Positions 1-64,000 of a stretch of 64,000 nt of DNA are shown here, one piece after another (the stretch's first letter is position 1; each line of letters starts with the position of its first letter). This DNA is from a bacterium (GTDB taxonomy: Bacteria; Hinthialibacterota; Hinthialibacteria; Hinthialibacterales; Hinthialibacteraceae). The notes beneath the pieces were generated by a model. The model worked only from the letters and a program-made list of their open reading frames with translations. It was not told the origin of the DNA and made no database searches. The stretch is taken from contig CAXXSM010000143.1 of the NCBI GenBank assembly GCA_963663405.2, forward strand, positions 23,751 to 87,750. The letters run 5' to 3'. A program made the position numbers and the translations under genes.

Positions 1-89
1 ACCGAACCGTCCTGCTTCCGGTACGAGAGTACATCGGTGATGTAGCCTTCCTCGACATCGGCAAAGTGGGGTAAGAATCCTTGTGGCAT
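1..89 (-). CDS. 5' end of a gene running off the window (MPQGFLPHFADVEEGYITDVLSYRKQDGS...), function unknown
   Basis: ATG at 89 preceded by AAAAGGAG RBS; frame open to the window edge. Confidence 0.55.
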   Translation of the reverse strand, partial: MPQGFLPHFADVEEGYITDVLSYRKQDGS

Positions 90-215
90 CAACCGGGCTC
101 CTTTTCGGATCGAGCATTTTTATCCCCAAAAAGGTATCTTGCCAAAATCATCAACTCTACGGAATCCCCCGGCCCAGCTCAGGAGGTCTGAACTTAAATT
201 TTTAAATACGAACAC

Positions 216-259
216 AATAAAACCGGGGCAAGTGATCATTTCCGCCCCGGTTTTTTATT
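216..259. terminator. Intrinsic terminator, bidirectional type
   Basis: aataaaaccggggc...gccccggttttttatt hairpin with A/T tracts on both sides, just downstream of the 319-1245 gene. Confidence 0.75.
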
Positions 260-318
260 GACCTTTTGCTGATTGAGACATCAGAGAACAGCGAGTGTCC
301 CTCCAACCATTCGCCGGT

Positions 319-1245
319 TTATTTTCTTTCTTCAACCTTAAGAACACTGGAGATATGATCCAGTTGGGTGATGACTTTTTCAATATTCAACACGTTATCG
401 ATGATTACACTTTCACCATGATCGGGGAACTTGAGAATCAAACGGCCTGAATTGATTAACGGGAGATAGTATTCGATCACGTCCTGCACATCTTTGACGA
501 ATTTCATACGCTGCGTGGGGAAACGCAATTGCTGTTCCAAAAGCCCACCGATTACAAGCACTTCATTGGATTCAATTTTAACGTAATGAAAACGAACCAC
601 TCCGAGCGAGATCAGCATTAGAATCGCCCAAATCACAAAGAATCCCAGATAAAACTGAGGACTGGCGGTCGGAGTCATGCTGAGGAGTTTCTCGAACAGG
701 GCTGGTAGAAATTCAAGTTGCTGGTTCAAAAGAATCAGCGCGAGAATCGCCGCTACGGAGACGGAGAAGGTGATCAACGCCCAACGGATTTCCATATCGA
801 TACAAAGCGTGAAGAGCGAAAATCCTAGAACGAGGAGAAAGAGCGTACCCAGAATCCGGTCAACGATGACCCCCGAAGTGAATCCTTTCAATTCTTTGTC
901 TAGTTCATCGGGCGCCAGCGGCGCGGCAATGGATTTCTGCGCAGCGGTCGTTTGGGTCGCGTCTGTCACGGCGTCCGGCGCCGATCCGGCATCTTGACCG
1001 CCACTTTCTTCTAGGGCGCTCTGTTGGACCACGGCTTTTACATGCTTCTGCAAATGTTTGATGTGGGGCGCGCTTCCCATAAATTGACCAAAGAGAAAAC
1101 AGACCAACGCCAATAAGGCAACGGGATAAAGAACCGGTGTCTTTGGCCACATGCGTATAATGATCGGCCCTTCGAAGTTCATTTTCTTTGTTTCTGGTTC
1201 CGTTGAAGTGGCGCCGCCGCTGGTTGTCGTGTTATCTGGTTCCAT
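319..1245 (-). CDS. Hypothetical integral membrane protein (about 4 TM) with possible C-terminal bacterial PH-like domain
   Basis: 308 aa ORF, four hydrophobic segments, C-terminal beta-rich soluble region. Confidence 0.75.
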   Translation of the reverse strand: MEPDNTTTSGGATSTEPETKKMNFEGPIIIRMWPKTPVLYPVALLALVCFLFGQFMGSAPHIKHLQKHVKAVVQQSALEESGGQDAGSAPDAVTDATQTTAAQKSIAAPLAPDELDKELKGFTSGVIVDRILGTLFLLVLGFSLFTLCIDMEIRWALITFSVSVAAILALILLNQQLEFLPALFEKLLSMTPTASPQFYLGFFVIWAILMLISLGVVRFHYVKIESNEVLVIGGLLEQQLRFPTQRMKFVKDVQDVIEYYLPLINSGRLILKFPDHGESVIIDNVLNIEKVITQLDHISSVLKVEERK

Positions 1246-1338
1246 TAGTGTCCCTTTCTTTTTCTTTGATTGATTTATAATTCGCGAGGATTAAGCGTAT
1301 AGTATACTACGATTATTCTCTCATGAATAATTCATTTT

Positions 1339-1511
1339 CTATGAAAATGAGTTTCGAAAACATTCTCGTTCGAATTCACTCCCGCGACTCATTTTCATTT
1401 GCAGTTGTGATCTTAAATTATGATGTTTTATATGAAAATGAGTTTCGATAACTTTCTCGTTCGTGATTTCCACCGCAATTCATTTTCATTTGCATGTTGC
1501 GATCTCAAACC
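1339..1511. repeat. Two tandem copies of dispersed palindromic element family A (58-bp core ATGAAAATGAG...CTCATTTTCAT plus tail)
   Basis: Cores at 1341-1398 and 1432-1489; same element at 13789, 32066, 58116, 59736, 59827. Confidence 0.85.
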
Positions 1512-1640
1512 AAAATAGCATCTAAGAGAATCTTCGCCGACATTAGCCGGAAAGACAAGGATTTCCCCTCATTTTCCATAATATTTTGTGGAATACGTTG
1601 ACTGGATTGGTGTCTCGCAGGAGGAATTATTCAGATTGTT

Positions 1641-2690
1641 TTAATATTTCCTCCCAAAGACCATGAATTCAATAATCCCCAGAAGAACTCCAAAACCGCT
1701 GATGAACGCGTCGATCCAATTGAGCGGAATTCCTTTCAACGCAAACGAAAGACTCCGTTTCTTTACCAAATACCACTCGAAAGATTTGATTAAATAGAGA
1801 AACATCAACCCGAACGCGGCCGTAACCACAAGGAATATGGATTGTACAAACGATAGCGCTCCAAAGAACAACATCGCATAGACCACGGGAATTCGGACCA
1901 TTGTGGAGGGGGCGTTCGTGCCAAACCGTCCCGATTCGCCGATTGAGCCGTTCTCCTGACTTTCCCCTGAATCCGGTTCGGATCGATTCCGCAGCAAAAA
2001 TTTCGCCAGATCGCGTGAGCGCCGGAATTGGTTGCGGATAAATCCACGGAAGGTCAGTTTCTTGTTATGAATCACTTCCAGCGAACGATCGAGGCGAATA
2101 CGGAATCCATGCTTGATCAAGTTCCGTCCCAAGGTACGGTCCTCGATGGAGGCGTCGCGGATATTCTCATCGAATCCCCCGCATTCGTGAAACGCCGTGC
2201 GGCGCACGGCGGTGATGGAGGTGAATGTCGTGTCGATCCAATCGGGCAATTGGTTTAATACGTACCGGTTATACAAGTTTTTGTACTGAGAGATGTAATT
2301 CGCATAGGGACAAACGCTGGAGAACGTTCCCTGCACGGCGTCAGCGCCGGATTCATCGAATCGTGTTTTAAGTTGGTTCAGAAGTGGTTTGAGAACGAGC
2401 ACATCGCTGTCGGTGAAAAGCAATATTGAATACTGCGTGTGCCGCGCCCCTTCGTTTCTCGCCGTAGCAGGGCCGCTGTTGGTTTGGAGTTGGATCACTT
2501 TAGCGCCTGCGTCACGGGCGAGTTGGGGGGTTTTATCCGTCGAGGCGTCGTCGACGACAATCACTTCATACGGCTCCCCGTCCAGGTTGAAGAGGCTCTG
2601 CAACGTATCGGGCAACGTCTTTTCACCGTTATAAACCGGGACAATGATCGAGAAACCTTCTTGAACAGTGTTTTCAACCGGGTCGTTCAT
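1641..2690 (-). CDS. Glycosyltransferase family 2
   Basis: SIIVPVYN, VVDDASTD, FTDSD, GGFDE, EDRTLG motifs; C-terminal TM helices. Confidence 0.92.
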   Translation of the reverse strand: MNDPVENTVQEGFSIIVPVYNGEKTLPDTLQSLFNLDGEPYEVIVVDDASTDKTPQLARDAGAKVIQLQTNSGPATARNEGARHTQYSILLFTDSDVLVLKPLLNQLKTRFDESGADAVQGTFSSVCPYANYISQYKNLYNRYVLNQLPDWIDTTFTSITAVRRTAFHECGGFDENIRDASIEDRTLGRNLIKHGFRIRLDRSLEVIHNKKLTFRGFIRNQFRRSRDLAKFLLRNRSEPDSGESQENGSIGESGRFGTNAPSTMVRIPVVYAMLFFGALSFVQSIFLVVTAAFGLMFLYLIKSFEWYLVKKRSLSFALKGIPLNWIDAFISGFGVLLGIIEFMVFGRKY

Positions 2691-2694
2691 AGTG

Positions 2695-3063
2695 ATCCTT
2701 TATTTATATGTGGCTTAGTTGCTTTTTTTTTGTCTGAATCAGGATAGCCAAGATTTTCAGGATGAGCAGGATAAGATGTAATCATTATTCTCTTAATCCA
2801 TTCATCCGGAGCATACATGGCAATCCTTTGTTTGTGTGTGGCTTAGTTACTTTTTTTTGTCTGAATCAGGATAGCCAAGATTTTCAGGATGAGCAGGATA
2901 AGATGTAATCATTATTCTCTCAATCCATTCATCCGGAGCATACATGGCAATCCTTTGTTTGTGTGTGGCTTAGTTACTTTTTTTTGTCTGAATCAGGATA
3001 GCCAAGATTTTCAGGATGAGCAGGATAAGATGTAATCATTATTCTCTTAATCCATTCATCCGG
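2695..3063 (+). repeat. About 3 near-identical tandem copies of a 127-bp unit containing the CAGGAT-periodic motif (family C)
   Basis: tgtctgaatcaggatagccaagattttcaggatgagcaggat recurs at 2731, 2858 and 2985. Confidence 0.92.
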
Positions 3064-3177
3064 GTGAACAAGATATTGATACGCCTGAATCAGGATAGAA
3101 AAACTAGGATAAAAAACATTATCCCCTTTCATTCTTTTGTGGGATTGGAATTATTAAATGTCATACTCCAATAACTT

Positions 3178-3396
3178 TAGGATCAGCAGAAAACACGATC
3201 GATCCGTATCCTGATTATCCTGTTAATCCTGGCTATCCTGATTCTGACAAAAAAATCAATCGAATCCCCTCCCACTCTATCGAGTGAGGATGAATTAAGA
3301 AAAATCACACCCATTTTTCTTTTGAATCAACAGAAAAACTCGATTCACAAGTATCCTGACTATCCTATCAATCCTGGCTATCCTGATTCTGACAAA
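3178..3396 (-). repeat. Two inverted copies of the family C CAGGAT-periodic motif
   Basis: aatcctggctatcctgattctgacaaa ending near 3252 and 3396; near reverse complement of the motif in the 127-bp units. Confidence 0.8.
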
Positions 3397-4510
3397 GGAA
3401 ATCCTCATACATCCCCTGCGCGCGTTCGATCATTCGTTCGACAGAAAAATCGCGTTCAACGCGTTCATGGGCGGCTTTTCCAAGGGTATTCATTTTTTGC
3501 GGATTTGACAACAGTTCCACAATCGCGGACGCGAGCGCGTTGGATTCTCCAGTGGGAACCAGAATTCCTTCCTGATCTCCTTCGAGAACGCTATCCACAC
3601 CCCCAACCCGCGTCGACACAATAGGACGCGCCATCGCCATCGCTTCCAGCATGGCGTTGGGCACCCCCTCTGAACGAGACGAGCAGACAAACATTGTTAA
3701 CGCAGCCAACGCGGATGGCACATCCGGTGTATACCCCGTAAAAATAACTGGATGTGGAAGAGCGAGCGCTGCCGCCTGCTTCTCCAACTGTTCTCGTTCG
3801 GGGCCGTCTCCAATTAAGACAAGGCGGATGTGTGAATTCTGTTTCACAACGGCGCTATAGGCGTCGAGTAGAATATCATACCCCTTCACCCGCTCCAAAC
3901 GCCCCACGCTGCCCAGCAGGGGCGCTTCAGGTGGAATCTCGAACCGCTGACGGAACGCGGCGCCGGTGTCTTCTTGATTATAGAGAGAGAGATCAACGCC
4001 ATTTGGGATTAGATATGTTCTTTTTGGCGGACGTTTCCAGCTTTTCACATACAATTCCAGCTGAGGTGAGATAACCTGCAAGGCGTCCGCGCGCCGGATG
4101 AGTTGATTGTTGCGCCAATGAGAAATCCAACCGCGCAGTGGATTGTTATAGTCCGTTCTGTTGATATTAGGCAAACGTACGATCCAGGGAATCGAAAGAG
4201 CCTTCGCCGCCTGCGCGCCCAGTGTGTTGGAACGAAGCCCGAATGTATGCAACAGAGCCGCATTGCGGCGCCAGGCGATCTCGATCAGAGTCTGGACGGC
4301 CTGGCCGGTGTGCAGACGGCTTTTCATAGGCAGAAATTCCGTCTCGATCCCGCTCTGTTCCGCGAACCGCGCCAGTTCACCGCGATTCGCGATGGGGACA
4401 ACAACAGGATGAAACCGGCGCGGATCGAGTCCCTTGGCGAGTGAGAGAAGATGCCGCTCAACACCACCGAAATTGCCATCCACCCGGCATAATAGAATCA
4501 CTTTTGACAC
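3368..4510 (-). CDS. Glycosyltransferase family 4 (GT-B)
   Basis: GGVERH, IPNGVD, VGRLERVKG, SRSEGVPNAMLEAMA motifs. Confidence 0.93.
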   Translation of the reverse strand: MSKVILLCRVDGNFGGVERHLLSLAKGLDPRRFHPVVVPIANRGELARFAEQSGIETEFLPMKSRLHTGQAVQTLIEIAWRRNAALLHTFGLRSNTLGAQAAKALSIPWIVRLPNINRTDYNNPLRGWISHWRNNQLIRRADALQVISPQLELYVKSWKRPPKRTYLIPNGVDLSLYNQEDTGAAFRQRFEIPPEAPLLGSVGRLERVKGYDILLDAYSAVVKQNSHIRLVLIGDGPEREQLEKQAAALALPHPVIFTGYTPDVPSALAALTMFVCSSRSEGVPNAMLEAMAMARPIVSTRVGGVDSVLEGDQEGILVPTGESNALASAIVELLSNPQKMNTLGKAAHERVERDFSVERMIERAQGMYEDFLCQNQDSQD

Positions 4511-4589
4511 GGTTTCGCTATCCTCTTATTGAGCAATACAGTATGATAGAATTCGTCTTTCTCTCATTCAATAGCGAGGTTTGGAAACG

Positions 4590-5639
4590 ATGAAACTATT
4601 GTCTTCTTCCTTACTCACCACTGGTTTTTTGTTTGGATTGATAGGCTGTCCTGGTGCGCTTGCGCGTGATTTGGAGATTTACTTTATCGATGTCGTTGGT
4701 GGCGCGGCGACATTGATTGTGACACCCGCCGGGGAATCGATCTTGGTGGATACTGGATGGATGCGGGACGATCACCGCGATTCGAACCGGATATACGACG
4801 CGCTTATCAATCGCGCCAAATGCTCTCAGATCGATTATTGTATTACGACCCATTGGCATAGAGACCATTTCGGTGGGATTGGGCCTTTAAGCGAGCGCGT
4901 GCCGATCGAGCGTTTCTACGACCGGGGTGTTCCAGAATCGTTCTCCGAAGATCCCGAACATTATCCAATTCAGATGGAGGCGTATCTAAAAGCCTGCAAA
5001 GGGCGGAACAAGACCATGAATCCGGGGGAGGAAATTCCGCTGAAACAGCTAGACGGACATCCTCCCATCCGGCTCGTTTGCGTGGCGGTCAACCGAGAAG
5101 TTACACCGATTGGCGCGTCCAAGAACGCAAATAAGGTATGTGAAGACGCCCCATTGCGTGAACGTGACAACAGCGATAACGCGAACAGTATCGCGCTGCT
5201 CTTATCGTATGGGAATTTTCAATTCTTCAACGGCGGCGATATCACATGGAACATCGAACACAAACTGGTCTGCCCAGAAAACAAGATCGGAGACATCGAT
5301 CTTTACATGGTGAATCATCATGGCTTCGACATCAGCAACAATCCGGTCTTCTTACAAAGCATCAATCCCCGCGTAGCGGTCGTCTGCAACGGCCCGACAA
5401 AAGGATGTACACCAAAAACCATCGCCCGTCTCCGCGCCCTGCCGGAGATGCAGGCGATTTATCAGCTTCACCGAAACATAAGATCCAGCGCTCAAGAAAA
5501 CACCGATCCAGCGTACATCGCCAATCCCGATCCGGAGAAATCGGGGATTTTTGTCAAAGCGACGGTTCCCAAGGAAGGTGGGTGGTTTGATGTTTGTATT
5601 GGAGAGAATGGGCAATCGAGGCGGTTTGAAGTGAAATAG
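4590..5639 (+). CDS. Secreted metallo-beta-lactamase-fold hydrolase, ComEC/Rec2-like
   Basis: FIDVVGGAATL, LVDTG, THWHRDHFGG, GGD, NHHG motifs; N-terminal signal-like segment; ATG 4590 with GAGG RBS. Confidence 0.88.
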   Translation: MKLLSSSLLTTGFLFGLIGCPGALARDLEIYFIDVVGGAATLIVTPAGESILVDTGWMRDDHRDSNRIYDALINRAKCSQIDYCITTHWHRDHFGGIGPLSERVPIERFYDRGVPESFSEDPEHYPIQMEAYLKACKGRNKTMNPGEEIPLKQLDGHPPIRLVCVAVNREVTPIGASKNANKVCEDAPLRERDNSDNANSIALLLSYGNFQFFNGGDITWNIEHKLVCPENKIGDIDLYMVNHHGFDISNNPVFLQSINPRVAVVCNGPTKGCTPKTIARLRALPEMQAIYQLHRNIRSSAQENTDPAYIANPDPEKSGIFVKATVPKEGGWFDVCIGENGQSRRFEVK

Positions 5640-5689
5640 TAAAGTGTGTTAATCAGGACCGGCGATTACTTTTTTAATGGGTGGTAAAC

Positions 5690-6641
5690 TTATTTCATTA
5701 ATTCCCAACAAGATACCGAGGATTGAGAAATCGCATTGATTACAGTCATCATGTCACTATAAGTTGATACGTACGTCACTAAACCGTTTTCATATCGTAC
5801 TATATTACAGGAACGAAGTGGTTTATCCGGTTTGGAGCCAGATGGCAGAGATGCAATATTATTATGTTCTGTAAAAATCCAACCATTTCCTAAGTCAAGC
5901 AGGCGGGTCGTTTCATATTGTATATCTGGATACATGGCATACGTTTGTTCTTGAGTTGCAATAAGTTGAGATCGATTCATTGCAACTCCAGGATTTGCCG
6001 CGGTATAATACTCGACACTCACTGCGTGTATTTTGGCAAAACTAATAATGTCATGGTTATTTACGTCAATTATAAATTTTCCCCACATTTCAGTTGGTGA
6101 GAGTCCTGTGACAGGTTCGGGACCGGGTAGCTCAAAAGAAGGTACTAACTCCGGCGCAGGTGGCGCTTCTATGATTTCCAATTGGACTAATGTGGGGAGT
6201 TTATCCTGATAATTTGTCCATTTCTTTATTTTCCCATTGTCCATTTCAAGAATATCCACAGCGCCAAATGTGTAGGATTTCCCTTTTACAGGGGGATAAC
6301 CAGGTATGTCAGATAGGAACGTACCGTTTCCTATAACGAGAGCGATCACTGTATTTTCGTGAACGAATCCTTGTTCTATTTCAAAGTGAAATTCAATCGA
6401 GTCATACCATATTTTCTTCTTTTCAATCCAGGCTTGTTTTCCTTCCGTTATATTATCAGGTTCATCATAAACATAATCTTCAATTATCTCTTCATCTAAC
6501 ATTGCGACGATCGCATCAAAATCCTGGTTATTATGCGCTTCGTAAAACGCATGCATAACATCCAATGGCGTTTGAGCCATGGCCCCCCATAGTGAATACG
6601 AGAAAGGCAGTGATGATTCCCAACAACTTGATTGTTTTCAT
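5690..6641 (-). CDS. Secreted tandem SnoaL/NTF2-like domain protein; signal peptide separated by a +1 frameshift in a G6 run near 6583-6588
   Basis: Two NTF2-like repeats (FYEAHNNQDFDAI; FIIDVNNHDIISF); removing one G gives MKTIKLLGIITAFLVFTMGAMA-QTPL from ATG 6641 with AAGGAG RBS. Confidence 0.8.
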
Positions 6642-6756
6642 CGTTCATTCTCCTTATTTTATGTTAATAATTGAGTAAAATCGCTTGCCATAGGAAAGTG
6701 CAGTTTTTCTAATAACCAGATTACAATTAAACTTACAATCCATTTTGCTGTACTTT

Positions 6757-8875
6757 TTAATACTGCGACCAAAGACCTAATGGAATACCGGAAGAACCAA
6801 AACGATACACCCATGTATTGCGGTCTGATAAAAAATCTCTTTGATTATTCCCTTTTGGTATAATGCCAAAAACGCCGCCATGCAAAATAATTCGATTTCG
6901 TTTGGAGTCGTAAGCCATTTTATGCGCGGCTCTTCCTGCCGGTTCCATTCCAATTGAATCAATTTGTTTCCACTCGTACCCGTCCCATTCCCATAAATCT
7001 GTATATAAATGAAGATCTATAGAAAAGTCAAAATAATCAACCTTATCCACACCACCGTACAGTATGGTTTTTTTGCGGTGCGTGTCATAAACCATTGCAT
7101 GACTCGTTCTGGGTCCAGGAGTATTGCCTGTGAGAGCTACTTGTGTCCACGTTGAACCATCCCACTCCCATGTGTCACCTAAAGCGGTTTGCCCACTATC
7201 TGGTCCTGGATTCGAAGGTCCAGAACCGTAGTCTCCATTCGGAACTCCTCCATAGAGTACGGTCCGTCCCCGTGCGGAATCATAGACCATTGCAGAATAG
7301 ATCCGGGCGGGGGGCCCATCCTCGGTGATTTTGGTCCATGTTGTTCCATCCCATTCCCAGGTTTCTTGAAAAAAAGGACTTGTTAAACCATTAACTGATG
7401 TTCCTCCAAACATCACAATCCTATCGCGTTTAGAGTCGTAGACTAATTCTTGTTCCCAGCGCCAGCTCGGTCCCGATGTAGATGCTATCTGCCAAGATAC
7501 TCCATCCCATACCCAAAGTGTTCCACAGTCAGGATAACCTACAGCATTATGCAATACTATTCTTCCCCGTTTTGAATCATAAGCCATTCTGAAATTCCTG
7601 GCATCAGTTGGTTCAGAGGTACGAGCAGTTCGGGTCCAAGTATTGCCATCCAATTCCCACATGTCGTCATAGTTTTGGCTGCTGTTTGTAGAACTACCAC
7701 CATATAAAACCACTTTGTCCCGAATAGGATCATAGATCATTCCATGATACGCGACTCCTGGCCCCTCATTAGATACTTTTATCCACTCGCCGACTTGCGC
7801 CGCTACATTACTCGCGCTGTATAACATAACAACAAGCGTTATGGCAAATAGGGTCACACACATCTTCACGGAAAGGCGTTTTTGCAATAATCGTTGATTG
7901 TCCAGTATCCTCATTAATCTCCTCCTGATCATCGTATCGTAATTGACAATTCCAATTGCGTTTGTAATGGATGTTTGGTAATTCGTCTGGACAACGAGAG
8001 ACAAAAATCCCTCGCCGCATTCTTTGCGTTTCGCCCGATGTGATCGATAACGCGATATCGTCACAAGCGTATTCCCTTAATTGATTGATGATGAAATTTG
8101 TAAACCACACGACGGGATGGAAGAAAAAAACAATGTGCAGGATTTTTTGCAAACTGGATACAAGAACATCGCCGCGTTTGATGTGCGCGAGTTCGTGAAG
8201 AAGAATCCAGTGGACTTGATTTTGGGTATATGCGTCCGCGAAGCCTTCGGGTACGGCGATCGTGGGCCGGAGAATCCCAAACGTCATGGGGGATTGGATC
8301 TTGGAATTCGTCACCCAGCGGATGGTTTGTTTCACACCGGCTAACCGTTGCAACCGGTCGAAATCAATCTTTGGATGCGGCGTCTCCATCGGCCTGCATA
8401 GCCGCAGCAAACGCCGGTTCCAGCGCTCCACCCAGAACAGACAAGCGGATAAAACCACGATAATCGTAAACCAGAAGAACATGAAAAAGGATACGATCGA
8501 CAGCGGTTCCCGTTCTGCTTGCCTGGAAGAATCATCTACGGCGGTTGGCGTCACCTTCTCCGTCCCAAGCGCGTCCGGATTTTGCGGATCACCCCACCAA
8601 TGGAATCCCATTCCCTGAGAGATGAAGACCGTATTTTCTTGTGGAAAAAATGACAATAATAAATTGGGAGCGGATATCTGTCCGTGAAACACCAACTTGA
8701 GCAGCACAAGAAGAAACAGCCAGTACCCAAATTGCGGAGACATCCAAGGACGGCGGCGAACGAACAACCACAAGCAGCCAATCATCAAAAAGATCACCGT
8801 CGATTCAAGAACCGAGGCCCACATCCATTGCGCCCAGGTGAGAGCGACTGGGTTGATCGTTCCAATCAGGTCCAT
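6757..8875 (-). CDS. BlaR1/MecR1-like M56 metallopeptidase fused to a Kelch beta-propeller (about 705 aa, +1 frameshift near 8035)
   Basis: ILLHELAHIKRGD, FFFHPVVW, REYACDD; removing one G joins to KRKECGEGFL with the same spacing as the paralog at 60050; about 6 YDSxRxRxVLxGG...TWEWDG Kelch repeats. Confidence 0.85.
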
Positions 8876-8878
8876 GAT

Positions 8879-9280
8879 TCACTCCTTCTCTTCGCTTTGC
8901 GCCTCTTCATATTCATCCAGGATTTCACGCATTTTCTGGATATTTTCGGGCGATAGTTTTCCCTTTTTCACCATGTGGACAATCAAGGGTGCGAGCAGTT
9001 CATCCTTCGTATTCTCAATCAGAACATCGGCCGCTTTCCGCGCCATTTTGTACGCGGACGTGACCGGCTCATAGAGATAACAGTTCCCGACTTGTTTCGT
9101 CTTGAGATGGCCTTTGTCCACTAAACGCCGGAGATAGGTTTTGGCCGTGCTGGGACTCCAACCCAGCGTCGTCTTCACGGCGTCGTACACATCCCGCGCG
9201 GCGCAGGATTTCCGTTCCCACACCACCTTCATAATCTTCCATTCCGCCGGGCTCAATCCTTCGCCCTCTTTCTTGGTCAT
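8879..9280 (-). CDS. blaI: BlaI/MecI/CopY family repressor
   Basis: LSPAEWKIMKVVW, WSPSTAKTYLRRLVDKG; directly upstream of the M56 gene. Confidence 0.93.
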   Translation of the reverse strand: MTKKEGEGLSPAEWKIMKVVWERKSCAARDVYDAVKTTLGWSPSTAKTYLRRLVDKGHLKTKQVGNCYLYEPVTSAYKMARKAADVLIENTKDELLAPLIVHMVKKGKLSPENIQKMREILDEYEEAQSEEKE

Positions 9281-9289
9281 GAAATTCTC

Positions 9290-9346
9290 CTGTCTACAAA
9301 CTAACGTTATAGTCTACATAGTAAGACGATAGATTTATAATGTCAA
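9290..9346 (-). promoter_or_regulatory. Sigma70 promoter with overlapping putative BlaI operator
   Basis: TTGACA-17nt-TACTAT on the minus strand; imperfect palindrome GTCTTACTATGTAGAC over the -10 and a second TGTAGAC half-site 20 bp downstream. Confidence 0.7.
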
Positions 9347-9407
9347 CACCTAAAAACAACATTTTTTGAAAAAAATTGGGGATTACAAGGATGGATACAA
9401 CGAAGTT

Positions 9408-9938
9408 TTATTCCTCCGCCGTTTCCGCTTGCGCCGCTTTTTCTCTGTCTTCTTTGAGTTGATAATAGCGGCGGCGGAACTGGGGTTCGTCGGGATAGAT
9501 TTTCAGCGCTTGGACGTAATACTGTTCGGCATTATCAAAATCGCCTAACTGATGGAAGAGATCCCCGGCCATATACTTAAACCACGGCATATCCGGATTG
9601 TATTTCACTGCGTGCAGGCATTGCTGCAAGGCTAATCGGAGATAGGTGGTTTGTTGCAGGCGCGTTTGCTGCATGTAGCTTTTCAGCCAATATTGTCTCG
9701 CCAACGAGAAGTAATATCCCGCGCGTTGATATTTCGTCATCTTCTGGGAACCGAGAATAAAAATGTTCTGTTGAATTCGCTCATCAATTCGATCCAGATC
9801 GACACTTCGCAGAATCTGTTTCGCGTGCCAAGGCGGGGGAGCCGCCGGTTCGGGCTGCAACGCGCTGTAGCAGACCATCCCAAACAGCAACCAGATTGTA
9901 GATAAGATACCAATTAGAATACGCATAACCGGCGTCAC
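9408..9938 (-). CDS. Membrane-anchored TPR protein
   Basis: N-terminal hydrophobic helix; AGDLFHQLGDFDNAEQYYVQALKIYP TPR motif. Confidence 0.8.
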   Translation of the reverse strand: MTPVMRILIGILSTIWLLFGMVCYSALQPEPAAPPPWHAKQILRSVDLDRIDERIQQNIFILGSQKMTKYQRAGYYFSLARQYWLKSYMQQTRLQQTTYLRLALQQCLHAVKYNPDMPWFKYMAGDLFHQLGDFDNAEQYYVQALKIYPDEPQFRRRYYQLKEDREKAAQAETAEE

Positions 9939-10113
9939 TTATTACCGCGAAAACAAGGAGAATTCACGGCGCTTTGTTTATTCATCAGTGATTATAATAT
10001 ACAGTTAATAGCGCAACGGTAAATTGAGATCATTTTCCCAACCGTTGCGCCCTAATTATATCGTGTTTTATATGCGTAGTCTATGAAAAATCGAATCTGT
10101 AGAAAGCAACACA

Positions 10114-11398
10114 ATGGAATCCCCCTTTTCTCAATCCCTATCTCGCAAGCCACTGCAATCGATTCTCGTGAAACCCACCAGCGCGGATTGTAATCTGGCC
10201 TGTGAGTATTGTTTTTATTTAGAAAAAGCTGAACTGTATCCGTTGGAAAAACAGCGCCGCATGCCGCTGGATGTGATGGAAGAGATGGTAAAGCAAGTCA
10301 TGGAGACAGGACAGCCCTCGCTCTCGTTTGGCTGGCAGGGGGGCGAACCGACGTTGATGGGCCTCGATTTTTTCCGGAAAGCGGTCGAGTGTCAAAAAAA
10401 GTATGGACGGCAGGGGCAATCGGTCGGAAACGGCCTCCAGACCAATGGGATCTTGATCACGGATGAGTGGTGTGATTTTTTCAACGAGTATTCCTTCCTA
10501 ATCGGCCTATCCCTCGACGGCCCCCAGCACGTGCACGATCGCTACCGATTCACCATCGGCGGGGGACCTTCCTGGCGCAAAGTGGAGGATGCGGCGAAAC
10601 GCATGTTGGAACGAGGCGTGGCGGTGAATGCGCTGAGTGTCTTGAATGACTATTCCGCCGAATATCCCCAAGAGATCTATGAATACCATAAATCGCTTGG
10701 ATTCGAATTCTTGCAATTTATCCCCTGCGTAGAACCGGACATTGAAGGTATCAAAGCGGCGCCGTTTTCCGTAACGGGAGAACAATACGGGCGTTTTCTG
10801 TGCGAAATTTTCGATTTATGGCGGAAGGATTTTGTCGATGGAAAGCCCACCATTTCGGTGCGGTACTTTGATTCCTTATTTCATCTATATGTCAATATGC
10901 CACCGCCGGAATGCACTCTTTTGGAAGAATGCGGTTGTTATGTCGTTGTCGAGCACAACGGCGATGTGTATTCCTGCGATTTCTTTGTCCAGCCGGAGTG
11001 GAAACTGGGCAATCTCATGAAAGGAAACCTGAATGATTTTCTGAATGGCGATCAACAGACACGTTTCGGCTGCCTGAAAAAGGAAATTCCACCCGAATGC
11101 GTGGACTGCCCCCTGGCTGCATCTATGCCGGGGCGGCTGCACAAAGGACCGGATCAGCGATCCATCCGACCAAGGCTCGAATCACTTCTGCGCTGGATAC
11201 AAGATGTTCTTCGAACATACCGACGAAGCGTTCAAACAAATCGCCGAAGAATGGTGGGAACGACAGCGGGAGGAAGAAGAGGAATACTACCGCCAACAAG
11301 CGGAATACGCCGAATCCACCCCCCACCAAAAAGTAGGCCGCAACGACCCCTGCCCATGTGGAAGTGGGAAGAAGTATAAGAAGTGTTGTGGGGGATAA
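10114..11398 (+). CDS. Anaerobic sulfatase maturase (radical SAM/SPASM) with C-terminal SEC-C motif; +1 frameshift in a C5 run near 11110
   Basis: [25 protein letters not shown]; removing one C restores [18 protein letters not shown]...[10 protein letters not shown]...[18 protein letters not shown]. Confidence 0.92.
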
Positions 11399-11589
11399 GG
11401 ATGATTATGCATATTCATGTTGCGCATCATACAATTTCATGCTAATATCGGCTTGTTGGGATTTTTTGTAGAATTCGCAGGATTTTAAAATAATCGAAAT
11501 AAATCAGCGCAAAAAAGAGTAAGATATCTAGCATTTGATCTAGGCGATTGTACAAAATTCGAAAATATAAAACGAGTAGCATTTCAGTG

Positions 11590-12364
11590 ATGCGTGATCT
11601 CATCTTTATTTTAAAGAATCTAATTGATTACCACTATTTCTGGCTTAATCCTTTATTAATTGCATTCATCACTCTTTCTTCAGTATTGAATTATAGATTA
11701 ATTTTAATTACTTCGTCTATATCTCTTGCAATTATTTCCATATTTGATTTGCAAGATAGAAAAACGAAAAAAACACGTGAAGAACAATTGCAAAATGAAA
11801 AGAAAAAAAACGAGGTAATCTCAGATAATATAAAGAATTTATTTGATGGATACTTATATCAATTATCAAATACATTAGGCTTTGGCAATAAAAAAGAGTA
11901 TACAGAAAGAATTACACTCTATATACACGATGGGATTAATAAATTCATACCGTTTGGCCGGTTTTCACAAAATCCCGAATTCAGAAAACATGGTCGACCT
12001 GAATATCCCGATGATCAAGGTTGCATAGCAAAAAGTTGGCAAAATGGGTGGTGTTTTGATAATGATTTTAGCACAGAAGAAGACCAGCTTTTTACCAAGC
12101 ATAAAGATGAATATAAGATCCCAAAAGAGACAAGTAGAAAATTCAAAATGAAATCCAGGTTATATGCCGCTGGGAGGATTAATACCCAAGATAGTGGTAA
12201 TCCCCTTGCTATACTACTAGTTGAATCAACAGAAAAAGATCGCTATGATGAAGACGAGATAAAAAAGAAGATTGAAGACCAGAAGCAATTACCTTTCGGA
12301 GCTGATTGGAAATTTAAAAGATTATATTCCTATTCCAAAAACTGCGCGTGATAGAGGTATTTAA
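11590..12364 (+). CDS. Hypothetical 2-TM protein with soluble, possibly GAF-like domain; probable +1 frameshift near 12289
   Basis: AT-rich; two hydrophobic helices, then RITLYIHD...GRFSQNP...GRPEYPDDQGCIAKSW; alternative frame ends KDYIPIPKTARDRGI* with TAA 1 nt before the next ATG. Confidence 0.65.
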
Positions 12365-12365
12365 A

Positions 12366-12831
12366 ATGGCTCAGATAAAAGATATTGTGATTCATATTCT
12401 CAAGAATTACCCGCATAAAGATGAATTATCCAATGCGCGGGTTACAAAATTAGTTTATCTAGCCGATTGGCGTCATGTACTGGAAACAAAAGAACAAATT
12501 TCATCAATTAAGTGGTATTTTGACAACTATGGACCTTTTTGTTTGGGCAATAAAAGATGCAGTGGAAAATAATCCGGATATTTTCGAAATTAAAAAAACA
12601 AAAAATTCATATGGAGAGAAGAAAGATCTTTTTAAGTTAAAGAAACATAATTGCGAATACAGTTTATCAGATCAGGAGATCGAATCCATCGATTTCGTGA
12701 TCGATGTCACAAAAGACTTAAATTGGAGTGAATTTATAAGGCTCGTTTACTCCACGTATCCAGTCGCCAGTTCAGAACGATATACTAATCTTAACCTAAA
12801 AGAATATGCGTTAACCTACGATAGGCATTAA
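12366..12831 (+). CDS. Panacea (DUF4065/SocA-like) domain antitoxin; +1 frameshift in a T run near 12540
   Basis: VTKLVYLADW and WYFDNYGPF motifs; removing one T joins YGPF to VWAIKDAV...FIRLVYSTYP. Confidence 0.75.
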
Positions 12832-12998
12832 CTCTCTACAACATGCCACCACAACAATAAATCGATTCTTTAAAGCAGAACCGTAATATCTCACTTCATC
12901 ATCTTCCCCCCTTCATTCCCTCCCTCTTTTCAATTCTAATGAGATGAGTATTCTGCTATGGTACGATGATTCTTTTCTGCTATGTGTGAGTGAGGGCT

Positions 12999-13671
12999 AT
13001 GGGGCAGTTGTTGGTTCCTTCCAAGAAAATGTCTGAACTCGTTCTTCTCTTTTGTGGATTGAAAGGGGAGAGCGATACGAATGGGACGCTTGACCGATTG
13101 TTGGCCGCCGCCGCTGAGAATAATTTGATTGTGACCCTGCTGCTGTTTAAGATCGACCGGTTCGTTGAATTTCAGCGGGGAGTGCGATCCAAAAACAGCG
13201 AACCGCATCGGGGCGGGGCTGGCGGCGATTTTGATCGAACAGACACCGGATGAATTGTATGTGGACTGCGTAAGCGGGGGTGAATTTCTGGTCATCTTAC
13301 CTTCCATCAGCCAAGAACAGGCGCGGAAAGCGGGAAATGAGATCTGCAAGCGGTTCGCGGCGATGGTGGATTCCATCCTAGCGAAATCTCATTTAAGCGT
13401 TTCACTTAGCGGAGGAACATCCGAGTTTCCCTCCAACGCCGAGAACCGGACCGAACTCTTTCGTGGCGCGCGGGAGGCCGCCTATCGAGCCTCAAAAGCG
13501 GGTGGAAACCGGGTGTTTCCAACAGAAAAAGGCCCCATGCGCGCGACCTCGACACAATACACAAGCGTTCAGATTGAAAAGTTGAAACAACTATCCAGCA
13601 TGGAAGGCATCAGCCAAGTTTCCCTGCTGCGTGAGGCGTTGGATGATTTATTGTTGAAATATGGTTTGTAA
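12999..13671 (+). CDS. Degenerate GGDEF domain fused to a C-terminal ribbon-helix-helix; +1 frameshift near 13170
   Basis: LLFKIDRF, SGGEFLVILP, SLSGGTSEFP, AAYRASKAGGNRV, then QIEKLKQLS...SLLREALDDLLLKY. Confidence 0.75.
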
Positions 13672-13727
13672 ACCGCTTAGCGCCCGCCTGAACGCAGTAC
13701 CCACAATAAAACAAGTCAAAATTTTAC

Positions 13728-13756
13728 TTGTTCCCATTACGGGAACATGCTATCAT
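13728..13756 (+). promoter_or_regulatory. higBA promoter with palindromic operator
   Basis: TTGTTC-17nt-TATCAT with extended TG; palindrome TGTTCCC-attac-GGGAACA at 13729-13747. Confidence 0.7.
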
Positions 13757-13759
13757 AAG

Positions 13760-13848
13760 AACCATCATGATTGAGATCACAACTGCAAATGAAAATGAGT
13801 TGCGGGAGTGAATTCTAACGAGAAAGCCTTAGGAACTCATTTTCATAT
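13760..13848. repeat. Family A element (reverse orientation) between the higBA promoter and the higB start
   Basis: 58-bp core 13789-13846; flank catgattgagatcacaac matches the copy near 59803. Confidence 0.85.
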
Positions 13849-13851
13849 AAA

Positions 13852-14145
13852 ATGAGAATAATCGCACGAAGTACTTTACGGAAATTCTGGGAACGTCATC
13901 CACAGGCGGAGCAACCCTTGAAAGCATGGTTCAAGTTCGCATCCGCAGCCGACTGGTCATCGCCGGATGAAGTGAAATTGGATTATCGTAAGGCCAGTTT
14001 TCTAGAGGAAAACCGGGTTTGTTTTGACATCGGTGGGAACAAATTCCGCCTTGTGGTCCGGATCAATTATCCGTACCGCGCCGTATATATCCGGTTCATT
14101 GGAACTCATAAAGAATACGACGCCATTGACGCAAACACTGTTTAA
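13852..14145 (+). CDS. higB: HigB family mRNA interferase toxin
   Basis: MRIIARSTLRKFW...FDIGGNKFRL...FIGTHKEYD signature. Confidence 0.93.
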   Translation: MRIIARSTLRKFWERHPQAEQPLKAWFKFASAADWSSPDEVKLDYRKASFLEENRVCFDIGGNKFRLVVRINYPYRAVYIRFIGTHKEYDAIDANTV

Positions 14146-14163
14146 GCATGAGAGGCGCATAAG

Positions 14164-14547
14164 ATGAATATTACACCAATTAAAACGGAAGACGACTATA
14201 AAAAGGTTTTGGCGGAGATTGACCAGCTTATGGACGCGGAACCGGACACCCCAGCCGGAGACCGGCTTGACGTACTAACGACGTTGGCAGAGGCTTACGA
14301 AAAGAAAAACTATCCCATCGAAGAACCAGACCCGGTCGAAGCCATTTTACATCGCATGGAAGCCCTTGGACTGACCAGAAAAGACCTGGAGCCACTTTTG
14401 GGTACCCGCGCCCGTGTGTCGGAGATCCTATCCCGGAAACGGCCTCTAAGTATCGCTATGATCCGGCGAGTTCATGAATCCTTACGAATACCAACGGACA
14501 TCCTAATCCAACCCTATAGGACCAGTGGAACCAGCGGGCGTATTTAG
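14164..14547 (+). CDS. higA: HigA antitoxin (XRE HTH)
   Basis: PIKTEDDY...DRLDVLTTLAEAYE...RARVSEILSRKRPLS; follows higB. Confidence 0.93.
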   Translation: MNITPIKTEDDYKKVLAEIDQLMDAEPDTPAGDRLDVLTTLAEAYEKKNYPIEEPDPVEAILHRMEALGLTRKDLEPLLGTRARVSEILSRKRPLSIAMIRRVHESLRIPTDILIQPYRTSGTSGRI

Positions 14548-14595
14548 GGTACATGGATAGAAGTAAACGCGCTCATATTCCAAAAGAGCCTTTTT

Positions 14596-15765
14596 TTACT
14601 TCGCGCTGAACCATGCGATGGGAATTGAGTAGAAAACCAAACTTGTGTTTTGGAAATTGGGATTTCCTTTTTTCCAATGATAGTAGGTGAGAAGAATACG
14701 ATCTTGAAACGGTGTGGCGCTGGTGTACGCGAAACCGGAATCGGGATTGTCTTCAATGTTTTTAACATTCTCCCAGGTTTTTCCTTCATCCCGGCTGATG
14801 GCTATTGTGAGAGGCGTTCGTCCCTGCCAACCGGCTTTGTTCCCTTTTGGATTATTGTTCCAGATCATCAGGAGTTCGTTTGATCCTGGAAGCCGAGCGA
14901 TCGTCGCGGGGGCCGCCGGCGCGGTTAGATCCATCGGCTTCACCGGGCTCCAGTGTTCGCCGCCGTCGGAGCTGATCGCTTGATAAATGCGATCGAGCCG
15001 TGTGCGGATAATCATAAGAACCTTGCCATCCTTCAATTCAACCAGCCCCGGTTCCATCGCGGGAGAGCCATCCAGTCCAGCATGGCCCGGCGCCTGGCTC
15101 CATGTTTTTCCATCATCATCGGAATAATAACAGAGGCAGACCTGTTCGTTGTAATCTTTGGATATATCCGCGCACCAAGCGGCGGGAACCAGGATGCGTC
15201 CGGTTGAGAGTTGGATCACACGCGCGTTATTCACGACATGATAGCCCGGACGATCAGTGACCAAACGGGATTCGGACCAGGTTTCAGCCTCATCGGCGCT
15301 CTCACGAAGATACACTTTCAAATCGTCCGGCCCATTCTTCACAAGAAAGAAGAAAAGGATGTTTCCCGAACGCAGCCGCAGGAATGAAACGCTCATCACA
15401 TTCTGTTCCCCAATGTTATCTTGGAGAATAAATTCCCTGCCCCAGCTGCGTCCACCATCAGCGCTTTTCTTCGCCGCGATGACGGCGGAAGCGTGATCGG
15501 CGCGGCCCGTGAATTGGCTCCAAGCCAGCAGTAGCGTTCCATCGTTCAGTTCAATGATATCGCCCTCGCTGTTGCGTGGATTGGATTCTGACGCGGGGCA
15601 GACGGTCAGACGAAATGGGTCATCAATAGTCGATTTCGCATACACGGGGGAGATCCAAGAAAAGGGATTGACCGCAGTATAGGCGGCGAGAAAACTCAAA
15701 AGGAGAAAACTCCGGACAGAAACGAGAGAAGATTCAAAACCATCACACAACCGGTCTAGCGTCAC
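14596..15765 (-). CDS. Secreted BNR-repeat sialidase-like glycoside hydrolase
   Basis: PRNSEGD, Asp-boxes SADGGRSW, SDDDGKTW, SSDGGEHW, SRDEGKTW; GTG start at 15765 inferred (ORF track shows it fused to the upstream membrane protein). Confidence 0.85.
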   Translation of the reverse strand: MTLDRLCDGFESSLVSVRSFLLLSFLAAYTAVNPFSWISPVYAKSTIDDPFRLTVCPASESNPRNSEGDIIELNDGTLLLAWSQFTGRADHASAVIAAKKSADGGRSWGREFILQDNIGEQNVMSVSFLRLRSGNILFFFLVKNGPDDLKVYLRESADEAETWSESRLVTDRPGYHVVNNARVIQLSTGRILVPAAWCADISKDYNEQVCLCYYSDDDGKTWSQAPGHAGLDGSPAMEPGLVELKDGKVLMIIRTRLDRIYQAISSDGGEHWSPVKPMDLTAPAAPATIARLPGSNELLMIWNNNPKGNKAGWQGRTPLTIAISRDEGKTWENVKNIEDNPDSGFAYTSATPFQDRILLTYYHWKKGNPNFQNTSLVFYSIPIAWFSAK

Positions 15766-16038
15766 AACGGCGCCCACCAATCCCAAAAGCGCCAAAACAA
15801 ACGAAGCGCTTTCCCGCATAAGCAGGATACAGAATGGTAAAATCGAGAACAAAAGAAAACCGATGGAAATCAAGAACAAGCAGAGAATGATAATCAGCTG
15901 CACGCTGAATTCCAGCCAATAATCCCCCCGGTAATACCGGCGCAGAACAAACAAATCCCCCGGCGCCTTCCGGATAACAACAAGGACCCAATAAATCATA
16001 AAAACATTCAACATTCCGTTGGCGATGATGTGTGTCAT
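15762..16038 (-). CDS. Small 2-TM protein, paralog 4 of the WxxxxIxxxPxD family
   Basis: YWVLVVIRKAPGDLFVLRRYY...EF matches the three paralogs at 16946-17981; a one-base deletion near 15820 would end it at TGA 15762 in a GTGA overlap. Confidence 0.55.
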
Positions 16039-16110
16039 AGGTTAACCATTTTTTGTTTGTTGTTCGTTGGTTTGTAAGACAAAAAAGATCAGTAATTATA
16101 AGTCAAGAGT

Positions 16111-16314
16111 CTATCGCTCATTGATGACTGTATCAGACCAGCAACTTTCTGAAGAACTAGTCATGTCAAGGATTGCTTCTATCGGAACACTTTGCTTAGA
16201 TTTACCAGACGTCTGTTTCATCGGTTCTAACAATTGAATATAGTCATAAACAACAACAAGTTCCTCAAGATTCATATGTTCGATTGAATCGTATATTCGT
16301 TCTTTCAGGATCAT
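16111..16314 (-). CDS. Small hypothetical protein, antitoxin-like
   Basis: 67 aa, GGAG RBS, AT-rich, downstream of hicA; function is inference only. Confidence 0.5.
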   Translation of the reverse strand: MILKERIYDSIEHMNLEELVVVYDYIQLLEPMKQTSGKSKQSVPIEAILDMTSSSESCWSDTVINER

Positions 16315-16446
16315 AGTTCTTCTCCCGAATGTTCAGCGTCTAATATACAATTATTATCGTCATTTTCTCTCATTCGCATACGATTTAGAAGACTAAAAGC
16401 GGAGCGGAGAGCGTTTAAAGTTTTACAAAGCGTTCTGGCAAAGTAA

Positions 16447-16674
16447 TCACAATTTTTTAAGTAGGTCATCCACTGATATGCGCGCCTGTTTAAGGATATG
16501 TGATAATGTGGACCGCTTAATAGGCTTATGCGCTGGGACAATCAATTTAAGAGTTTCATCATCTTCATGCTTTTGTAACCTTATATGTGATCCGCGCTGA
16601 CGGACAATAATCCATCCATCACGTTGCAATACTTTGATTAATTGATCATAGTTGAGGCTGGGAACTTTACTCAT
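16447..16674 (-). CDS. hicA: HicA family toxin
   Basis: LQRDGWIIVRQRGSHIRL...VPAHKPIKRSTLSHILKQA. Confidence 0.92.
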   Translation of the reverse strand: MSKVPSLNYDQLIKVLQRDGWIIVRQRGSHIRLQKHEDDETLKLIVPAHKPIKRSTLSHILKQARISVDDLLKKL

Positions 16675-16874
16675 ATTGCCAGTTCAATTTTTTCCGCATT
16701 CGATACTGTTAATACATCATCATCAATAGATTCTAAATAGAGTTGGATTGCCTCTTTGCAATTATTTATCGCTTCTTCTTTCGTTTCTCCCTCTGATATG
16801 CAACCAGGCAGCGATGGAACAATTACTGTGTATCCCCCTTCATCGCTAGGTTCGAGATAGATGTTAATCTTCAT
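16671..16874 (-). CDS. hicB: HicB family antitoxin (short form)
   Basis: GGYTVIVPSLPGCISEGETKEEA; ATGA overlap with hicA. Confidence 0.92.
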   Translation of the reverse strand: MKINIYLEPSDEGGYTVIVPSLPGCISEGETKEEAINNCKEAIQLYLESIDDDVLTVSNAEKIELAI

Positions 16875-16945
16875 ATCGATTTCTCCTCGGCGATTTCATT
16901 CACGTTATTCACAATTATACTCCTAATTCTATGTGTATTATCCCC

Positions 16946-17182
16946 TCACGAATGAAACAGCCCAATAAACCCTTTTACCACCGCATAGACATCGGGGATC
17001 AGGTGAAACGCAGCTAGGTACGCGGAGGTGATCCAGCAGAAACCCGCTACGGTGATGGATGTCCAGAATTCATCCAGATCTTCATTCTGGAATTGATCGC
17101 GGATGATGGCGAGATCGGATGGGACGTTTTGAATCGTATAACCGATCCATAGAAGCATGAGAATGAAGAGTATCGCGGCCAT
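16946..17182 (-). CDS. Small 2-TM protein, paralog 3
   Basis: LLWIGYTIQNVPSDLAIIR...EFWTSI. Confidence 0.75.
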   Translation of the reverse strand: MAAILFILMLLWIGYTIQNVPSDLAIIRDQFQNEDLDEFWTSITVAGFCWITSAYLAAFHLIPDVYAVVKGFIGLFHS

Positions 17183-17449
17183 AGTATTGTATCTTTCAAG
17201 TTCAAGCGGCGAATTGAAGTTTTATAATTCGCAGCAGCCGGATTTTCGATATCTTATATAGAATTTTACGTTCCTCATCTCATTCTTCCAAGCGCGATCG
17301 ATTGAAAGCGCTTCTTGTCCGCGAATTCTCCTCAATTCTTTGCAAAAGTATGTCGATGTTTATGAACTTGATTCATGACGAGATTGTTGAATCATATGAG
17401 GGTAAGACAAAGCTTTACTATTAGTTTACTGCGCGTAGCGATAGAGCGT

Positions 17450-17716
17450 TCATCTCATACCAGTTATCAGCGCATAGATATTTTTTAATCCGCTCCAGCA
17501 GACCAGGGACCAGGGATAGATGATGAAAATGGAAATTAGGATTGAGGTGACCCAGAAAAAGACCGACACTCCCAGATCCGTCCAAAATTCCATCATCTTA
17601 TTTTCTTTAAGGTTATAACGGATTATGGAAATGTCGGATGGGATTTTGTTGATTGTGTACCCGACCCACATCAACGAAAAAACAAGGAAAAGAGCCGTTG
17701 CGATTCCTCCGTACAT
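17450..17716 (-). CDS. Small 2-TM protein, paralog 2
   Basis: LMWVGYTINKIPSDISIIR...EFWTDL; ATG 17716 with AAGGA RBS. Confidence 0.75.
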   Translation of the reverse strand: MYGGIATALFLVFSLMWVGYTINKIPSDISIIRYNLKENKMMEFWTDLGVSVFFWVTSILISIFIIYPWSLVCWSGLKNIYALITGMR

Positions 17717-17738
17717 GCTTTGTATCCTTTCCAGCGAA

Positions 17739-17981
17739 TCAAAACCGCAAAAAACCACTTAGACTAAAATGGAGATACCAAAAAGAGAATAGAAAAAAAA
17801 AAGCGATCATACAGAGAGATGTAATCCAGAAAAAGCCTGCTTCAACGATCGATATCCACAATTCACCCATCAAACCAACCCGGTAATGGCGACGGATCGC
17901 TTCCATATCGGATGGGAAACGGTGTATGGTGTACGCTATCCAGAGCAGCATCACTATATCGATCGCGTATACGATAAACAT
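17739..17981 (-). CDS. Small 2-TM protein, paralog 1
   Basis: LLWIAYTIHRFPSDMEAIR...ELWISI; GAGGAG RBS. Confidence 0.75.
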   Translation of the reverse strand: MFIVYAIDIVMLLWIAYTIHRFPSDMEAIRRHYRVGLMGELWISIVEAGFFWITSLCMIAFFFLFSFWYLHFSLSGFLRF

Positions 17982-18186
17982 GATCCACTCCTCATTTCAA
18001 AATTTAAATTCAACACTCACTAATTCAATACGAACATCCTTACACAGTATTTCAACAAAACTCACCTAAGTTTAAACTGAACAAATGTTTAGTATTTTGG
18101 CCTAAGTCTTGCAATACAAGCGGATTGCAACATCTCGAAATCCAACTTGAGAAAAAAAGAGTTCAGAAGAAAGGCGCAATGTCATA

Positions 18187-18810
18187 ATGAAACCGAATTA
18201 TTCAACAGATATAAATACGTATCAAGAAGAAACGCAACCTCCGGAATGGGAAGCGTTATTAAATGATGTCACCTACCCGCCGAATTTCGCTGAAATCGCA
18301 TGGGATCCACAGCTTCTGGGTGAAATGTTCGACCGGTTGGGGATGGAAACGCTTCTCGATGGCCCTGTCGATGTGTACCGGGATGAAGAATGCGTCCGTC
18401 AGATTGAACTAACGCGCAAAATCGCGGACCGTAAACTGCAGGGGCTTACGAGACAGGTGATCCTGCTTCTTCTGGGAACCGGCGCCAGTTATCAGCGAAT
18501 GAGTGAATTGCTGCATGTCTCTGTCGATACGATCCAACGGCAAGTGAAACAAGGCGTCCAACAGATCCGGAACGTATTGAAAGAGAAGAAAATGGGAGAA
18601 TTCCCTGCCGGACATGGGAAACGCCCCACGATCCGGGCGTCCCTCTTTCCGTTGGATACAAAGGAGGAACGGATTCAGTTTGTCACCTTCCTGAATCAAC
18701 ATACTGTCGTTCATGTCGCCTACAATGTTGATGAGCGCTTCCGGGAAGTTCTCGCCGTCTATATGACTGAGGGTGGAAGGAAGAAAAGGCTTGGGCGCCG
18801 CGCTTCGTAA
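18187..18810 (+). CDS. Putative DNA-binding protein with a sigma70 region-4-like HTH
   Basis: LQGLTRQVILLLLGTGASYQRMSELLHVSVDTIQRQVKQG resembles sigma region 4; no region 2 recognisable. Confidence 0.65.
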   Translation: MKPNYSTDINTYQEETQPPEWEALLNDVTYPPNFAEIAWDPQLLGEMFDRLGMETLLDGPVDVYRDEECVRQIELTRKIADRKLQGLTRQVILLLLGTGASYQRMSELLHVSVDTIQRQVKQGVQQIRNVLKEKKMGEFPAGHGKRPTIRASLFPLDTKEERIQFVTFLNQHTVVHVAYNVDERFREVLAVYMTEGGRKKRLGRRAS

Positions 18811-18862
18811 AGGTACACTAACGCTCGTATCCAAAAACTGCAAAACAGGGAGAATTGAGCGC

Positions 18863-19990
18863 ATGTTCCACGACCGGATTCAACAACTGGCTCAAACAAT
18901 CGTCCATTATTCAACGAAAATCCAAGCGGGCGACATCGTCTTCATCCACGGCAAAGGATTCGAAACACGCGATTTAGCGGAAGCGGTTCTCGCCGAAACG
19001 GTGAAAACGGGGGGAATCCCCTATCTTTACTATGAAGATGATCGGGCTACACGGAGGCTGCTTCTAGATGGAACGGAAGAGACATTTAAAAAATTAGGTG
19101 ATTTTCTCCTGTTGCAGATGAAGCAAGCGCAAGTCTATGTGGGGATTCGTGGCGCTGACAATGTATTCGAACTGGCGGATGCGCCAAAAGAGAAGTTGAA
19201 ACTCTATGATAAATATATCGTTGGCCCCGTGCACTTGGAACAGCGCGTGAAACATACCCGCTGGTGTGTGATGCGGTATCCAAACGCGGCGATGTGCCAA
19301 TTGGCGCAGACATCATCGGAAGCGTTTGGAACCTTTTACTACGATGTCTGCTGTCTCGATTACGCGAAAATGTCCGAATCAGTCCAGCCCCTTGTGGAAT
19401 TGATGAAAAAAACGGATCGCGTCCGAATTGTCTCCCCTCAGACGGATCTACAGTTTTCCATTAACGAGATTCCCGTAATTCCCTGCTCCGGCACGCACAA
19501 TATCCCCGATGGAGAATGTTTCACAGCGCCGGTGCGTGAATCCATAAACGGAACCATCCGCTTCAACGCCCCCTCCGTGCATGAAGGGATTCTTTATAAC
19601 TACATCCAGCTGACCTTCAAAGATGGAAAAGCCATCGAGATGGATTCCGGCGCAAACACGGACCGGCTGCGCGGTGTGCTGACATCGGATGAAGGAGCGT
19701 CGTATGTTGGAGAATTCTCATTTGGATACAATCCCTACATTTTAACCCCTATGAAAGACACGCTCTTCGATGAAAAAATCGCCGGTTCGCTGCACTTGGC
19801 GATGGGTCAGGCATACGACGACGCGCCGAACGGGAATGAATCCACACTGCACTGGGATCTCGTATTGATCCAACGTTCGGAATATGGCGGAGGCGAAGTC
19901 TATTTCGACGATGTCCTGATTCGGAAAGATGGATTATTTATACTACCGGAATTGGAGAGGCTGAATCCAGAGAATCTTAAGACGGAATAA
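18863..19990 (+). CDS. ampS: Aminopeptidase, M29 family (AmpS/AmpT-like)
   Basis: NIPDGECFTAP, VGEFSFG, LFDEKIAGSLHLAMG, SxLHWD motifs. Confidence 0.92.
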   Translation: MFHDRIQQLAQTIVHYSTKIQAGDIVFIHGKGFETRDLAEAVLAETVKTGGIPYLYYEDDRATRRLLLDGTEETFKKLGDFLLLQMKQAQVYVGIRGADNVFELADAPKEKLKLYDKYIVGPVHLEQRVKHTRWCVMRYPNAAMCQLAQTSSEAFGTFYYDVCCLDYAKMSESVQPLVELMKKTDRVRIVSPQTDLQFSINEIPVIPCSGTHNIPDGECFTAPVRESINGTIRFNAPSVHEGILYNYIQLTFKDGKAIEMDSGANTDRLRGVLTSDEGASYVGEFSFGYNPYILTPMKDTLFDEKIAGSLHLAMGQAYDDAPNGNESTLHWDLVLIQRSEYGGGEVYFDDVLIRKDGLFILPELERLNPENLKTE

Positions 19991-20720
19991 CAATTCTTCC
20001 ATTCCGCATTTCGGGGACGAGATCGGTGGTGTCGAGTTTGACGCATTCGGGGAAGTCGTCTTCCAATTCGATTTCTTTGAGGTAGCGGCCGTGAGAAGAG
20101 CGTTCGATCATTTCGAGCAGGCGATACCGGTAGATTTCGAAGAGATCAAGGGCGGTGAGGGCCGCGTCGGTGAGTTCCACTTTCTTACCCGGCGGTTCCA
20201 GCATGGCGGCGATGATTCCCCCTAGACAGACAGTGTCTTCCAAGCAGTATTGTTCCTCTTTACCCGCCGAGACTAGGAGGATGGATGTGTCCCCATTCCG
20301 ATCCCAATTCCACAACCGTTCCGCGGTGGCGGAGCGGTTGGAGAAAGACGTGATTGTGATTCCCTTGGCATTTGAACAAGCGGCCAGGGCGCGGGTTCCG
20401 TTGGTGGTGAGGTGCACAATAGTCTTGCCTTTCACGACGGAAGACGCGTATTCGAGGGGGGAATTGCCTAGATCGTATCCAGGACGCCGGAATCCCTCTT
20501 TTTCTCCACACAGCAGAACCGGGATCCCCTGTTCCTGCAAGGTGGCGTATAGAGCGCGTGCGGCAGCGTCGTCAGGCTGAGGAAGCACCGCCGTGGCGCC
20601 GTTCGACAACGCTTTGATCGCTACCGTTGTGGCGCGCAGCACATCCGCCACTGCGACAATGGATTCACCCAACTCGCGCCGTTCAAGTTCCGTTCGTGTT
20701 AAAGCCACATCAATAAGCAC
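19977..20720 (-). CDS. comB: 2-phosphosulfolactate phosphatase family protein
   Basis: DVLRATT, LCGEKEG, DLGNSPLE, TTNGTRAL, LEDTVC motifs. Confidence 0.92.
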   Translation of the reverse strand: MLIDVALTRTELERRELGESIVAVADVLRATTVAIKALSNGATAVLPQPDDAAARALYATLQEQGIPVLLCGEKEGFRRPGYDLGNSPLEYASSVVKGKTIVHLTTNGTRALAACSNAKGITITSFSNRSATAERLWNWDRNGDTSILLVSAGKEEQYCLEDTVCLGGIIAAMLEPPGKKVELTDAALTALDLFEIYRYRLLEMIERSSHGRYLKEIELEDDFPECVKLDTTDLVPEMRNGRIVIPS

Positions 20721-20969
20721 AATCGATATCCCATTCCCATTTTTACGTTGTGATCACAACCATGAATGTTTATATACAACAATAATATTGATTCATTATA
20801 ATTCAATTATGCGGAAATCAACATACCCCATAGAGACATGGCGCCTCATTTTTTCAATTTAAAGAATAGGATTTGGTGTATCTTATCTTTTACGGCCTGG
20901 CGCTCTGTATTATTTTTCTTCGATCGCGTATGGTAAGTGGATACATAATTTGAATCTTGGAGGTATCTA

Positions 20970-22259
20970 ATGAACAGAAAACAAAGATGGACTTTACGTA
21001 TGGTTTTCGCTGTGGTTCTGCCACTGGTTATTCTCGTTTCCGCGCAGGCGCAGGATTCATGGAAAACGCAGGTGTTAGTCATCACCGGTGGACATGGATT
21101 TGAGCAGCGGGAATTTTTTGAACTGTTTGAAGGCTATGAAGACATCGAATATTCACAACTCGTCCACCCAATCGCAAACGAAATCTATACGAACGGCATG
21201 GCGATGAAGTTTGATGTCATCGCTCTCTACGATCTTTGGCAGCCGATTACGGACGCGCAGAAAGAAGGATTGATCGATTACCTGAAAGCAGGTAAAGGAC
21301 TGGTGGTTCTGCATCATGCTATAGCGAATTATCAAGACTGGCCGGAATTCTTGGAGATCGTTGGTGGAACCTATATTCTGAGCGAGGAAGGGCGTGAGAT
21401 TAAAGGCAAAAATTATAAACAGTCAACTTACAAACATGGCGTGGATATGCCGATCCAAGTTGTTGACCAAATTCACCCGATCACACGGGGCATCAAAGAT
21501 TATATGATTCACGATGAAACATACGGCGGCATGTATGTAAAGCCTTGTGTGAATGTTCTATTAAAATCAGATTCGCCAACCAGTTCGCCTATCGTCGCCT
21601 GGGCGAAAAATTACGGAGCGGGCCGGGTAGCGGCCATTCAAGGTGGACACGATTCTCTCGCCTATAAAAACGAGAATTATCGGAAATTAGTCGCGCAGGC
21701 GATTCGCTGGGCGGCGAAACGTCCACCGTTGGAAATTCTATTCAATGGGGAAGATCTTTCCGGCTGGGAAGCGGAAGGCGAGGCCCGCTGGTCAGTGAAA
21801 GACGGGTCTCTAATCGGCGAACAAGGCCCAAATGGAGAAGCGGGGGATCTGTTCACAAAAGATGTATACCGCAATTTTGAACTGACGGTGGAATATCAAG
21901 TGAAATGGCCCGCGAACAGTGGGATCTGGTTCCGTTATCAAAACGCCCGGAACGCGTATCAGGCGGATATTTTGGAATGGAAAGATCCGGAATGCTGGTC
22001 GGGATCTCTTTATTGCTGTGGGAAAATGTTTTTAACGATGAACGAAGATCCAAAATTGGAGCGGAAGGATTGCTGGAACACGTTTGTCGTGCGCTGTGTG
22101 GATGAACACATCCAAATCTTCTTGAATGGAACGAAGGTGTCCGACACATGTGACCGCAGCAACGGATATGGAAAGATCGGCGTTCAAATCCACGCAGGCG
22201 ATCAATATAAGGGGATGGCGATTAAAATCCGGAAAGCGGAGTTGGTTCCATTGAATTGA
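20970..22259 (+). CDS. Secreted ThuA-like + DUF1080 (3-keto-disaccharide hydrolase) protein
   Basis: Signal peptide AQA; TGGHGF, GLVVLHHA, HDETY; then LFNGEDLSGW, NSGIWFR, GKIGVQIH. Confidence 0.9.
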   Translation: MNRKQRWTLRMVFAVVLPLVILVSAQAQDSWKTQVLVITGGHGFEQREFFELFEGYEDIEYSQLVHPIANEIYTNGMAMKFDVIALYDLWQPITDAQKEGLIDYLKAGKGLVVLHHAIANYQDWPEFLEIVGGTYILSEEGREIKGKNYKQSTYKHGVDMPIQVVDQIHPITRGIKDYMIHDETYGGMYVKPCVNVLLKSDSPTSSPIVAWAKNYGAGRVAAIQGGHDSLAYKNENYRKLVAQAIRWAAKRPPLEILFNGEDLSGWEAEGEARWSVKDGSLIGEQGPNGEAGDLFTKDVYRNFELTVEYQVKWPANSGIWFRYQNARNAYQADILEWKDPECWSGSLYCCGKMFLTMNEDPKLERKDCWNTFVVRCVDEHIQIFLNGTKVSDTCDRSNGYGKIGVQIHAGDQYKGMAIKIRKAELVPLN

Positions 22260-22427
22260 TTCCTTCATTATGAAGAAATGTGTGGAATTATGCCAGGATA
22301 GAATAAAGCCTTATCCTGGGTACCCAGATTGAAAGTGGATTTGGTTCCGTTGAATAGATTTCTTCGCTATGAAGAAAATGTGTGGAATTAAGCCAGGATA
22401 GAATAAAGCCTTATCCTGGGCGCCCTG
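22232..22427 (+). repeat. About 100-bp tandem duplication containing the last codons of the upstream gene and a family B right hairpin
   Basis: gaaagcggagttggttccattgaat... at 22232 vs gaaagtggatttggttccgttgaat... at 22331; both end gccaggatagaataaagccttatcctggg. Confidence 0.85.
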
Positions 22428-22439
22428 GAAGAAACGAGA

Positions 22440-22592
22440 GGGTAGCAAAGGCAAGTACCGGCGCAAGCGCCGGAGCTTTTAATTTCATCTGCCTTTGCCT
22501 TATTCCATACGACTTTTGAATAGCGCAGTTTTCTGATTTTAAAATTTCGTGCGATTTATGCCAGGGTAGAAAGAGCCTTACCCTGGGCGCCC
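22440..22592 (+). repeat. Dispersed structured element family B, full copy
   Basis: gggtagcaaaggcaag-taccggcg..cgccgg-..tctgcctttgc ... ttatgccagggtagaaagagccttaccctggg. Confidence 0.8.
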
Positions 22593-22617
22593 TTGGTGGT
22601 TGATATTGGCTAATACG

Positions 22618-22651
22618 AAACGGGGCGCTATGATACGCGCCCCGTTTTTTC
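22618..22651. terminator. Intrinsic terminator between convergent genes
   Basis: aaacggggcgc-tatgatac-gcgccccgtttttt. Confidence 0.8.
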
Positions 22652-22680
22652 TATTCTGTTTTTTAAGTGTGCAGGAAGTT

Positions 22681-24000
22681 CTATTCAAGTCGTTCTTTGA
22701 AATAGAGGTTCGTCCGGATATCGGGCCGGAAGCCCCGATCCCCCGCTTTTCTCCCGGCGGCGTAGTTTTGGGCGGCGTTGAAAGAACCGGTTGTGCCAGT
22801 AAGCGGAGACGTAGGATCGATCCTCATGACAATAGGCACAACACCCCGGATTTCCTGGCGTTGTTGATGCCCCTGCGCGCTGGCTTCATACCGGATATCA
22901 ACAATAACGCGGACAATGCCGTCAAAAGATTTTCTGGGGACAAAGTAGATCGCCTTGTCATCATAATCCTCATAAGGCTGCCAATTCTGATGAATTTCCT
23001 GGTTTGTGCCACTCCCCATGAGTTCGTAAAGCCCTCCCACATCCGTCGCCTCGCCGCTCGTGTCGATGGTGAATTTCACTTGGGCGTCATCATCAACCGC
23101 CGCGACATCAATTTTCTCTCCATCGGATCCAACCACTTGGAATTCCAGCAGTGTTTGTTTTTTCTGGCGGTTGGCCAGGAGAAAATCGTCAGGGCTGACC
23201 AGCAGCATCGGTGGATTGGCGAGAATCTGGACGGAGTTGGACACCAACGCCGGTGTAGGCGTCGGAGTCGCTGTACCCGGAAGTAATGTCGGTGTAGGCG
23301 TTGGGCTGGGGCCTTCGGTGGCTGTCGGCGCCGGCGTATTTTCGATGGTGGGCGTTGGGGTAGGCGTGTCGTCATCATTCCCGCCGGTGAGATTGGGAAC
23401 AACCTCTAGATTGTCGATAAAAGCCAATCCTTCCCCTTCATAGCTGATCACGATCAGGCTGTTATTCATCGAGGTATCAATGAAGATATCTGAAATCGAA
23501 AATGATCTGCTGTACACAGAATCAGATCTATTTTCCGGTCTATAGTATGTATTTCCTCCAACAGTGATTTTAAGGCGCCCACCCGCTGGAACTATGGCGC
23601 AAAATCGAATGTCAAACCGCGTGTATCCGACCGGATTCCGGCCCGAGCTAAGGACCTGAGAGATGGAGGCGCCCGAACTGAGTTCCACGACAAAGTTTAC
23701 GCTTTCATCCGCGTTTACCTGCTCGCGTAGAATACCGCCGTTGGAGGAACTTCCCGGTCCCCAGTTCGATGGTTCCAAGCCATCCTGGGAATACGAGTCG
23801 AAATCGCCGTTTATGACAATAGACTGATCATCATCGACACTGCTGTAACAAAACGAATCGAATAAGGGAATCGATGTCGCTGTCGGTGTCGGCGTCAGTT
23901 CAACCTGGGCGAATCCAGCAAGTGGATAGATAATGAATAACGCGATTATGAGAACGTATTGTTGGGACCGTTTCACGATGACGTACCCCTTTCGTGACAT
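22681..24000 (-). CDS. Secreted protein with CBM-like beta-sandwich, Pro-Thr linker and unknown C-terminal domain
   Basis: Signal peptide ending GFA-Q; INGDFD...FIDNLEV jelly-roll-like motifs; TPTPTPT linker. Confidence 0.75.
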   Translation of the reverse strand: MSRKGYVIVKRSQQYVLIIALFIIYPLAGFAQVELTPTPTATSIPLFDSFCYSSVDDDQSIVINGDFDSYSQDGLEPSNWGPGSSSNGGILREQVNADESVNFVVELSSGASISQVLSSGRNPVGYTRFDIRFCAIVPAGGRLKITVGGNTYYRPENRSDSVYSRSFSISDIFIDTSMNNSLIVISYEGEGLAFIDNLEVVPNLTGGNDDDTPTPTPTIENTPAPTATEGPSPTPTPTLLPGTATPTPTPALVSNSVQILANPPMLLVSPDDFLLANRQKKQTLLEFQVVGSDGEKIDVAAVDDDAQVKFTIDTSGEATDVGGLYELMGSGTNQEIHQNWQPYEDYDDKAIYFVPRKSFDGIVRVIVDIRYEASAQGHQQRQEIRGVVPIVMRIDPTSPLTGTTGSFNAAQNYAAGRKAGDRGFRPDIRTNLYFKERLE

Positions 24001-24070
24001 CTTTCTATATATAGTATACTCTTGCCTGTTGCTCTCTCAAATCGTTTGAATGAATCAATCAACGTGTCCG

Positions 24071-27000
24071 TTACCGTTGATAGACGGCTTCGAATTTACG
24101 CTGGGCTTCTACATTTTGATCTTGATCGAAGATCTGGCCAAGGGTTTTTATCCCGAACGTCCGGGAACGGACCGTGATCAGGTTTGAAATCCGGTTCATC
24201 AGCGCTTCCATGTCTTCCGTCGTCATGCGGCGATTCAATTCACGATTGAGCCGTTCACGCAAATCTCCTTGCGCGTTGATTTTCAGATCGCCGGTCCGAT
24301 CCCAGCGCTGTAAGAGCCGTTCGGAACAGCGTTCCCGCCGTCTGAGATGAGTGAGCTGCGCGAGCAGTGTTCCAATATCGGCATAAGGGCCATCGTCGGG
24401 ATCAGAAACGATCGTCACTGGATACGCGAATTGATCGAAACTCGCCTCGCTTTTTCCACTCACGTCGGTTGGAGAGATATTGTAAAGATCCAAGATGGCT
24501 TTGATATCCTCGAATTCTTTGAAATCCCGCTCATCTGCGCGCCCCGTGCTGCGGAATTTATATTCCGTCATCACATCGACGGCGTTTTTCACACTCCGGG
24601 AGAGAAACGCTTCTAGGAATTTATCATCATCAAGGTTATGAACGCCAAAGAACATATCATGCCCACCGGGCTGCCGGCCTTCAATGATGAAGTCAGACAC
24701 AATTGAATTGAAGAAATGACGCTGTTGGAGCGTTTCCGGCTTGCCTGCGCGATCCAATGGAGTGGAGGGCAGCGCGGAAAGCGCCTCTCGCGGCGCAGTG
24801 TTGATATTGACCAAACCCGGCACAATCCCGTTTTCGGCCGTTGTAATCATGTTGTAAATCTGCGTGTATTGATTTTCCCACTGATCCAATCGTTCACGCT
24901 GGGCCAATTGAATGCGGTAATCATTTCTGGATCGGCCCAGCGCCGCCAGTTGGGGATTGGAGATGATCCGCTGGGAGTCGATCGCGATATCTTCCAACCG
25001 TTGGGGAATAATGGGTGTGTTGATTGTTTCGAATTTATTCCCCGTGAAGAGACGCGAAATTTCGCCCACGGTCGCCAATGGCCCATTCTTTACGTAAGCG
25101 GTGTTGTCGATGATATCGTATCGATCGCGCCGTTTGTCAACCAGATCCATACGCTGACGCGGATAGGCGGGCACGTAACCTGTGTTATCCCACCCTGGCG
25201 TTCCGGCCAGCAAGGAGCGCAGTTCGTTCGCGTTATCCGTATCTTGGTTGTCAGCGCGGCCCCGGCCAAAGAGTTCGATTCCCCGGAAGAAATAGTTATC
25301 GTCACCCATACTCGTCAAATTGTAATACCCCTGCGGATCCGGCGCCAAGGGCTGACCATCCGGCATCAACGTTGTAACGGCTAGATCAGGGCGGTCTTCT
25401 GGATAAATCCAACCGGCGTTGCGACGGCCACTACCTATCGATTGAAATTCCGGCGAGAGATCGCGTGTGGTTTTCCGCATGATGACAGCGATTTCGATAA
25501 TGGGTTCATCCATATCCGCGTTCGGCCATCCATTCCGCAGCGAGTCGAAGGACTTGCGCAGATCAATTGTAAAGGCGGTGTCTCCATTGCGCAGTTTGGC
25601 GAATACCGGTTTACGATCGCCGTTGATTGAATAAATATGTTTGGGATTCTCGTTGGCTTCCTGCGGCTCTGCATCTTCGATATCATTCTCACCAGGATTA
25701 AGAATCCGGTAGACCGGCGTAACCATCACTTCACCGACGGGAAGGTCCACATCATATTCAATACCGGTTCGATCGATATACTTACGTCCGAGAACGCGAA
25801 CGGTGAGTTGATCGTCCACCATCGGATCGTATCCAGCGCGGATAAATTCCCGTAATCCCATGCGCCAGATAAAAGCGGTTAACGGGGCTTCTGTTTCGAC
25901 GCGGATTCGATATTCATCCAGTGTTTCTCTCGATTCCGGCGCGATTTCAGTCGCGTTTTCGAATCCACCCAATTGCTTATAGAAACGATTCAATTGTCCA
26001 CTCGACGGAACCGCTTCCGACGCGATCGCGTTGAGATTTTTCCATAAGTTGAAACGGTCTTCATCCGCCGCTTCTTTGGGATACTGGTACCGGTCTCCAA
26101 TGAAGTCCCAGCCGTTCCAATGCGCGTCGAACGAGGGAACCGGATTCGTGTCGATGAAGCGGGTGATCCGCGAGTTACTTGGATCCTTCATGTTTCCAGA
26201 GCCACCGATGCGGCCGCGTGTAATTTTTCCATCCGAGAGGGCCACTTCAGTGACGATCGCGTTTTTTGCGTCCAATTTCATGGTCGGAACCGCGCGCCGG
26301 CCTTTCACCTCTCTGTTTTCCACATACAACTCGGTCTCAAAGTATGTGGGATCGGTCCGTTCGAAACTTTCGAATCCACGGTAGCCGGGCGCAACCAACA
26401 GATCGAGGGAATCGGCATTGCCTGGAATTTCCACGACAACATTATTGAACGTCGTGCGATATTTGAACGAATCGAGATAATTCCCCGCCGGATCGTATAG
26501 CGTGACGTATTTGTCTTCGGGATTGTAGGTTAAGACATCTTCCTCCACATCGAAGAGACGGAATTTTGTGTCGCTCTCTTTCGCGAGTGGAAACACAGCG
26601 CTATCCGGCCGGCGGATGCTGGCCATGATATTTGAGAATTCGAGTTCCGCCATTTCCGGTTCCACGATGCGCTCATCAATATCTGTGACATAGGGATAGT
26701 GCTTCTGGATAAACTCACTTAGTGACGATTTGTCAAATGCAAGGAGCAATTTATTGTCTTCCATTAATAGGTCCTTGCCAGACAGTGTTGTATTCGTCTG
26801 TTGAGAAGCAATAAGTGGCTCATAGGGCACGCCTGTTCCTTCCATGCCTTCGTTGGCTTGAATATCTCTTCCATCATCATCTTCCCATGTGGGTTTCATG
26901 CGTTTGATAATGGAATTATCGGGCAGGATGTAGTGCCCATAAGGCGTATTGATAGTATATCCGGTCAGATCGATGTCATCGCTGGACAGATTGACCAATT

Positions 27001-30000
27001 CCACATATTGGACACGGGGATTGATCAACTCGATCCGGTCGAACGATGTGCCGTAATATGCGTCTGTCAATGGCGCGTTCGCTTGGATGGTCACCTCAAG
27101 ACGTCCGTTATCCCCGATGCGCACCCGCTGCGCGGAACTGGAGTAACGGCGCGCGTTAGGCGCGGGGAAGGGTGTCAATCGATAATTAAGCTTGAATGCT
27201 GTTGTGGCTAACTGGGCGGTGGTTTTATCGATCACCAGCTGACCGGCGGCTGTCGCCGCGTCACCCACAAAAATTCCCCACCGCGCCATACGCGTGGTCT
27301 GAGCGGAATGTAATTTCCTGCCTTCCCGAGCCGCCGCTGAAGAAATATTTCACTTCTTCGCTGGGCCGGTATTGGTGATAAGGGCTGAGGTAGATTACGA
27401 CGTCATACAAGCCCGCCGGGATATTTTCAAAAACCCAAACCGCTTCTTCCACTCCCTGCGAGCCGACTTTCACGGGATCGTTAGCCGCCGGGACCTGGGT
27501 GTTGGTGACGGAGAAGATAAACGCAGGCGCGAGAATATCCATATTCACGACCGGCAGAAATGTATGTACTGTATCCCGGAAGCCCTGGGGAAGGAACATA
27601 TATCCTGGAACTGGATTGGCGGCCGAACCTTGCGCGGCGCCCGACGCGATCGGTCCCCAGTTCGTGTCAACGGGTCCCTGTACGTTCGGACTTCCGCTGA
27701 CTTTCTGTCCATCGTCCTGATTACCCGAAACGAGAGTGAAACGGCTGCTGGGTTGAATGGAGAGAGGCTTGCGCCGGTCATCCGGATCGTATGTCACCTC
27801 TTCCAGTGTTTCTTCCGCTTCCAGGCGGATGACGGGTTTCGCCATGACTTCGTTAATCCGGATGGCTTCTACTCCTTCATAGCTAGTAGACATGCCCGTC
27901 TGCGGTGGATTGGGGAGCAGCATCCGCATTTGTTCGGTGAAGTCCATCCGTTTGCGGCTTCGGTTGTCAATACCGATGAGAAGCCGGGGGTGCATGGCGA
28001 ATTCACGCTGGCGTGTGGTAAAGAGATCAAAACTGCGCCGGGTTACTGGATCCGCCAGGACGGCGTCGTCCTTGTTCGATCCAAGGGCTCTCATAACATC
28101 GGGATCGTTGGCGACTTTGAAGGGCGCCCAGGCGTCCACGAAATCGAGCAGGTTCAAGGCGATTTGGAATTCGGGCGGATCTTCATCCATGCGCCCGTCT
28201 TCATCATCATCGAAACAGGCGATATACCGTTCCCCGATTTCGTCCACTTCGCCATCCCCATCGTTGTCCACGCCGTCCAATTCGGGCGCGTACATGGCGC
28301 CGAGGACTTGGGGATCGTAGAAGTCCGCGAAACTGTCACCATCGTCATCAGCGAAACTGGTACGATGCTTGGCGGTCGCGTCGTTGTTCAACTTACGTTC
28401 CTTCACGATATCGCCTTCCGCCGAATCTTCCCCTTCCTGTTCGGGATCGCCTCCGATTCCAGGATAGCCGTCGGCGCTCAAGTCACCATACGCGTCTTCA
28501 CTGACGTGCCATTCGGGATCGTAGGAGAGCAGGTGATCGTGGTTGAAATCACCGTCGTCATCGATGAGGTTATCCCCATCGCTGTCCACCCCGTCGCCTT
28601 CCACGACCATTCCCGCGCGGATTTCCTGGTCTTTCTCGTCACGCGGGCGGGTTCGATCTTCCCCGAGAACGCGTAGACGGCCTACGATCCCCTGACTGGC
28701 GGATTGCCGCACTTCATCCCGCCGTTCTCCATCGCCATCATCATCCTGCCCATTGAACGCGACAGAAGGGGAACCAACGTCCGGTTCACCATAGCCGTCA
28801 AAATCACCGCTGGGGTAGAAATTCCCATCCCAGTCGTCGGAGGTTTCATCGATAAATCCATCGCCGTCGTCGTCTTCGCCGTTGGGGACGCCATTTTTGA
28901 CATCCGGTTCGGCTTCGGATTGCCAATCGCCGTCGTTATCCACTTGAATGGCCAAGAGGTCTTCGAGACGGACAGGCGGGCTGTATTGGAAGTCCGACCG
29001 GTTTTCCCGTTTCGAGGATCCCTCATCCCAAATATCCGACGCGCGCCAATTGGCGCTCAGGTTAGGATTGATCTTCGCGATTTCGTTGTTTTTCCCACTC
29101 AAGGGACCGGAGATTTCATCGGATTGACTGTAAATCGTGGTCGAATCCCGCAGGATTTCAAAGAGAGTGGGGAGCATTTCATTTTTAGGATCGATCGCGG
29201 CGTTTTGTGTATTGCGCATCAAACCGACGAGGAGCAGATCATCGACGGTGGAATAGGGCCGGTCATCTCCCTTGGGATTGAAGACGCTGAATTCAGAAGG
29301 ATCATCGATACCTTCATTTTGTTCATCGATGTACCCGTCTCCATCATCGTCGATTTTATTACCGGGGCGGAAATCCTCGGCTTTTTCAGGATTGCTATTA
29401 ATCGGGCCATTGATTCCCGAACCGGCGGTGTTGACCGTGGAGGGACCAATGTACCGTTCATCTTCTTCGTTGTACAAACCATCTTCATCATTATCTACAC
29501 CGTCTCCGGTGACGGCGAACGGCTCCCCATCGAATTGCGAGGTGCGATACGCGTCACTATATTCTTTGACGGTGACAATACGAGGGTTGTTATTGCCATT
29601 GTCATCCACTTTTTCGACGCCGGGATACCGCAAACTTTTCCCCCCGTCGGACACCGATCCATACCGGAGATTGACAATGTTCATCGCCAACTCTTCCGCT
29701 TGTTTCAGATTGAAGGTACGGTTGCTTCCACTGGATGTGCGGTAGTTGACGATCCGGTTGTATAAGAAAAGAGGAAGATCTAATTCCGCCGGGGAGAGAC
29801 CAAGGTTATAAGTGAAACCGCCGCCGATGCCGTAATTGTTTCCCACGACGTTGATGTTGATCTTGGCGTTTTCATCAAAAACGCCTAATGAATCGCCATC
29901 CGCGTCATATCCAGTGCCGGGTGGGAAAGGCACGGCGCCTTGGTTGTCGGGCCTTCGCAGATCGTAACCATCTTCATTCACTTGCCAGTCTTCGTCGTCA

Positions 30001-30605
30001 TCTTCGGTCATATCAGACTGACCGTCGTCATCCACGTTCCCATCCAGGTTGTCGTCAATCCCCTTGAGACCGGGAGCTCCATCCCCTTTGGCGGCTGAGG
30101 TGGTTTGACGGATTCCTGTGAGATCAAGGTTTGTTCCCGTTACATCACCCTCGGGATCTTCATCAATCCCGAGTGGGATCGGTGTGGGGTAGACCCGCAC
30201 GATCCGCCTCCGGTTTGGCAATGGACGGTTATCGACGAGATGGCTGCGGGCGTCGTAGGTCAGATTATCCCCCACGCGTCCGGCGTAGCCAACCGCCCAG
30301 GGATCGAGGAGGGAGACATAGCGGGGCTGCGGACGTCCCAGAACGATATGTTCCTTGCTGGGATCCAGGTCTTTCTCCACTTGGCTCAACACCCCTTGAA
30401 TGGCCGCTTCGGCGAATTCATGCACGTTGACCGTCGTAGCGTACCGCTGGACGGTAATTTCTTCCATGCGGAGCGTATAGGTAAATCCGACCAAGATTAA
30501 GGCGAATATGGAAAGCAGGGCCAGGACGGTCAACAGCGCGACGCCCTTTTCCTCCGGCTTTCCATGTGGTTTTGTTTTTTGGGAGAAGAATCGTATCGTA
30601 TTCAT
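24071..30605 (-). CDS. Giant GspK/PilX-like minor pseudopilin (about 2,177 aa; +1 frameshift in a T5 run near 27270)
   Basis: KG-VALLTVLALL N-terminus, DENAKININ, GLVNINTAPREALSALP, C-terminal NLITVRSRTFGIKTLG; removing one T joins AVGNF to VGDAATAAG. Confidence 0.8.
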
Positions 30606-30684
30606 GGCTCAAACCTGCCTTTTTACGTTTTCTCAAGCGGCGTTTCGTTCTATGAAAATCGGTCAATGAATAGTACTAACCGTC

Positions 30685-32046
30685 TTAAATTCCTACACTT
30701 CGATAGTTATTAGGGATAAACACCCGTGTCGTGAATGGTTTCGGATTGGTTTTATGTTCCCGGTCCTGCACGTAGATTGTAATATCCACCATATTGGGGA
30801 GCCCATCCGTTTTTTGGACAATGCGATCGCTGACATCCGCGTAAACGGATGTATTGTTCTGCGCGGGCCGTAACTGTTGAGGCATAATTGGCAGAAAACG
30901 GTTGTTGGGTCCCAGCGGATAACGATCGTCGGGTTCATTAACGATAATGTTTTCGAAACTCATCTTCCCCTGACGGTTTTCGGTGCTGTTGCTAGCCGCC
31001 GGCATATTGAATATTTTTCCATTTACGTTCGTGCTGGGGAAAAGGAGAGCGGTCTCGCGTGTGGAATCCCACTCTTCGGAATAGCGCCAACCGCCCCGGT
31101 TGTAATCGTAGTACCAATACCGGAACCGCAGTCCACGAACGTCGTAGGCGAGAACCTGGAAGAGTTTCGCTGGATTTTTATTCGTATAATTATTCGATTC
31201 AGAGACCAGCTGGCCGTATTTCGATCCAAAATCCCAATTTTCGATGGCTTTTTGTAGATCCGAGCTGGAAACGACGGGCCGATCTACGGGAGCGGCCGTG
31301 GGTAAAAGGGCTTTTCCCGATGAATCATCAACAAATTGCCCGAAATCATAGATTTTATCGGTTCCGGAAGAATTCCCACTGCGGATTTTAAGGATTTGGG
31401 CGCGCCGGATCAGCTTTGTTCCGCTGGGATCGAGGCCGTAGGAGATTTCCTGGAGGATGAGATCGCCGGAATTCTCGACCGCGCTGACAAAATGCAGAAT
31501 GTCGCTGGGGAAGAGACCGATATCTTCGTCGATACAGGCGGAATCACCAGCTTCACAGCCAAGAGGGTCGGTCTGGGGACGGGAACTTCCGGACAAGGCG
31601 TCCGCTGCCCCCCCTGAATAATCCCCATCGATTCCATCCAAGACTTCCTCGTCAACCAATCCATCGCCATCGTCGTCTTTGCCGGCGCCGGGACATCCTT
31701 CGTCTGGATCAGCGATAACGTCGCGATGAATGCCGGCAAAGCGAAACCGAGGGCCTTGTATCACGTTTACTGTGCTTTGCTCATAGGAATAAAATGGTTT
31801 AACGGAATCCGGCGTGAGGTAAGCCGAACGGAGATCGGTCGCGATATAATCCAGCGCCGACCGGCCGGTTTCGTTGATTTCAATGCGGCGCATGGCGATT
31901 TCACGCGCGTCCAATACGACGCGGAACGTTTGGGCGGCCATTCCCGCCAAAATCGAGATTACTGCAATGGAGATCATGAGTTCGACAAGGGTGAACCCTC
32001 GATCGCGTAATCGCTGGGCGCTATGATTCCGAAGTTTTGCATTCAT
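30685..32046 (-). CDS. GspJ/PilW-like minor pseudopilin with acidic repeats
   Basis: RG-FTLVELMISIAV class III signal; ALDYIATDLRSA, LRFRYWYYD, LPNMVDITI motifs. Confidence 0.85.
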   Translation of the reverse strand: MNAKLRNHSAQRLRDRGFTLVELMISIAVISILAGMAAQTFRVVLDAREIAMRRIEINETGRSALDYIATDLRSAYLTPDSVKPFYSYEQSTVNVIQGPRFRFAGIHRDVIADPDEGCPGAGKDDDGDGLVDEEVLDGIDGDYSGGAADALSGSSRPQTDPLGCEAGDSACIDEDIGLFPSDILHFVSAVENSGDLILQEISYGLDPSGTKLIRRAQILKIRSGNSSGTDKIYDFGQFVDDSSGKALLPTAAPVDRPVVSSSDLQKAIENWDFGSKYGQLVSESNNYTNKNPAKLFQVLAYDVRGLRFRYWYYDYNRGGWRYSEEWDSTRETALLFPSTNVNGKIFNMPAASNSTENRQGKMSFENIIVNEPDDRYPLGPNNRFLPIMPQQLRPAQNNTSVYADVSDRIVQKTDGLPNMVDITIYVQDREHKTNPKPFTTRVFIPNNYRSVGI

Positions 32047-32062
32047 GATCCTGTTCCTTTTT

Positions 32063-32125
32063 TATATGAAAATGAGTTTCTGCAACTTTCTCGTTCTAGA
32101 TTTCTTCTGCAACTCATTTTCATTT
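32063..32125. repeat. Family A element inside the pseudopilin operon (I-J intergenic)
   Basis: 58-bp core 32066-32123. Confidence 0.85.
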
Positions 32126-32163
32126 ATCCCGTGCGGCTTTAAAATTTGCCGCGCTTTGGGGCC

Positions 32164-33693
32164 TTATTCTTTCGTGAAGTTACGCGCGACGATTCCCCGT
32201 GGCTGTCCTCCGATCAGCGTAAAGGATTCGGAGGGGGCGCGGAGGTTGATGAATCCAATCAAGGTGAAATCGAATTTATACGTGTCTTCATCGATCTGTC
32301 CATCAAAATCATCGTCGATACCATCCAATTTTTCTTCGTCGATTCCCCATTCGATGGCGCCATAGGAGACACGCCGGTTGCGGAGAAGTTTTATATCATC
32401 ACTCGCGTAGGAGCCTTCCGAGCGTTTGTCGACCCGTTTCAAATCTTCATCGTTGTCGATTCCATCCCCTCCCCAGGTAATGACGATTTCAACACGGCGC
32501 CAATCCGGAAGCGGGGCGGCGATGCAATCTTCATCGACCAATCCATCGGACAGGGGGGTTTGGCTATATCCAGTCAGATAACGGCCGTCTTTCGTCCGGA
32601 AATCCATATCCAATCCATCCGGCATTTCTTCATCGACGAAGCCATCGCCGTCGTTGTCGAAGCCATCGCCCAGATCGGGGATGCCATCGCCATTGATGTC
32701 CTGGATGCCATTCCGGCCATTATCGGGGATGCGTCCCACACGAATCTGCCAGGCGTAACGATCATACGGCGCCGGGAAGCGGGCGGGAGCGAAGGGGAAA
32801 GCGGCTAACCGGCAGTCTTCATCCACGCGGCCGTCTTTATCGTTGTCCCGTCCGTCCCAGATTTCCTCATCGATGCCTTCATCGATTTCTCCATCCCCAT
32901 CGTTGTCGATGCCGTCCGCGAGGGCTGGGGTTTTCGGATCGCCATCGTTATCCTCACCGTCCCCGTCGTTGTCGTAGCGGTCCCCCGCCAACAGGGGAAG
33001 CATGAGGCGGGAATTCAAAACGCGGACGGAAGCGAGGCGGCAGTCTTCATCGATCATATTGTCACCATCGTTATCGATGCCATCGGCGTATTCTTCATCA
33101 ATGTTAAATTCGGGATCGTAATAGACATCGCCGTCCGCGAACATCTGTGAAGTTTTCGGATTAATAACCCGGGCGTCGGCGGAACCGGAATCGCCGTCAT
33201 CATCGATTATGCCGTCTCCATCATCATCGATGCCATTCGCCTTCACTCCACCCACGCGCAGACGCACCTGCAACGCGTCCAATTCGGGCAATCCATCATA
33301 ATCTTTGTCCGGCAGAAGGTTGCCGTTGAGATCATGCACATACCGCCCCTGCAATGTGAAGGTGACATTATTGAAATCGTCATCGTACGCGTTGCCCGGC
33401 AGAGGGAGAACCACGTTTTCGGCGCCGGGGATGACGGGAAAGTTCACCGGATCGTTTTTCATTCCCTCAAAAATGGTTTGGGCCAGGAGCGTGGCTTGGG
33501 TTAAATCTTCCGCGCGATGGCTGGCTTCAATTCCATAGGGGAAAACCTTGACGATGGAGAGCAGCCCCAGCGCGAGGATCGCCGCGGCGACGATCACCTC
33601 TAAAAGAGAGAAAGCCCGCTGGTTGTTTTTTCCAGAGAAGCGGTTTGGGACCGTTCCGGTCGATTTATGCGCGCAATTCATGTTCATTTTCAT
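32164..33693 (-). CDS. GspI/PilV-like minor pseudopilin expanded by DGxDxDGDGxxDE repeats
   Basis: RA-FSLLEVIVAAAILALG; TQATLLAQ, YAWQI, RRVEIVITW core motifs; GAGGAGG RBS before ATG 33693. Confidence 0.85.
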   Translation of the reverse strand: MKMNMNCAHKSTGTVPNRFSGKNNQRAFSLLEVIVAAAILALGLLSIVKVFPYGIEASHRAEDLTQATLLAQTIFEGMKNDPVNFPVIPGAENVVLPLPGNAYDDDFNNVTFTLQGRYVHDLNGNLLPDKDYDGLPELDALQVRLRVGGVKANGIDDDGDGIIDDDGDSGSADARVINPKTSQMFADGDVYYDPEFNIDEEYADGIDNDGDNMIDEDCRLASVRVLNSRLMLPLLAGDRYDNDGDGEDNDGDPKTPALADGIDNDGDGEIDEGIDEEIWDGRDNDKDGRVDEDCRLAAFPFAPARFPAPYDRYAWQIRVGRIPDNGRNGIQDINGDGIPDLGDGFDNDGDGFVDEEMPDGLDMDFRTKDGRYLTGYSQTPLSDGLVDEDCIAAPLPDWRRVEIVITWGGDGIDNDEDLKRVDKRSEGSYASDDIKLLRNRRVSYGAIEWGIDEEKLDGIDDDFDGQIDEDTYKFDFTLIGFINLRAPSESFTLIGGQPRGIVARNFTKE

Positions 33694-33703
33694 GGTGACC
33701 TCC

Positions 33704-34507
33704 TCATTCACTCTCTTCGGCGGGTTCATCCAACAGCCAAGGGCTCATGATGGCGTATCCGTACCGTCGGACGCGGCCGGTGAGGCGAATAACCTCAAGG
33801 GTAGTGACTTTATAGCGTTCAATCGCGGCGTCTTTGCCCCACTGAAAATTATTCGTGTCAGCTCTTTTGATCACATCCGCGTAGTCATACGAATTGCCGC
33901 CAACCAAAAAGACTTCCCCGTCTCTCGTGAGATGGATGATTGGGGCGATTTCGTTGTAATTCGTGGAGGTTTCCTCACCTTCGAAATAGACGTTGCTGAT
34001 CGAGCCCCGTGTGTTGAATTCGATGTAGAAGACTTCTGGATTGCCCACACCGGGTGTACGGCCATCGAGATCACCGACCATAACCGCGTCCGGAAGATAT
34101 TCCGGATCGGTGAGTTCGATTGTATTGACGACCAAATCCCGTGAACCAGCGACATGAACGGCGGCTTCGAAGTCGTATTGATTGAGATACTTGCCTTCGA
34201 TCCATGTGGCGGCCCGCCGGGTGCGTGGACCGTTCATTTCATCAGGAAACCCTTCGAGGGCGCCTGCGTCGATCACAACCCGGAGATCCCGGCGTTTCGC
34301 GATGCATTCCTGACGCGCTTGCCTGAAATTGGCTTCGATCATGCGTGTGGCGCTTTCGACCCGCGCCGCTTTGATCTGAGCGACGTAACTCATCGCGCCT
34401 ACCCCGATTAATATTCCAATGATCCCGATGACGATCATAATCTCCACCATCGAGAACGCGGCGTTGCGGGAAGACCGGCCGTGAGTACCATGTTGAGTGA
34501 CAGTCAT
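33704..34507 (-). CDS. GspH/FimT-like minor pseudopilin
   Basis: AA-FSMVEIMIVIGIIGIL; FRQARQECI, IEFNTRG, TGRVR motifs. Confidence 0.85.
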   Translation of the reverse strand: MTVTQHGTHGRSSRNAAFSMVEIMIVIGIIGILIGVGAMSYVAQIKAARVESATRMIEANFRQARQECIAKRRDLRVVIDAGALEGFPDEMNGPRTRRAATWIEGKYLNQYDFEAAVHVAGSRDLVVNTIELTDPEYLPDAVMVGDLDGRTPGVGNPEVFYIEFNTRGSISNVYFEGEETSTNYNEIAPIIHLTRDGEVFLVGGNSYDYADVIKRADTNNFQWGKDAAIERYKVTTLEVIRLTGRVRRYGYAIMSPWLLDEPAEESE

Positions 34508-35253
34508 GATTTTTGCCCCTTGTGGCGCAGTAATTTATCGTTCGATTACCCGTTTCCGTCCGGGTGTCCACCGGCGTCATGGATAAGATCCAGCCAACCG
34601 GCGGAAGGTTCCTTCAACCTAAGAATATCGTAAGGGAGACGAGTTGTAAGCGAAGAATAAAAATGAATGCGATATTTCTGGAGAAACGCGGAACCGATAG
34701 CGCACATTTCTCCATTCCTATCAAAGAATGGACGCAAGCCGTAACAGTACAATTCGCTCACCTATTATGCGCTGCGTTCGATCGAGGAGGGGATGGCGCT
34801 CTATTGAAATCGATAGAGAAACCGTCTTTTTTCAACGCAAAAACGACCGGCGGACTACGATCGATAAATCCAAGCCAAACCGATTCAATTTTTTCGTAAA
34901 AAAAGACTTTGGGCGTACGATCCGCCCTTCTTTTTACACCTAAAGTGTAAAAAAATGATAAAAACCACTCTCACATCAAACTACAGCTCGTCAAACTAAA
35001 CCCATTGAAATATAACAAGTTATACAATGTATCCCCAAAATTCACACAACAATATATCATGGGTTTTCAAAAACATCAGAAAATTTTAACTCTTTTTTTG
35101 AAAAAAAGCAGAGACAGAACCCAGATTACACATCATTCATTGTATAAGGAATACAGATTCTCTTAGATTGAGGACACTGTATCTTCACTTTACTCTTTCG
35201 GGTATGCTATCATCTTGTCTGATTTCCACAAAGAATGGATAAGGAGTTCAAAG

Positions 35254-35994
35254 ATGAAACCGCGTATACGATATATTGGAATGCTCATGATCTGCGCCGC
35301 CATGTTCTCTATGATGGATTCAACAGCCGCGCAGCAGACTTTTATGGTCAAAGATGGGGAGACGATTGTATTCCTTGGCGACAGCATCACCCAAGGAGCC
35401 TCCCGTCCGGAAGGATTCATTCCCCTGATTAATCTGTTCTGTGGGGTGAATGGTTATGAGGTGAAGACGATCAACGCTGGAATCGGAGGCCATAAGTCGA
35501 GTGATATGCTGGCGCGTCTGGATAGGGATGTGTTGAAACACAATCCCGATTGGGTTTTTATCTCTTGCGGAGTGAACGATGTATGGCACCAAGCGCGGTG
35601 GGAAGGGATCTATCTGCCGGATTACAAGCGAAATATGGCGGAAATTGTCGATCGATGCCTAAAAGCCGGCGCAAAGATCATTCTGCTGACCTCCACACCG
35701 ATCTACGAAAACCTGAACAGCGAAGAGAATAAGAAACTGCGGACCTACAATGATTTCCTGAAAACCTTGGCGAAATCGAGGGGAATCATTCTCTGCGATC
35801 TATTCGCCGCTTTCGAGAAAATTTATGAAGTTAAGATGACCGATGAAAATTTAATGACGACGGACGGTGTCCACATGAAACCCCGCGGCTACCGCTTGAT
35901 GGCGCGGGAAATGTTGAAAGCGCTGGGCGCCAGTGGGAGAGAGCTCGCCCTCGCAGAGAATCGCTGGGAACTCGTGAATAATATGCAAAAATAA
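35254..35994 (+). CDS. Secreted SGNH/GDSL hydrolase
   Basis: FLGDSIT, NAGIGG, GVND, DGVH; signal peptide. Confidence 0.92.
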   Translation: MKPRIRYIGMLMICAAMFSMMDSTAAQQTFMVKDGETIVFLGDSITQGASRPEGFIPLINLFCGVNGYEVKTINAGIGGHKSSDMLARLDRDVLKHNPDWVFISCGVNDVWHQARWEGIYLPDYKRNMAEIVDRCLKAGAKIILLTSTPIYENLNSEENKKLRTYNDFLKTLAKSRGIILCDLFAAFEKIYEVKMTDENLMTTDGVHMKPRGYRLMAREMLKALGASGRELALAENRWELVNNMQK

Positions 35995-36115
35995 TTGACA
36001 AATGACTTTTCGGCGCTCTAAAAGAGGAAACTAAATTTGCATAAATCATTCATTTATATACAGTTACAAAAATACTACAAAACAGAAGAACCAAAGAAAG
36101 GCCGAAGGGTGAATC

Positions 36116-37558
36116 ATGAAAAACCAGGAGACAATCAAACCAACACGACGGCGGTTTTTAAGAACGGCGGCGGCGGGCGTCGCCTTTCCCTATATTAATA
36201 CGCTCATCACACCCAATTCCAACGCCGCGCAAAAGAAGCGCAATATCATATTCATATTCATCGATGACATGCGCTTCGATTCCATGAGCTGCATGAACCA
36301 TCCATTTTTACAAACGCCCAATCTTGACCGTATGGCGGGTGGCGGTTTGATGTTCAACCACGCGTATGTCACCACTTCGCTCTGCTCGCCCAGCCGCGCC
36401 AGTATTTTGAGCGGACAATACGCGCACCGGCACGGCGTCATGAACAATTCCACACTTCTCCCCGCAGGAACGCCGACTTTCCCGGAGGAATTGCAGAAAA
36501 ACGGGTATGAGACCGCGTTCATCGGGAAATGGCATATGGGTGGAAGCACCGATAAACCGCGTCCTGGATTCGACCATTGGATCAGCTTCCGCGGGCAGGG
36601 CGTCTATAACGATCCAACGTTTAATATTGGTGGGAAGTCCGTCAAGAAGCCAGGCTATATGACCGATCTCTTAACTGATTTCGCCGTTGATTATATCAAA
36701 AAAGGTCGAAACAAACCGTATTTCCTCTATCTATCCCACAAAGCGGTCCACGCGGACTTTTATCCCGCTGAACGGCATAAAGACGCGTATTCGGATGTGA
36801 CTATTCAACATCCAGCGTCAATGGCGGATACACCGGAAAATTATGAAGGAAAACCGAATTGGGTAAAACGACAGCGTCACAGCTGGCACGGCGTGGATTA
36901 TATGTATCACGACGGCACCTATTTCGATAAATTTATCCTCGATTACAACCGCACTATGCTTGCGGTAGATGACAGCATTGGGAAATTGATGGATACGCTG
37001 GAAGAACTGGGGCAGCTGGACGATACATTGATCCTATTTATGGGGGATAATGGATTTCTCCACGGCGAGCATGGATTGATCGATAAGCGCTGTATGTATG
37101 AAGAATCGATCCGTGTCCCCTTACTGGCGCACTGTCCGGACATGATCGCCGGAGGGAAACGAACGGATCGCATTGCGTTGAATATCGATATCGGCCCGAC
37201 AATCCTGAATGCGGCGGGCGCGCCAGCTCCCGGAACCGTGCAAGGAGAATCGTTCCTGCCTGTATTGCAGGGCCAGGATGAGAATTGGCGGGAAGCGATG
37301 TTCTACGAATATTTCTGGGAACGCGCCTTCCCGCAGACACCGACGGTCTTCGGCGTGCGTACCGAGCAGTATAAATATATGAATTATCATGGGATTTTCG
37401 ATCTGAACGAACTGTACGACCTGAAAAACGATCCACATGAAATGCGTAACTTAATCGACGATCCCTCCCATTACGACGTGAAGGTGGATATGCAAAAACG
37501 TCTGGCATCGTTGATGAAAGAATACGGCGCGACGATGGTTCCCCGTTTCGACGTGTGA
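36116..37558 (+). CDS. Tat-exported Cys-type sulfatase (formylglycine-dependent)
   Basis: TRRRFL twin-arginine motif; NIIFIFIDD, LCSPSRASILSG, GKWH, GDNG. Confidence 0.94.
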   Translation: MKNQETIKPTRRRFLRTAAAGVAFPYINTLITPNSNAAQKKRNIIFIFIDDMRFDSMSCMNHPFLQTPNLDRMAGGGLMFNHAYVTTSLCSPSRASILSGQYAHRHGVMNNSTLLPAGTPTFPEELQKNGYETAFIGKWHMGGSTDKPRPGFDHWISFRGQGVYNDPTFNIGGKSVKKPGYMTDLLTDFAVDYIKKGRNKPYFLYLSHKAVHADFYPAERHKDAYSDVTIQHPASMADTPENYEGKPNWVKRQRHSWHGVDYMYHDGTYFDKFILDYNRTMLAVDDSIGKLMDTLEELGQLDDTLILFMGDNGFLHGEHGLIDKRCMYEESIRVPLLAHCPDMIAGGKRTDRIALNIDIGPTILNAAGAPAPGTVQGESFLPVLQGQDENWREAMFYEYFWERAFPQTPTVFGVRTEQYKYMNYHGIFDLNELYDLKNDPHEMRNLIDDPSHYDVKVDMQKRLASLMKEYGATMVPRFDV

Positions 37559-37635
37559 TAAACTAAAATGTTAGGATGTGTTATTAGTACACATCATTTA
37601 GTTCAATTCAAAATGTTATTTAAATACAAGTTAAT

Positions 37636-38682
37636 ATGATGGATAATACTATTTTTCTTACTCATGTTCAAGAACGAGATATTGATCTATTATTGATAGA
37701 AGAACTATGGTCAAACACAGACTTCCAAATTTGGTTTTTGAGTAAATCTATAATTTTTTCTCAACTCGAATCAAAGGGTGCCATCTTAAAAAATGTTTCA
37801 CACAGTGTGAGTGGTTTAGGTAAATGTAAAGGAGAAACCGACATACTTATTGACTTTCAACTCTATGATGGGATAAGACTACGAATAATGATTGAGAATA
37901 AAATTAATGCTGATTTTATGCCTCAACAACTAGAACGATATAAGGAACGAGGACTCTTGTACAAATAAAGAAATGAATGCGATTATTTTATGCATGGTCT
38001 AGTTGCACCGGAATCCTATTTCAACAGCAAGAACCATACAAAAGATAAACAAGACTGTTATTTTACCTTATACTATGAAGATATTATGAATTATTTCAAA
38101 AACGCAAATCCACAAAACGACAATGAAAAGAGAAGATTTTTTTACAGGCACCACATTATCAAACAAGCAATTACTAAAAGTAGAAGAGGGTGGGAACCTA
38201 TTCATGATTCGAATACAGCTAATTTCCAGTTATCATTGTACAACCATATCAAACAGTTTTACACAATAATAACAATGAAAAAACCAAAAGAAACAGGAAT
38301 TCCCAGAGAAAGTAAATTTATTAAACTGTATTCACAAGAATTAGATGAACTTAATGATTTACCTAATAGAGTATTAAGATTAAAATTTCGCGAAAGCAAA
38401 GAAACAGGTAAATTCAGAGTAGATATAGAATTTAAAGGAATGGGTAAATATTTTAATGAATTACAACCTTTGATTGAACCATTATTAGATGATGAGATGA
38501 TATGTGTTATGACAAATAAAAGCATTTCCATATCCATGATAATTCCAACCATTAACCAACGCATAGATTTTGAAGTTCAAAAAAATGATATTAACATAAT
38601 GCTAACGAACACATGTCATCTAGTTAATTGGGTGTGCGAAAATCATTTAAAACTTATTGACATATTTCAATTAAAACAATAA
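37636..38682 (+). pseudogene. PD-(D/E)XK nuclease-family gene interrupted by an in-frame TAA at 37966-37968
   Basis: ERDIDLLL, GETDILI, MIENKINA, QLERY motifs; second ORF (LVAPESY) is in the same frame; very AT-rich. Confidence 0.7.
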
Positions 38683-38730
38683 GTAGGATGAAGTTTCTAT
38701 CAAAAAGTCTATCCTATATAATCTTTCGGC

Positions 38731-38820
38731 AGGCAGCCAGGGCAAGGTTTTTCATCTGCCCTGGCGTTATTTTCCCGAAATTATGCCAGGGGAGAATAAA
38801 GCCTTCCCCTGGCCACCCAG
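38731..38820 (+). repeat. Family B element lacking the inner hairpin
   Basis: gccagggcaag..tctgccctggc ... attatgccaggggagaataaagccttcccctggccacccag. Confidence 0.8.
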
Positions 38821-38854
38821 TTTTTTTCCCCTAATTGATTAAGAGAAGATTGAT

Positions 38855-41650
38855 TTGATGACGCCGCGTAAGATGTTGACACCCAATTTTATTATTGTTC
38901 AGGTCTTCCTAGTTGTCTTCTGGGGAATTCTTCAAGTCAACCTTGCGCGGGCGGTTCCAGTTCCCGGTATGCGGATCATTGGAATGGAATGCCTGCGGGA
39001 TGCGGTATTTGTCCTGTTTTTCCTATTATGGGGGATCATTGGATTTCGTCGGATATGGGAAACGTATGGAAAAACATCGATCGCGTGGATTTTGGAAGCG
39101 CTTGGGATCGCTTTTTTTATTGGCGCGGTGATATGGATTGACTCCGAACCGTTGTGGTATGGATTAAACTCATCCGGCGATCACATGATGCAATACACGC
39201 TGGCCACACTGACGGAATGCAATCTATTCCATTTTGGACGCTTGGGTGGCTGGTGTTCCGCTTTTGGAGCGGGTTTTCCTCTAAACGATCTGTATCCACC
39301 TGGAGGCTTTATACTTTACTGCCTGCTACGGATTTTGAGTTTGGGATTCATCGCTGGGGAATACATCTATACGTACACCGTTTTCTTGTCTTATCTTGCG
39401 TTCTCCTTTGTGTTGTATAGATTGGTCCGGAAGAACTTTGGGCGTTGTTCCGCTCTGTTACTCTTACTTCTCTTGCTGTTGGATGATGGAATGCATTTCG
39501 GTTGGAGGCAGTTCTTTCATATCGGAATGTGGGGAAGCGGCCTTGGTTTGGCGTTGGCGTTTTACGCGTATTGGACCTTTTCAAAACCGGATCGGTTACG
39601 AACGTATTGGCATGGACCACTGTTAGCGGCGGTGTTTGGCTTTTCAATTCTCCTACACCCTCTCTTTCTTTTCACACACGCGCTTTGGATAACGCTTCAT
39701 GTGATCACACGTTTTCTCGATGAACGCTGTTTTATAAACGAGAGAAGCGATGCGGAAGCCGGCGCGCGAGGATTAAAGATTCTATGGAGCCTATGTGGAA
39801 TCGGATTGGCGGCGTTCTGGTGGCTTCCCTTCGCGTTTAGCCGGGATTGGATAATTCCATTTGGGTATATTGGGCGCGACTTTCCCGATGTGGGGAAAGA
39901 GATCTGGGATGGCAATCTATACAACGCGTCGGCTGTTCATGTGACGCTGGGCGTTGTGGGGATTCTTTGCGCTGTGTTTTCCAGGCGGCGCGCCGTCTTT
40001 CTTCTTGGCTTGTTCAGTATTATCAATATATTCGCCGGATCAGAAATCGCGCGGCATATTTTTTCGTTCCCCTTTTTGGAAAGTTTTTTCTCGCACATGC
40101 AAGGCGCGAGACTCATCGGCGCGGCGAAAATCGCCTCGATGATCTTGGGCGCCGGATATTGTGGGCGAGCCTTGCAGCATTATTTCGATACAATGTCCAC
40201 CGAATCAACGAATTCTGTTTTGCTGCGATCTTTGGGAGTGTTTCTTTCCCCGCAATCCTCCCCGTTTCAGATCCGGCGTCTCCGGTCTGATCTCTGCGCC
40301 GCAGGATTGTTACTCGTTTTATTATGTCCACTTGTGTACATTGGAAAAACCACGTTGTGCAGCGGTTGGCGTTGGCGTGTCACACCAAGAAGTCTGCAAG
40401 TTGGCTCAATTCCCCGCGTTCCCTCATATTGGAATTCGTTTGTGGATGCAGTACAGGTGATAAACGCGCGGGAGCGTTCAGACGCGCCTGCAGCGTTCTT
40501 CCAAGAACCGCTTTATCCCGTCCGCGCTTTAACCTACGATTCCTGGCGCATGATCTCCGAACCGGCGTTCGGTTCCGCCGCGATCGCCGGGCCTTATTAC
40601 ATCCCTACCATGCTGCTCTATTCTCGACCCAAATTTATTTTCGAACAAGATCTGGATCTAACGAATGTGAAATACGTTTTTGATTGGAAAGTCTCTCCTT
40701 TCCAAGAGGTCAAGAGCCTGAAAGGATTGGATGTGATTTATGAGAATGATGAAATCATCCTCTATCAACGTAACACATGGACAGGGCAAGGTTGGACACT
40801 GTCCGGCCCTGGTTCGGTCCGGTTGACTAATTCTTCTACAAATGGGCTTCAATTTCAGATTGATGGTTCAGGAGCGGATTCATTTCTCCGGATCGGCATA
40901 TCCCGCTACCGGAAATGGAAAGCGTACATGAACGGAGAGCCCGTCCAGATCTTTTATCCCCCGAAACCTGGAGAGACGCCGGAAGCGCTGAAATTTATCG
41001 GTATGGAACTGCAAGACGGGGTGTTGGAATTACGGTACAAACCGGAATGGTTCGATCTCTTGGGATTCTGGATCAGCGTGGGATCACTGGGAATCTGCGT
41101 TGCGCTCTGTTCTCTTCGATTGACTCATCCACCGCTTATATGGTACCGGCTCGATCTAATCGAGGCGGGATTGCAGACCATTTTCGCGGTGGGATTGATT
41201 GGTGTGATGATCATCTCTGGGATGGGATCATCTCCTCTGCGAGAGAATTATCTTCATTGCATCGGCCAGCTCGGTGACCGAATCGGTTTGGCAAATCGCG
41301 ATCCGGATGGAATCCGGGACATCTGTTTTCAACTCGATCTGGTTCCGGATGTGAAGAATGGAAAGATCATCGGAATCACCCTGCAATTAATCCGCCCGGA
41401 TGGCTCATCCCGCGATCACGCCATCTGGAGCGTACGGGATGGGGAAGGTGGGTGGATCGCTGTATCAGACGTGATGGGAAGAAGGTTTGATTACAGCGAT
41501 TATTCCTTCCAAATCAATCCACATCGTTTTTATAGTCTTCTGCTCTTTGTCCCGAATACATTAAAGGAGCCGTTTTGGGTACCCGCTCCCGCGTCGTGTA
41601 CGCTGTATTATGAAAATGGAGAGCAGGTCACGATTCGGAGTGATGATTGA
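38855..41650 (+). CDS. Large polytopic membrane protein, PTPS-related/YfhO-like (putative GT-C glycosyltransferase)
   Basis: GDH...GW...GFP...YPP loop after TM2, many TM helices, LAAFWWLP, WKAYMNG and LELRY motifs. Confidence 0.7.
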   Translation: MMTPRKMLTPNFIIVQVFLVVFWGILQVNLARAVPVPGMRIIGMECLRDAVFVLFFLLWGIIGFRRIWETYGKTSIAWILEALGIAFFIGAVIWIDSEPLWYGLNSSGDHMMQYTLATLTECNLFHFGRLGGWCSAFGAGFPLNDLYPPGGFILYCLLRILSLGFIAGEYIYTYTVFLSYLAFSFVLYRLVRKNFGRCSALLLLLLLLLDDGMHFGWRQFFHIGMWGSGLGLALAFYAYWTFSKPDRLRTYWHGPLLAAVFGFSILLHPLFLFTHALWITLHVITRFLDERCFINERSDAEAGARGLKILWSLCGIGLAAFWWLPFAFSRDWIIPFGYIGRDFPDVGKEIWDGNLYNASAVHVTLGVVGILCAVFSRRRAVFLLGLFSIINIFAGSEIARHIFSFPFLESFFSHMQGARLIGAAKIASMILGAGYCGRALQHYFDTMSTESTNSVLLRSLGVFLSPQSSPFQIRRLRSDLCAAGLLLVLLCPLVYIGKTTLCSGWRWRVTPRSLQVGSIPRVPSYWNSFVDAVQVINARERSDAPAAFFQEPLYPVRALTYDSWRMISEPAFGSAAIAGPYYIPTMLLYSRPKFIFEQDLDLTNVKYVFDWKVSPFQEVKSLKGLDVIYENDEIILYQRNTWTGQGWTLSGPGSVRLTNSSTNGLQFQIDGSGADSFLRIGISRYRKWKAYMNGEPVQIFYPPKPGETPEALKFIGMELQDGVLELRYKPEWFDLLGFWISVGSLGICVALCSLRLTHPPLIWYRLDLIEAGLQTIFAVGLIGVMIISGMGSSPLRENYLHCIGQLGDRIGLANRDPDGIRDICFQLDLVPDVKNGKIIGITLQLIRPDGSSRDHAIWSVRDGEGGWIAVSDVMGRRFDYSDYSFQINPHRFYSLLLFVPNTLKEPFWVPAPASCTLYYENGEQVTIRSDD

Positions 41651-42514
41651 TCATCCCAATTCAGGACCGCTTAAGGAATAGACTTTCTCTGGTGTTCCCG
41701 GATACTTGTTCTCTCCCCTATACATGCGGATGAAGGGGCGTTGTTTTTGGAAACCCAGGGATTCCAAGATTGCGAGGACGTGGGGATTGGGATCGATAAT
41801 ATCGAGGAAGATCCGGTCCGGCTTGCGGGTTTGGATCATCTGGAGAAACAGCGCGCGGGCGGTTTCTGGATCGTCCGCAACCCAGGGGCCGATGTGGAAC
41901 GCGTTGGTCCCCTCACGGGCGAGAATGTATCCAGGAATTGAATCGCCCCGTCGGATCGTGTATCCCAGGCCGGGATAGGTTTCAAGGTAGGATCGCAGAA
42001 CCTGCTTGCGGGATGCTCCGAAGATGGGGGCGTCATACGCGTCCAATCGATCGAGATCGTCTAAAGAGAGAGGAGAGCAGGCCATCTCCGGCGCCGGCGC
42101 ATCCACTCGATCCGCTTCGTAACGGGCGGCGCCGTATTCATCCACGAATCCAATCGTATCATATAGAAGTTTTCCGGCGGGAGTCGCATCCAGTTTGACT
42201 GTCAAGCCAAGGTTTTCAAGATAATCGAAGCCTTTGTTGAGCAGGGCTTTTCCGATGCCTTTGCGCTGCATCGCGGGATCGACGATCACCATCGAGATCC
42301 ATCCAAACCGGTCTTCATACCCAATCGTGCAGGCGGTTCCCACGACCAGCCCATCGATCGTGGCGGCGAAACATCCTTGTGGATCGTAGTTCAAAAACCG
42401 CCGCCAGTCTTGCAGTGTCTGATTCCAACCAACTTGTTCGCGCAGGTATTGGCAGCGCGGAAAATCCTCTTCCGTCATCAATCGAATCTGAAACGGCGTT
42501 GAAGCGTCGCCCAT
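41651..42514 (-). CDS. GNAT N-acetyltransferase (two-domain)
   Basis: VIVDPAMQRKGIGKAL, LDATPAGKLLY, IGPWVAD. Confidence 0.9.
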   Translation of the reverse strand: MGDASTPFQIRLMTEEDFPRCQYLREQVGWNQTLQDWRRFLNYDPQGCFAATIDGLVVGTACTIGYEDRFGWISMVIVDPAMQRKGIGKALLNKGFDYLENLGLTVKLDATPAGKLLYDTIGFVDEYGAARYEADRVDAPAPEMACSPLSLDDLDRLDAYDAPIFGASRKQVLRSYLETYPGLGYTIRRGDSIPGYILAREGTNAFHIGPWVADDPETARALFLQMIQTRKPDRIFLDIIDPNPHVLAILESLGFQKQRPFIRMYRGENKYPGTPEKVYSLSGPELG

Positions 42515-42658
42515 TGTGTATTCTCCATGAAAATTATGATAAGAAATTGTTTTAAGGAAAAACAAATACCATGAAAGTGGACGGATTTAAAGGGTGAGTT
42601 ACATTCCACGCTGGTACTATCTATGAATGAATTCTTATTTCAATCATAAAAATACAGC

Positions 42659-42772
42659 GGGTGGCCAGGGCAAGTACCGGCGCTTTCGCCGGAGCCTTTA
42701 CTTTTTTCTGCCCTGGCGCTACGTTCCGGAAATTATGCAAGGGGAGAAAAAAACCTTCCCCTTGCTACCCAG
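42659..42772 (+). repeat. Family B element, full copy
   Basis: gggtggccagggcaagtaccggcgctttcgccgg..tctgccctggc..aattatgcaaggggagaaaaaaaccttccccttgctacccag. Confidence 0.85.
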
Positions 42773-42861
42773 CTTAGCTTAATGACATAGACTCAGTGCG
42801 ATCATAATCTGCGTTTCTCATTTATCAAAAACAAGGAACGGATTTTCAATAGCGCTTTTGA

Positions 42862-43527
42862 TTAGGCGATGACATCCAACTGATTTTTAGCAGGGAATTC
42901 CAAGGAAATATCGGGGAAAACGACGACGCGAGTCCGGCCGCCACTGACGTGACGGTCGCCCGTTTGCGGATCGATATAACTATGAATCGCCACAGACGCC
43001 ATGATCCGCTGGCCATTCAGGATGGCGTCTGAGGTTTCGCGCCGAACGTGAGACAACTCGTGCTGCATAACAGCTAAAGGCGCCTGCGCGGGAGTCAACG
43101 GTTGCGCAAATTGAAACGATACACCGGAATCATCCGACACGTCGGAGTAATTCGTGGTTTCCCGTTCGCCGGTTTCCTCTTCTTCGCCTGGAAGAGGCGT
43201 GGTATTGGTTTTTGGATTGGCCGCGTTTTGGGGTTCTTCTTCCGCGGTTGGATCAGCGGGATTGGAGGCGTTATCCTCGTTTTTCGCCAGTTTGACGGCT
43301 TCCCGCGCCAAGCGCTCCGCTTCGGAGACTTTCCCCTGCCCCGCGTTCTGTTCCGCCAAAGCGACCATGGCCATAACGCGCATGGTTTTGGCGCTGGCGC
43401 CTCCATTCTCTATCAACAGACGCCGGGCTTCCGATAGCGAACGTTCCACCGGACGGGTTTCCGCCGCTTTCGGCTCCATTTGAGGATAGTATGGAGTGGA
43501 TCCAACCGATCCGACAGGAGCAACCAT
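42862..43527 (-). CDS. Hypothetical protein with HExxH motif, SprA-related-like
   Basis: DDSGVSF...AVMQHELSHV...VSGGRTR. Confidence 0.6.
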   Translation of the reverse strand: MVAPVGSVGSTPYYPQMEPKAAETRPVERSLSEARRLLIENGGASAKTMRVMAMVALAEQNAGQGKVSEAERLAREAVKLAKNEDNASNPADPTAEEEPQNAANPKTNTTPLPGEEEETGERETTNYSDVSDDSGVSFQFAQPLTPAQAPLAVMQHELSHVRRETSDAILNGQRIMASVAIHSYIDPQTGDRHVSGGRTRVVVFPDISLEFPAKNQLDVIA

Positions 43528-43894
43528 CGTACGTATCTTTTCAAGCGCTGATTTCTTCTACACTCTACGAATTATAACACACTCAAGATGGAATTACAAA
43601 TCATTCTCTCCCATTTTAAAATCTTGAAGCGAACCAAAAGACAAGTCCGAACGGCAAAAAACATTATTCCAATGTGAATAATTTATCAATCGCATCTTTC
43701 TGATGCGCAGGGATTCTTTTCAATAGAAGAGATTGGATTGGAATCCGATCAAAGTGAATCCGTGAAAAAGATATAATTCTCGTCCGGCACTTTATCTTTT
43801 TGAACTTATTTCTATGATTTGAGGTCAATATGTTGGAATATCTAATTCAAGCAACCAAATTTTGACTACTTTATCACAGTTAAGGAGAGAAACG

Positions 43895-45124
43895 ATGTTC
43901 AATCCAAGAATGATTAGGAAAGCATTCCCCGCCGTTCTCGTCTTCTCGTTGTTTGCGATTCTTTCACCTTTCAGCGTGTTCTCCGATTCGGGCCAGGACT
44001 GGTATCAATTCCACGGCCCCAACCGGGACCGAATTTCCAATGAAACGGACTGGCGGACAAATTGGGAGGAAGACGATCCAACAATCCTTTGGAAACAATC
44101 CATTGGATTCGGTTTTTCTTCGATCTCGGTGGTTGGTGATCGTGTTTTTACCATGGGAAACACGAATGACAAAGATACAGTTTGGTGTTTTGATTCGGAA
44201 ACCGGGAAAGAGATTTGGCGGTATACCTATGACTGTGAATTGTTTCCTCAGCAGCATGAAGGCGGCCCCGGCGGCACACCCACTGTGGACGCGGAATCTG
44301 TTTATACGGTCAGCAAACAAGGACAATTATTTTGCCTGGATGTAAAAACCGGTCAACCGCGGTGGAAAAAAGATCTGCAAAAAGAATTTGGCGCCCAAAT
44401 GCCGACGTGGCGCTTCGCTCTCTCGCCGCTGCTGGATGGCGATCGAATAATCCTCGATGTGGGGCTTGCGATCGCTTTGAACAAAACAACGGGAGAACTG
44501 ATTTGGAAAACGAAGAATTACGAATCCGCTTACTCCTCGCCCATTCTATTTCCTTTCAACGGCAAACGGTACATCGCGGTTTTACCGAAATCCGGCCTTG
44601 TTCTACTCGATGCGGAAACCGGTAAAGAATTCGGGACATTCGCATGGGAAACCCGATATGGCATCAATGCGGCGACACCTTTGGTATCTGGAAATAACAT
44701 CTTCCTCTCCTGCGGATATAACAAAGGCGGTTCTCTGTTAGAAGTAAGCGCCAATGGAGAGATCAAAGAATTATGGCATAACCGCCTGATGCGGAACCAT
44801 ATGAATTCCTGTGTTCTTTGGAAAGGCTGTATCTATGGATTCGATGAATCGTCATTGAAATGCATCGATTATAAAACCGGGGAGGATATCTGGAGCCAGC
44901 GCGGATTGGGCAAAGGCTCGTTGATGATGGCGGATGGAAAATTGATCGTACTCAGCGAAAAAGGGGAACTGGTGATCGCCGAGGCGAATGGCAAAGAGTT
45001 TAAACCGATTTGCCGGAAACAGGTGTTGACCGGCAAATGCTGGACGATCCCGGTTTTATCGCATGGGAAACTCTTCTGCCGTAACGCGGCGGGCGATTTG
45101 ATCTGTTTGGATGTTCGCAAGTAA
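43895..45124 (+). CDS. Secreted PQQ-like beta-propeller protein (BamB-like, Planctomycete type)
   Basis: DWYQFHGPNRD, repeated CLDxxTGxxxW blades, YSSP. Confidence 0.9.
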   Translation: MFNPRMIRKAFPAVLVFSLFAILSPFSVFSDSGQDWYQFHGPNRDRISNETDWRTNWEEDDPTILWKQSIGFGFSSISVVGDRVFTMGNTNDKDTVWCFDSETGKEIWRYTYDCELFPQQHEGGPGGTPTVDAESVYTVSKQGQLFCLDVKTGQPRWKKDLQKEFGAQMPTWRFALSPLLDGDRIILDVGLAIALNKTTGELIWKTKNYESAYSSPILFPFNGKRYIAVLPKSGLVLLDAETGKEFGTFAWETRYGINAATPLVSGNNIFLSCGYNKGGSLLEVSANGEIKELWHNRLMRNHMNSCVLWKGCIYGFDESSLKCIDYKTGEDIWSQRGLGKGSLMMADGKLIVLSEKGELVIAEANGKEFKPICRKQVLTGKCWTIPVLSHGKLFCRNAAGDLICLDVRK

Positions 45125-45143
45125 TCCCAATCGGCGGCGGATT

Positions 45144-48029
45144 TCATAACTCCAATGTCTCCCTCACTTTGGCCGCCAATCCTTGGACAGTGAACGGTTT
45201 CTGGACGAACTGAATCCCTTCGTCCAGAATCCCACTATGGGAGATGACGTCGCCCGTATAGCCGGACATATAAAGCACACGGATATCCGGATATTTCTTC
45301 ACCGCTCTCTTGGCTAATTCCCGTCCATTAATTCCCGGCATGACCACATCGGTGAGGAGAAGGTGCAAGGGACCATCGAGCGATTCCAGGATCTCAGACG
45401 CCTCATTACCATCTTTCGCCACATGCACATTATAGCCCTGCCGTTTCAGAAGACTCGAACCGAGTTCACGTACCTGCTCGTTGTCTTCCACTAGTAGGAT
45501 CGTTTCTGAACCTTCAAGTTTACCGCTTGTTCTACTGCGCGCTTCCAGTTGAGTGGCTTTTTCTTTGACGACAGGAATATAGATTTTGAATACCGTTCCC
45601 TTTCCCGGCTCGCTATAAACCCAGATATTTCCACTATGCTGTTTAATAATGCCGTAAACCGTGGCCAAGCCCAATCCGGTGCCTTGTTCTCCCTTGGTTG
45701 AGAAGAATGGTTCGAAAATGTGCTTCTGCGTTTCCACATCCATCCCGGATCCGGTGTCGCTAACGGACATCATGACATACAAACCTGGTTTCACACCAGG
45801 ATGTTCCATCACATAATGTTCATCGAGTTCAGCGACGGCGGTTTCCAGGATCAATTTGCCGCCTTCTGGCATGGCGTCTTGGGCATTGACGCAGAGATTC
45901 ATGATGACTTGTTCGAGCTGCCCAATGTCCGCCTTCACTGTTGGAACGGCATGCGCTTTTTTGATCTCGAAATCAATGTTCTCCCGCAATGTGCGCCGGA
46001 GCAGTTTTTCAAAGCCCTTGATGGTCTCATTGATGTTCAACGGCCGGTATTCGAGAGTCTGTTTGCGGCCAAAGGCCAGAAGCTGCCGGACCAAATCCCG
46101 CGCCCGTTCACCGGCGCGGACAATTTGAGTAACGAATTCCCGCCGTTCATCATCGCGAGACAAATCTTCCTTCAACATATCGCCGTACCCGAGGATGGGA
46201 GAGAGCAGGTTATTCAAATCATGGGCCACTCCTCCAGCCAAGCGACCTATGGCTTCCACTTTCTGCGCCTGCCGGTATTGTTCCTCAAGCCGCGCTTTCT
46301 CCTCCTCCGTCCGGACACGTTCGGTGATGTCACGGCAGGATTCAATGACCTGGACGACATTACCATCTTCATCAAAGATGGGAGCGGCCATAACTTCAAC
46401 CGTAATGGATTGGCCTTCCCCGTTTTGGTGGACATGTTCAACTGTCACAGGGGCTTTTTTCTCGACCACTTGCTTCATCGGACATAGCTCTTTAATTCCA
46501 TCACACATGGGTCCGGAGCCATGAGAGACATGATGGCATTTCATTCCCATCGCGACAGGATCTTTTCCTCCCACGATCTCCCGGACCTGACGGTTCGCCA
46601 ACGCGATCGTGCAGTCTCGATTCAGAACCATCAAGCATTCGGGAATCCCATCAATCACTGTCTGCATGAACTTCCACGCCCGTTCCCGCTCCTCTTCCGC
46701 TTTTCTTAGTTCAGTAATATCGATGACAACGCCTCGAAATCCGGTTATTTTACTATCACTTATAATAGGACCTGCATGCAACAGCACCGGAAATCGAGTG
46801 CCATCTTTCCGGAGCGCTTGATACTCAACCGCGCCGACACGTTCGCCATTAAATCGTTTTTGCAAAATTTCACGCGCGCGCTCTCTCTCTTCAGGCGCCA
46901 GGATATCCTTCGCTTTGAATCCATCGGGCAAAGATCCTGGAGGATAACCGAAAATTTCGTACGCGCGCCGATTCACATAGGTTAAGACATAATTGCAATC
47001 CGTTTCATAGATCGCTTCCGGAAGCAAATCCACCAAATCACGAAAGCGGGCCTCACTGGCCTGTAAAATAGTGGCCGAGCGGGCGGCCCGGAGTGTCTCG
47101 CAGCTGTAGGAGGCGAGAATGGCGCCGATCTCCTTATCCTGTTCAGTGAAAGGAGGCGTTTTTTTATTATGCTGTGTCAAGACACCGACCAATTGGCCCG
47201 CTTCATCCTCAAGAGGAAAAGCCATGATCGATCCATTGGAATAACCGTCCCACCCACTCGAGTGAATGCCGGCTTCCTCGATCACATTCTGGATCAAGAG
47301 CGGTTTTTTCTCCTGAATCACACGGTTCAGAATCGAATTTTTCTCAAGGGGAAACGGGATCAATTCCGGCGCATGTCCGGGATCCACCGCATGAATCAGC
47401 CGCAAACCATCCTCTTCGAGAAAGTAGATACTTCCACCACCTGCCTGCATGTGCTCCGCAAATTCCTTCAGCACTGCGGCGCCAAATTGGGAAGGATCGT
47501 TGCAGGCTGTCAGTTTACGTGTTGAATCAACTACCTTGCGCAATCGTTCGTTGATACGTAATAAGTTATCATTCGCCCGTTCAAGTTCACTGGTTCGTTT
47601 TTGGACAAGCGTTTCCAGATTCTGTTGATACTCGCGGTTCTCGCGCAGCAATCGGGCGCGTTCCAGCGATTTATTCATAGCGTGGAGAATGATGGATAAA
47701 TCCTCGACGGGTTTAAGAATGAAATCCCAGGCGCCCAGCCGTAACGCTTGGATCGAATCACCGATATTGCCTGTGCCGGAGACGACGATGAGAGGGGTTT
47801 CTGGCGATCGTTTCTGGATATGGCGCAGCACATCCAGGCCATCTAATTCCGGCATCCGCAGATCCGTCAAGACGAGATCGGGACGTTCCCGTTCAAATAA
47901 TTCGAGTCCCTTTCGTCCGTTCTCCGCCTTCAAGACACGAAAATCCCGGTCTTCGAGATAGTCGGCGAGACTGTCACGGAGAATGATCTCGTCTTCTATG
48001 ATAAGAGTGGTTGTCTGTGGCTCAGTCAT
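45144..48029 (-). CDS. Hybrid histidine kinase REC-GAF-PAS-PAS-HisKA-HATPase-REC
   Basis: LTDLRMP; AGGVAHDLNN; NLCVNAQDAM; DTGSG; GTGLGL; LTDVVMP. Confidence 0.93.
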   Translation of the reverse strand: MTEPQTTTLIIEDEIILRDSLADYLEDRDFRVLKAENGRKGLELFERERPDLVLTDLRMPELDGLDVLRHIQKRSPETPLIVVSGTGNIGDSIQALRLGAWDFILKPVEDLSIILHAMNKSLERARLLRENREYQQNLETLVQKRTSELERANDNLLRINERLRKVVDSTRKLTACNDPSQFGAAVLKEFAEHMQAGGGSIYFLEEDGLRLIHAVDPGHAPELIPFPLEKNSILNRVIQEKKPLLIQNVIEEAGIHSSGWDGYSNGSIMAFPLEDEAGQLVGVLTQHNKKTPPFTEQDKEIGAILASYSCETLRAARSATILQASEARFRDLVDLLPEAIYETDCNYVLTYVNRRAYEIFGYPPGSLPDGFKAKDILAPEERERAREILQKRFNGERVGAVEYQALRKDGTRFPVLLHAGPIISDSKITGFRGVVIDITELRKAEEERERAWKFMQTVIDGIPECLMVLNRDCTIALANRQVREIVGGKDPVAMGMKCHHVSHGSGPMCDGIKELCPMKQVVEKKAPVTVEHVHQNGEGQSITVEVMAAPIFDEDGNVVQVIESCRDITERVRTEEEKARLEEQYRQAQKVEAIGRLAGGVAHDLNNLLSPILGYGDMLKEDLSRDDERREFVTQIVRAGERARDLVRQLLAFGRKQTLEYRPLNINETIKGFEKLLRRTLRENIDFEIKKAHAVPTVKADIGQLEQVIMNLCVNAQDAMPEGGKLILETAVAELDEHYVMEHPGVKPGLYVMMSVSDTGSGMDVETQKHIFEPFFSTKGEQGTGLGLATVYGIIKQHSGNIWVYSEPGKGTVFKIYIPVVKEKATQLEARSRTSGKLEGSETILLVEDNEQVRELGSSLLKRQGYNVHVAKDGNEASEILESLDGPLHLLLTDVVMPGINGRELAKRAVKKYPDIRVLYMSGYTGDVISHSGILDEGIQFVQKPFTVQGLAAKVRETLEL

Positions 48030-48429
48030 GGTGCATTTCCTTCCCACTGCATTTCTCAATCTGGCGGCGCAACGCCTCTTCAATCTCCGTTAAATCTAAT
48101 ACAGGTTTGCCAAATATACGTCTTGAAACTTGAGGCATAGCCAGAATGTCGCCGGGGGGGAGATATTCCGGCGATCCCGTACAAATCACGCAGGCCAGAG
48201 TAGGATGTTTTATAAGGGCTGCGCGGATGAAATCATTCCCACCCATACCCGGCAACCGGATATCCACAATCGCGCCATCGGGCGTCTCGTCCCGCATCAT
48301 AGTAAGGGCTTCCTCCGCCGTCGCAGCGGCTACGATCCGCCAGCCTTGATCTTCGAAATGATACGCGAAGCTTTCACGCACCGCGTCATCATCGTCAAGA
48401 ATCAGAACCATTGGCGCCAGCTTATTCAT
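48022..48429 (-). CDS. Single-domain response regulator
   Basis: LILDDD, IVDIRLP, CTG, KP. Confidence 0.9.
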   Translation of the reverse strand: MNKLAPMVLILDDDDAVRESFAYHFEDQGWRIVAAATAEEALTMMRDETPDGAIVDIRLPGMGGNDFIRAALIKHPTLACVICTGSPEYLPPGDILAMPQVSRRIFGKPVLDLTEIEEALRRQIEKCSGKEMHHD

Positions 48430-51400
48430 AACCGTTTCCTTTGAATGGGCAGACGGATGATGAACGTCGTTCCTTTGCCGGGAGCGGAGTTAACACTCAT
48501 TTCGCCCTCATGGGTTTCCGTGATGATAAAATAAGAGACACTCAGGCCCAAGCCAGTCCCTTGATCGGTTGGTTTCGTAGTGAAAAAAGGTTCGAAGATG
48601 CGCTTCCGGATGGATTCCTCCATCCCCGGCCCATTATCTTCAATCTCAATGCGAATCCAACCCGCCTCCTTCTCATGCTTCAACCGTAAGACGAAACACG
48701 GATTTATTCCGTTATCCTTGTCCATAACTTCCTGCATCGCTTCGGCGCCGTTACGCAGGATGTTAAGTAAAACTTGTTGGATTTTACTTGATTCGCAGGG
48801 CACACTGGGCACATCAGCCTCATATTCGCGGACGATCTCAATCTGGCGGAAATCGTAGTTCTTCTTCAGGTCATAATCACTGCCAGCCAGATTTACACTT
48901 TGGTCGAGGAGTTCGGCCAAATTGTTCGTCGAGAACGTTGAGTCGCTTTTACGGGCGAAGCTGAGCATGTTGGCCACAATTTCCGCGGCGCGGCGGCCCG
49001 ATTCGCGGATCCGCGTCAACATATTGATGATGCCCCGCTCCTCCATGAAGGCGCCGATGGCATCCATCGAAACGCCCGTCTTCGCGGCGGCCTGCTGGTT
49101 GGCCGGTAATTCCAAATTAGTTAAGCGATCGCACATCACACTCGCGGTCTGCATCATCCCTCCCAAGGGATTGTTGATTTCGTGGGCCATCCCCGCAGCC
49201 AAGCCACCCACAGACATCATCTTCTCGGTCTGCACCATCATCTCTTCCAACCGCACGCGCTCGGTCACATCATCCACCCGGATCACTGCGCCATCCACGT
49301 TGTTATCAAAGAGAGGATAGACGGTTATATCTTCATACTTGGTCTCCCCGTTTTCCTGGCGAGCCTGTTTGGGGGCGGATAGGGTTTGATGATTCCGCAT
49401 GGCATCTCTCACCCGATCCATTTCGTTGGATAGACGGGGAAAGACTTCAGCCAATGGCCGCCCGATGGCTTCCGCCGCCGCAATTCCCGCCTCCAGCTGG
49501 GCTTGATCGTTCCATTGGGTCACTACGCCTCCAGAGTCGACGCCAATTAAAATGGAAGGCATGGAGTTGATGATATTGGAAAGATAATTGCGCAAGTGGC
49601 GCAGTTCCACTTCCTGCCGCTTGCGTTCTGTAATGTCAATGGCAGTTCCTTCCAAATAGCCTTTTTCCGGGTAGGCCTTCACGGAAACGGACAGAGTCAC
49701 TATTTTTCCATCCAAGCGGATTAAGTCAAATTCGAATCCATGCGCTTCCCCATTCTTTTCTAGCATTACGATTAATTCTTCCCGCTGGCTTGGATTTTGA
49801 TAAAGGTCGAGAGACCGAATCTTGCCGACGATTTCATCTATTGAACCTCCCAACAGTTCCGCGGATTTGGCGTTCATTTCAAGATATAAACTGTCCGAAA
49901 TTCTTGACCGGAAAATCCCGACTAGAGCGTTGTGAAAGATATTTTTATAGCGTTCCTCACTCTCACGCAATGCCGCCTCAGCCTGTTTGCGTTCGGAGAT
50001 ATCGCGTATTGTCGCCATGATATAGGAGCCGGTAGGAATGTCGACTAAATTCAAGTTAACTTCCGTATCAAACAAGGAGCCGTCACTTCGCTTGTGCCGC
50101 CATTCAAAAAATTGAGGATTCCCATCCATCACCACATAGAAAATTTCCACTCCCTTTTCCGTAGACTTTCTACCATCAGGTTGGAAGGGGGGGGAGAGAT
50201 CAGACGGAACGAGATCCAAGAACTCGTCTCGAGTGTAACCAAACATTTCAAGAGTTTTATTGTTGCAGTTGATAAAAGCCTTAAAAGTGGAGAGAAATAT
50301 CGCATCCCCAGCGGATTCAAAGAGGATCCGGTAGCGGGTTTCGGATTCCTTGAGCGCCTCATTGGCCTGCTTGGCGTCTTCCATGACGCTAAGGGCGGCG
50401 CGCTGTTGGTTTCGTAGATCCTCTTGTTTTAACTGCAGCGATCGAACCGCCTTCTCCGCGCGCGAACTGTCGAGATACATCGAAGTCGACAATTCCGCGA
50501 TGCCGGTAAGAAAATTCAAGATCGGCTCGAGTTTCTCACGTGGGATAATAGGTGTCTCACGCAATGCGCGTATGTAATCCTCTTCGTCAAAACCGAACTG
50601 GGCCGCCTGCGCGCGGAACTTTTCTTCATCGGGCTTTTCCAAGTGGAATTGTCCAACGAACGCGTTGGCGACATGACGGCCATTGATCACGATCGGTGTC
50701 ACGCCATCGTTTAAACCATTGCGGCACTTGTAAATAACGTATTTCTTTCCCTGCTCGATCTGATTCGCCAAATAGGTATCGCTTTCGACACACCGGCGGC
50801 AGGTTTCTTCATTCACCCGGTGGAAATCCGTGCAAATCCGGTACCAGTTGGATTTGATCAAGATATTGCCTTTAAGATCGATAATCGCCGACGCAATCCC
50901 CACAACCGAACAGAAAGACTCGAGAATATGTTCAAGTTCTTTAATATAATGTTGATCAAGAAAATGCGTGTCTTCCTCTAAGCCATTGCCCTCTTCGACG
51001 GAATCCTCACCCTCCAGGGAAATTGTCTGGATCTCATCCAGAGCAAGGTAGATGTCCTTGAAAACCGGTTCTTTGCCCAGTTCCAAAGAAAAAGCGTTTA
51101 CCATCCGCTTCATCTCTATCATACGTTCTTCACGCCCCACCATAGCGCGATTGAAGGAAGCCAGTTCCTCCTCGGCCTGTTTGCGGGCGGTGATATCGGA
51201 ATGCGTGCCTGTAAAACGAATCGGATTGCCTTGTTCATCACGGGAGAAAATTTTCCCTTTTCCACGAATCCACATGTAGTCTCCGTCTTTCCGCAGAAAC
51301 CGGAATTCCACATCATAGATTTCGCTTTCTCCAGAGAGGTATTGTTCAATGGCCATTTTCGCTTGATGCAAATCATCGGGGTGAACTCGTTTCTCCCATT

Positions 51401-53894
51401 CCTCATAGTGACACGGGAATTCATCTGGCTCATAACCGGCCATCGTATAATAGCGGATATCGAACTCACAAATCCCACTGTCTATTTGCCAATCCCAGAT
51501 CCCTTCATTCGCCCCTTCCAGAGCCAATTCCAAGCGCTCTTCGTTCAACCGTAACTGCTCTTCCGCTTGCTTGCGCTCCGTGATGTTCCGCCCAACCTCC
51601 AGACAGGCGACGATTTCTCCTTTCGCATCCCGGATCGGACTGGCGGTGTTTTCCCAGTACACGACATCTTCAGACAGCTGAGTATTCGTTCTTTCCACGG
51701 TATGCGGCTTTCCATCTTCGAACACCATCGGCACAGGACAACCATCACACACCGCATCTCTTTTTTCATATGCCTTGTAACATTTTTGCCCAAAGGCATC
51801 GATGAAATTTCTCGCAACTTTATTCTGGAAGATAATGTTGTAATCCTTATCTAGAATGGTCAACGCATCTTGAGTGGTATCGACGATGGATTGCAGCTTG
51901 TTTTTTTCATTCTGTAATTTTTCCTCCGCTTGTTTTCGGTCGGTGATATCACGCACCACCGCCAACACACGCGGCTGACCGCCAATCGTGGCGAGTTTAA
52001 GGTTTACCTCGGCCCAGAAAAGTTCCTCATTTTTTCTCTTACAAAGCCATTCGAAACCATGCGGTCCTTCTTGTATCGCCTTGCGAACATTCTGCTCCGC
52101 TTCCTTTTGTGAATAGGGAGGATTTCCCTCGCTAAAATCTTCGATGCTTAATCTCCGCATTTCCTCACGAGAGTAGCCATATATTTCAGACGCCGCCTGA
52201 TTCACATCGAGAATAGTTCCATCAGAAGGATCGTGAACGAACAACACCTCGCTCACGCTATTAAAAATTGTACGGTAGTTCTCTTCCGCCGCCCGGCGCG
52301 CAATTTCGGCTTGCCGGCGATTTGTAACATCCTCACCGGAAGAAAGGACGCCAATTATTTTCCCACCATCCTCCTTTAGTATAATATTGTGCCAAGTGAT
52401 AATTCGTTCTTCGCCATCTTTTGTCAAAACGGGATTTTCATAGTATTCATCCAATTCGCCATTGCCTGAAAATACCTTATCACCAACGACTTTAACTTCC
52501 TCCTTAATACTTTCCGGCAAGAACGAATCAAACCAATTCCTGCCTAAAATCTCTTCCTGTGTATAACCGAGAACCTCACATCCTTTCTGGTTGATTAGTG
52601 TCACAATTCCATCCGTATCAATCGCAACGAACATGACGCCTGCAATGTCAAGATACTTTTGCGCACGATCCCTTTCTTGACGCAAGGCCTGTTCCGCCCG
52701 TTTCCGTTCGGTAATGATACGAGTCACCTCGAGGCAGGCGACAATTTCTCCCTTTGTGTCGCGGATGGGATTGGCGGTGTTTTCCCAGTACGCGATCTCA
52801 CCTGAAGGCAAAACCGTTTTTCTTTCCACCGTTCGCGATTGCCCATCCTCAAACGCCATTCGTACGGGACATCCATCGCAAACCGTATCGTTCCCTTCAT
52901 AGATCTCGTAACATTTTCTCCCAAGACATCCAAATAGATCTTTCATGACCCGATTTTGGAAAATGATGTTGTAATCTTTGTCTTGGATCGTCAGTCCATA
53001 TTCGATGGCGTCGACAATCGATTGCAGTTTGTTTTTCTCATTCTGCAGCGCTTGCTCCGTCCGTTTGAGTTCGGTTACATCCCGCGCGACTGTGGAAAGG
53101 TACTCTACCTGCCCGTTGGCTGATTTATGCGACATGACTATTTGCGATACAAAAAACTCTGTGCCGTCATTCCTCAGAAGGGCTGTCTCACCGTACCAAG
53201 ATCCGTGTTCAATAGCCTGGGGGATCCCTTCCTTCTCAAGGATGCGCCACGCCCACTCGGGATGGAAGTCACGAATCGAAACCGAATTGATATCCTCGTC
53301 AGGTGATAAACCAAGGATTCCCCTGGCGGTGCGATTGAGGTAAATGACCTGACCGTTCGGCGCGGCGGTGCCTACAAAGTCCCTGGTTTCCTCAAGGATA
53401 GTGGTCAGACGGGCCCGTTCTTGCTCGATTCGTTTCCGTTCCGTAATCTCTTGGTTTACACCGATCATACGAACGGCTTTGCCTGTTTCATCGTAAATGG
53501 GCTGCCCCATCGCCGCGATCCAGCGCTCGCTTTTGTCGTGGGAAATGATCCGGAATTCTGTGTTGTATGAGGTATGTTCTTCAATAGCCCGCTTGACAGC
53601 CTGTAATGTCTGATCGAGATCATCGGGACTAATACGCTCTTCGAAGAAACTGATGGGCACGCTTTCTGTATTAAGGTTGGTCTCGAGAATCTCTTGGCTG
53701 TAGCCGCCCAGTTTAATCGTATCCGTATCAAGATTCCAATCCCACGTGCTGAGCTGCAATCCCTGCACTTCGAGACGGAGTTGTTCCTCACTAACGCGGA
53801 GAACCTCACATCCGCCCGTTTGCTGGTCTGTAATGTCGCGATCAGTGTCAAGCACCCGGTCTCCATCCGCAATCGTAACTCGCGTTAGAGTCAC
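48426..53894 (-). CDS. Multi-PAS/PocR sensor histidine kinase (intact 3' part)
   Basis: Many PAS/PAC repeats (DITERK); PocR-like ICTDFHR..C..SD..YKCRNGL..VGQF; AGMAHEINNP; DNGPG; GTGLGL. Confidence 0.92.
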   Translation of the reverse strand: MTLTRVTIADGDRVLDTDRDITDQQTGGCEVLRVSEEQLRLEVQGLQLSTWDWNLDTDTIKLGGYSQEILETNLNTESVPISFFEERISPDDLDQTLQAVKRAIEEHTSYNTEFRIISHDKSERWIAAMGQPIYDETGKAVRMIGVNQEITERKRIEQERARLTTILEETRDFVGTAAPNGQVIYLNRTARGILGLSPDEDINSVSIRDFHPEWAWRILEKEGIPQAIEHGSWYGETALLRNDGTEFFVSQIVMSHKSANGQVEYLSTVARDVTELKRTEQALQNEKNKLQSIVDAIEYGLTIQDKDYNIIFQNRVMKDLFGCLGRKCYEIYEGNDTVCDGCPVRMAFEDGQSRTVERKTVLPSGEIAYWENTANPIRDTKGEIVACLEVTRIITERKRAEQALRQERDRAQKYLDIAGVMFVAIDTDGIVTLINQKGCEVLGYTQEEILGRNWFDSFLPESIKEEVKVVGDKVFSGNGELDEYYENPVLTKDGEERIITWHNIILKEDGGKIIGVLSSGEDVTNRRQAEIARRAAEENYRTIFNSVSEVLFVHDPSDGTILDVNQAASEIYGYSREEMRRLSIEDFSEGNPPYSQKEAEQNVRKAIQEGPHGFEWLCKRKNEELFWAEVNLKLATIGGQPRVLAVVRDITDRKQAEEKLQNEKNKLQSIVDTTQDALTILDKDYNIIFQNKVARNFIDAFGQKCYKAYEKRDAVCDGCPVPMVFEDGKPHTVERTNTQLSEDVVYWENTASPIRDAKGEIVACLEVGRNITERKQAEEQLRLNEERLELALEGANEGIWDWQIDSGICEFDIRYYTMAGYEPDEFPCHYEEWEKRVHPDDLHQAKMAIEQYLSGESEIYDVEFRFLRKDGDYMWIRGKGKIFSRDEQGNPIRFTGTHSDITARKQAEEELASFNRAMVGREERMIEMKRMVNAFSLELGKEPVFKDIYLALDEIQTISLEGEDSVEEGNGLEEDTHFLDQHYIKELEHILESFCSVVGIASAIIDLKGNILIKSNWYRICTDFHRVNEETCRRCVESDTYLANQIEQGKKYVIYKCRNGLNDGVTPIVINGRHVANAFVGQFHLEKPDEEKFRAQAAQFGFDEEDYIRALRETPIIPREKLEPILNFLTGIAELSTSMYLDSSRAEKAVRSLQLKQEDLRNQQRAALSVMEDAKQANEALKESETRYRILFESAGDAIFLSTFKAFINCNNKTLEMFGYTRDEFLDLVPSDLSPPFQPDGRKSTEKGVEIFYVVMDGNPQFFEWRHKRSDGSLFDTEVNLNLVDIPTGSYIMATIRDISERKQAEAALRESEERYKNIFHNALVGIFRSRISDSLYLEMNAKSAELLGGSIDEIVGKIRSLDLYQNPSQREELIVMLEKNGEAHGFEFDLIRLDGKIVTLSVSVKAYPEKGYLEGTAIDITERKRQEVELRHLRNYLSNIINSMPSILIGVDSGGVVTQWNDQAQLEAGIAAAEAIGRPLAEVFPRLSNEMDRVRDAMRNHQTLSAPKQARQENGETKYEDITVYPLFDNNVDGAVIRVDDVTERVRLEEMMVQTEKMMSVGGLAAGMAHEINNPLGGMMQTASVMCDRLTNLELPANQQAAAKTGVSMDAIGAFMEERGIINMLTRIRESGRRAAEIVANMLSFARKSDSTFSTNNLAELLDQSVNLAGSDYDLKKNYDFRQIEIVREYEADVPSVPCESSKIQQVLLNILRNGAEAMQEVMDKDNGINPCFVLRLKHEKEAGWIRIEIEDNGPGMEESIRKRIFEPFFTTKPTDQGTGLGLSVSYFIITETHEGEMSVNSAPGKGTTFIIRLPIQRKRL

Positions 53895-56439
53895 TTCAAC
53901 CCATGACGTCTCTCCGTTTTTATGTCTTACAGATCCACTCGAATGTTTGCGGCCCCTGTGTTATCGCCTTGTGAATCCATTCTGCGGCTTCTTGACGCGA
54001 ATATGCCTGTTCTCGCCAAACTGATTTCTTCCACGTTCAGGTTCAACGCTTGATCATGCGTATATCCAAACATCTCACACATTCGCTTATTGACGTCGAC
54101 AATTTCTCCCGTTTCCATGTCGCGTATAACTATGGGATCATAACCAGAGTCAAATATCGTTTGATAATTTGCCTTCAATGTACGCTGTTTCTCCTCCGCT
54201 TGCTTGCGTTCAGTGATGTCCTGGACAGTTTCTTTGATAGCCGTAAGGGCGCGATTGTCATCATAGATTCCTTCAAAGGTAGAGAATTCGTATCCGGGAC
54301 ATGCCATCGGAACGCAGGAACTTTTGTTCGAAGTAGTTCTGTTCGTGGCTCTCTATTGCTCTTTGGATTAGATCCTCGTAACGTTGGTGTTCATCCGGCC
54401 AGGGGGACAATGCCTGGATAGAATCTTTCATGACCCGTAAATTCTTCTGGAAAATCGATGTTGAAAGATCTTATAGATTTCTTCCGATCATTCCACGGCT
54501 CCAGTATTGCACATGGTATCGACCAATAGCCGAGATTCGCCAGTTGCTGAGTTTCCCGTAATCGGCCCTCACTTTCCTCCAACGCCTCCTCCACCTGTCT
54601 TACGTTCAGTGATATCCCTCCCTTCGGGAACGAGGAAAATCATATTGACCATTCTTCATCTTTTACCGGCTTGATGGAGAAATCCAAATATTGTGAATCG
54701 TTCCATCAATGGCTGATATTTGCGAACCTCACTGTCGGACAATCTCACCAGATGCTGCGCGGTGTATCGCGTCAATCATCCAATTTTGTCTGTTCCTTCA
54801 ACATACGTTTCCACCATTGATGTTTCCCAAAACGGTTTTCCCAGACTACATCCGATTCCTCCACTCCAATAAAATTAAGCGCTGTTTGATTGGCGCTTCA
54901 AGAAGAATACCGTCCAGCGTCATCAATCCAAGAAATTCAGAACGAATTGTTAAAGACCGCTTTGATACTTATATTCGCTTTCTTTCAGATTTGCAGTTCG
55001 GACTCGCTTGCTGTTCGGTAATGTCTTGGATCGGTTCCCTTGAATCGCAGTCAAGGCGCCGCTATTGTCATAGATGCCTTGAAAAGTCGAGAAGCAGTAA
55101 AATCCCGTGCTGCCATTGGGACGTAGGAATTTTTGGACGAAGGAACCAGGCACTACGGCTCTCTTTAACTACTTGTTTGAGGAGCCACTTTATGACGCTC
55201 ATGATCTTCAGGCCAGGGAGACAATTCCATGATGGAATCGATCTGAGGTAGTGAATTCTCTCTGGATCGAGATGGAAGATTTTATACATTTCTTCACTGG
55301 ACCATTCCACGTCCCCCGAATCCACATCCCATAAGCCAATGGCCGAGACCGAGCCAATTGCTGGGCTTCCCGCAATCGGCTCTCGCGATCCTGGAGTGTC
55401 TCCAGAATTCTTTTTTCTTCGGTGATATCGTGGGCGATCCCCTCAACGGCCACCACATGGCCAGTCTTCGTCAAAGATTGGAACTTCGGTCACCTCCAAC
55501 CATCGCAGTGTCTCCCAGATTTGTGAAAGGTCTCGACCTGGTATGGGAGGTTGCTTTATTCCCCTTAATGTTTTCTTGCGTTCTTTTCTATGGCATCATC
55601 GTTTATTCACAGGATTATCGGTCATGATAGGTCGGAGAAATGTGACTTTTGAATTCTTCCTGCGTATAGCCAAGCATTTGCGTGATCGACGAACTGAGAT
55701 AAGAGAAGATCCCATCCGTGTCATGGGAGTAAAAGAAATACTTCTGACCTAAGTTTTCGACAAGCCGGCGGTGTTTCTCCTCGCTCTCCCGCAACGCTTT
55801 TTCTGTCTGCTTGCGCTTGGTTATATCGTGATCCACCCCACGGTAGCCAGTCAGTGTTCCCAATCCATCAAAAATGGGAACGCCGCTTGTCTCAAGGACA
55901 ATCCGATGACCCTCCTTATGTAGACAAACGTTCTCCAAAGTGACGATTGTCTCACCTTTTCTCACCAATTCCTTAAAGATATCTGCAACCCGTTCCGCTT
56001 CTTCCGGCGGCATTAAATCAAATGGCGTTTTACCAAGGATCTCTTCCGGTTTGTATCCTAAAAGTGTTTCTACCTGTTGGCTGGAAAACGTATAGACGCC
56101 TTCCTGATTCACCTCCCAAAGCCAATCGCTGGAAGTATCAATGAGAGTTTGATATTTGGCTGAATTCCTTCTCTCAATCAACAACGATTCCCATAACCGT
56201 CCTACCGCAAATCCACTGACGGCGAGAATACCGCAGGAGAGTAAGCGTAAGATCAATATATGCGGATGATTCAGCGATGTGAAAATTGAAAGAAAGGACC
56301 GGGCGCCAGCGTTAACCCAGAAATAAACGAATATGGAATCCGCCATCCATAGGATCACGGAAAGCAAAACACAGGTCCAAATCACGAAAAACCGCCTTAC
56401 AGCAGAATCGTGATGGAATCGTTCTGCAACGCCAATCAT
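53895..56439 (-). pseudogene. Fragmented 5' part of the same kinase (2 TM + several PAS domains, many frameshifts)
   Basis: ATG 56439 with AAGGAG RBS; PAS fragments in changing frames (HDITKRK, HDITEEKR, QDITERK, REAQQLA, RETQQLA). Confidence 0.65.
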
Positions 56440-57474
56440 GACTTGGCTCTCCTTTTCTCGATGCAAAAACAATGTTGATAGCGCTATTATTCAGAGTGTC
56501 AAGCGGTTGTATAAATTGATTTTTTTATTCTCCCGGCGCCGATTCTTATAACGTTTTGGAAAATAATCCTTGCGGCATCCACCGGAAATGTATCCTGAAA
56601 CCATAATGATACGACGGATTGGAGGGTTCGATCTGAATTGCCTCTCTGTATCAGTACAAGACCGGTGGAGAGAATCTTATCAGATTCACAAAGAAACAGA
56701 CGGAGATGAACGCGGTTTCTGACCTTTCCGTCTTCCCAGCAAGATTTCCTAAAAAGAATATGACGACGGATGGTTATAACATTGAATAAATTTAAGAGTT
56801 CAGCGTAATCCATAGTCTCAATTGTAAATATTTTACTTTTCAAAATTAAAAAATCAATACATTATCGATATATATTGGAATAAAAATTTACTCATCAAGA
56901 CCGTTCAAGAGGATTGTTTGCGTTTGAGGATGATGAGCGTATCATGACTCCAAGATAGAAGCATGAACGATAGAGAAAGAACGAGCTGGCCATCCCCTTA
57001 TTTACAAACCATCGTGATTTTAATCACAATTACAAATGAAAAATCCAAATAATCCATATTCATGTCATATAGTTATAACTTGTATTTCCAGCCAGTAGTT
57101 GATAGGTTTCTCCTAATGGAATATTAATGAATCTTATATATAAGATTCTAACAGAAAAATAACAAAAAAAATATTAAATTCGAGATTCCAAATATTTTTT
57201 TGGATTGATAAGAGTAGTTTTATTTTGGAATGGCGCCCTTTTTTTATCTCACTCACACAAACCTCTCCGTGAATTGTGAAGAAATGCTTAACACCCCCAA
57301 AAAAAGAACCTGTAAAAAAAGAAATCCTTCTTTTTATTTTATTGCGAGTTCCCCCATAATTGAACGCTTTTCTCCCTGCGGAAATTGGAAAGAACTTTAC
57401 ACGTTTCGTCATATACAATTTAGACACTTTCTTCTATAGTACGTAACACAACATGGAAAGAAAGATAAGGAATT

Positions 57475-58098
57475 ATGGATGAAGAATCCAAACTCGATAA
57501 AACAACTGAATATCCTGAGTTATCCGAGACATTGAGCGGCCGCCGGCCTTCGTGGGATGAGTATTTCATGCTGATCGCCAAGTTGGCGGCGACCCGGTCA
57601 ACTTGTTATTCACGCCCAGTCGGCGCGGTGATCGTCCGGGATAAGCGAATCCTAGCGACAGGTTATAATGGCGCCGCACCAGGCGCGTGGCACTGCTCCG
57701 ACCGGAAAGAATGTTATTGGCGAAAGCCGGAAAACCAAGTTCCCGGTATCAAACCGAGTGAACTGTCCCGTGCGATCCACGCGGAAATGAACGCGATCGC
57801 ACATGCCGCGCGTCAGGGGATCAGCATAGAAAACGGAACGATTTATTCGACTCTTTCGCCCTGTATGAATTGTTTCAAAGCGCTTATGAGCGCGGGTATT
57901 CAACGCGTTTTTTATGAGCATATTTATGATTTTAACGATCAGGGCGGGGACCAGGCGCTTCTCAACTATTACGATCAATATAAAGAGATTATCGAAGTAA
58001 AACGATTGGTTATTTCCAAACCAAGCATCGTTACGGCGAATGAATTTCTCAGCGGTGTCACATCAAAACGCCGGCATGATCATTATAGCCAATCATAA
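57475..58098 (+). CDS. comEB: dCMP deaminase family protein
   Basis: RPSWDEYFM, RSTC, TGYNG, HAEMNAI, PCMNC. Confidence 0.92.
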   Translation: MDEESKLDKTTEYPELSETLSGRRPSWDEYFMLIAKLAATRSTCYSRPVGAVIVRDKRILATGYNGAAPGAWHCSDRKECYWRKPENQVPGIKPSELSRAIHAEMNAIAHAARQGISIENGTIYSTLSPCMNCFKALMSAGIQRVFYEHIYDFNDQGGDQALLNYYDQYKEIIEVKRLVISKPSIVTANEFLSGVTSKRRHDHYSQS

Positions 58099-58110
58099 TA
58101 CTCGCCAAGT

Positions 58111-58178
58111 TTTATATGAAAATGAGTTGCAGAAAGCATTCCGAAAATGAAAACCTTGGAAACACATTTTTATATAAA
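58111..58178. repeat. Family A element, diverged copy
   Basis: 58-bp core 58116-58173, atgaaaatgagtt...aacacatttttat. Confidence 0.7.
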
Positions 58179-58349
58179 AACGTTCGATTTAATTATTGGT
58201 TTATTTAAAAATAAGTATTGACATGGGGAGAATAATAAATTAAGTTATACAACAAATTATATGTAATGTGGGAGAGTACGAAGAGCGAAATCGTTTGGGG
58301 GAAGAGATGATTGGGGTGATGAAGGATCAATTATCCCTTGAAATGGACA

Positions 58350-59528
58350 ATGAAGCGCCCTCACAAACGAAACTTGTTAGCGCGTTCTTCACTTTGGGAA
58401 GTCTGTGTCTACCTGTTATATGATTTGTATTCGTATTTAAAAAAGCTAAGAGAAAAACAAGAACGTGATTCCCAAGGGACGAGTTTCATGTTGACTTTTT
58501 TTGCGATCCTGGCGCGCTGGTTGAATCGGCTCGGGAGTGTATATCCAAGAATCCCTATCCGCATTCCCATTTTTTCTTTCACCGGATTTTATGGATTGCT
58601 GGCGATTTATCTCGCTGTGGCTGCGATTACTTTCTGGCCAAAACCATCCATTCCTCTGGACGGAGCCGAACTGGTGGAGGTCTCCCTCCATCAGACGCCG
58701 GAAACTGCGTTTCTGGAAGATATTGAGGTATTCACCGACGCCGCGTCCATTCCGGAGGAACTCTATCCGTACGAGACCCGTCAGCCACTTACAGTTACTC
58801 CACGGGCTTTACCCACAAAAACGCTGAGCCAAACAGTCGTTTCATCTTCACCGGAAGAGAGTGATTCCCAAAAAACCACCGCTACAGTTATTCCAATAAC
58901 AACAAACCAAAAGAAAATTCAACCGCAAAAAGGATTTTATCACACTGTTCAGAAAAACGAATCGATCTATTCCATCGCGGTCGACTACCGAGTCAGTTAT
59001 CTAAAAGTAAAAAGTTATAATCCTGACATCAATCCCCGCCGTATGCAGCCCGGTGATAAAATATACATCCCCGGTTCAAAAGACGCGTACCGATTAGCCT
59101 CCTCGCATACAATGATCCTGCCGCTTAAATCGACCCTGATCACTTCCCCATATGGAATGCGAAAACATCCATTGGCGAGAGGGACAGGCGGGCGGAATAC
59201 ATTTCGATTCCATAAAGGCATCGATTTGAAAGCGAACACTGGAACGCTAGTGCTTTCCGTTATGGATGGGAAGGTCATTTCATCTGGATGGCGGAATTCC
59301 TATATGGGTTATACCGTCGAACTGCAACACGCCAATGGAATAAGAACCGTCTACGCTCATTGCTCCAAATTACTGGTCAAACGAGGCGAGTCGGTGCGTC
59401 AAGGACAAATCATCGCGAAGACTGGAAAATCCGGAAAGACCACAGGCCCTCACCTTCATTTCGAAGTCATCAAAAATGGGAAACACCAAAATCCCATCAA
59501 CTTTTTACCGCGGCTGCGAAGACTATAA
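58350..59528 (+). CDS. Membrane-anchored LysM + M23 peptidase (start uncertain)
   Basis: HTVQKNESIYSIA LysM; HKGID, YAHCS, TGPHLHFE. Confidence 0.9.
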   Translation: MKRPHKRNLLARSSLWEVCVYLLYDLYSYLKKLREKQERDSQGTSFMLTFFAILARWLNRLGSVYPRIPIRIPIFSFTGFYGLLAIYLAVAAITFWPKPSIPLDGAELVEVSLHQTPETAFLEDIEVFTDAASIPEELYPYETRQPLTVTPRALPTKTLSQTVVSSSPEESDSQKTTATVIPITTNQKKIQPQKGFYHTVQKNESIYSIAVDYRVSYLKVKSYNPDINPRRMQPGDKIYIPGSKDAYRLASSHTMILPLKSTLITSPYGMRKHPLARGTGGRNTFRFHKGIDLKANTGTLVLSVMDGKVISSGWRNSYMGYTVELQHANGIRTVYAHCSKLLVKRGESVRQGQIIAKTGKSGKTTGPHLHFEVIKNGKHQNPINFLPRLRRL

Positions 59529-59711
59529 GCGATAACTAGAACACAACACAGCATTTTGAAACGAAGGCGGCGTGTATATGCCGCTTTATTAGTTTATCGG
59601 ACGGGTTTTTTCTATACATTCCAATCCTGTATCAATCATTATAAGATTTTCAATGTATAGACCAGACCGTTTTTTCGAAAACGCATAGATCAATTTGCCG
59701 ATGATTGATAT

Positions 59712-59944
59712 AAACCATCATGATTGAGATCGCAAATGAAAATGAATTGCGAGAGTACTCTCGAACGAGAAAGTTTTAGAAACTCATTTTCATATAAACC
59801 AGCATGATTGAGATCACAACCTGCAAATGAAAATGAGTCGCAGAAGCGGTAGGATGGGTCACGCTTTATCGACCCACCGGGAATGATTTACGAAAATGGC
59901 GCCTCAAAAAGACGCGACCCACCCTACCTGCTCATTTTCATATA
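59712..59944. repeat. Two tandem family A elements; the second contains a nested GTAG...CTAC REP-like doublet
   Basis: Cores 59736-59793 (58 bp) and 59827-59941 (115 bp); insert 59849-59927. Confidence 0.85.
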
Positions 59945-60003
59945 GAGTGATGGATGAAGAGATTTTCAAGGAAGTGGAAAATTATTCGAAGCGCTCAAGG
60001 AAT

Positions 60004-60037
60004 GAAGGATGGACCTGAAACAAAAGGTCCATCCTTC
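60004..60037. terminator. Hairpin downstream of the M56 gene, probable terminator
   Basis: gaaggatggacct-8nt-aggtccatccttc 13-bp stem; U tract weak. Confidence 0.55.
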
Positions 60038-60049
60038 TTGAAATTCTAA

Positions 60050-62833
60050 TTAGTTTCCCCTAATTTTCCGGTTAACGAGTTCGTTAACACTCAGTTTCTT
60101 ATTTTCTTTTTCATTCTGCATCTGAATATCATCTATTTCTATATTGTGAATCCGCAATTTAATCAAATCTTTAACTGGGAGATCTTTATACCCCAGTTTT
60201 CTCAATTCTCGTACAAAATTGGATCGCACGTTGTGAATTCTCATCTCAATGAATTGTTCCAAAGGAATGTCATCATATCCTAGGGCAGAAAAATCTCTCA
60301 TGTAGTCTGGGCTGACATTATGTATGCAGATTTTTTTAAGTAAATCGAATGAAAGACCATCATATCCCAGCCGGTTGAGTTCTTCGGCCACTTCCGGATA
60401 GAAGTTATGAATCTTCAAATCTACAAGTTGGGAGGGGGAAAGATCGGTGTAACCATGTTTGGTGAGTTTTTTAATGAATTCCGGTTTCACATTATGGACA
60501 CCCATCTTCATGATTTGGTCGACGGACAAATTTTTATACCCAAGCGCCGCCAACTCTTCAATGTAATCCGGTTTGACATTGTGAATCCGCATATCAACTA
60601 GTTCATCAGCGGATAGGTTTTCATACCCAAGACGAGTCATCTCTTTGATGTAATCCGGTTTAACGCCGTGCAGTCCCATTTTCTTATACTGACTCAGAGT
60701 CAGGCCGCTATATCCCAGATCTGAAAGTGATTTGATGAATTTGGGTGTGATATTGCTGATCCGGGAATCGATTAATTCTTTTAATGACAGTTTCCCAAAA
60801 CCCAGCTCTTCCATTTCTTTTGCATACTCCAATGTGACGTTGTGAATACGCAATTTGATAAAATCATCCGCTTGTAAATCACTGAATCCCGCTTTCCGGA
60901 ATTCACGAATGGATTCGAGGGAAACGCCGTGGATACACATTGCAACGATTTGTTTGAAAGGAAGATCCGTAAGGCCCAGTCTACGTAATCCTCGGATGTA
61001 ATCAGGTTGGATATCAAATAAACAAATTTTCATCAATTGATCGAATGCCAGATCATCATATCCCAATTCAGCCAGTTCATCCAAATCGCTGAGCCGAAAA
61101 CTGTGGACGGTGAAGAGAAACAGATGATGATGCTTGATTTCTCCTTCCAATCCATGCCGTTTTAACTGGTGGATAAATTCTTCTTTCGGTTCGAAGAGGA
61201 AGTGACCCGCTCCCATCCCTTCTTTAAAATCGCCCGTATATGAAATCGTCCCAGCGTCACTGTCAAGTTCGAATTGGATATCCTCAAACGTTGACGATTC
61301 ATTTACTTGAGACAATCCACGAAACTTTTGTTTGTAGTTTTCATGGGTGTCTCCAAAATTGGATCGGCCTTTTTCGGTTTGGAACGTATGATCCATACGC
61401 AACTCACCCTCTCGAATTTGGGCCGTCCAGACTCCCCGGTTTGGCGTTTCTTCCAAATCCATATCAAAGTCCGACATTGCGATCTGATCGTATACATGAT
61501 CGATATCAATGTCGATATCGAAATCAAAGTTCATTTCATGGCTCTCTACTCGTACTTGGGGAGCCGGTCTAGGCATGGGATTCGTTATTGAGATTTCATC
61601 GTCGAATTCGATTTGTGGATTGGTCTGATTCGCGATGACTCCGAAAGGAATCGTTCCCAGCGCAAGAATAAGAAATAAGAATGCGGTGATGACGAGATAT
61701 TTTTTTGGTTTATCAGGACGATGGTTAAGAATTCTCATGAGTCTCTCCTTAATAATCTTTTTGGAATGAAATAGTGTGACAGTACCCGGCAGCGCGGGTA
61801 TGGGATTGTTTGCCATTAGAACAATCCGCAGAAATCCTTCACCGCACTCCGAGCGGGAGGATTCCGATCCATGTATTGCGGCGTCATCACAGGCGAATTC
61901 GCGGAACCGGTCCACGAGTTTGCCTGCGATCCATACAACGGGATGGAAAAAGAAAACGATCTGAATTAGAGTTTCAATGAATTTCACCAGCGAATCCCTG
62001 CGGCGGATGTGGGTCAATTCATGAAAGAAGATCCAACGAATTTCCGCGGTCTGCTGCGATTCCAAGAGATGAGCGGGAATGAGGATGGACGGGCGCAGGA
62101 TCCCAGCGGCGAACGGCGACGTCACCCACCCAGCGGTTCGCACCCGGACTGGGTGTTTCACTCCCGCTTTCCGGCTGAGACAGCGGAAATCGAATGGAAA
62201 CGTACTCTGATCCAAAGAGTCTGTTTGTTGTATAAGTCTATGAATTCGAACAAATTGAAGAAGTATTTTTGTCCCTAGGCAGAAAACGATAACCAACCAG
62301 CCTATCATGAGCCACGTTTGGAGCGATACGGAAACACCCGATACGGATTGGCCTTGGTTAGATCTAGCTACTTCACGAACATCCCGTTCGGCCTTGTCCG
62401 ATTCGATTATAACCGGATCAGCAATAACAGGGTTGGTGGTAATCGGATCGATTTTCAGCGGTTTTTGAACGCTTTTCTCTTCTGTTTGGACAATTTTATG
62501 ATTTTGTATCGTAATTGGAGGGAGAATCCAATGATCCTTTTCTGATCCGGATTTCTCCAAATGTGTTGGATTCGCAACAGCGCCGTCCGCCGATGTGGAA
62601 GCGGATGCGATCGAGCGATTATACGAAAATAATGTGAATGGTTGATAGGGAACGATCAATTTAAGAAAAACCAGCAGGAACAAAACGTATCCCCACTGCG
62701 GTGTGATCCATTTCCTTAAACCATACCATATGGAAAGCGCAAACAGGAATGTCATGGTCGAGCCCAGAACACGATCGAGCATGAAAATGAACCAGGATTC
62801 GGCCATTCCGTTCAACCATTCAATGGGATTCAT
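60050..62833 (-). CDS. BlaR1/MecR1-like M56 metallopeptidase with C-terminal 29-aa tandem repeats
   Basis: IFFHELTHIRRRD, FFFHPVVW, REFACDD; about 11 LxxLGYxxLsxxxLxxMxIHxVxPxYI repeats. Confidence 0.9.
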   Translation of the reverse strand: MNPIEWLNGMAESWFIFMLDRVLGSTMTFLFALSIWYGLRKWITPQWGYVLFLLVFLKLIVPYQPFTLFSYNRSIASASTSADGAVANPTHLEKSGSEKDHWILPPITIQNHKIVQTEEKSVQKPLKIDPITTNPVIADPVIIESDKAERDVREVARSNQGQSVSGVSVSLQTWLMIGWLVIVFCLGTKILLQFVRIHRLIQQTDSLDQSTFPFDFRCLSRKAGVKHPVRVRTAGWVTSPFAAGILRPSILIPAHLLESQQTAEIRWIFFHELTHIRRRDSLVKFIETLIQIVFFFHPVVWIAGKLVDRFREFACDDAAIHGSESSRSECGEGFLRIVLMANNPIPALPGTVTLFHSKKIIKERLMRILNHRPDKPKKYLVITAFLFLILALGTIPFGVIANQTNPQIEFDDEISITNPMPRPAPQVRVESHEMNFDFDIDIDIDHVYDQIAMSDFDMDLEETPNRGVWTAQIREGELRMDHTFQTEKGRSNFGDTHENYKQKFRGLSQVNESSTFEDIQFELDSDAGTISYTGDFKEGMGAGHFLFEPKEEFIHQLKRHGLEGEIKHHHLFLFTVHSFRLSDLDELAELGYDDLAFDQLMKICLFDIQPDYIRGLRRLGLTDLPFKQIVAMCIHGVSLESIREFRKAGFSDLQADDFIKLRIHNVTLEYAKEMEELGFGKLSLKELIDSRISNITPKFIKSLSDLGYSGLTLSQYKKMGLHGVKPDYIKEMTRLGYENLSADELVDMRIHNVKPDYIEELAALGYKNLSVDQIMKMGVHNVKPEFIKKLTKHGYTDLSPSQLVDLKIHNFYPEVAEELNRLGYDGLSFDLLKKICIHNVSPDYMRDFSALGYDDIPLEQFIEMRIHNVRSNFVRELRKLGYKDLPVKDLIKLRIHNIEIDDIQMQNEKENKKLSVNELVNRKIRGN

Positions 62834-63228
62834 GATTCGATCCCCTTCTTCTTTTTGTACTCGCTGATCATTGATTCCAACTCTTCAATATCAGTTTCAT
62901 TCAAATCGGCCTTGTTGACCATATAGCAGAGCAATTGCCCTTTATCGCTGTCCAGACTTTTCTCTAAAAATGCGTCGGCGGCCTGCGTCAGCATTTTCAT
63001 GGATGAGTATTTCGCTCGATAGAGATACCGCTTGCCATCTTGCTTGTACGTCAAAAAACCTTTCTGGACCAACTTGCTAAGAAGCGTTTTGACGGTCGTA
63101 TTCGCCCACCCATGTTGTTTATGGAGGATGTCGTAAATCTCGCGGGACGGGGCCCGTCCCAATTTCCAGACCGCTTTCATGACGCTCCATTCCGCCGGAG
63201 TGAATGGATCGGATGGATTGTTTTTCAT
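62830..63228 (-). CDS. blaI: BlaI/MecI/CopY family repressor
   Basis: TPAEWSVMKAVW, WANTTVKTLLSKLVQKG; ATGA overlap with the M56 gene. Confidence 0.93.
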   Translation of the reverse strand: MKNNPSDPFTPAEWSVMKAVWKLGRAPSREIYDILHKQHGWANTTVKTLLSKLVQKGFLTYKQDGKRYLYRAKYSSMKMLTQAADAFLEKSLDSDKGQLLCYMVNKADLNETDIEELESMISEYKKKKGIES

Positions 63229-63256
63229 GGTGTTTCACTTTCGCCGCATAGGATCG

Positions 63257-63291
63257 ATTACGACTATAGTCGTGGTCGACGGGATTGTCAA
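63257..63291 (-). promoter_or_regulatory. Sigma70 promoter with perfect palindromic operator
   Basis: TTGACA-17nt-TATAGT on the minus strand; ACGACTATAGTCGT palindrome 63260-63273 covers the -10. Confidence 0.8.
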
Positions 63292-63347
63292 GAGGATTTT
63301 CCAACTTTTTTATATTTTTTTGGGCATAACAGGATACACAATCCGAC

Positions 63348-63413
63348 GGGCAGGATGGGCAAGTACCGGCATTTGCGCCGGAGGATTAACTTTTTCTTCA
63401 CTTGCATGATCCC
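63348..63413 (+). repeat. Partial, diverged family B element
   Basis: gggcaagtaccggcatttgcgccggag matches the left arm and inner hairpin. Confidence 0.6.
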
Positions 63414-63585
63414 ACGGCGAATCGTTAGGCGCAGGAAAAGCGATAGCCATCCGTAAACCGTCTTATCCTCTTCCTTCATCCCTTCATTTCATTATTTCTC
63501 CACTATGCAATGAATGGGAACGTTTTACAATTAAGACCACTATTCGTTTACGATTTTTATACTATCTATGCCTGGTGAAACCGGT

Positions 63586-64000
63586 ATGACGAAAGAAAAT
63601 ACCCTTCAAATCCGGCGCGCTGAATTATCAGACTTGGACGCGATCACGGAAATATACAACGAAGCGATCCGTACGACGACAGCGACATTCGACACGGAAC
63701 CGAAAACAGTGGATCAACGGCGGGACTGGTTTGATTCCCATGGCGCTCGGCATCCGGTTTTCGCCGCTAAACTGGATGGAAAGGTAGTCGGATGGGCGAG
63801 CTTATCAAAATGGTCGGACCGGCCCGCATATGATGAAACAGCGGAATTGTCGTTCTACGTCAAAGAAGAATTCCAGGGCCAAGGCATCGGTCAGAAGTTG
63901 AAACAAACAATGATCAGTGAAGCGCGAAAACTCGGTTTTCACACTCTTATCGCCAGAGTCGCCGAAGGAAACGATGTAAGTCTATATTTAAATAAGAAAT
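63586..64000 (+). CDS. GNAT acetyltransferase, phosphinothricin-acetyltransferase/YncA-like (3' truncated by window)
   Basis: Manual translation: IRRAELSDLDAITEIYNEAI..TATFD..VGWASLS..AELSFYV..QGQGIG. Confidence 0.9.
   Translation, partial: MTKENTLQIRRAELSDLDAITEIYNEAIRTTTATFDTEPKTVDQRRDWFDSHGARHPVFAAKLDGKVVGWASLSKWSDRPAYDETAELSFYVKEEFQGQGIGQKLKQTMISEARKLGFHTLIARVAEGNDVSLYLNKK

What the first reader, a model, noticed from the sequence alone, without database searches (positions are those of the whole stretch)
22681..34507. Stand-alone giant minor-pseudopilin cassette (H-I-J-K plus a secreted protein): candidate undescribed tip complex or adhesin system
Seen: four co-oriented genes with class III prepilin-type N-termini (AA-FSMVE, RA-FSLLE, RG-FTLVE, KG-VALLTV) in GspH-I-J-K order, followed by a secreted Pro-Thr-linker protein and a terminator. 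Sizes are 267, ~509, 453 and ~2,177 aa. No major pilin, ATPase, platform protein, secretin or prepilin peptidase is in the window. Known: GspI/J/K form the T2SS pseudopilus tip and are normally a few hundred residues at most; the Verru_Chthon A-D cassettes of Verrucomicrobia have a similar layout of three pilins plus one huge PilX-like protein. Inference: an exchangeable tip module that uses machinery encoded elsewhere and may select cargo or act as a surface adhesin.
Basis: partly seen in the sequence, partly recalled or inferred. Interest (0 to 1): 0.82.

Follow-up and report, generated by a model that had tools for sequence, protein, structure and literature searches.

The report
Giant minor-pilin tip operon, Hinthialibacterota
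This is a conserved five-gene operon for the starter and tip subunits of a type IV pilus or type II secretion filament, with hugely enlarged subunits and a sugar-binding-like helper protein; the kind of system is known, but this family is unnamed.

Summary
Five co-oriented minus-strand genes (22681-34507) encode three prepilin-type proteins (267, 509/521 and 453 aa), a GspK/PilX-like giant and a secreted non-pilin protein.

The giant is split in the window by one extra base in a T5 run (27269-27273). Relatives carry one 2130-2320 aa frame. Both public contigs that bridge the site lack that base. The 2177-aa gene is therefore probably intact.

The operon is single-copy and syntenic in 19 of 19 same-family and 6 of 6 same-order genomes searched. 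H-I-J-K also occurs in the sister families examined. Named relatives are Candidatus Hinthialibacter/OLB16 MAGs.

Known HMMs match only the N-terminal helices, and public records say "hypothetical protein". Profile comparison links both ends of the giant to GspK. The fifth protein models as a CBM-like jelly roll plus a second beta-sandwich, with a strongly conserved C-terminal tail.

The genome has three complete T2SS-like operons, each with its own H-I-J-K, plus orphan ATPase, platform, secretin and prepilin peptidase genes.

Best reading: a fimU-pilVWXY1-type priming/tip module, probably an adhesin. It is a new variant of a known kind. "Exchangeable" is not supported. This scan has noted similar orphan giant-GspK cassettes in other phyla, but none from this family.

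The parts
33704..34507 (-). H: 267-aa prepilin-type protein in the GspH/FimU position (A|FSMVE)
   Evidence: ORF. Pfam N_methyl 21.5 bits against a cut-off of 21.2. Best NCBIfam hits are Verru_Chthon D (28.6 bits, cut-off 70) and GspH (25.7 bits, cut-off 80), over residues 18-81 only. Orthologues stand first in the operon.
32164..33729 (-). I: 509/521-aa prepilin-type protein in the GspI/PilV position (A|FSLLE), with nine conserved acidic DxDxDG-type loops
   Evidence: ORF. N_methyl 28.4 bits. Best NCBIfam hits are PilV (E 3.7e-8) and XpsI (E 3.2e-7), over residues 37-94 only. Loop count. The loop Asp/Gly columns are invariant in 13 sequences (A6). The strict motif occurs six times here and twice in K_N, and two or more times in no other of the genome's 31,772 ORFs.
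30685..32046 (-). J: 453-aa prepilin-type protein in the GspJ/PilW position (G|FTLVE), with one acidic loop
   Evidence: ORF. N_methyl 36.0 bits. hhalign of A7 against the genome's three canonical GspJ gives probability 97.7% and E 2.3e-12, over the first 68 residues only. Alignment A7 of 14 sequences.
24071..30605 (-). K: giant GspK/PilX-like cap subunit, 2177 aa if read as one frame (G|VALLTV, no Glu5). About 1650 aa lie between the two GspK-like ends. The insert has eight acidic loops (about residues 180-810) and an LTD-like segment (about residues 1200-1240).
   Evidence: Two ORFs. One frame of 2130-2320 aa in relatives. hhalign against the genome's own canonical GspK: N-terminus probability 89%, E 2.1e-6; HhH 'NINTA' region probability 92%, E 7.4e-7. 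LTD is below its cut-off in the window (23.2 against 34.3) and in 6 of 7 relatives' K proteins. Of 21 differences from a close strain, 18 are synonymous.
27269..27273 (-). T5 homopolymer holding the one-base frameshift that splits K in the window
   Evidence: Sequence. The junction aligns to relatives in both frames. In one search, 2 of 2 bridging contigs (X2 and X3) lack one base at 27269; depth is 2-3.
22681..24000 (-). S: 431/439-aa secreted non-pilin protein. It has a signal-peptide-like N-terminus, a Pro/Thr linker, a CBM-like jelly roll (about 55-205), a second Pro/Thr linker, a second beta-sandwich (about 255-395) and a conserved C-terminal tail, GDRGFRPDxRTNLYFRER.
   Evidence: Alignment A1 of 23 sequences. 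AF2 model with mean pLDDT 74.3. Foldseek top hit is CBM4-2, 2y64_A: E 4.3e-6, TM-score on the target 0.50. VIA top hit is CBM61, 2xom_A: Z 11.2, rmsd 2.8, 127 residues aligned. There are 22 homologues in 5.8 billion clusters, none with a Pfam domain or any name other than 'hypothetical protein'.
22617..22648 (.). Terminator-like hairpin between S and the convergent upstream gene
   Evidence: 12-bp stem with 8 G-C pairs. Minus-strand reading; the T-tract is stronger on the + strand.
34624..34647 (-). Conserved upstream element, ACAACT-N12-GATATT, about 115-140 nt before the H start; function unknown
   Evidence: Aligned in 5 of 5 same-family loci, with GATAT invariant. Coordinates read. No Rfam family matches in 34400-35300 apart from one chance-level hit at E 0.57.

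Best explanation
The five genes are one operon for the priming/tip complex of a type IV filament (a T4P or T2SS-like pseudopilus). It is laid out like fimU-pilV-pilW-pilX-pilY1 or gspH-I-J-K.

Inferred steps:
- H, I and J are cut by a prepilin peptidase encoded elsewhere (C139).
- I and J pair.
- K has no Glu5. It caps the complex and closes its own pilin sheet with its C-terminal strands, as GspK and CpaL do.
- The set is assembled by one of the machines encoded elsewhere. Candidates are the three T2SS-like operons or the scattered orphan ATPase, platform and secretin genes.
- The roughly 1650-aa insert of K and the enlarged I and J carry 18 TSP3/EF-hand-like acidic loops, probably Ca2+ sites. 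They form a very large distal head.
- S, exported by the Sec route, joins this head, possibly through its conserved C-terminal tail, and offers a CBM-like surface.

The most likely role is adhesion to, or capture of, polysaccharide material by these glycan-degrading bacteria.

Shown here: gene content, N-terminal motifs, conservation, synteny, purifying selection, distant GspK likeness at both ends of K, the fold class of S, and the presence of machinery elsewhere in the genome. Inferred: assembly into a filament tip, Ca2+ binding, attachment of S, and the adhesive role.
For: - N_methyl passes its cut-off in H, I and J. K has G|VALLTV without Glu5.
- The best weak NCBIfam hits follow the order H/D, I/PilV, J/C, K/A.
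- hhalign of K against the genome's own canonical GspK: N-terminus 89%, E 2.1e-6; HhH region 92%, E 7.4e-7. The two matches are colinear. J against canonical GspJ: 97.7% over 68 residues.
- One open frame of 2130-2320 aa in relatives. K is matched in 19 of 19 same-family and 6 of 6 same-order genomes.
- Order is kept in 11 of 11 loci and 5 of 5 loci. H-I-J-K is present in 4 of 4 same-class loci.
- 18 of 21 strain differences are synonymous.
- No core machinery lies beside the cassette in 7 of 7 relatives' loci.
- Machinery exists elsewhere in the genome: 7 T2SSE hits, 9 secretin hits, 13 T2SSF-domain hits and 2 Peptidase_A24 hits. There are orphan TPR-GspE, GspF/PilC and PilQ-like genes.
- S: model pLDDT 74.3. 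CBM-type jelly roll by Foldseek (E 4.3e-6) and by VIA (Z 11.2, rmsd 2.8, 127 aligned).
- I-J complex test: weak support. Score 0.58; best of 3 controls 0.00. The mark was reached by 116 of 157 solved complexes and 2 of 215 mismatched pairs. At 0.60 or under it was reached by only 18 of those 157 and by both mismatches that passed. The runs agree in at least 77% of contacts and the partner's pLDDT is at least 68. My own alignments were used. GspI-GspJ complexes are solved, so the pass may reflect likeness only.
- Framework from the literature. The gene after pilIJK supplies a tip adhesin whose last ~10 residues complete PilK's sheet, while GspK and CpaL do this in cis (PMC13533445: abstract and sections 5 and 10 read). 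Two minor-pilin sets prime two filaments on one machine, and PilX lacks Glu5 (PMC13759059: passages read).
Against: - Every specific HMM is far under its cut-off and covers only N-terminal helices.
- Profiles of K's ends, of I and of J find no GspK, GspI or GspJ chain in the PDB by sequence.
- The AF2 model of K's C-terminal half is poor (mean pLDDT 43.8). No pilin fold has therefore been shown for any globular part.
- H and I have Ala, not Gly, at position -1.
- All three complete T2SS-like operons already have their own H, I, J and K, and no partner machine is identified.
- S has no PilY1-type domain, and its binding to the complex was not tested.
- A CBM-like fold does not show sugar binding.
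- There are no expression data.
Confidence: 0.7

Rival explanations
1. It is an alternative pseudopilus tip for one of the three T2SS-like secretion machines. It changes which exoproteins are pushed out (cargo selection). S is a cargo or a periplasmic helper, not a tip subunit.
For: K resembles GspK, with the HhH 'NINTA' motif, not a beta-solenoid PilX. K seems to supply its last strands in cis, as T2SS GspK does, though this rests on the low-confidence secondary structure. The genome has three GspD-E-F-G-type operons and many secreted glycan-degrading enzymes around the cassette.
Against: Each T2SS-like operon already encodes its own H, I, J and K. A 2177-aa cap with a 1650-aa insert is hard to fit in a periplasmic piston under a secretin. 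The five-gene layout with a non-pilin last gene is the T4aP/MSHA pattern (PMC13533445, section 10).
Confidence: 0.15
2. The proteins are not filament subunits. The prepilin-like helices serve only as inner-membrane anchors for a giant Ca2+-binding envelope or surface complex.
For: A motif regex flags 147 ORFs genome-wide, far more than any filament needs. Only the helices match known pilins. No pilin fold has been shown.
Against: The H-I-J-K order is conserved and K lacks Glu5. K is colinear with GspK at both ends. The I-J pairing has weak support.
Confidence: 0.1
3. The cassette is decaying in this organism. K is a true pseudogene, broken by the frameshift.
For: The window as assembled has the frameshift. 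X1, the best holder, has no contig bridging the site.
Against: 2 of 2 bridging contigs have the intact frame. 18 of 21 differences from a close strain are synonymous on both sides of the break. Other genes of this assembly are split in the same way: T2SSF and secretins and the XPB helicase. All other cassette genes are intact.
Confidence: 0.05

Closest known systems
T4aP minor-pilin operons with a tip adhesin: fimU-pilVWX-pilY1 (Pseudomonas), pilHIJK with PilC (Neisseria), mshDOPQ (Vibrio) and the three sets of Myxococcus. Sources: PMC13533445, abstract and sections 5 and 10 read; PMC7541494, search listing and start of abstract only.
   Same: Four prepilin-type genes in conserved order are followed by a large non-pilin secreted protein. 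The operon lies apart from the ATPase, platform and secretin genes. The cap subunit lacks Glu5. Ca2+-type loops are present (for PilY1 this is recalled, not tested here).
   Different: No PilY1/PilC beta-propeller: S is 431 aa with two beta-sandwiches. The bulk sits in the K subunit (2177 aa) and in I and J (about 500 and 450 aa). K carries the GspK HhH motif. Whether S adds a strand in trans was not tested.
T2SS tip complex GspH-GspI-GspJ-GspK (ETEC GspIJK and P. aeruginosa XcpVWX, as cited in PMC13533445; PDB codes 3CI0 and 5VTM come from earlier notes or recall)
   Same: Gene order, the N-terminal motifs, and GspK-like N-terminal and HhH regions. K probably closes its sheet in cis.
   Different: K is 5-7 times the usual size; the genome's own GspK proteins are 422-454 aa. 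I and J are enlarged. All equivalog HMM scores are far below their cut-offs. There is a fifth gene, S. The operon is not part of a gsp operon.
Verru_Chthon cassette proteins D, B, C and A (TIGR02596, TIGR02598, TIGR02599, TIGR02600)
   Same: Three prepilin-type proteins plus one giant, away from the machinery, in a genome rich in glycan-degrading genes. The best weak hits follow D-B-C-A = H-I-J-K.
   Different: Scores are 28.6, 14.2, 26.6 and 14.8 bits against cut-offs of 70, 51.4, 256.5 and 332.3, and cover helices only. The cassette is single-copy per genome, not multi-copy. S is an extra gene. No paper text holds the name.
Cyanobacterial PilX_EPS/HpsA with PilV_EPS, and Caulobacter CpaL. 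Sources: PMC13759059, passages read; PMC13533445, section 10.
   Same: A cap pilin whose pilin fold is interrupted by a very large insert before the last strand(s). A co-evolving enlarged PilV-class partner. A separate minor-pilin set that primes a specialised filament on a shared machine.
   Different: The insert here is not shown to be a beta-solenoid. It has acidic loops, an LTD-like segment and the GspK HhH motif. No HpsA-type model was hit at E <= 0.1. It is almost twice the size threshold those authors quote for HpsA-like proteins (>1,280 aa).

Membership tests
Type IV filament minor (pseudo)pilin priming set (GspH-I-J-K / FimU-PilV-W-X) | Class III (prepilin) N-terminus with Glu5 in the H-, I- and J-type subunits | tested here: met
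   Pfam N_methyl scores 21.5, 28.4 and 36.0 bits against a cut-off of 21.2. H and I have Ala at position -1.
Type IV filament minor (pseudo)pilin priming set (GspH-I-J-K / FimU-PilV-W-X) | A cap (K/X-type) subunit without Glu5, last in the I-J-K order | tested here: met
   K reads G|VALLTV, with Thr at +5. The order is kept in 11 of 11 and 5 of 5 loci. The rule is quoted from passages of PMC13759059 and PMC13533445.
Type IV filament minor (pseudo)pilin priming set (GspH-I-J-K / FimU-PilV-W-X) | Scores over the curated cut-offs of the GspH, GspI, GspJ and GspK equivalog models | tested here: not met
   Scores are 25.7/80, 17.8/44.35, 19.0/64.85 and 13.6/130 bits.
Type IV filament minor (pseudo)pilin priming set (GspH-I-J-K / FimU-PilV-W-X) | GspK helix-hairpin-helix alpha-domain | tested here: inconclusive
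   hhalign gives 92%, E 7.4e-7 over 51 columns. Pfam T2SSK scores 19.9 against 24.2 in one of seven relatives' K proteins. There is no PDB sequence hit.
Type IV filament minor (pseudo)pilin priming set (GspH-I-J-K / FimU-PilV-W-X) | Pilin fold of the globular parts, and an I-J heterodimer | tested here: inconclusive
   The K C-terminal-half model has pLDDT 43.8. The I-J complex test gave weak support: 0.58 against a best control of 0.00.
Type IV filament minor (pseudo)pilin priming set (GspH-I-J-K / FimU-PilV-W-X) | Assembly ATPase, platform, secretin and prepilin peptidase present in the genome | tested here: met
   operon content.
Verru_Chthon cassette A-D | Scores over the cut-offs of TIGR02596, TIGR02598, TIGR02599 and TIGR02600 | tested here: not met
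   Scores are 28.6/70, 14.2/51.4, 26.6/256.5 and 14.8/332.3 bits. The whole-genome search gave 17.8 bits, at K's N-terminus only.
PilY1/PilC/MshQ-class tip adhesin (for S) | Non-pilin secreted protein encoded directly after the K/X-type gene | tested here: met
   S follows K in the 10 of 11 loci that reach beyond K's end, and in 5 of 5 same-order loci. It is not detected in the 4 same-class loci. The N-terminus is signal-peptide-like, with no prepilin motif. This was read by eye; no signal-peptide predictor was run.
PilY1/PilC/MshQ-class tip adhesin (for S) | PilY1/PilC C-terminal beta-propeller domain | tested here: not met
   No Pfam family matches at E <= 0.1 apart from a chance-level hit. 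The model shows two beta-sandwiches.
PilY1/PilC/MshQ-class tip adhesin (for S) | Extreme C-terminus adds a beta-strand to the K/X subunit | not testable with these tools
   The tail is the most conserved part of S (R422, P426 and E436 are invariant; A1). It is disordered in the monomer model. The single complex job went to the I-J pair, and K exceeds the size limits.
Carbohydrate-binding module, beta-jelly-roll class (for S domain 1) | CBM-type jelly-roll fold | tested here: met
   Foldseek: CBM4-2, E 4.3e-6, TM-score on the target 0.50. VIA: CBM61 Z 11.2, CBM22 Z 10.8, CBM4 Z 9.9. MAM and toxin receptor-binding domains score alike, so only the fold class is shown.
Carbohydrate-binding module, beta-jelly-roll class (for S domain 1) | Sugar-binding site or binding activity | not tested
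   No ligand-site analysis was done. No CBM Pfam model was hit.

The most novel reading that the evidence does not exclude
Hinthialibacterota build a dedicated 'glycan-fishing' filament. Its tip is a calcium-stiffened head of roughly 3,600 residues made of K, I and J. The CBM-like protein S is locked onto it in trans by its conserved C-terminal tail, through beta-strand addition as for PilY1 and MshQ. The filament runs on the genome's scattered orphan TPR-ATPase, platform and secretin genes, not on the three T2SS-like operons. It would then be a single-copy, lineage-defining organelle for capturing polysaccharide particles, and the largest pilus tip subunit known.
Probability: 0.2. Interest if true: 0.7.

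Novelty: new variant of a known kind. Interest (0 to 1): 0.45.

Why it matters
This cassette extends the range of type IV filament tips. The cap subunit is 5-7 times the usual size, the I- and J-type partners are enlarged with it, and all three share one acidic loop motif. A small CBM-like fifth protein takes the place of PilY1.

It gives a concrete, testable case for the recent beta-strand-addition model of tip licensing in a phylum known only from metagenome-assembled genomes.

It also points to a surface structure that may explain how these sulfated-polysaccharide degraders attach to or capture their substrate. All members are currently annotated 'hypothetical protein' or left unnamed.

Tried and rejected
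- AF2 of K residues 1114-2177 with 15 sequences gave mean pLDDT 43.8. That is too poor for a fold search, so none was run. Only the secondary-structure outline was used, with caution.
- hmmsearch of profiles A2, A3, A6 and A7 against PDB sequences found no GspK, GspI or GspJ chain. It found only pilin N-terminal helices or chance hits.
- The ESM Atlas did not hold S or the K homologue P0005.
- Rfam found no riboswitch or other family upstream of H, and nothing over gathering score in the whole window.
- A programmed frameshift in K was considered and rejected. Relatives have a single frame, the stop lies two codons past the run, and bridging contigs lack the extra base.
- The conserved upstream ACAACT-N12-GATATT element was first read as a sigma-70 promoter. 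The 12-nt spacer does not fit that reading, so its function is left open.
- A paralogous cassette in the genome: none found by phmmer, apart from N-terminal helices.
- A true Verru_Chthon A protein in the genome: none found.
- A phylogenetic profile to pick the partner machine was not run. Only three same-class genomes lack the cassette, which gives too little contrast.
- X4 does not cover the frameshift site, and X1's contigs break there. Neither bears on which allele is real.

Full report
**What is there.** On the minus strand of 22681-34507 lie five co-oriented genes with short gaps:
- H: 34507..33704, 267 aa.
- I: 33729..32164, 521 aa from the first start. It is 509 aa from Met13 at 33693, which fits the orthologues' starts in A6.
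- J: 32046..30685, 453 aa.
- K: 30605..24071.
- S: 24000..22681, 439 aa. It is 431 aa from the GTG at 23976, as in the window's own database entry P0017.

Pfam N_methyl passes its gathering score in H, I and J at 21.5, 28.4 and 36.0 bits, against 21.2. K begins G|VALLTV with no Glu5. A 12-bp hairpin lies 33 nt after the S stop; its T-tract is better on the opposite strand. None of the 30 other window ORFs of 150 aa or more has a T2SSE, T2SSF, Secretin, Peptidase_A24 or T2SSG domain. A prepilin regex finds only H, I and J in the window.

**The frameshift.** K is two overlapping frames in the window, of 1114 and 1072 aa. They meet at a T5 run at 27273-27269.
- Both frames align to the relatives' single protein at the junction. 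With four T the gene would be 2177 aa.
- In one search, the two Logan contigs that bridge the site both leave out one base at 27269. One is X2 record 5, from the same sample as the best holder. The other is X3 record 11, from another study and a roughly 99% identical strain.
- X1's contigs break at 27270-27272, and X4 does not cover the site. Depth is only 2-3.
- Of the 21 base differences between the window and the X3/X4 strain over 26300-28300, 18 are synonymous in the local frame. That is 12 of 13 upstream of the break and 6 of 8 downstream.
- Other genes of this assembly are split in the same way: T2SSF and two secretins and an XPB helicase.

I read the break as an assembly or homopolymer error and K as intact. 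This is not proven.

**Distribution.** The genome is 8.44 Mb in 170 contigs and 82% complete.
- With K's C-terminal half as query, 19 of 19 same-family and 6 of 6 same-order genomes have a strong match. Wherever the contig allows, the match lies in one open frame of 2130-2320 aa. 5 of 7 and 1 of 1 genomes of two sister families have weak matches. 0 of 1 genome of a third same-class family and 0 of 6 outgroup genomes match.
- In 11 of 11 related loci the genes present are in the order H-I-J-K-S. Four loci hold all five; the rest are cut by contig ends.
- 5 of 5 same-order loci hold all five genes.
- 4 of 4 same-class loci hold enlarged H-I-J-K, with K of 1235-1815 aa, but no detectable S.
- There is no paralogue in the window's genome beyond N-terminal helices.
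- The family is rare in public data. There are 16 hits among 1.84 billion representatives, 24 full-length K proteins of 2129-2278 aa and 22 S homologues among 5.8 billion clusters.
- Every source name given is 'hypothetical protein'. One K is from Candidatus Hinthialibacter antarcticus. Other records are titled Candidatus Omnitrophota, including SURF_12. PMC9324843 places SURF_12 in Hinthialibacterota (=OLB16) (passages). That paper mentions flagella, Tad pili and sulfated-polysaccharide degradation, and nothing on this cassette.

**Identity of the proteins.** NCBIfam and Pfam match only the N-terminal helices.
- The best hits run H to Verru_Chthon D/GspH, I to PilV/XpsI, J to Verru_Chthon C/GspJ and K to Verru_Chthon A/GspK. 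All are far under their cut-offs.
- Profiles of I, J and the two ends of K find no Gsp chain in the PDB by sequence.
- Profile-profile comparison with the genome's own canonical proteins is more telling. K residues 2-64 align with GspK 6-68 (89%, E 2.1e-6). K's 'ITT..GLVNINTAPREAL' region, around residues 1913-1981, aligns with the GspK HhH region (92%, E 7.4e-7). J aligns with GspJ over 68 residues (97.7%).
- A 'DENAKININ' motif at about residue 245 resembles the first GspK 'DES.KLNLN' motif. This is by eye, against the A4 consensus.
- K is therefore best read as a GspK-type cap with about 1650 residues inserted between its two halves.
- The insert holds eight acidic loops.
- It also has an LTD-like segment. 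LTD is below its cut-off in the window (23.2 against 34.3) and recurs in 6 of 7 relatives' K proteins. It is precomputed as PF00932 in 5 of the 24 full-length homologues.
- I carries nine acidic loops and J one. Their Asp/Gly columns are invariant across 13 sequences.
- The strict form, GxD[DN]DxD[GN]x[IVLMFT][DN][DE], occurs two or more times only in I (six) and K (two) among the genome's 31,772 ORFs.
- By recall, the loop resembles EF-hand, TSP3 and PilY1 calcium sites. Ca2+ binding is an inference.

**S.** The model built from 23 sequences has mean pLDDT 74.3.
- It shows a signal-peptide-like N-terminus, two Pro/Thr linkers and two beta-sandwich domains.
- Domain 1 (about 55-205) is a CBM-type jelly roll. 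Foldseek's top hit is CBM4-2: E 4.3e-6, TM-score on the target 0.50. An independent VIA scan gives CBM61 at Z 11.2 (rmsd 2.8, 127 aligned), with CBM22, CBM4, CBM16, CBM36 and porphyran- and hyaluronan-binding modules at Z 9.9-10.8. MAM and toxin receptor-binding domains score alike. This shows a fold class, not a function.
- The last ~20 residues, GDRGFRPDxRTNLYFRER, are the best conserved part of S and are disordered in the monomer model.

**Machinery elsewhere.** The genome has 7 T2SSE hits, 9 secretin hits, some of them pieces of split genes, 13 T2SSF-domain hits, 2 prepilin peptidase hits and 3 canonical GspK.
- Three operons, on C133, C118 and C29, are complete T2SS-like sets. Each has its own small H, I, J and K; the K proteins are 422-454 aa.
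- There are also orphans: a 905-aa TPR-GspE ATPase next to two pseudopilin genes on C132, a stand-alone GspF/PilC on C133, a GspF-like gene with a GspG-like gene and an ECF sigma pair on C118, PilQ-like secretins on C18, C60 and C23, and a lone prepilin peptidase on C139.
- In 7 of 7 relatives' loci no core gene lies beside the cassette. Same-family loci share the window's upstream GDSL lipase and sulfatase genes.

**Test of pairing.** The complex test of I (65-521) with J (43-453) gave 'weak support'.
- The median score was 0.58 (runs 0.47, 0.58, 0.59). The best of 3 controls was 0.00.
- The mark was reached by 116 of 157 solved complexes and 2 of 215 mismatched pairs. At 0.60 or under it was reached by only 18 of those 157 and by both mismatches that passed.
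- The runs agree in at least 77% of contacts, and the partner's pLDDT is at least 68.
- My own alignments were used. GspI-GspJ structures exist, so the pass may reflect likeness only.

**How it most likely works.** The layout is that of fimU-pilV-pilW-pilX-pilY1 or mshDOPQ: four prepilin-type genes in fixed order, then a non-pilin secreted protein, in an operon apart from the machine.
- PMC13533445 (abstract and sections 5 and 10 read) shows that PilI-PilJ recognise PilK once its sheet is completed. Completion comes in trans from the last ~10 residues of PilC, PilY1 or MshQ, or in cis in GspK and CpaL. The middle of CpaL is dispensable for assembly.
- PMC13759059 (passages read) shows two minor-pilin sets priming two filaments on one machine, and PilX caps whose pilin fold is interrupted by a large insert.
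- On this frame the cassette is a priming/tip module whose cap has grown to 2177 aa. K probably closes its sheet in cis; the two final strands are seen only in the poor model.
- S may ride on the tip through its conserved tail. I could not test this.
- The CBM-like and LTD-like parts, the acidic loops and the glycan-degrading lifestyle make adhesion to or capture of polysaccharide material the most likely role. I put that at about 0.35. I put the tip-module reading itself at about 0.7.

**Novelty.** The kind is known, as Verru_Chthon cassettes, T4aP minor-pilin operons, PilX_EPS/HpsA and CpaL.
- This scan has 36 notes holding the search words 'giant pseudopilin GspK cassette minor pilin'. The 8 shown describe comparable cassettes in other phyla. 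None concerns this family.
- New here are the size, the joint enlargement of I, J and K with one shared acidic motif, the small CBM-like fifth protein, and the single-copy conservation across the genomes searched of this little-known lineage.
- 'Verru_Chthon' occurs in no searched paper. Searches for Hinthialibacterota, for Omnitrophota with pilin and for giant minor-pilin tip complexes turned up no description of this family. Supplements were not read.

Noticed in passing
G000 contigs C133, C118 (loci L044, L045, L049): Several genes of this assembly are split into adjacent frames: T2SSF on C118 (163+130 aa), secretins on C133 (476+172+170+114 aa) and C118 (359+442 aa), and an XPB helicase on C133 (353+158 aa). 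The assembly seems prone to indel errors.
   Followed up: partly
window 12400-17000: A low-GC stretch (0.40-0.42) holds small toxin-antitoxin genes: HigB with an HTH partner (13852-14547), HicA/HicB (16447-16874) and a SocA/Panacea-like ORF (12475-12831).
   Followed up: partly
window 45144-53894: Two very large sensor kinases lie next to each other on the minus strand. One is 1822 aa with many PAS domains and a PocR domain. The other is a 979-aa hybrid kinase with REC, GAF and PAS domains.
   Followed up: no
window 10114-12351: A radical SAM/SPASM enzyme (421 aa) is followed by a 267-aa ORF with no Pfam match. This may be a peptide-modification locus.
   Followed up: no
window 6757-8875 and 60050-62833: Two BlaR1/M56-type membrane peptidases (355 and 927 aa). 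The first overlaps a Kelch-repeat protein.
   Followed up: no
G000 whole genome: A simple regex finds 147 ORFs with a prepilin-type N-terminus, far more than the filament systems would need, as in PVC-type genomes.
   Followed up: no
G000:C132 (L047:9943-12660): A 905-aa assembly ATPase has an N-terminal TPR region fused to a T2SSE domain. It stands alone beside two pseudopilin genes, with no platform gene near. It is a candidate motor for orphan minor-pilin sets.
   Followed up: partly
L041:6037-6903 and L040:12012-14012: In the sister family, the gene after the giant K is not S. It is a 288-aa T2SSG-like pseudopilin in one genome and a 666-aa alpha/beta-hydrolase in another.
   Followed up: no
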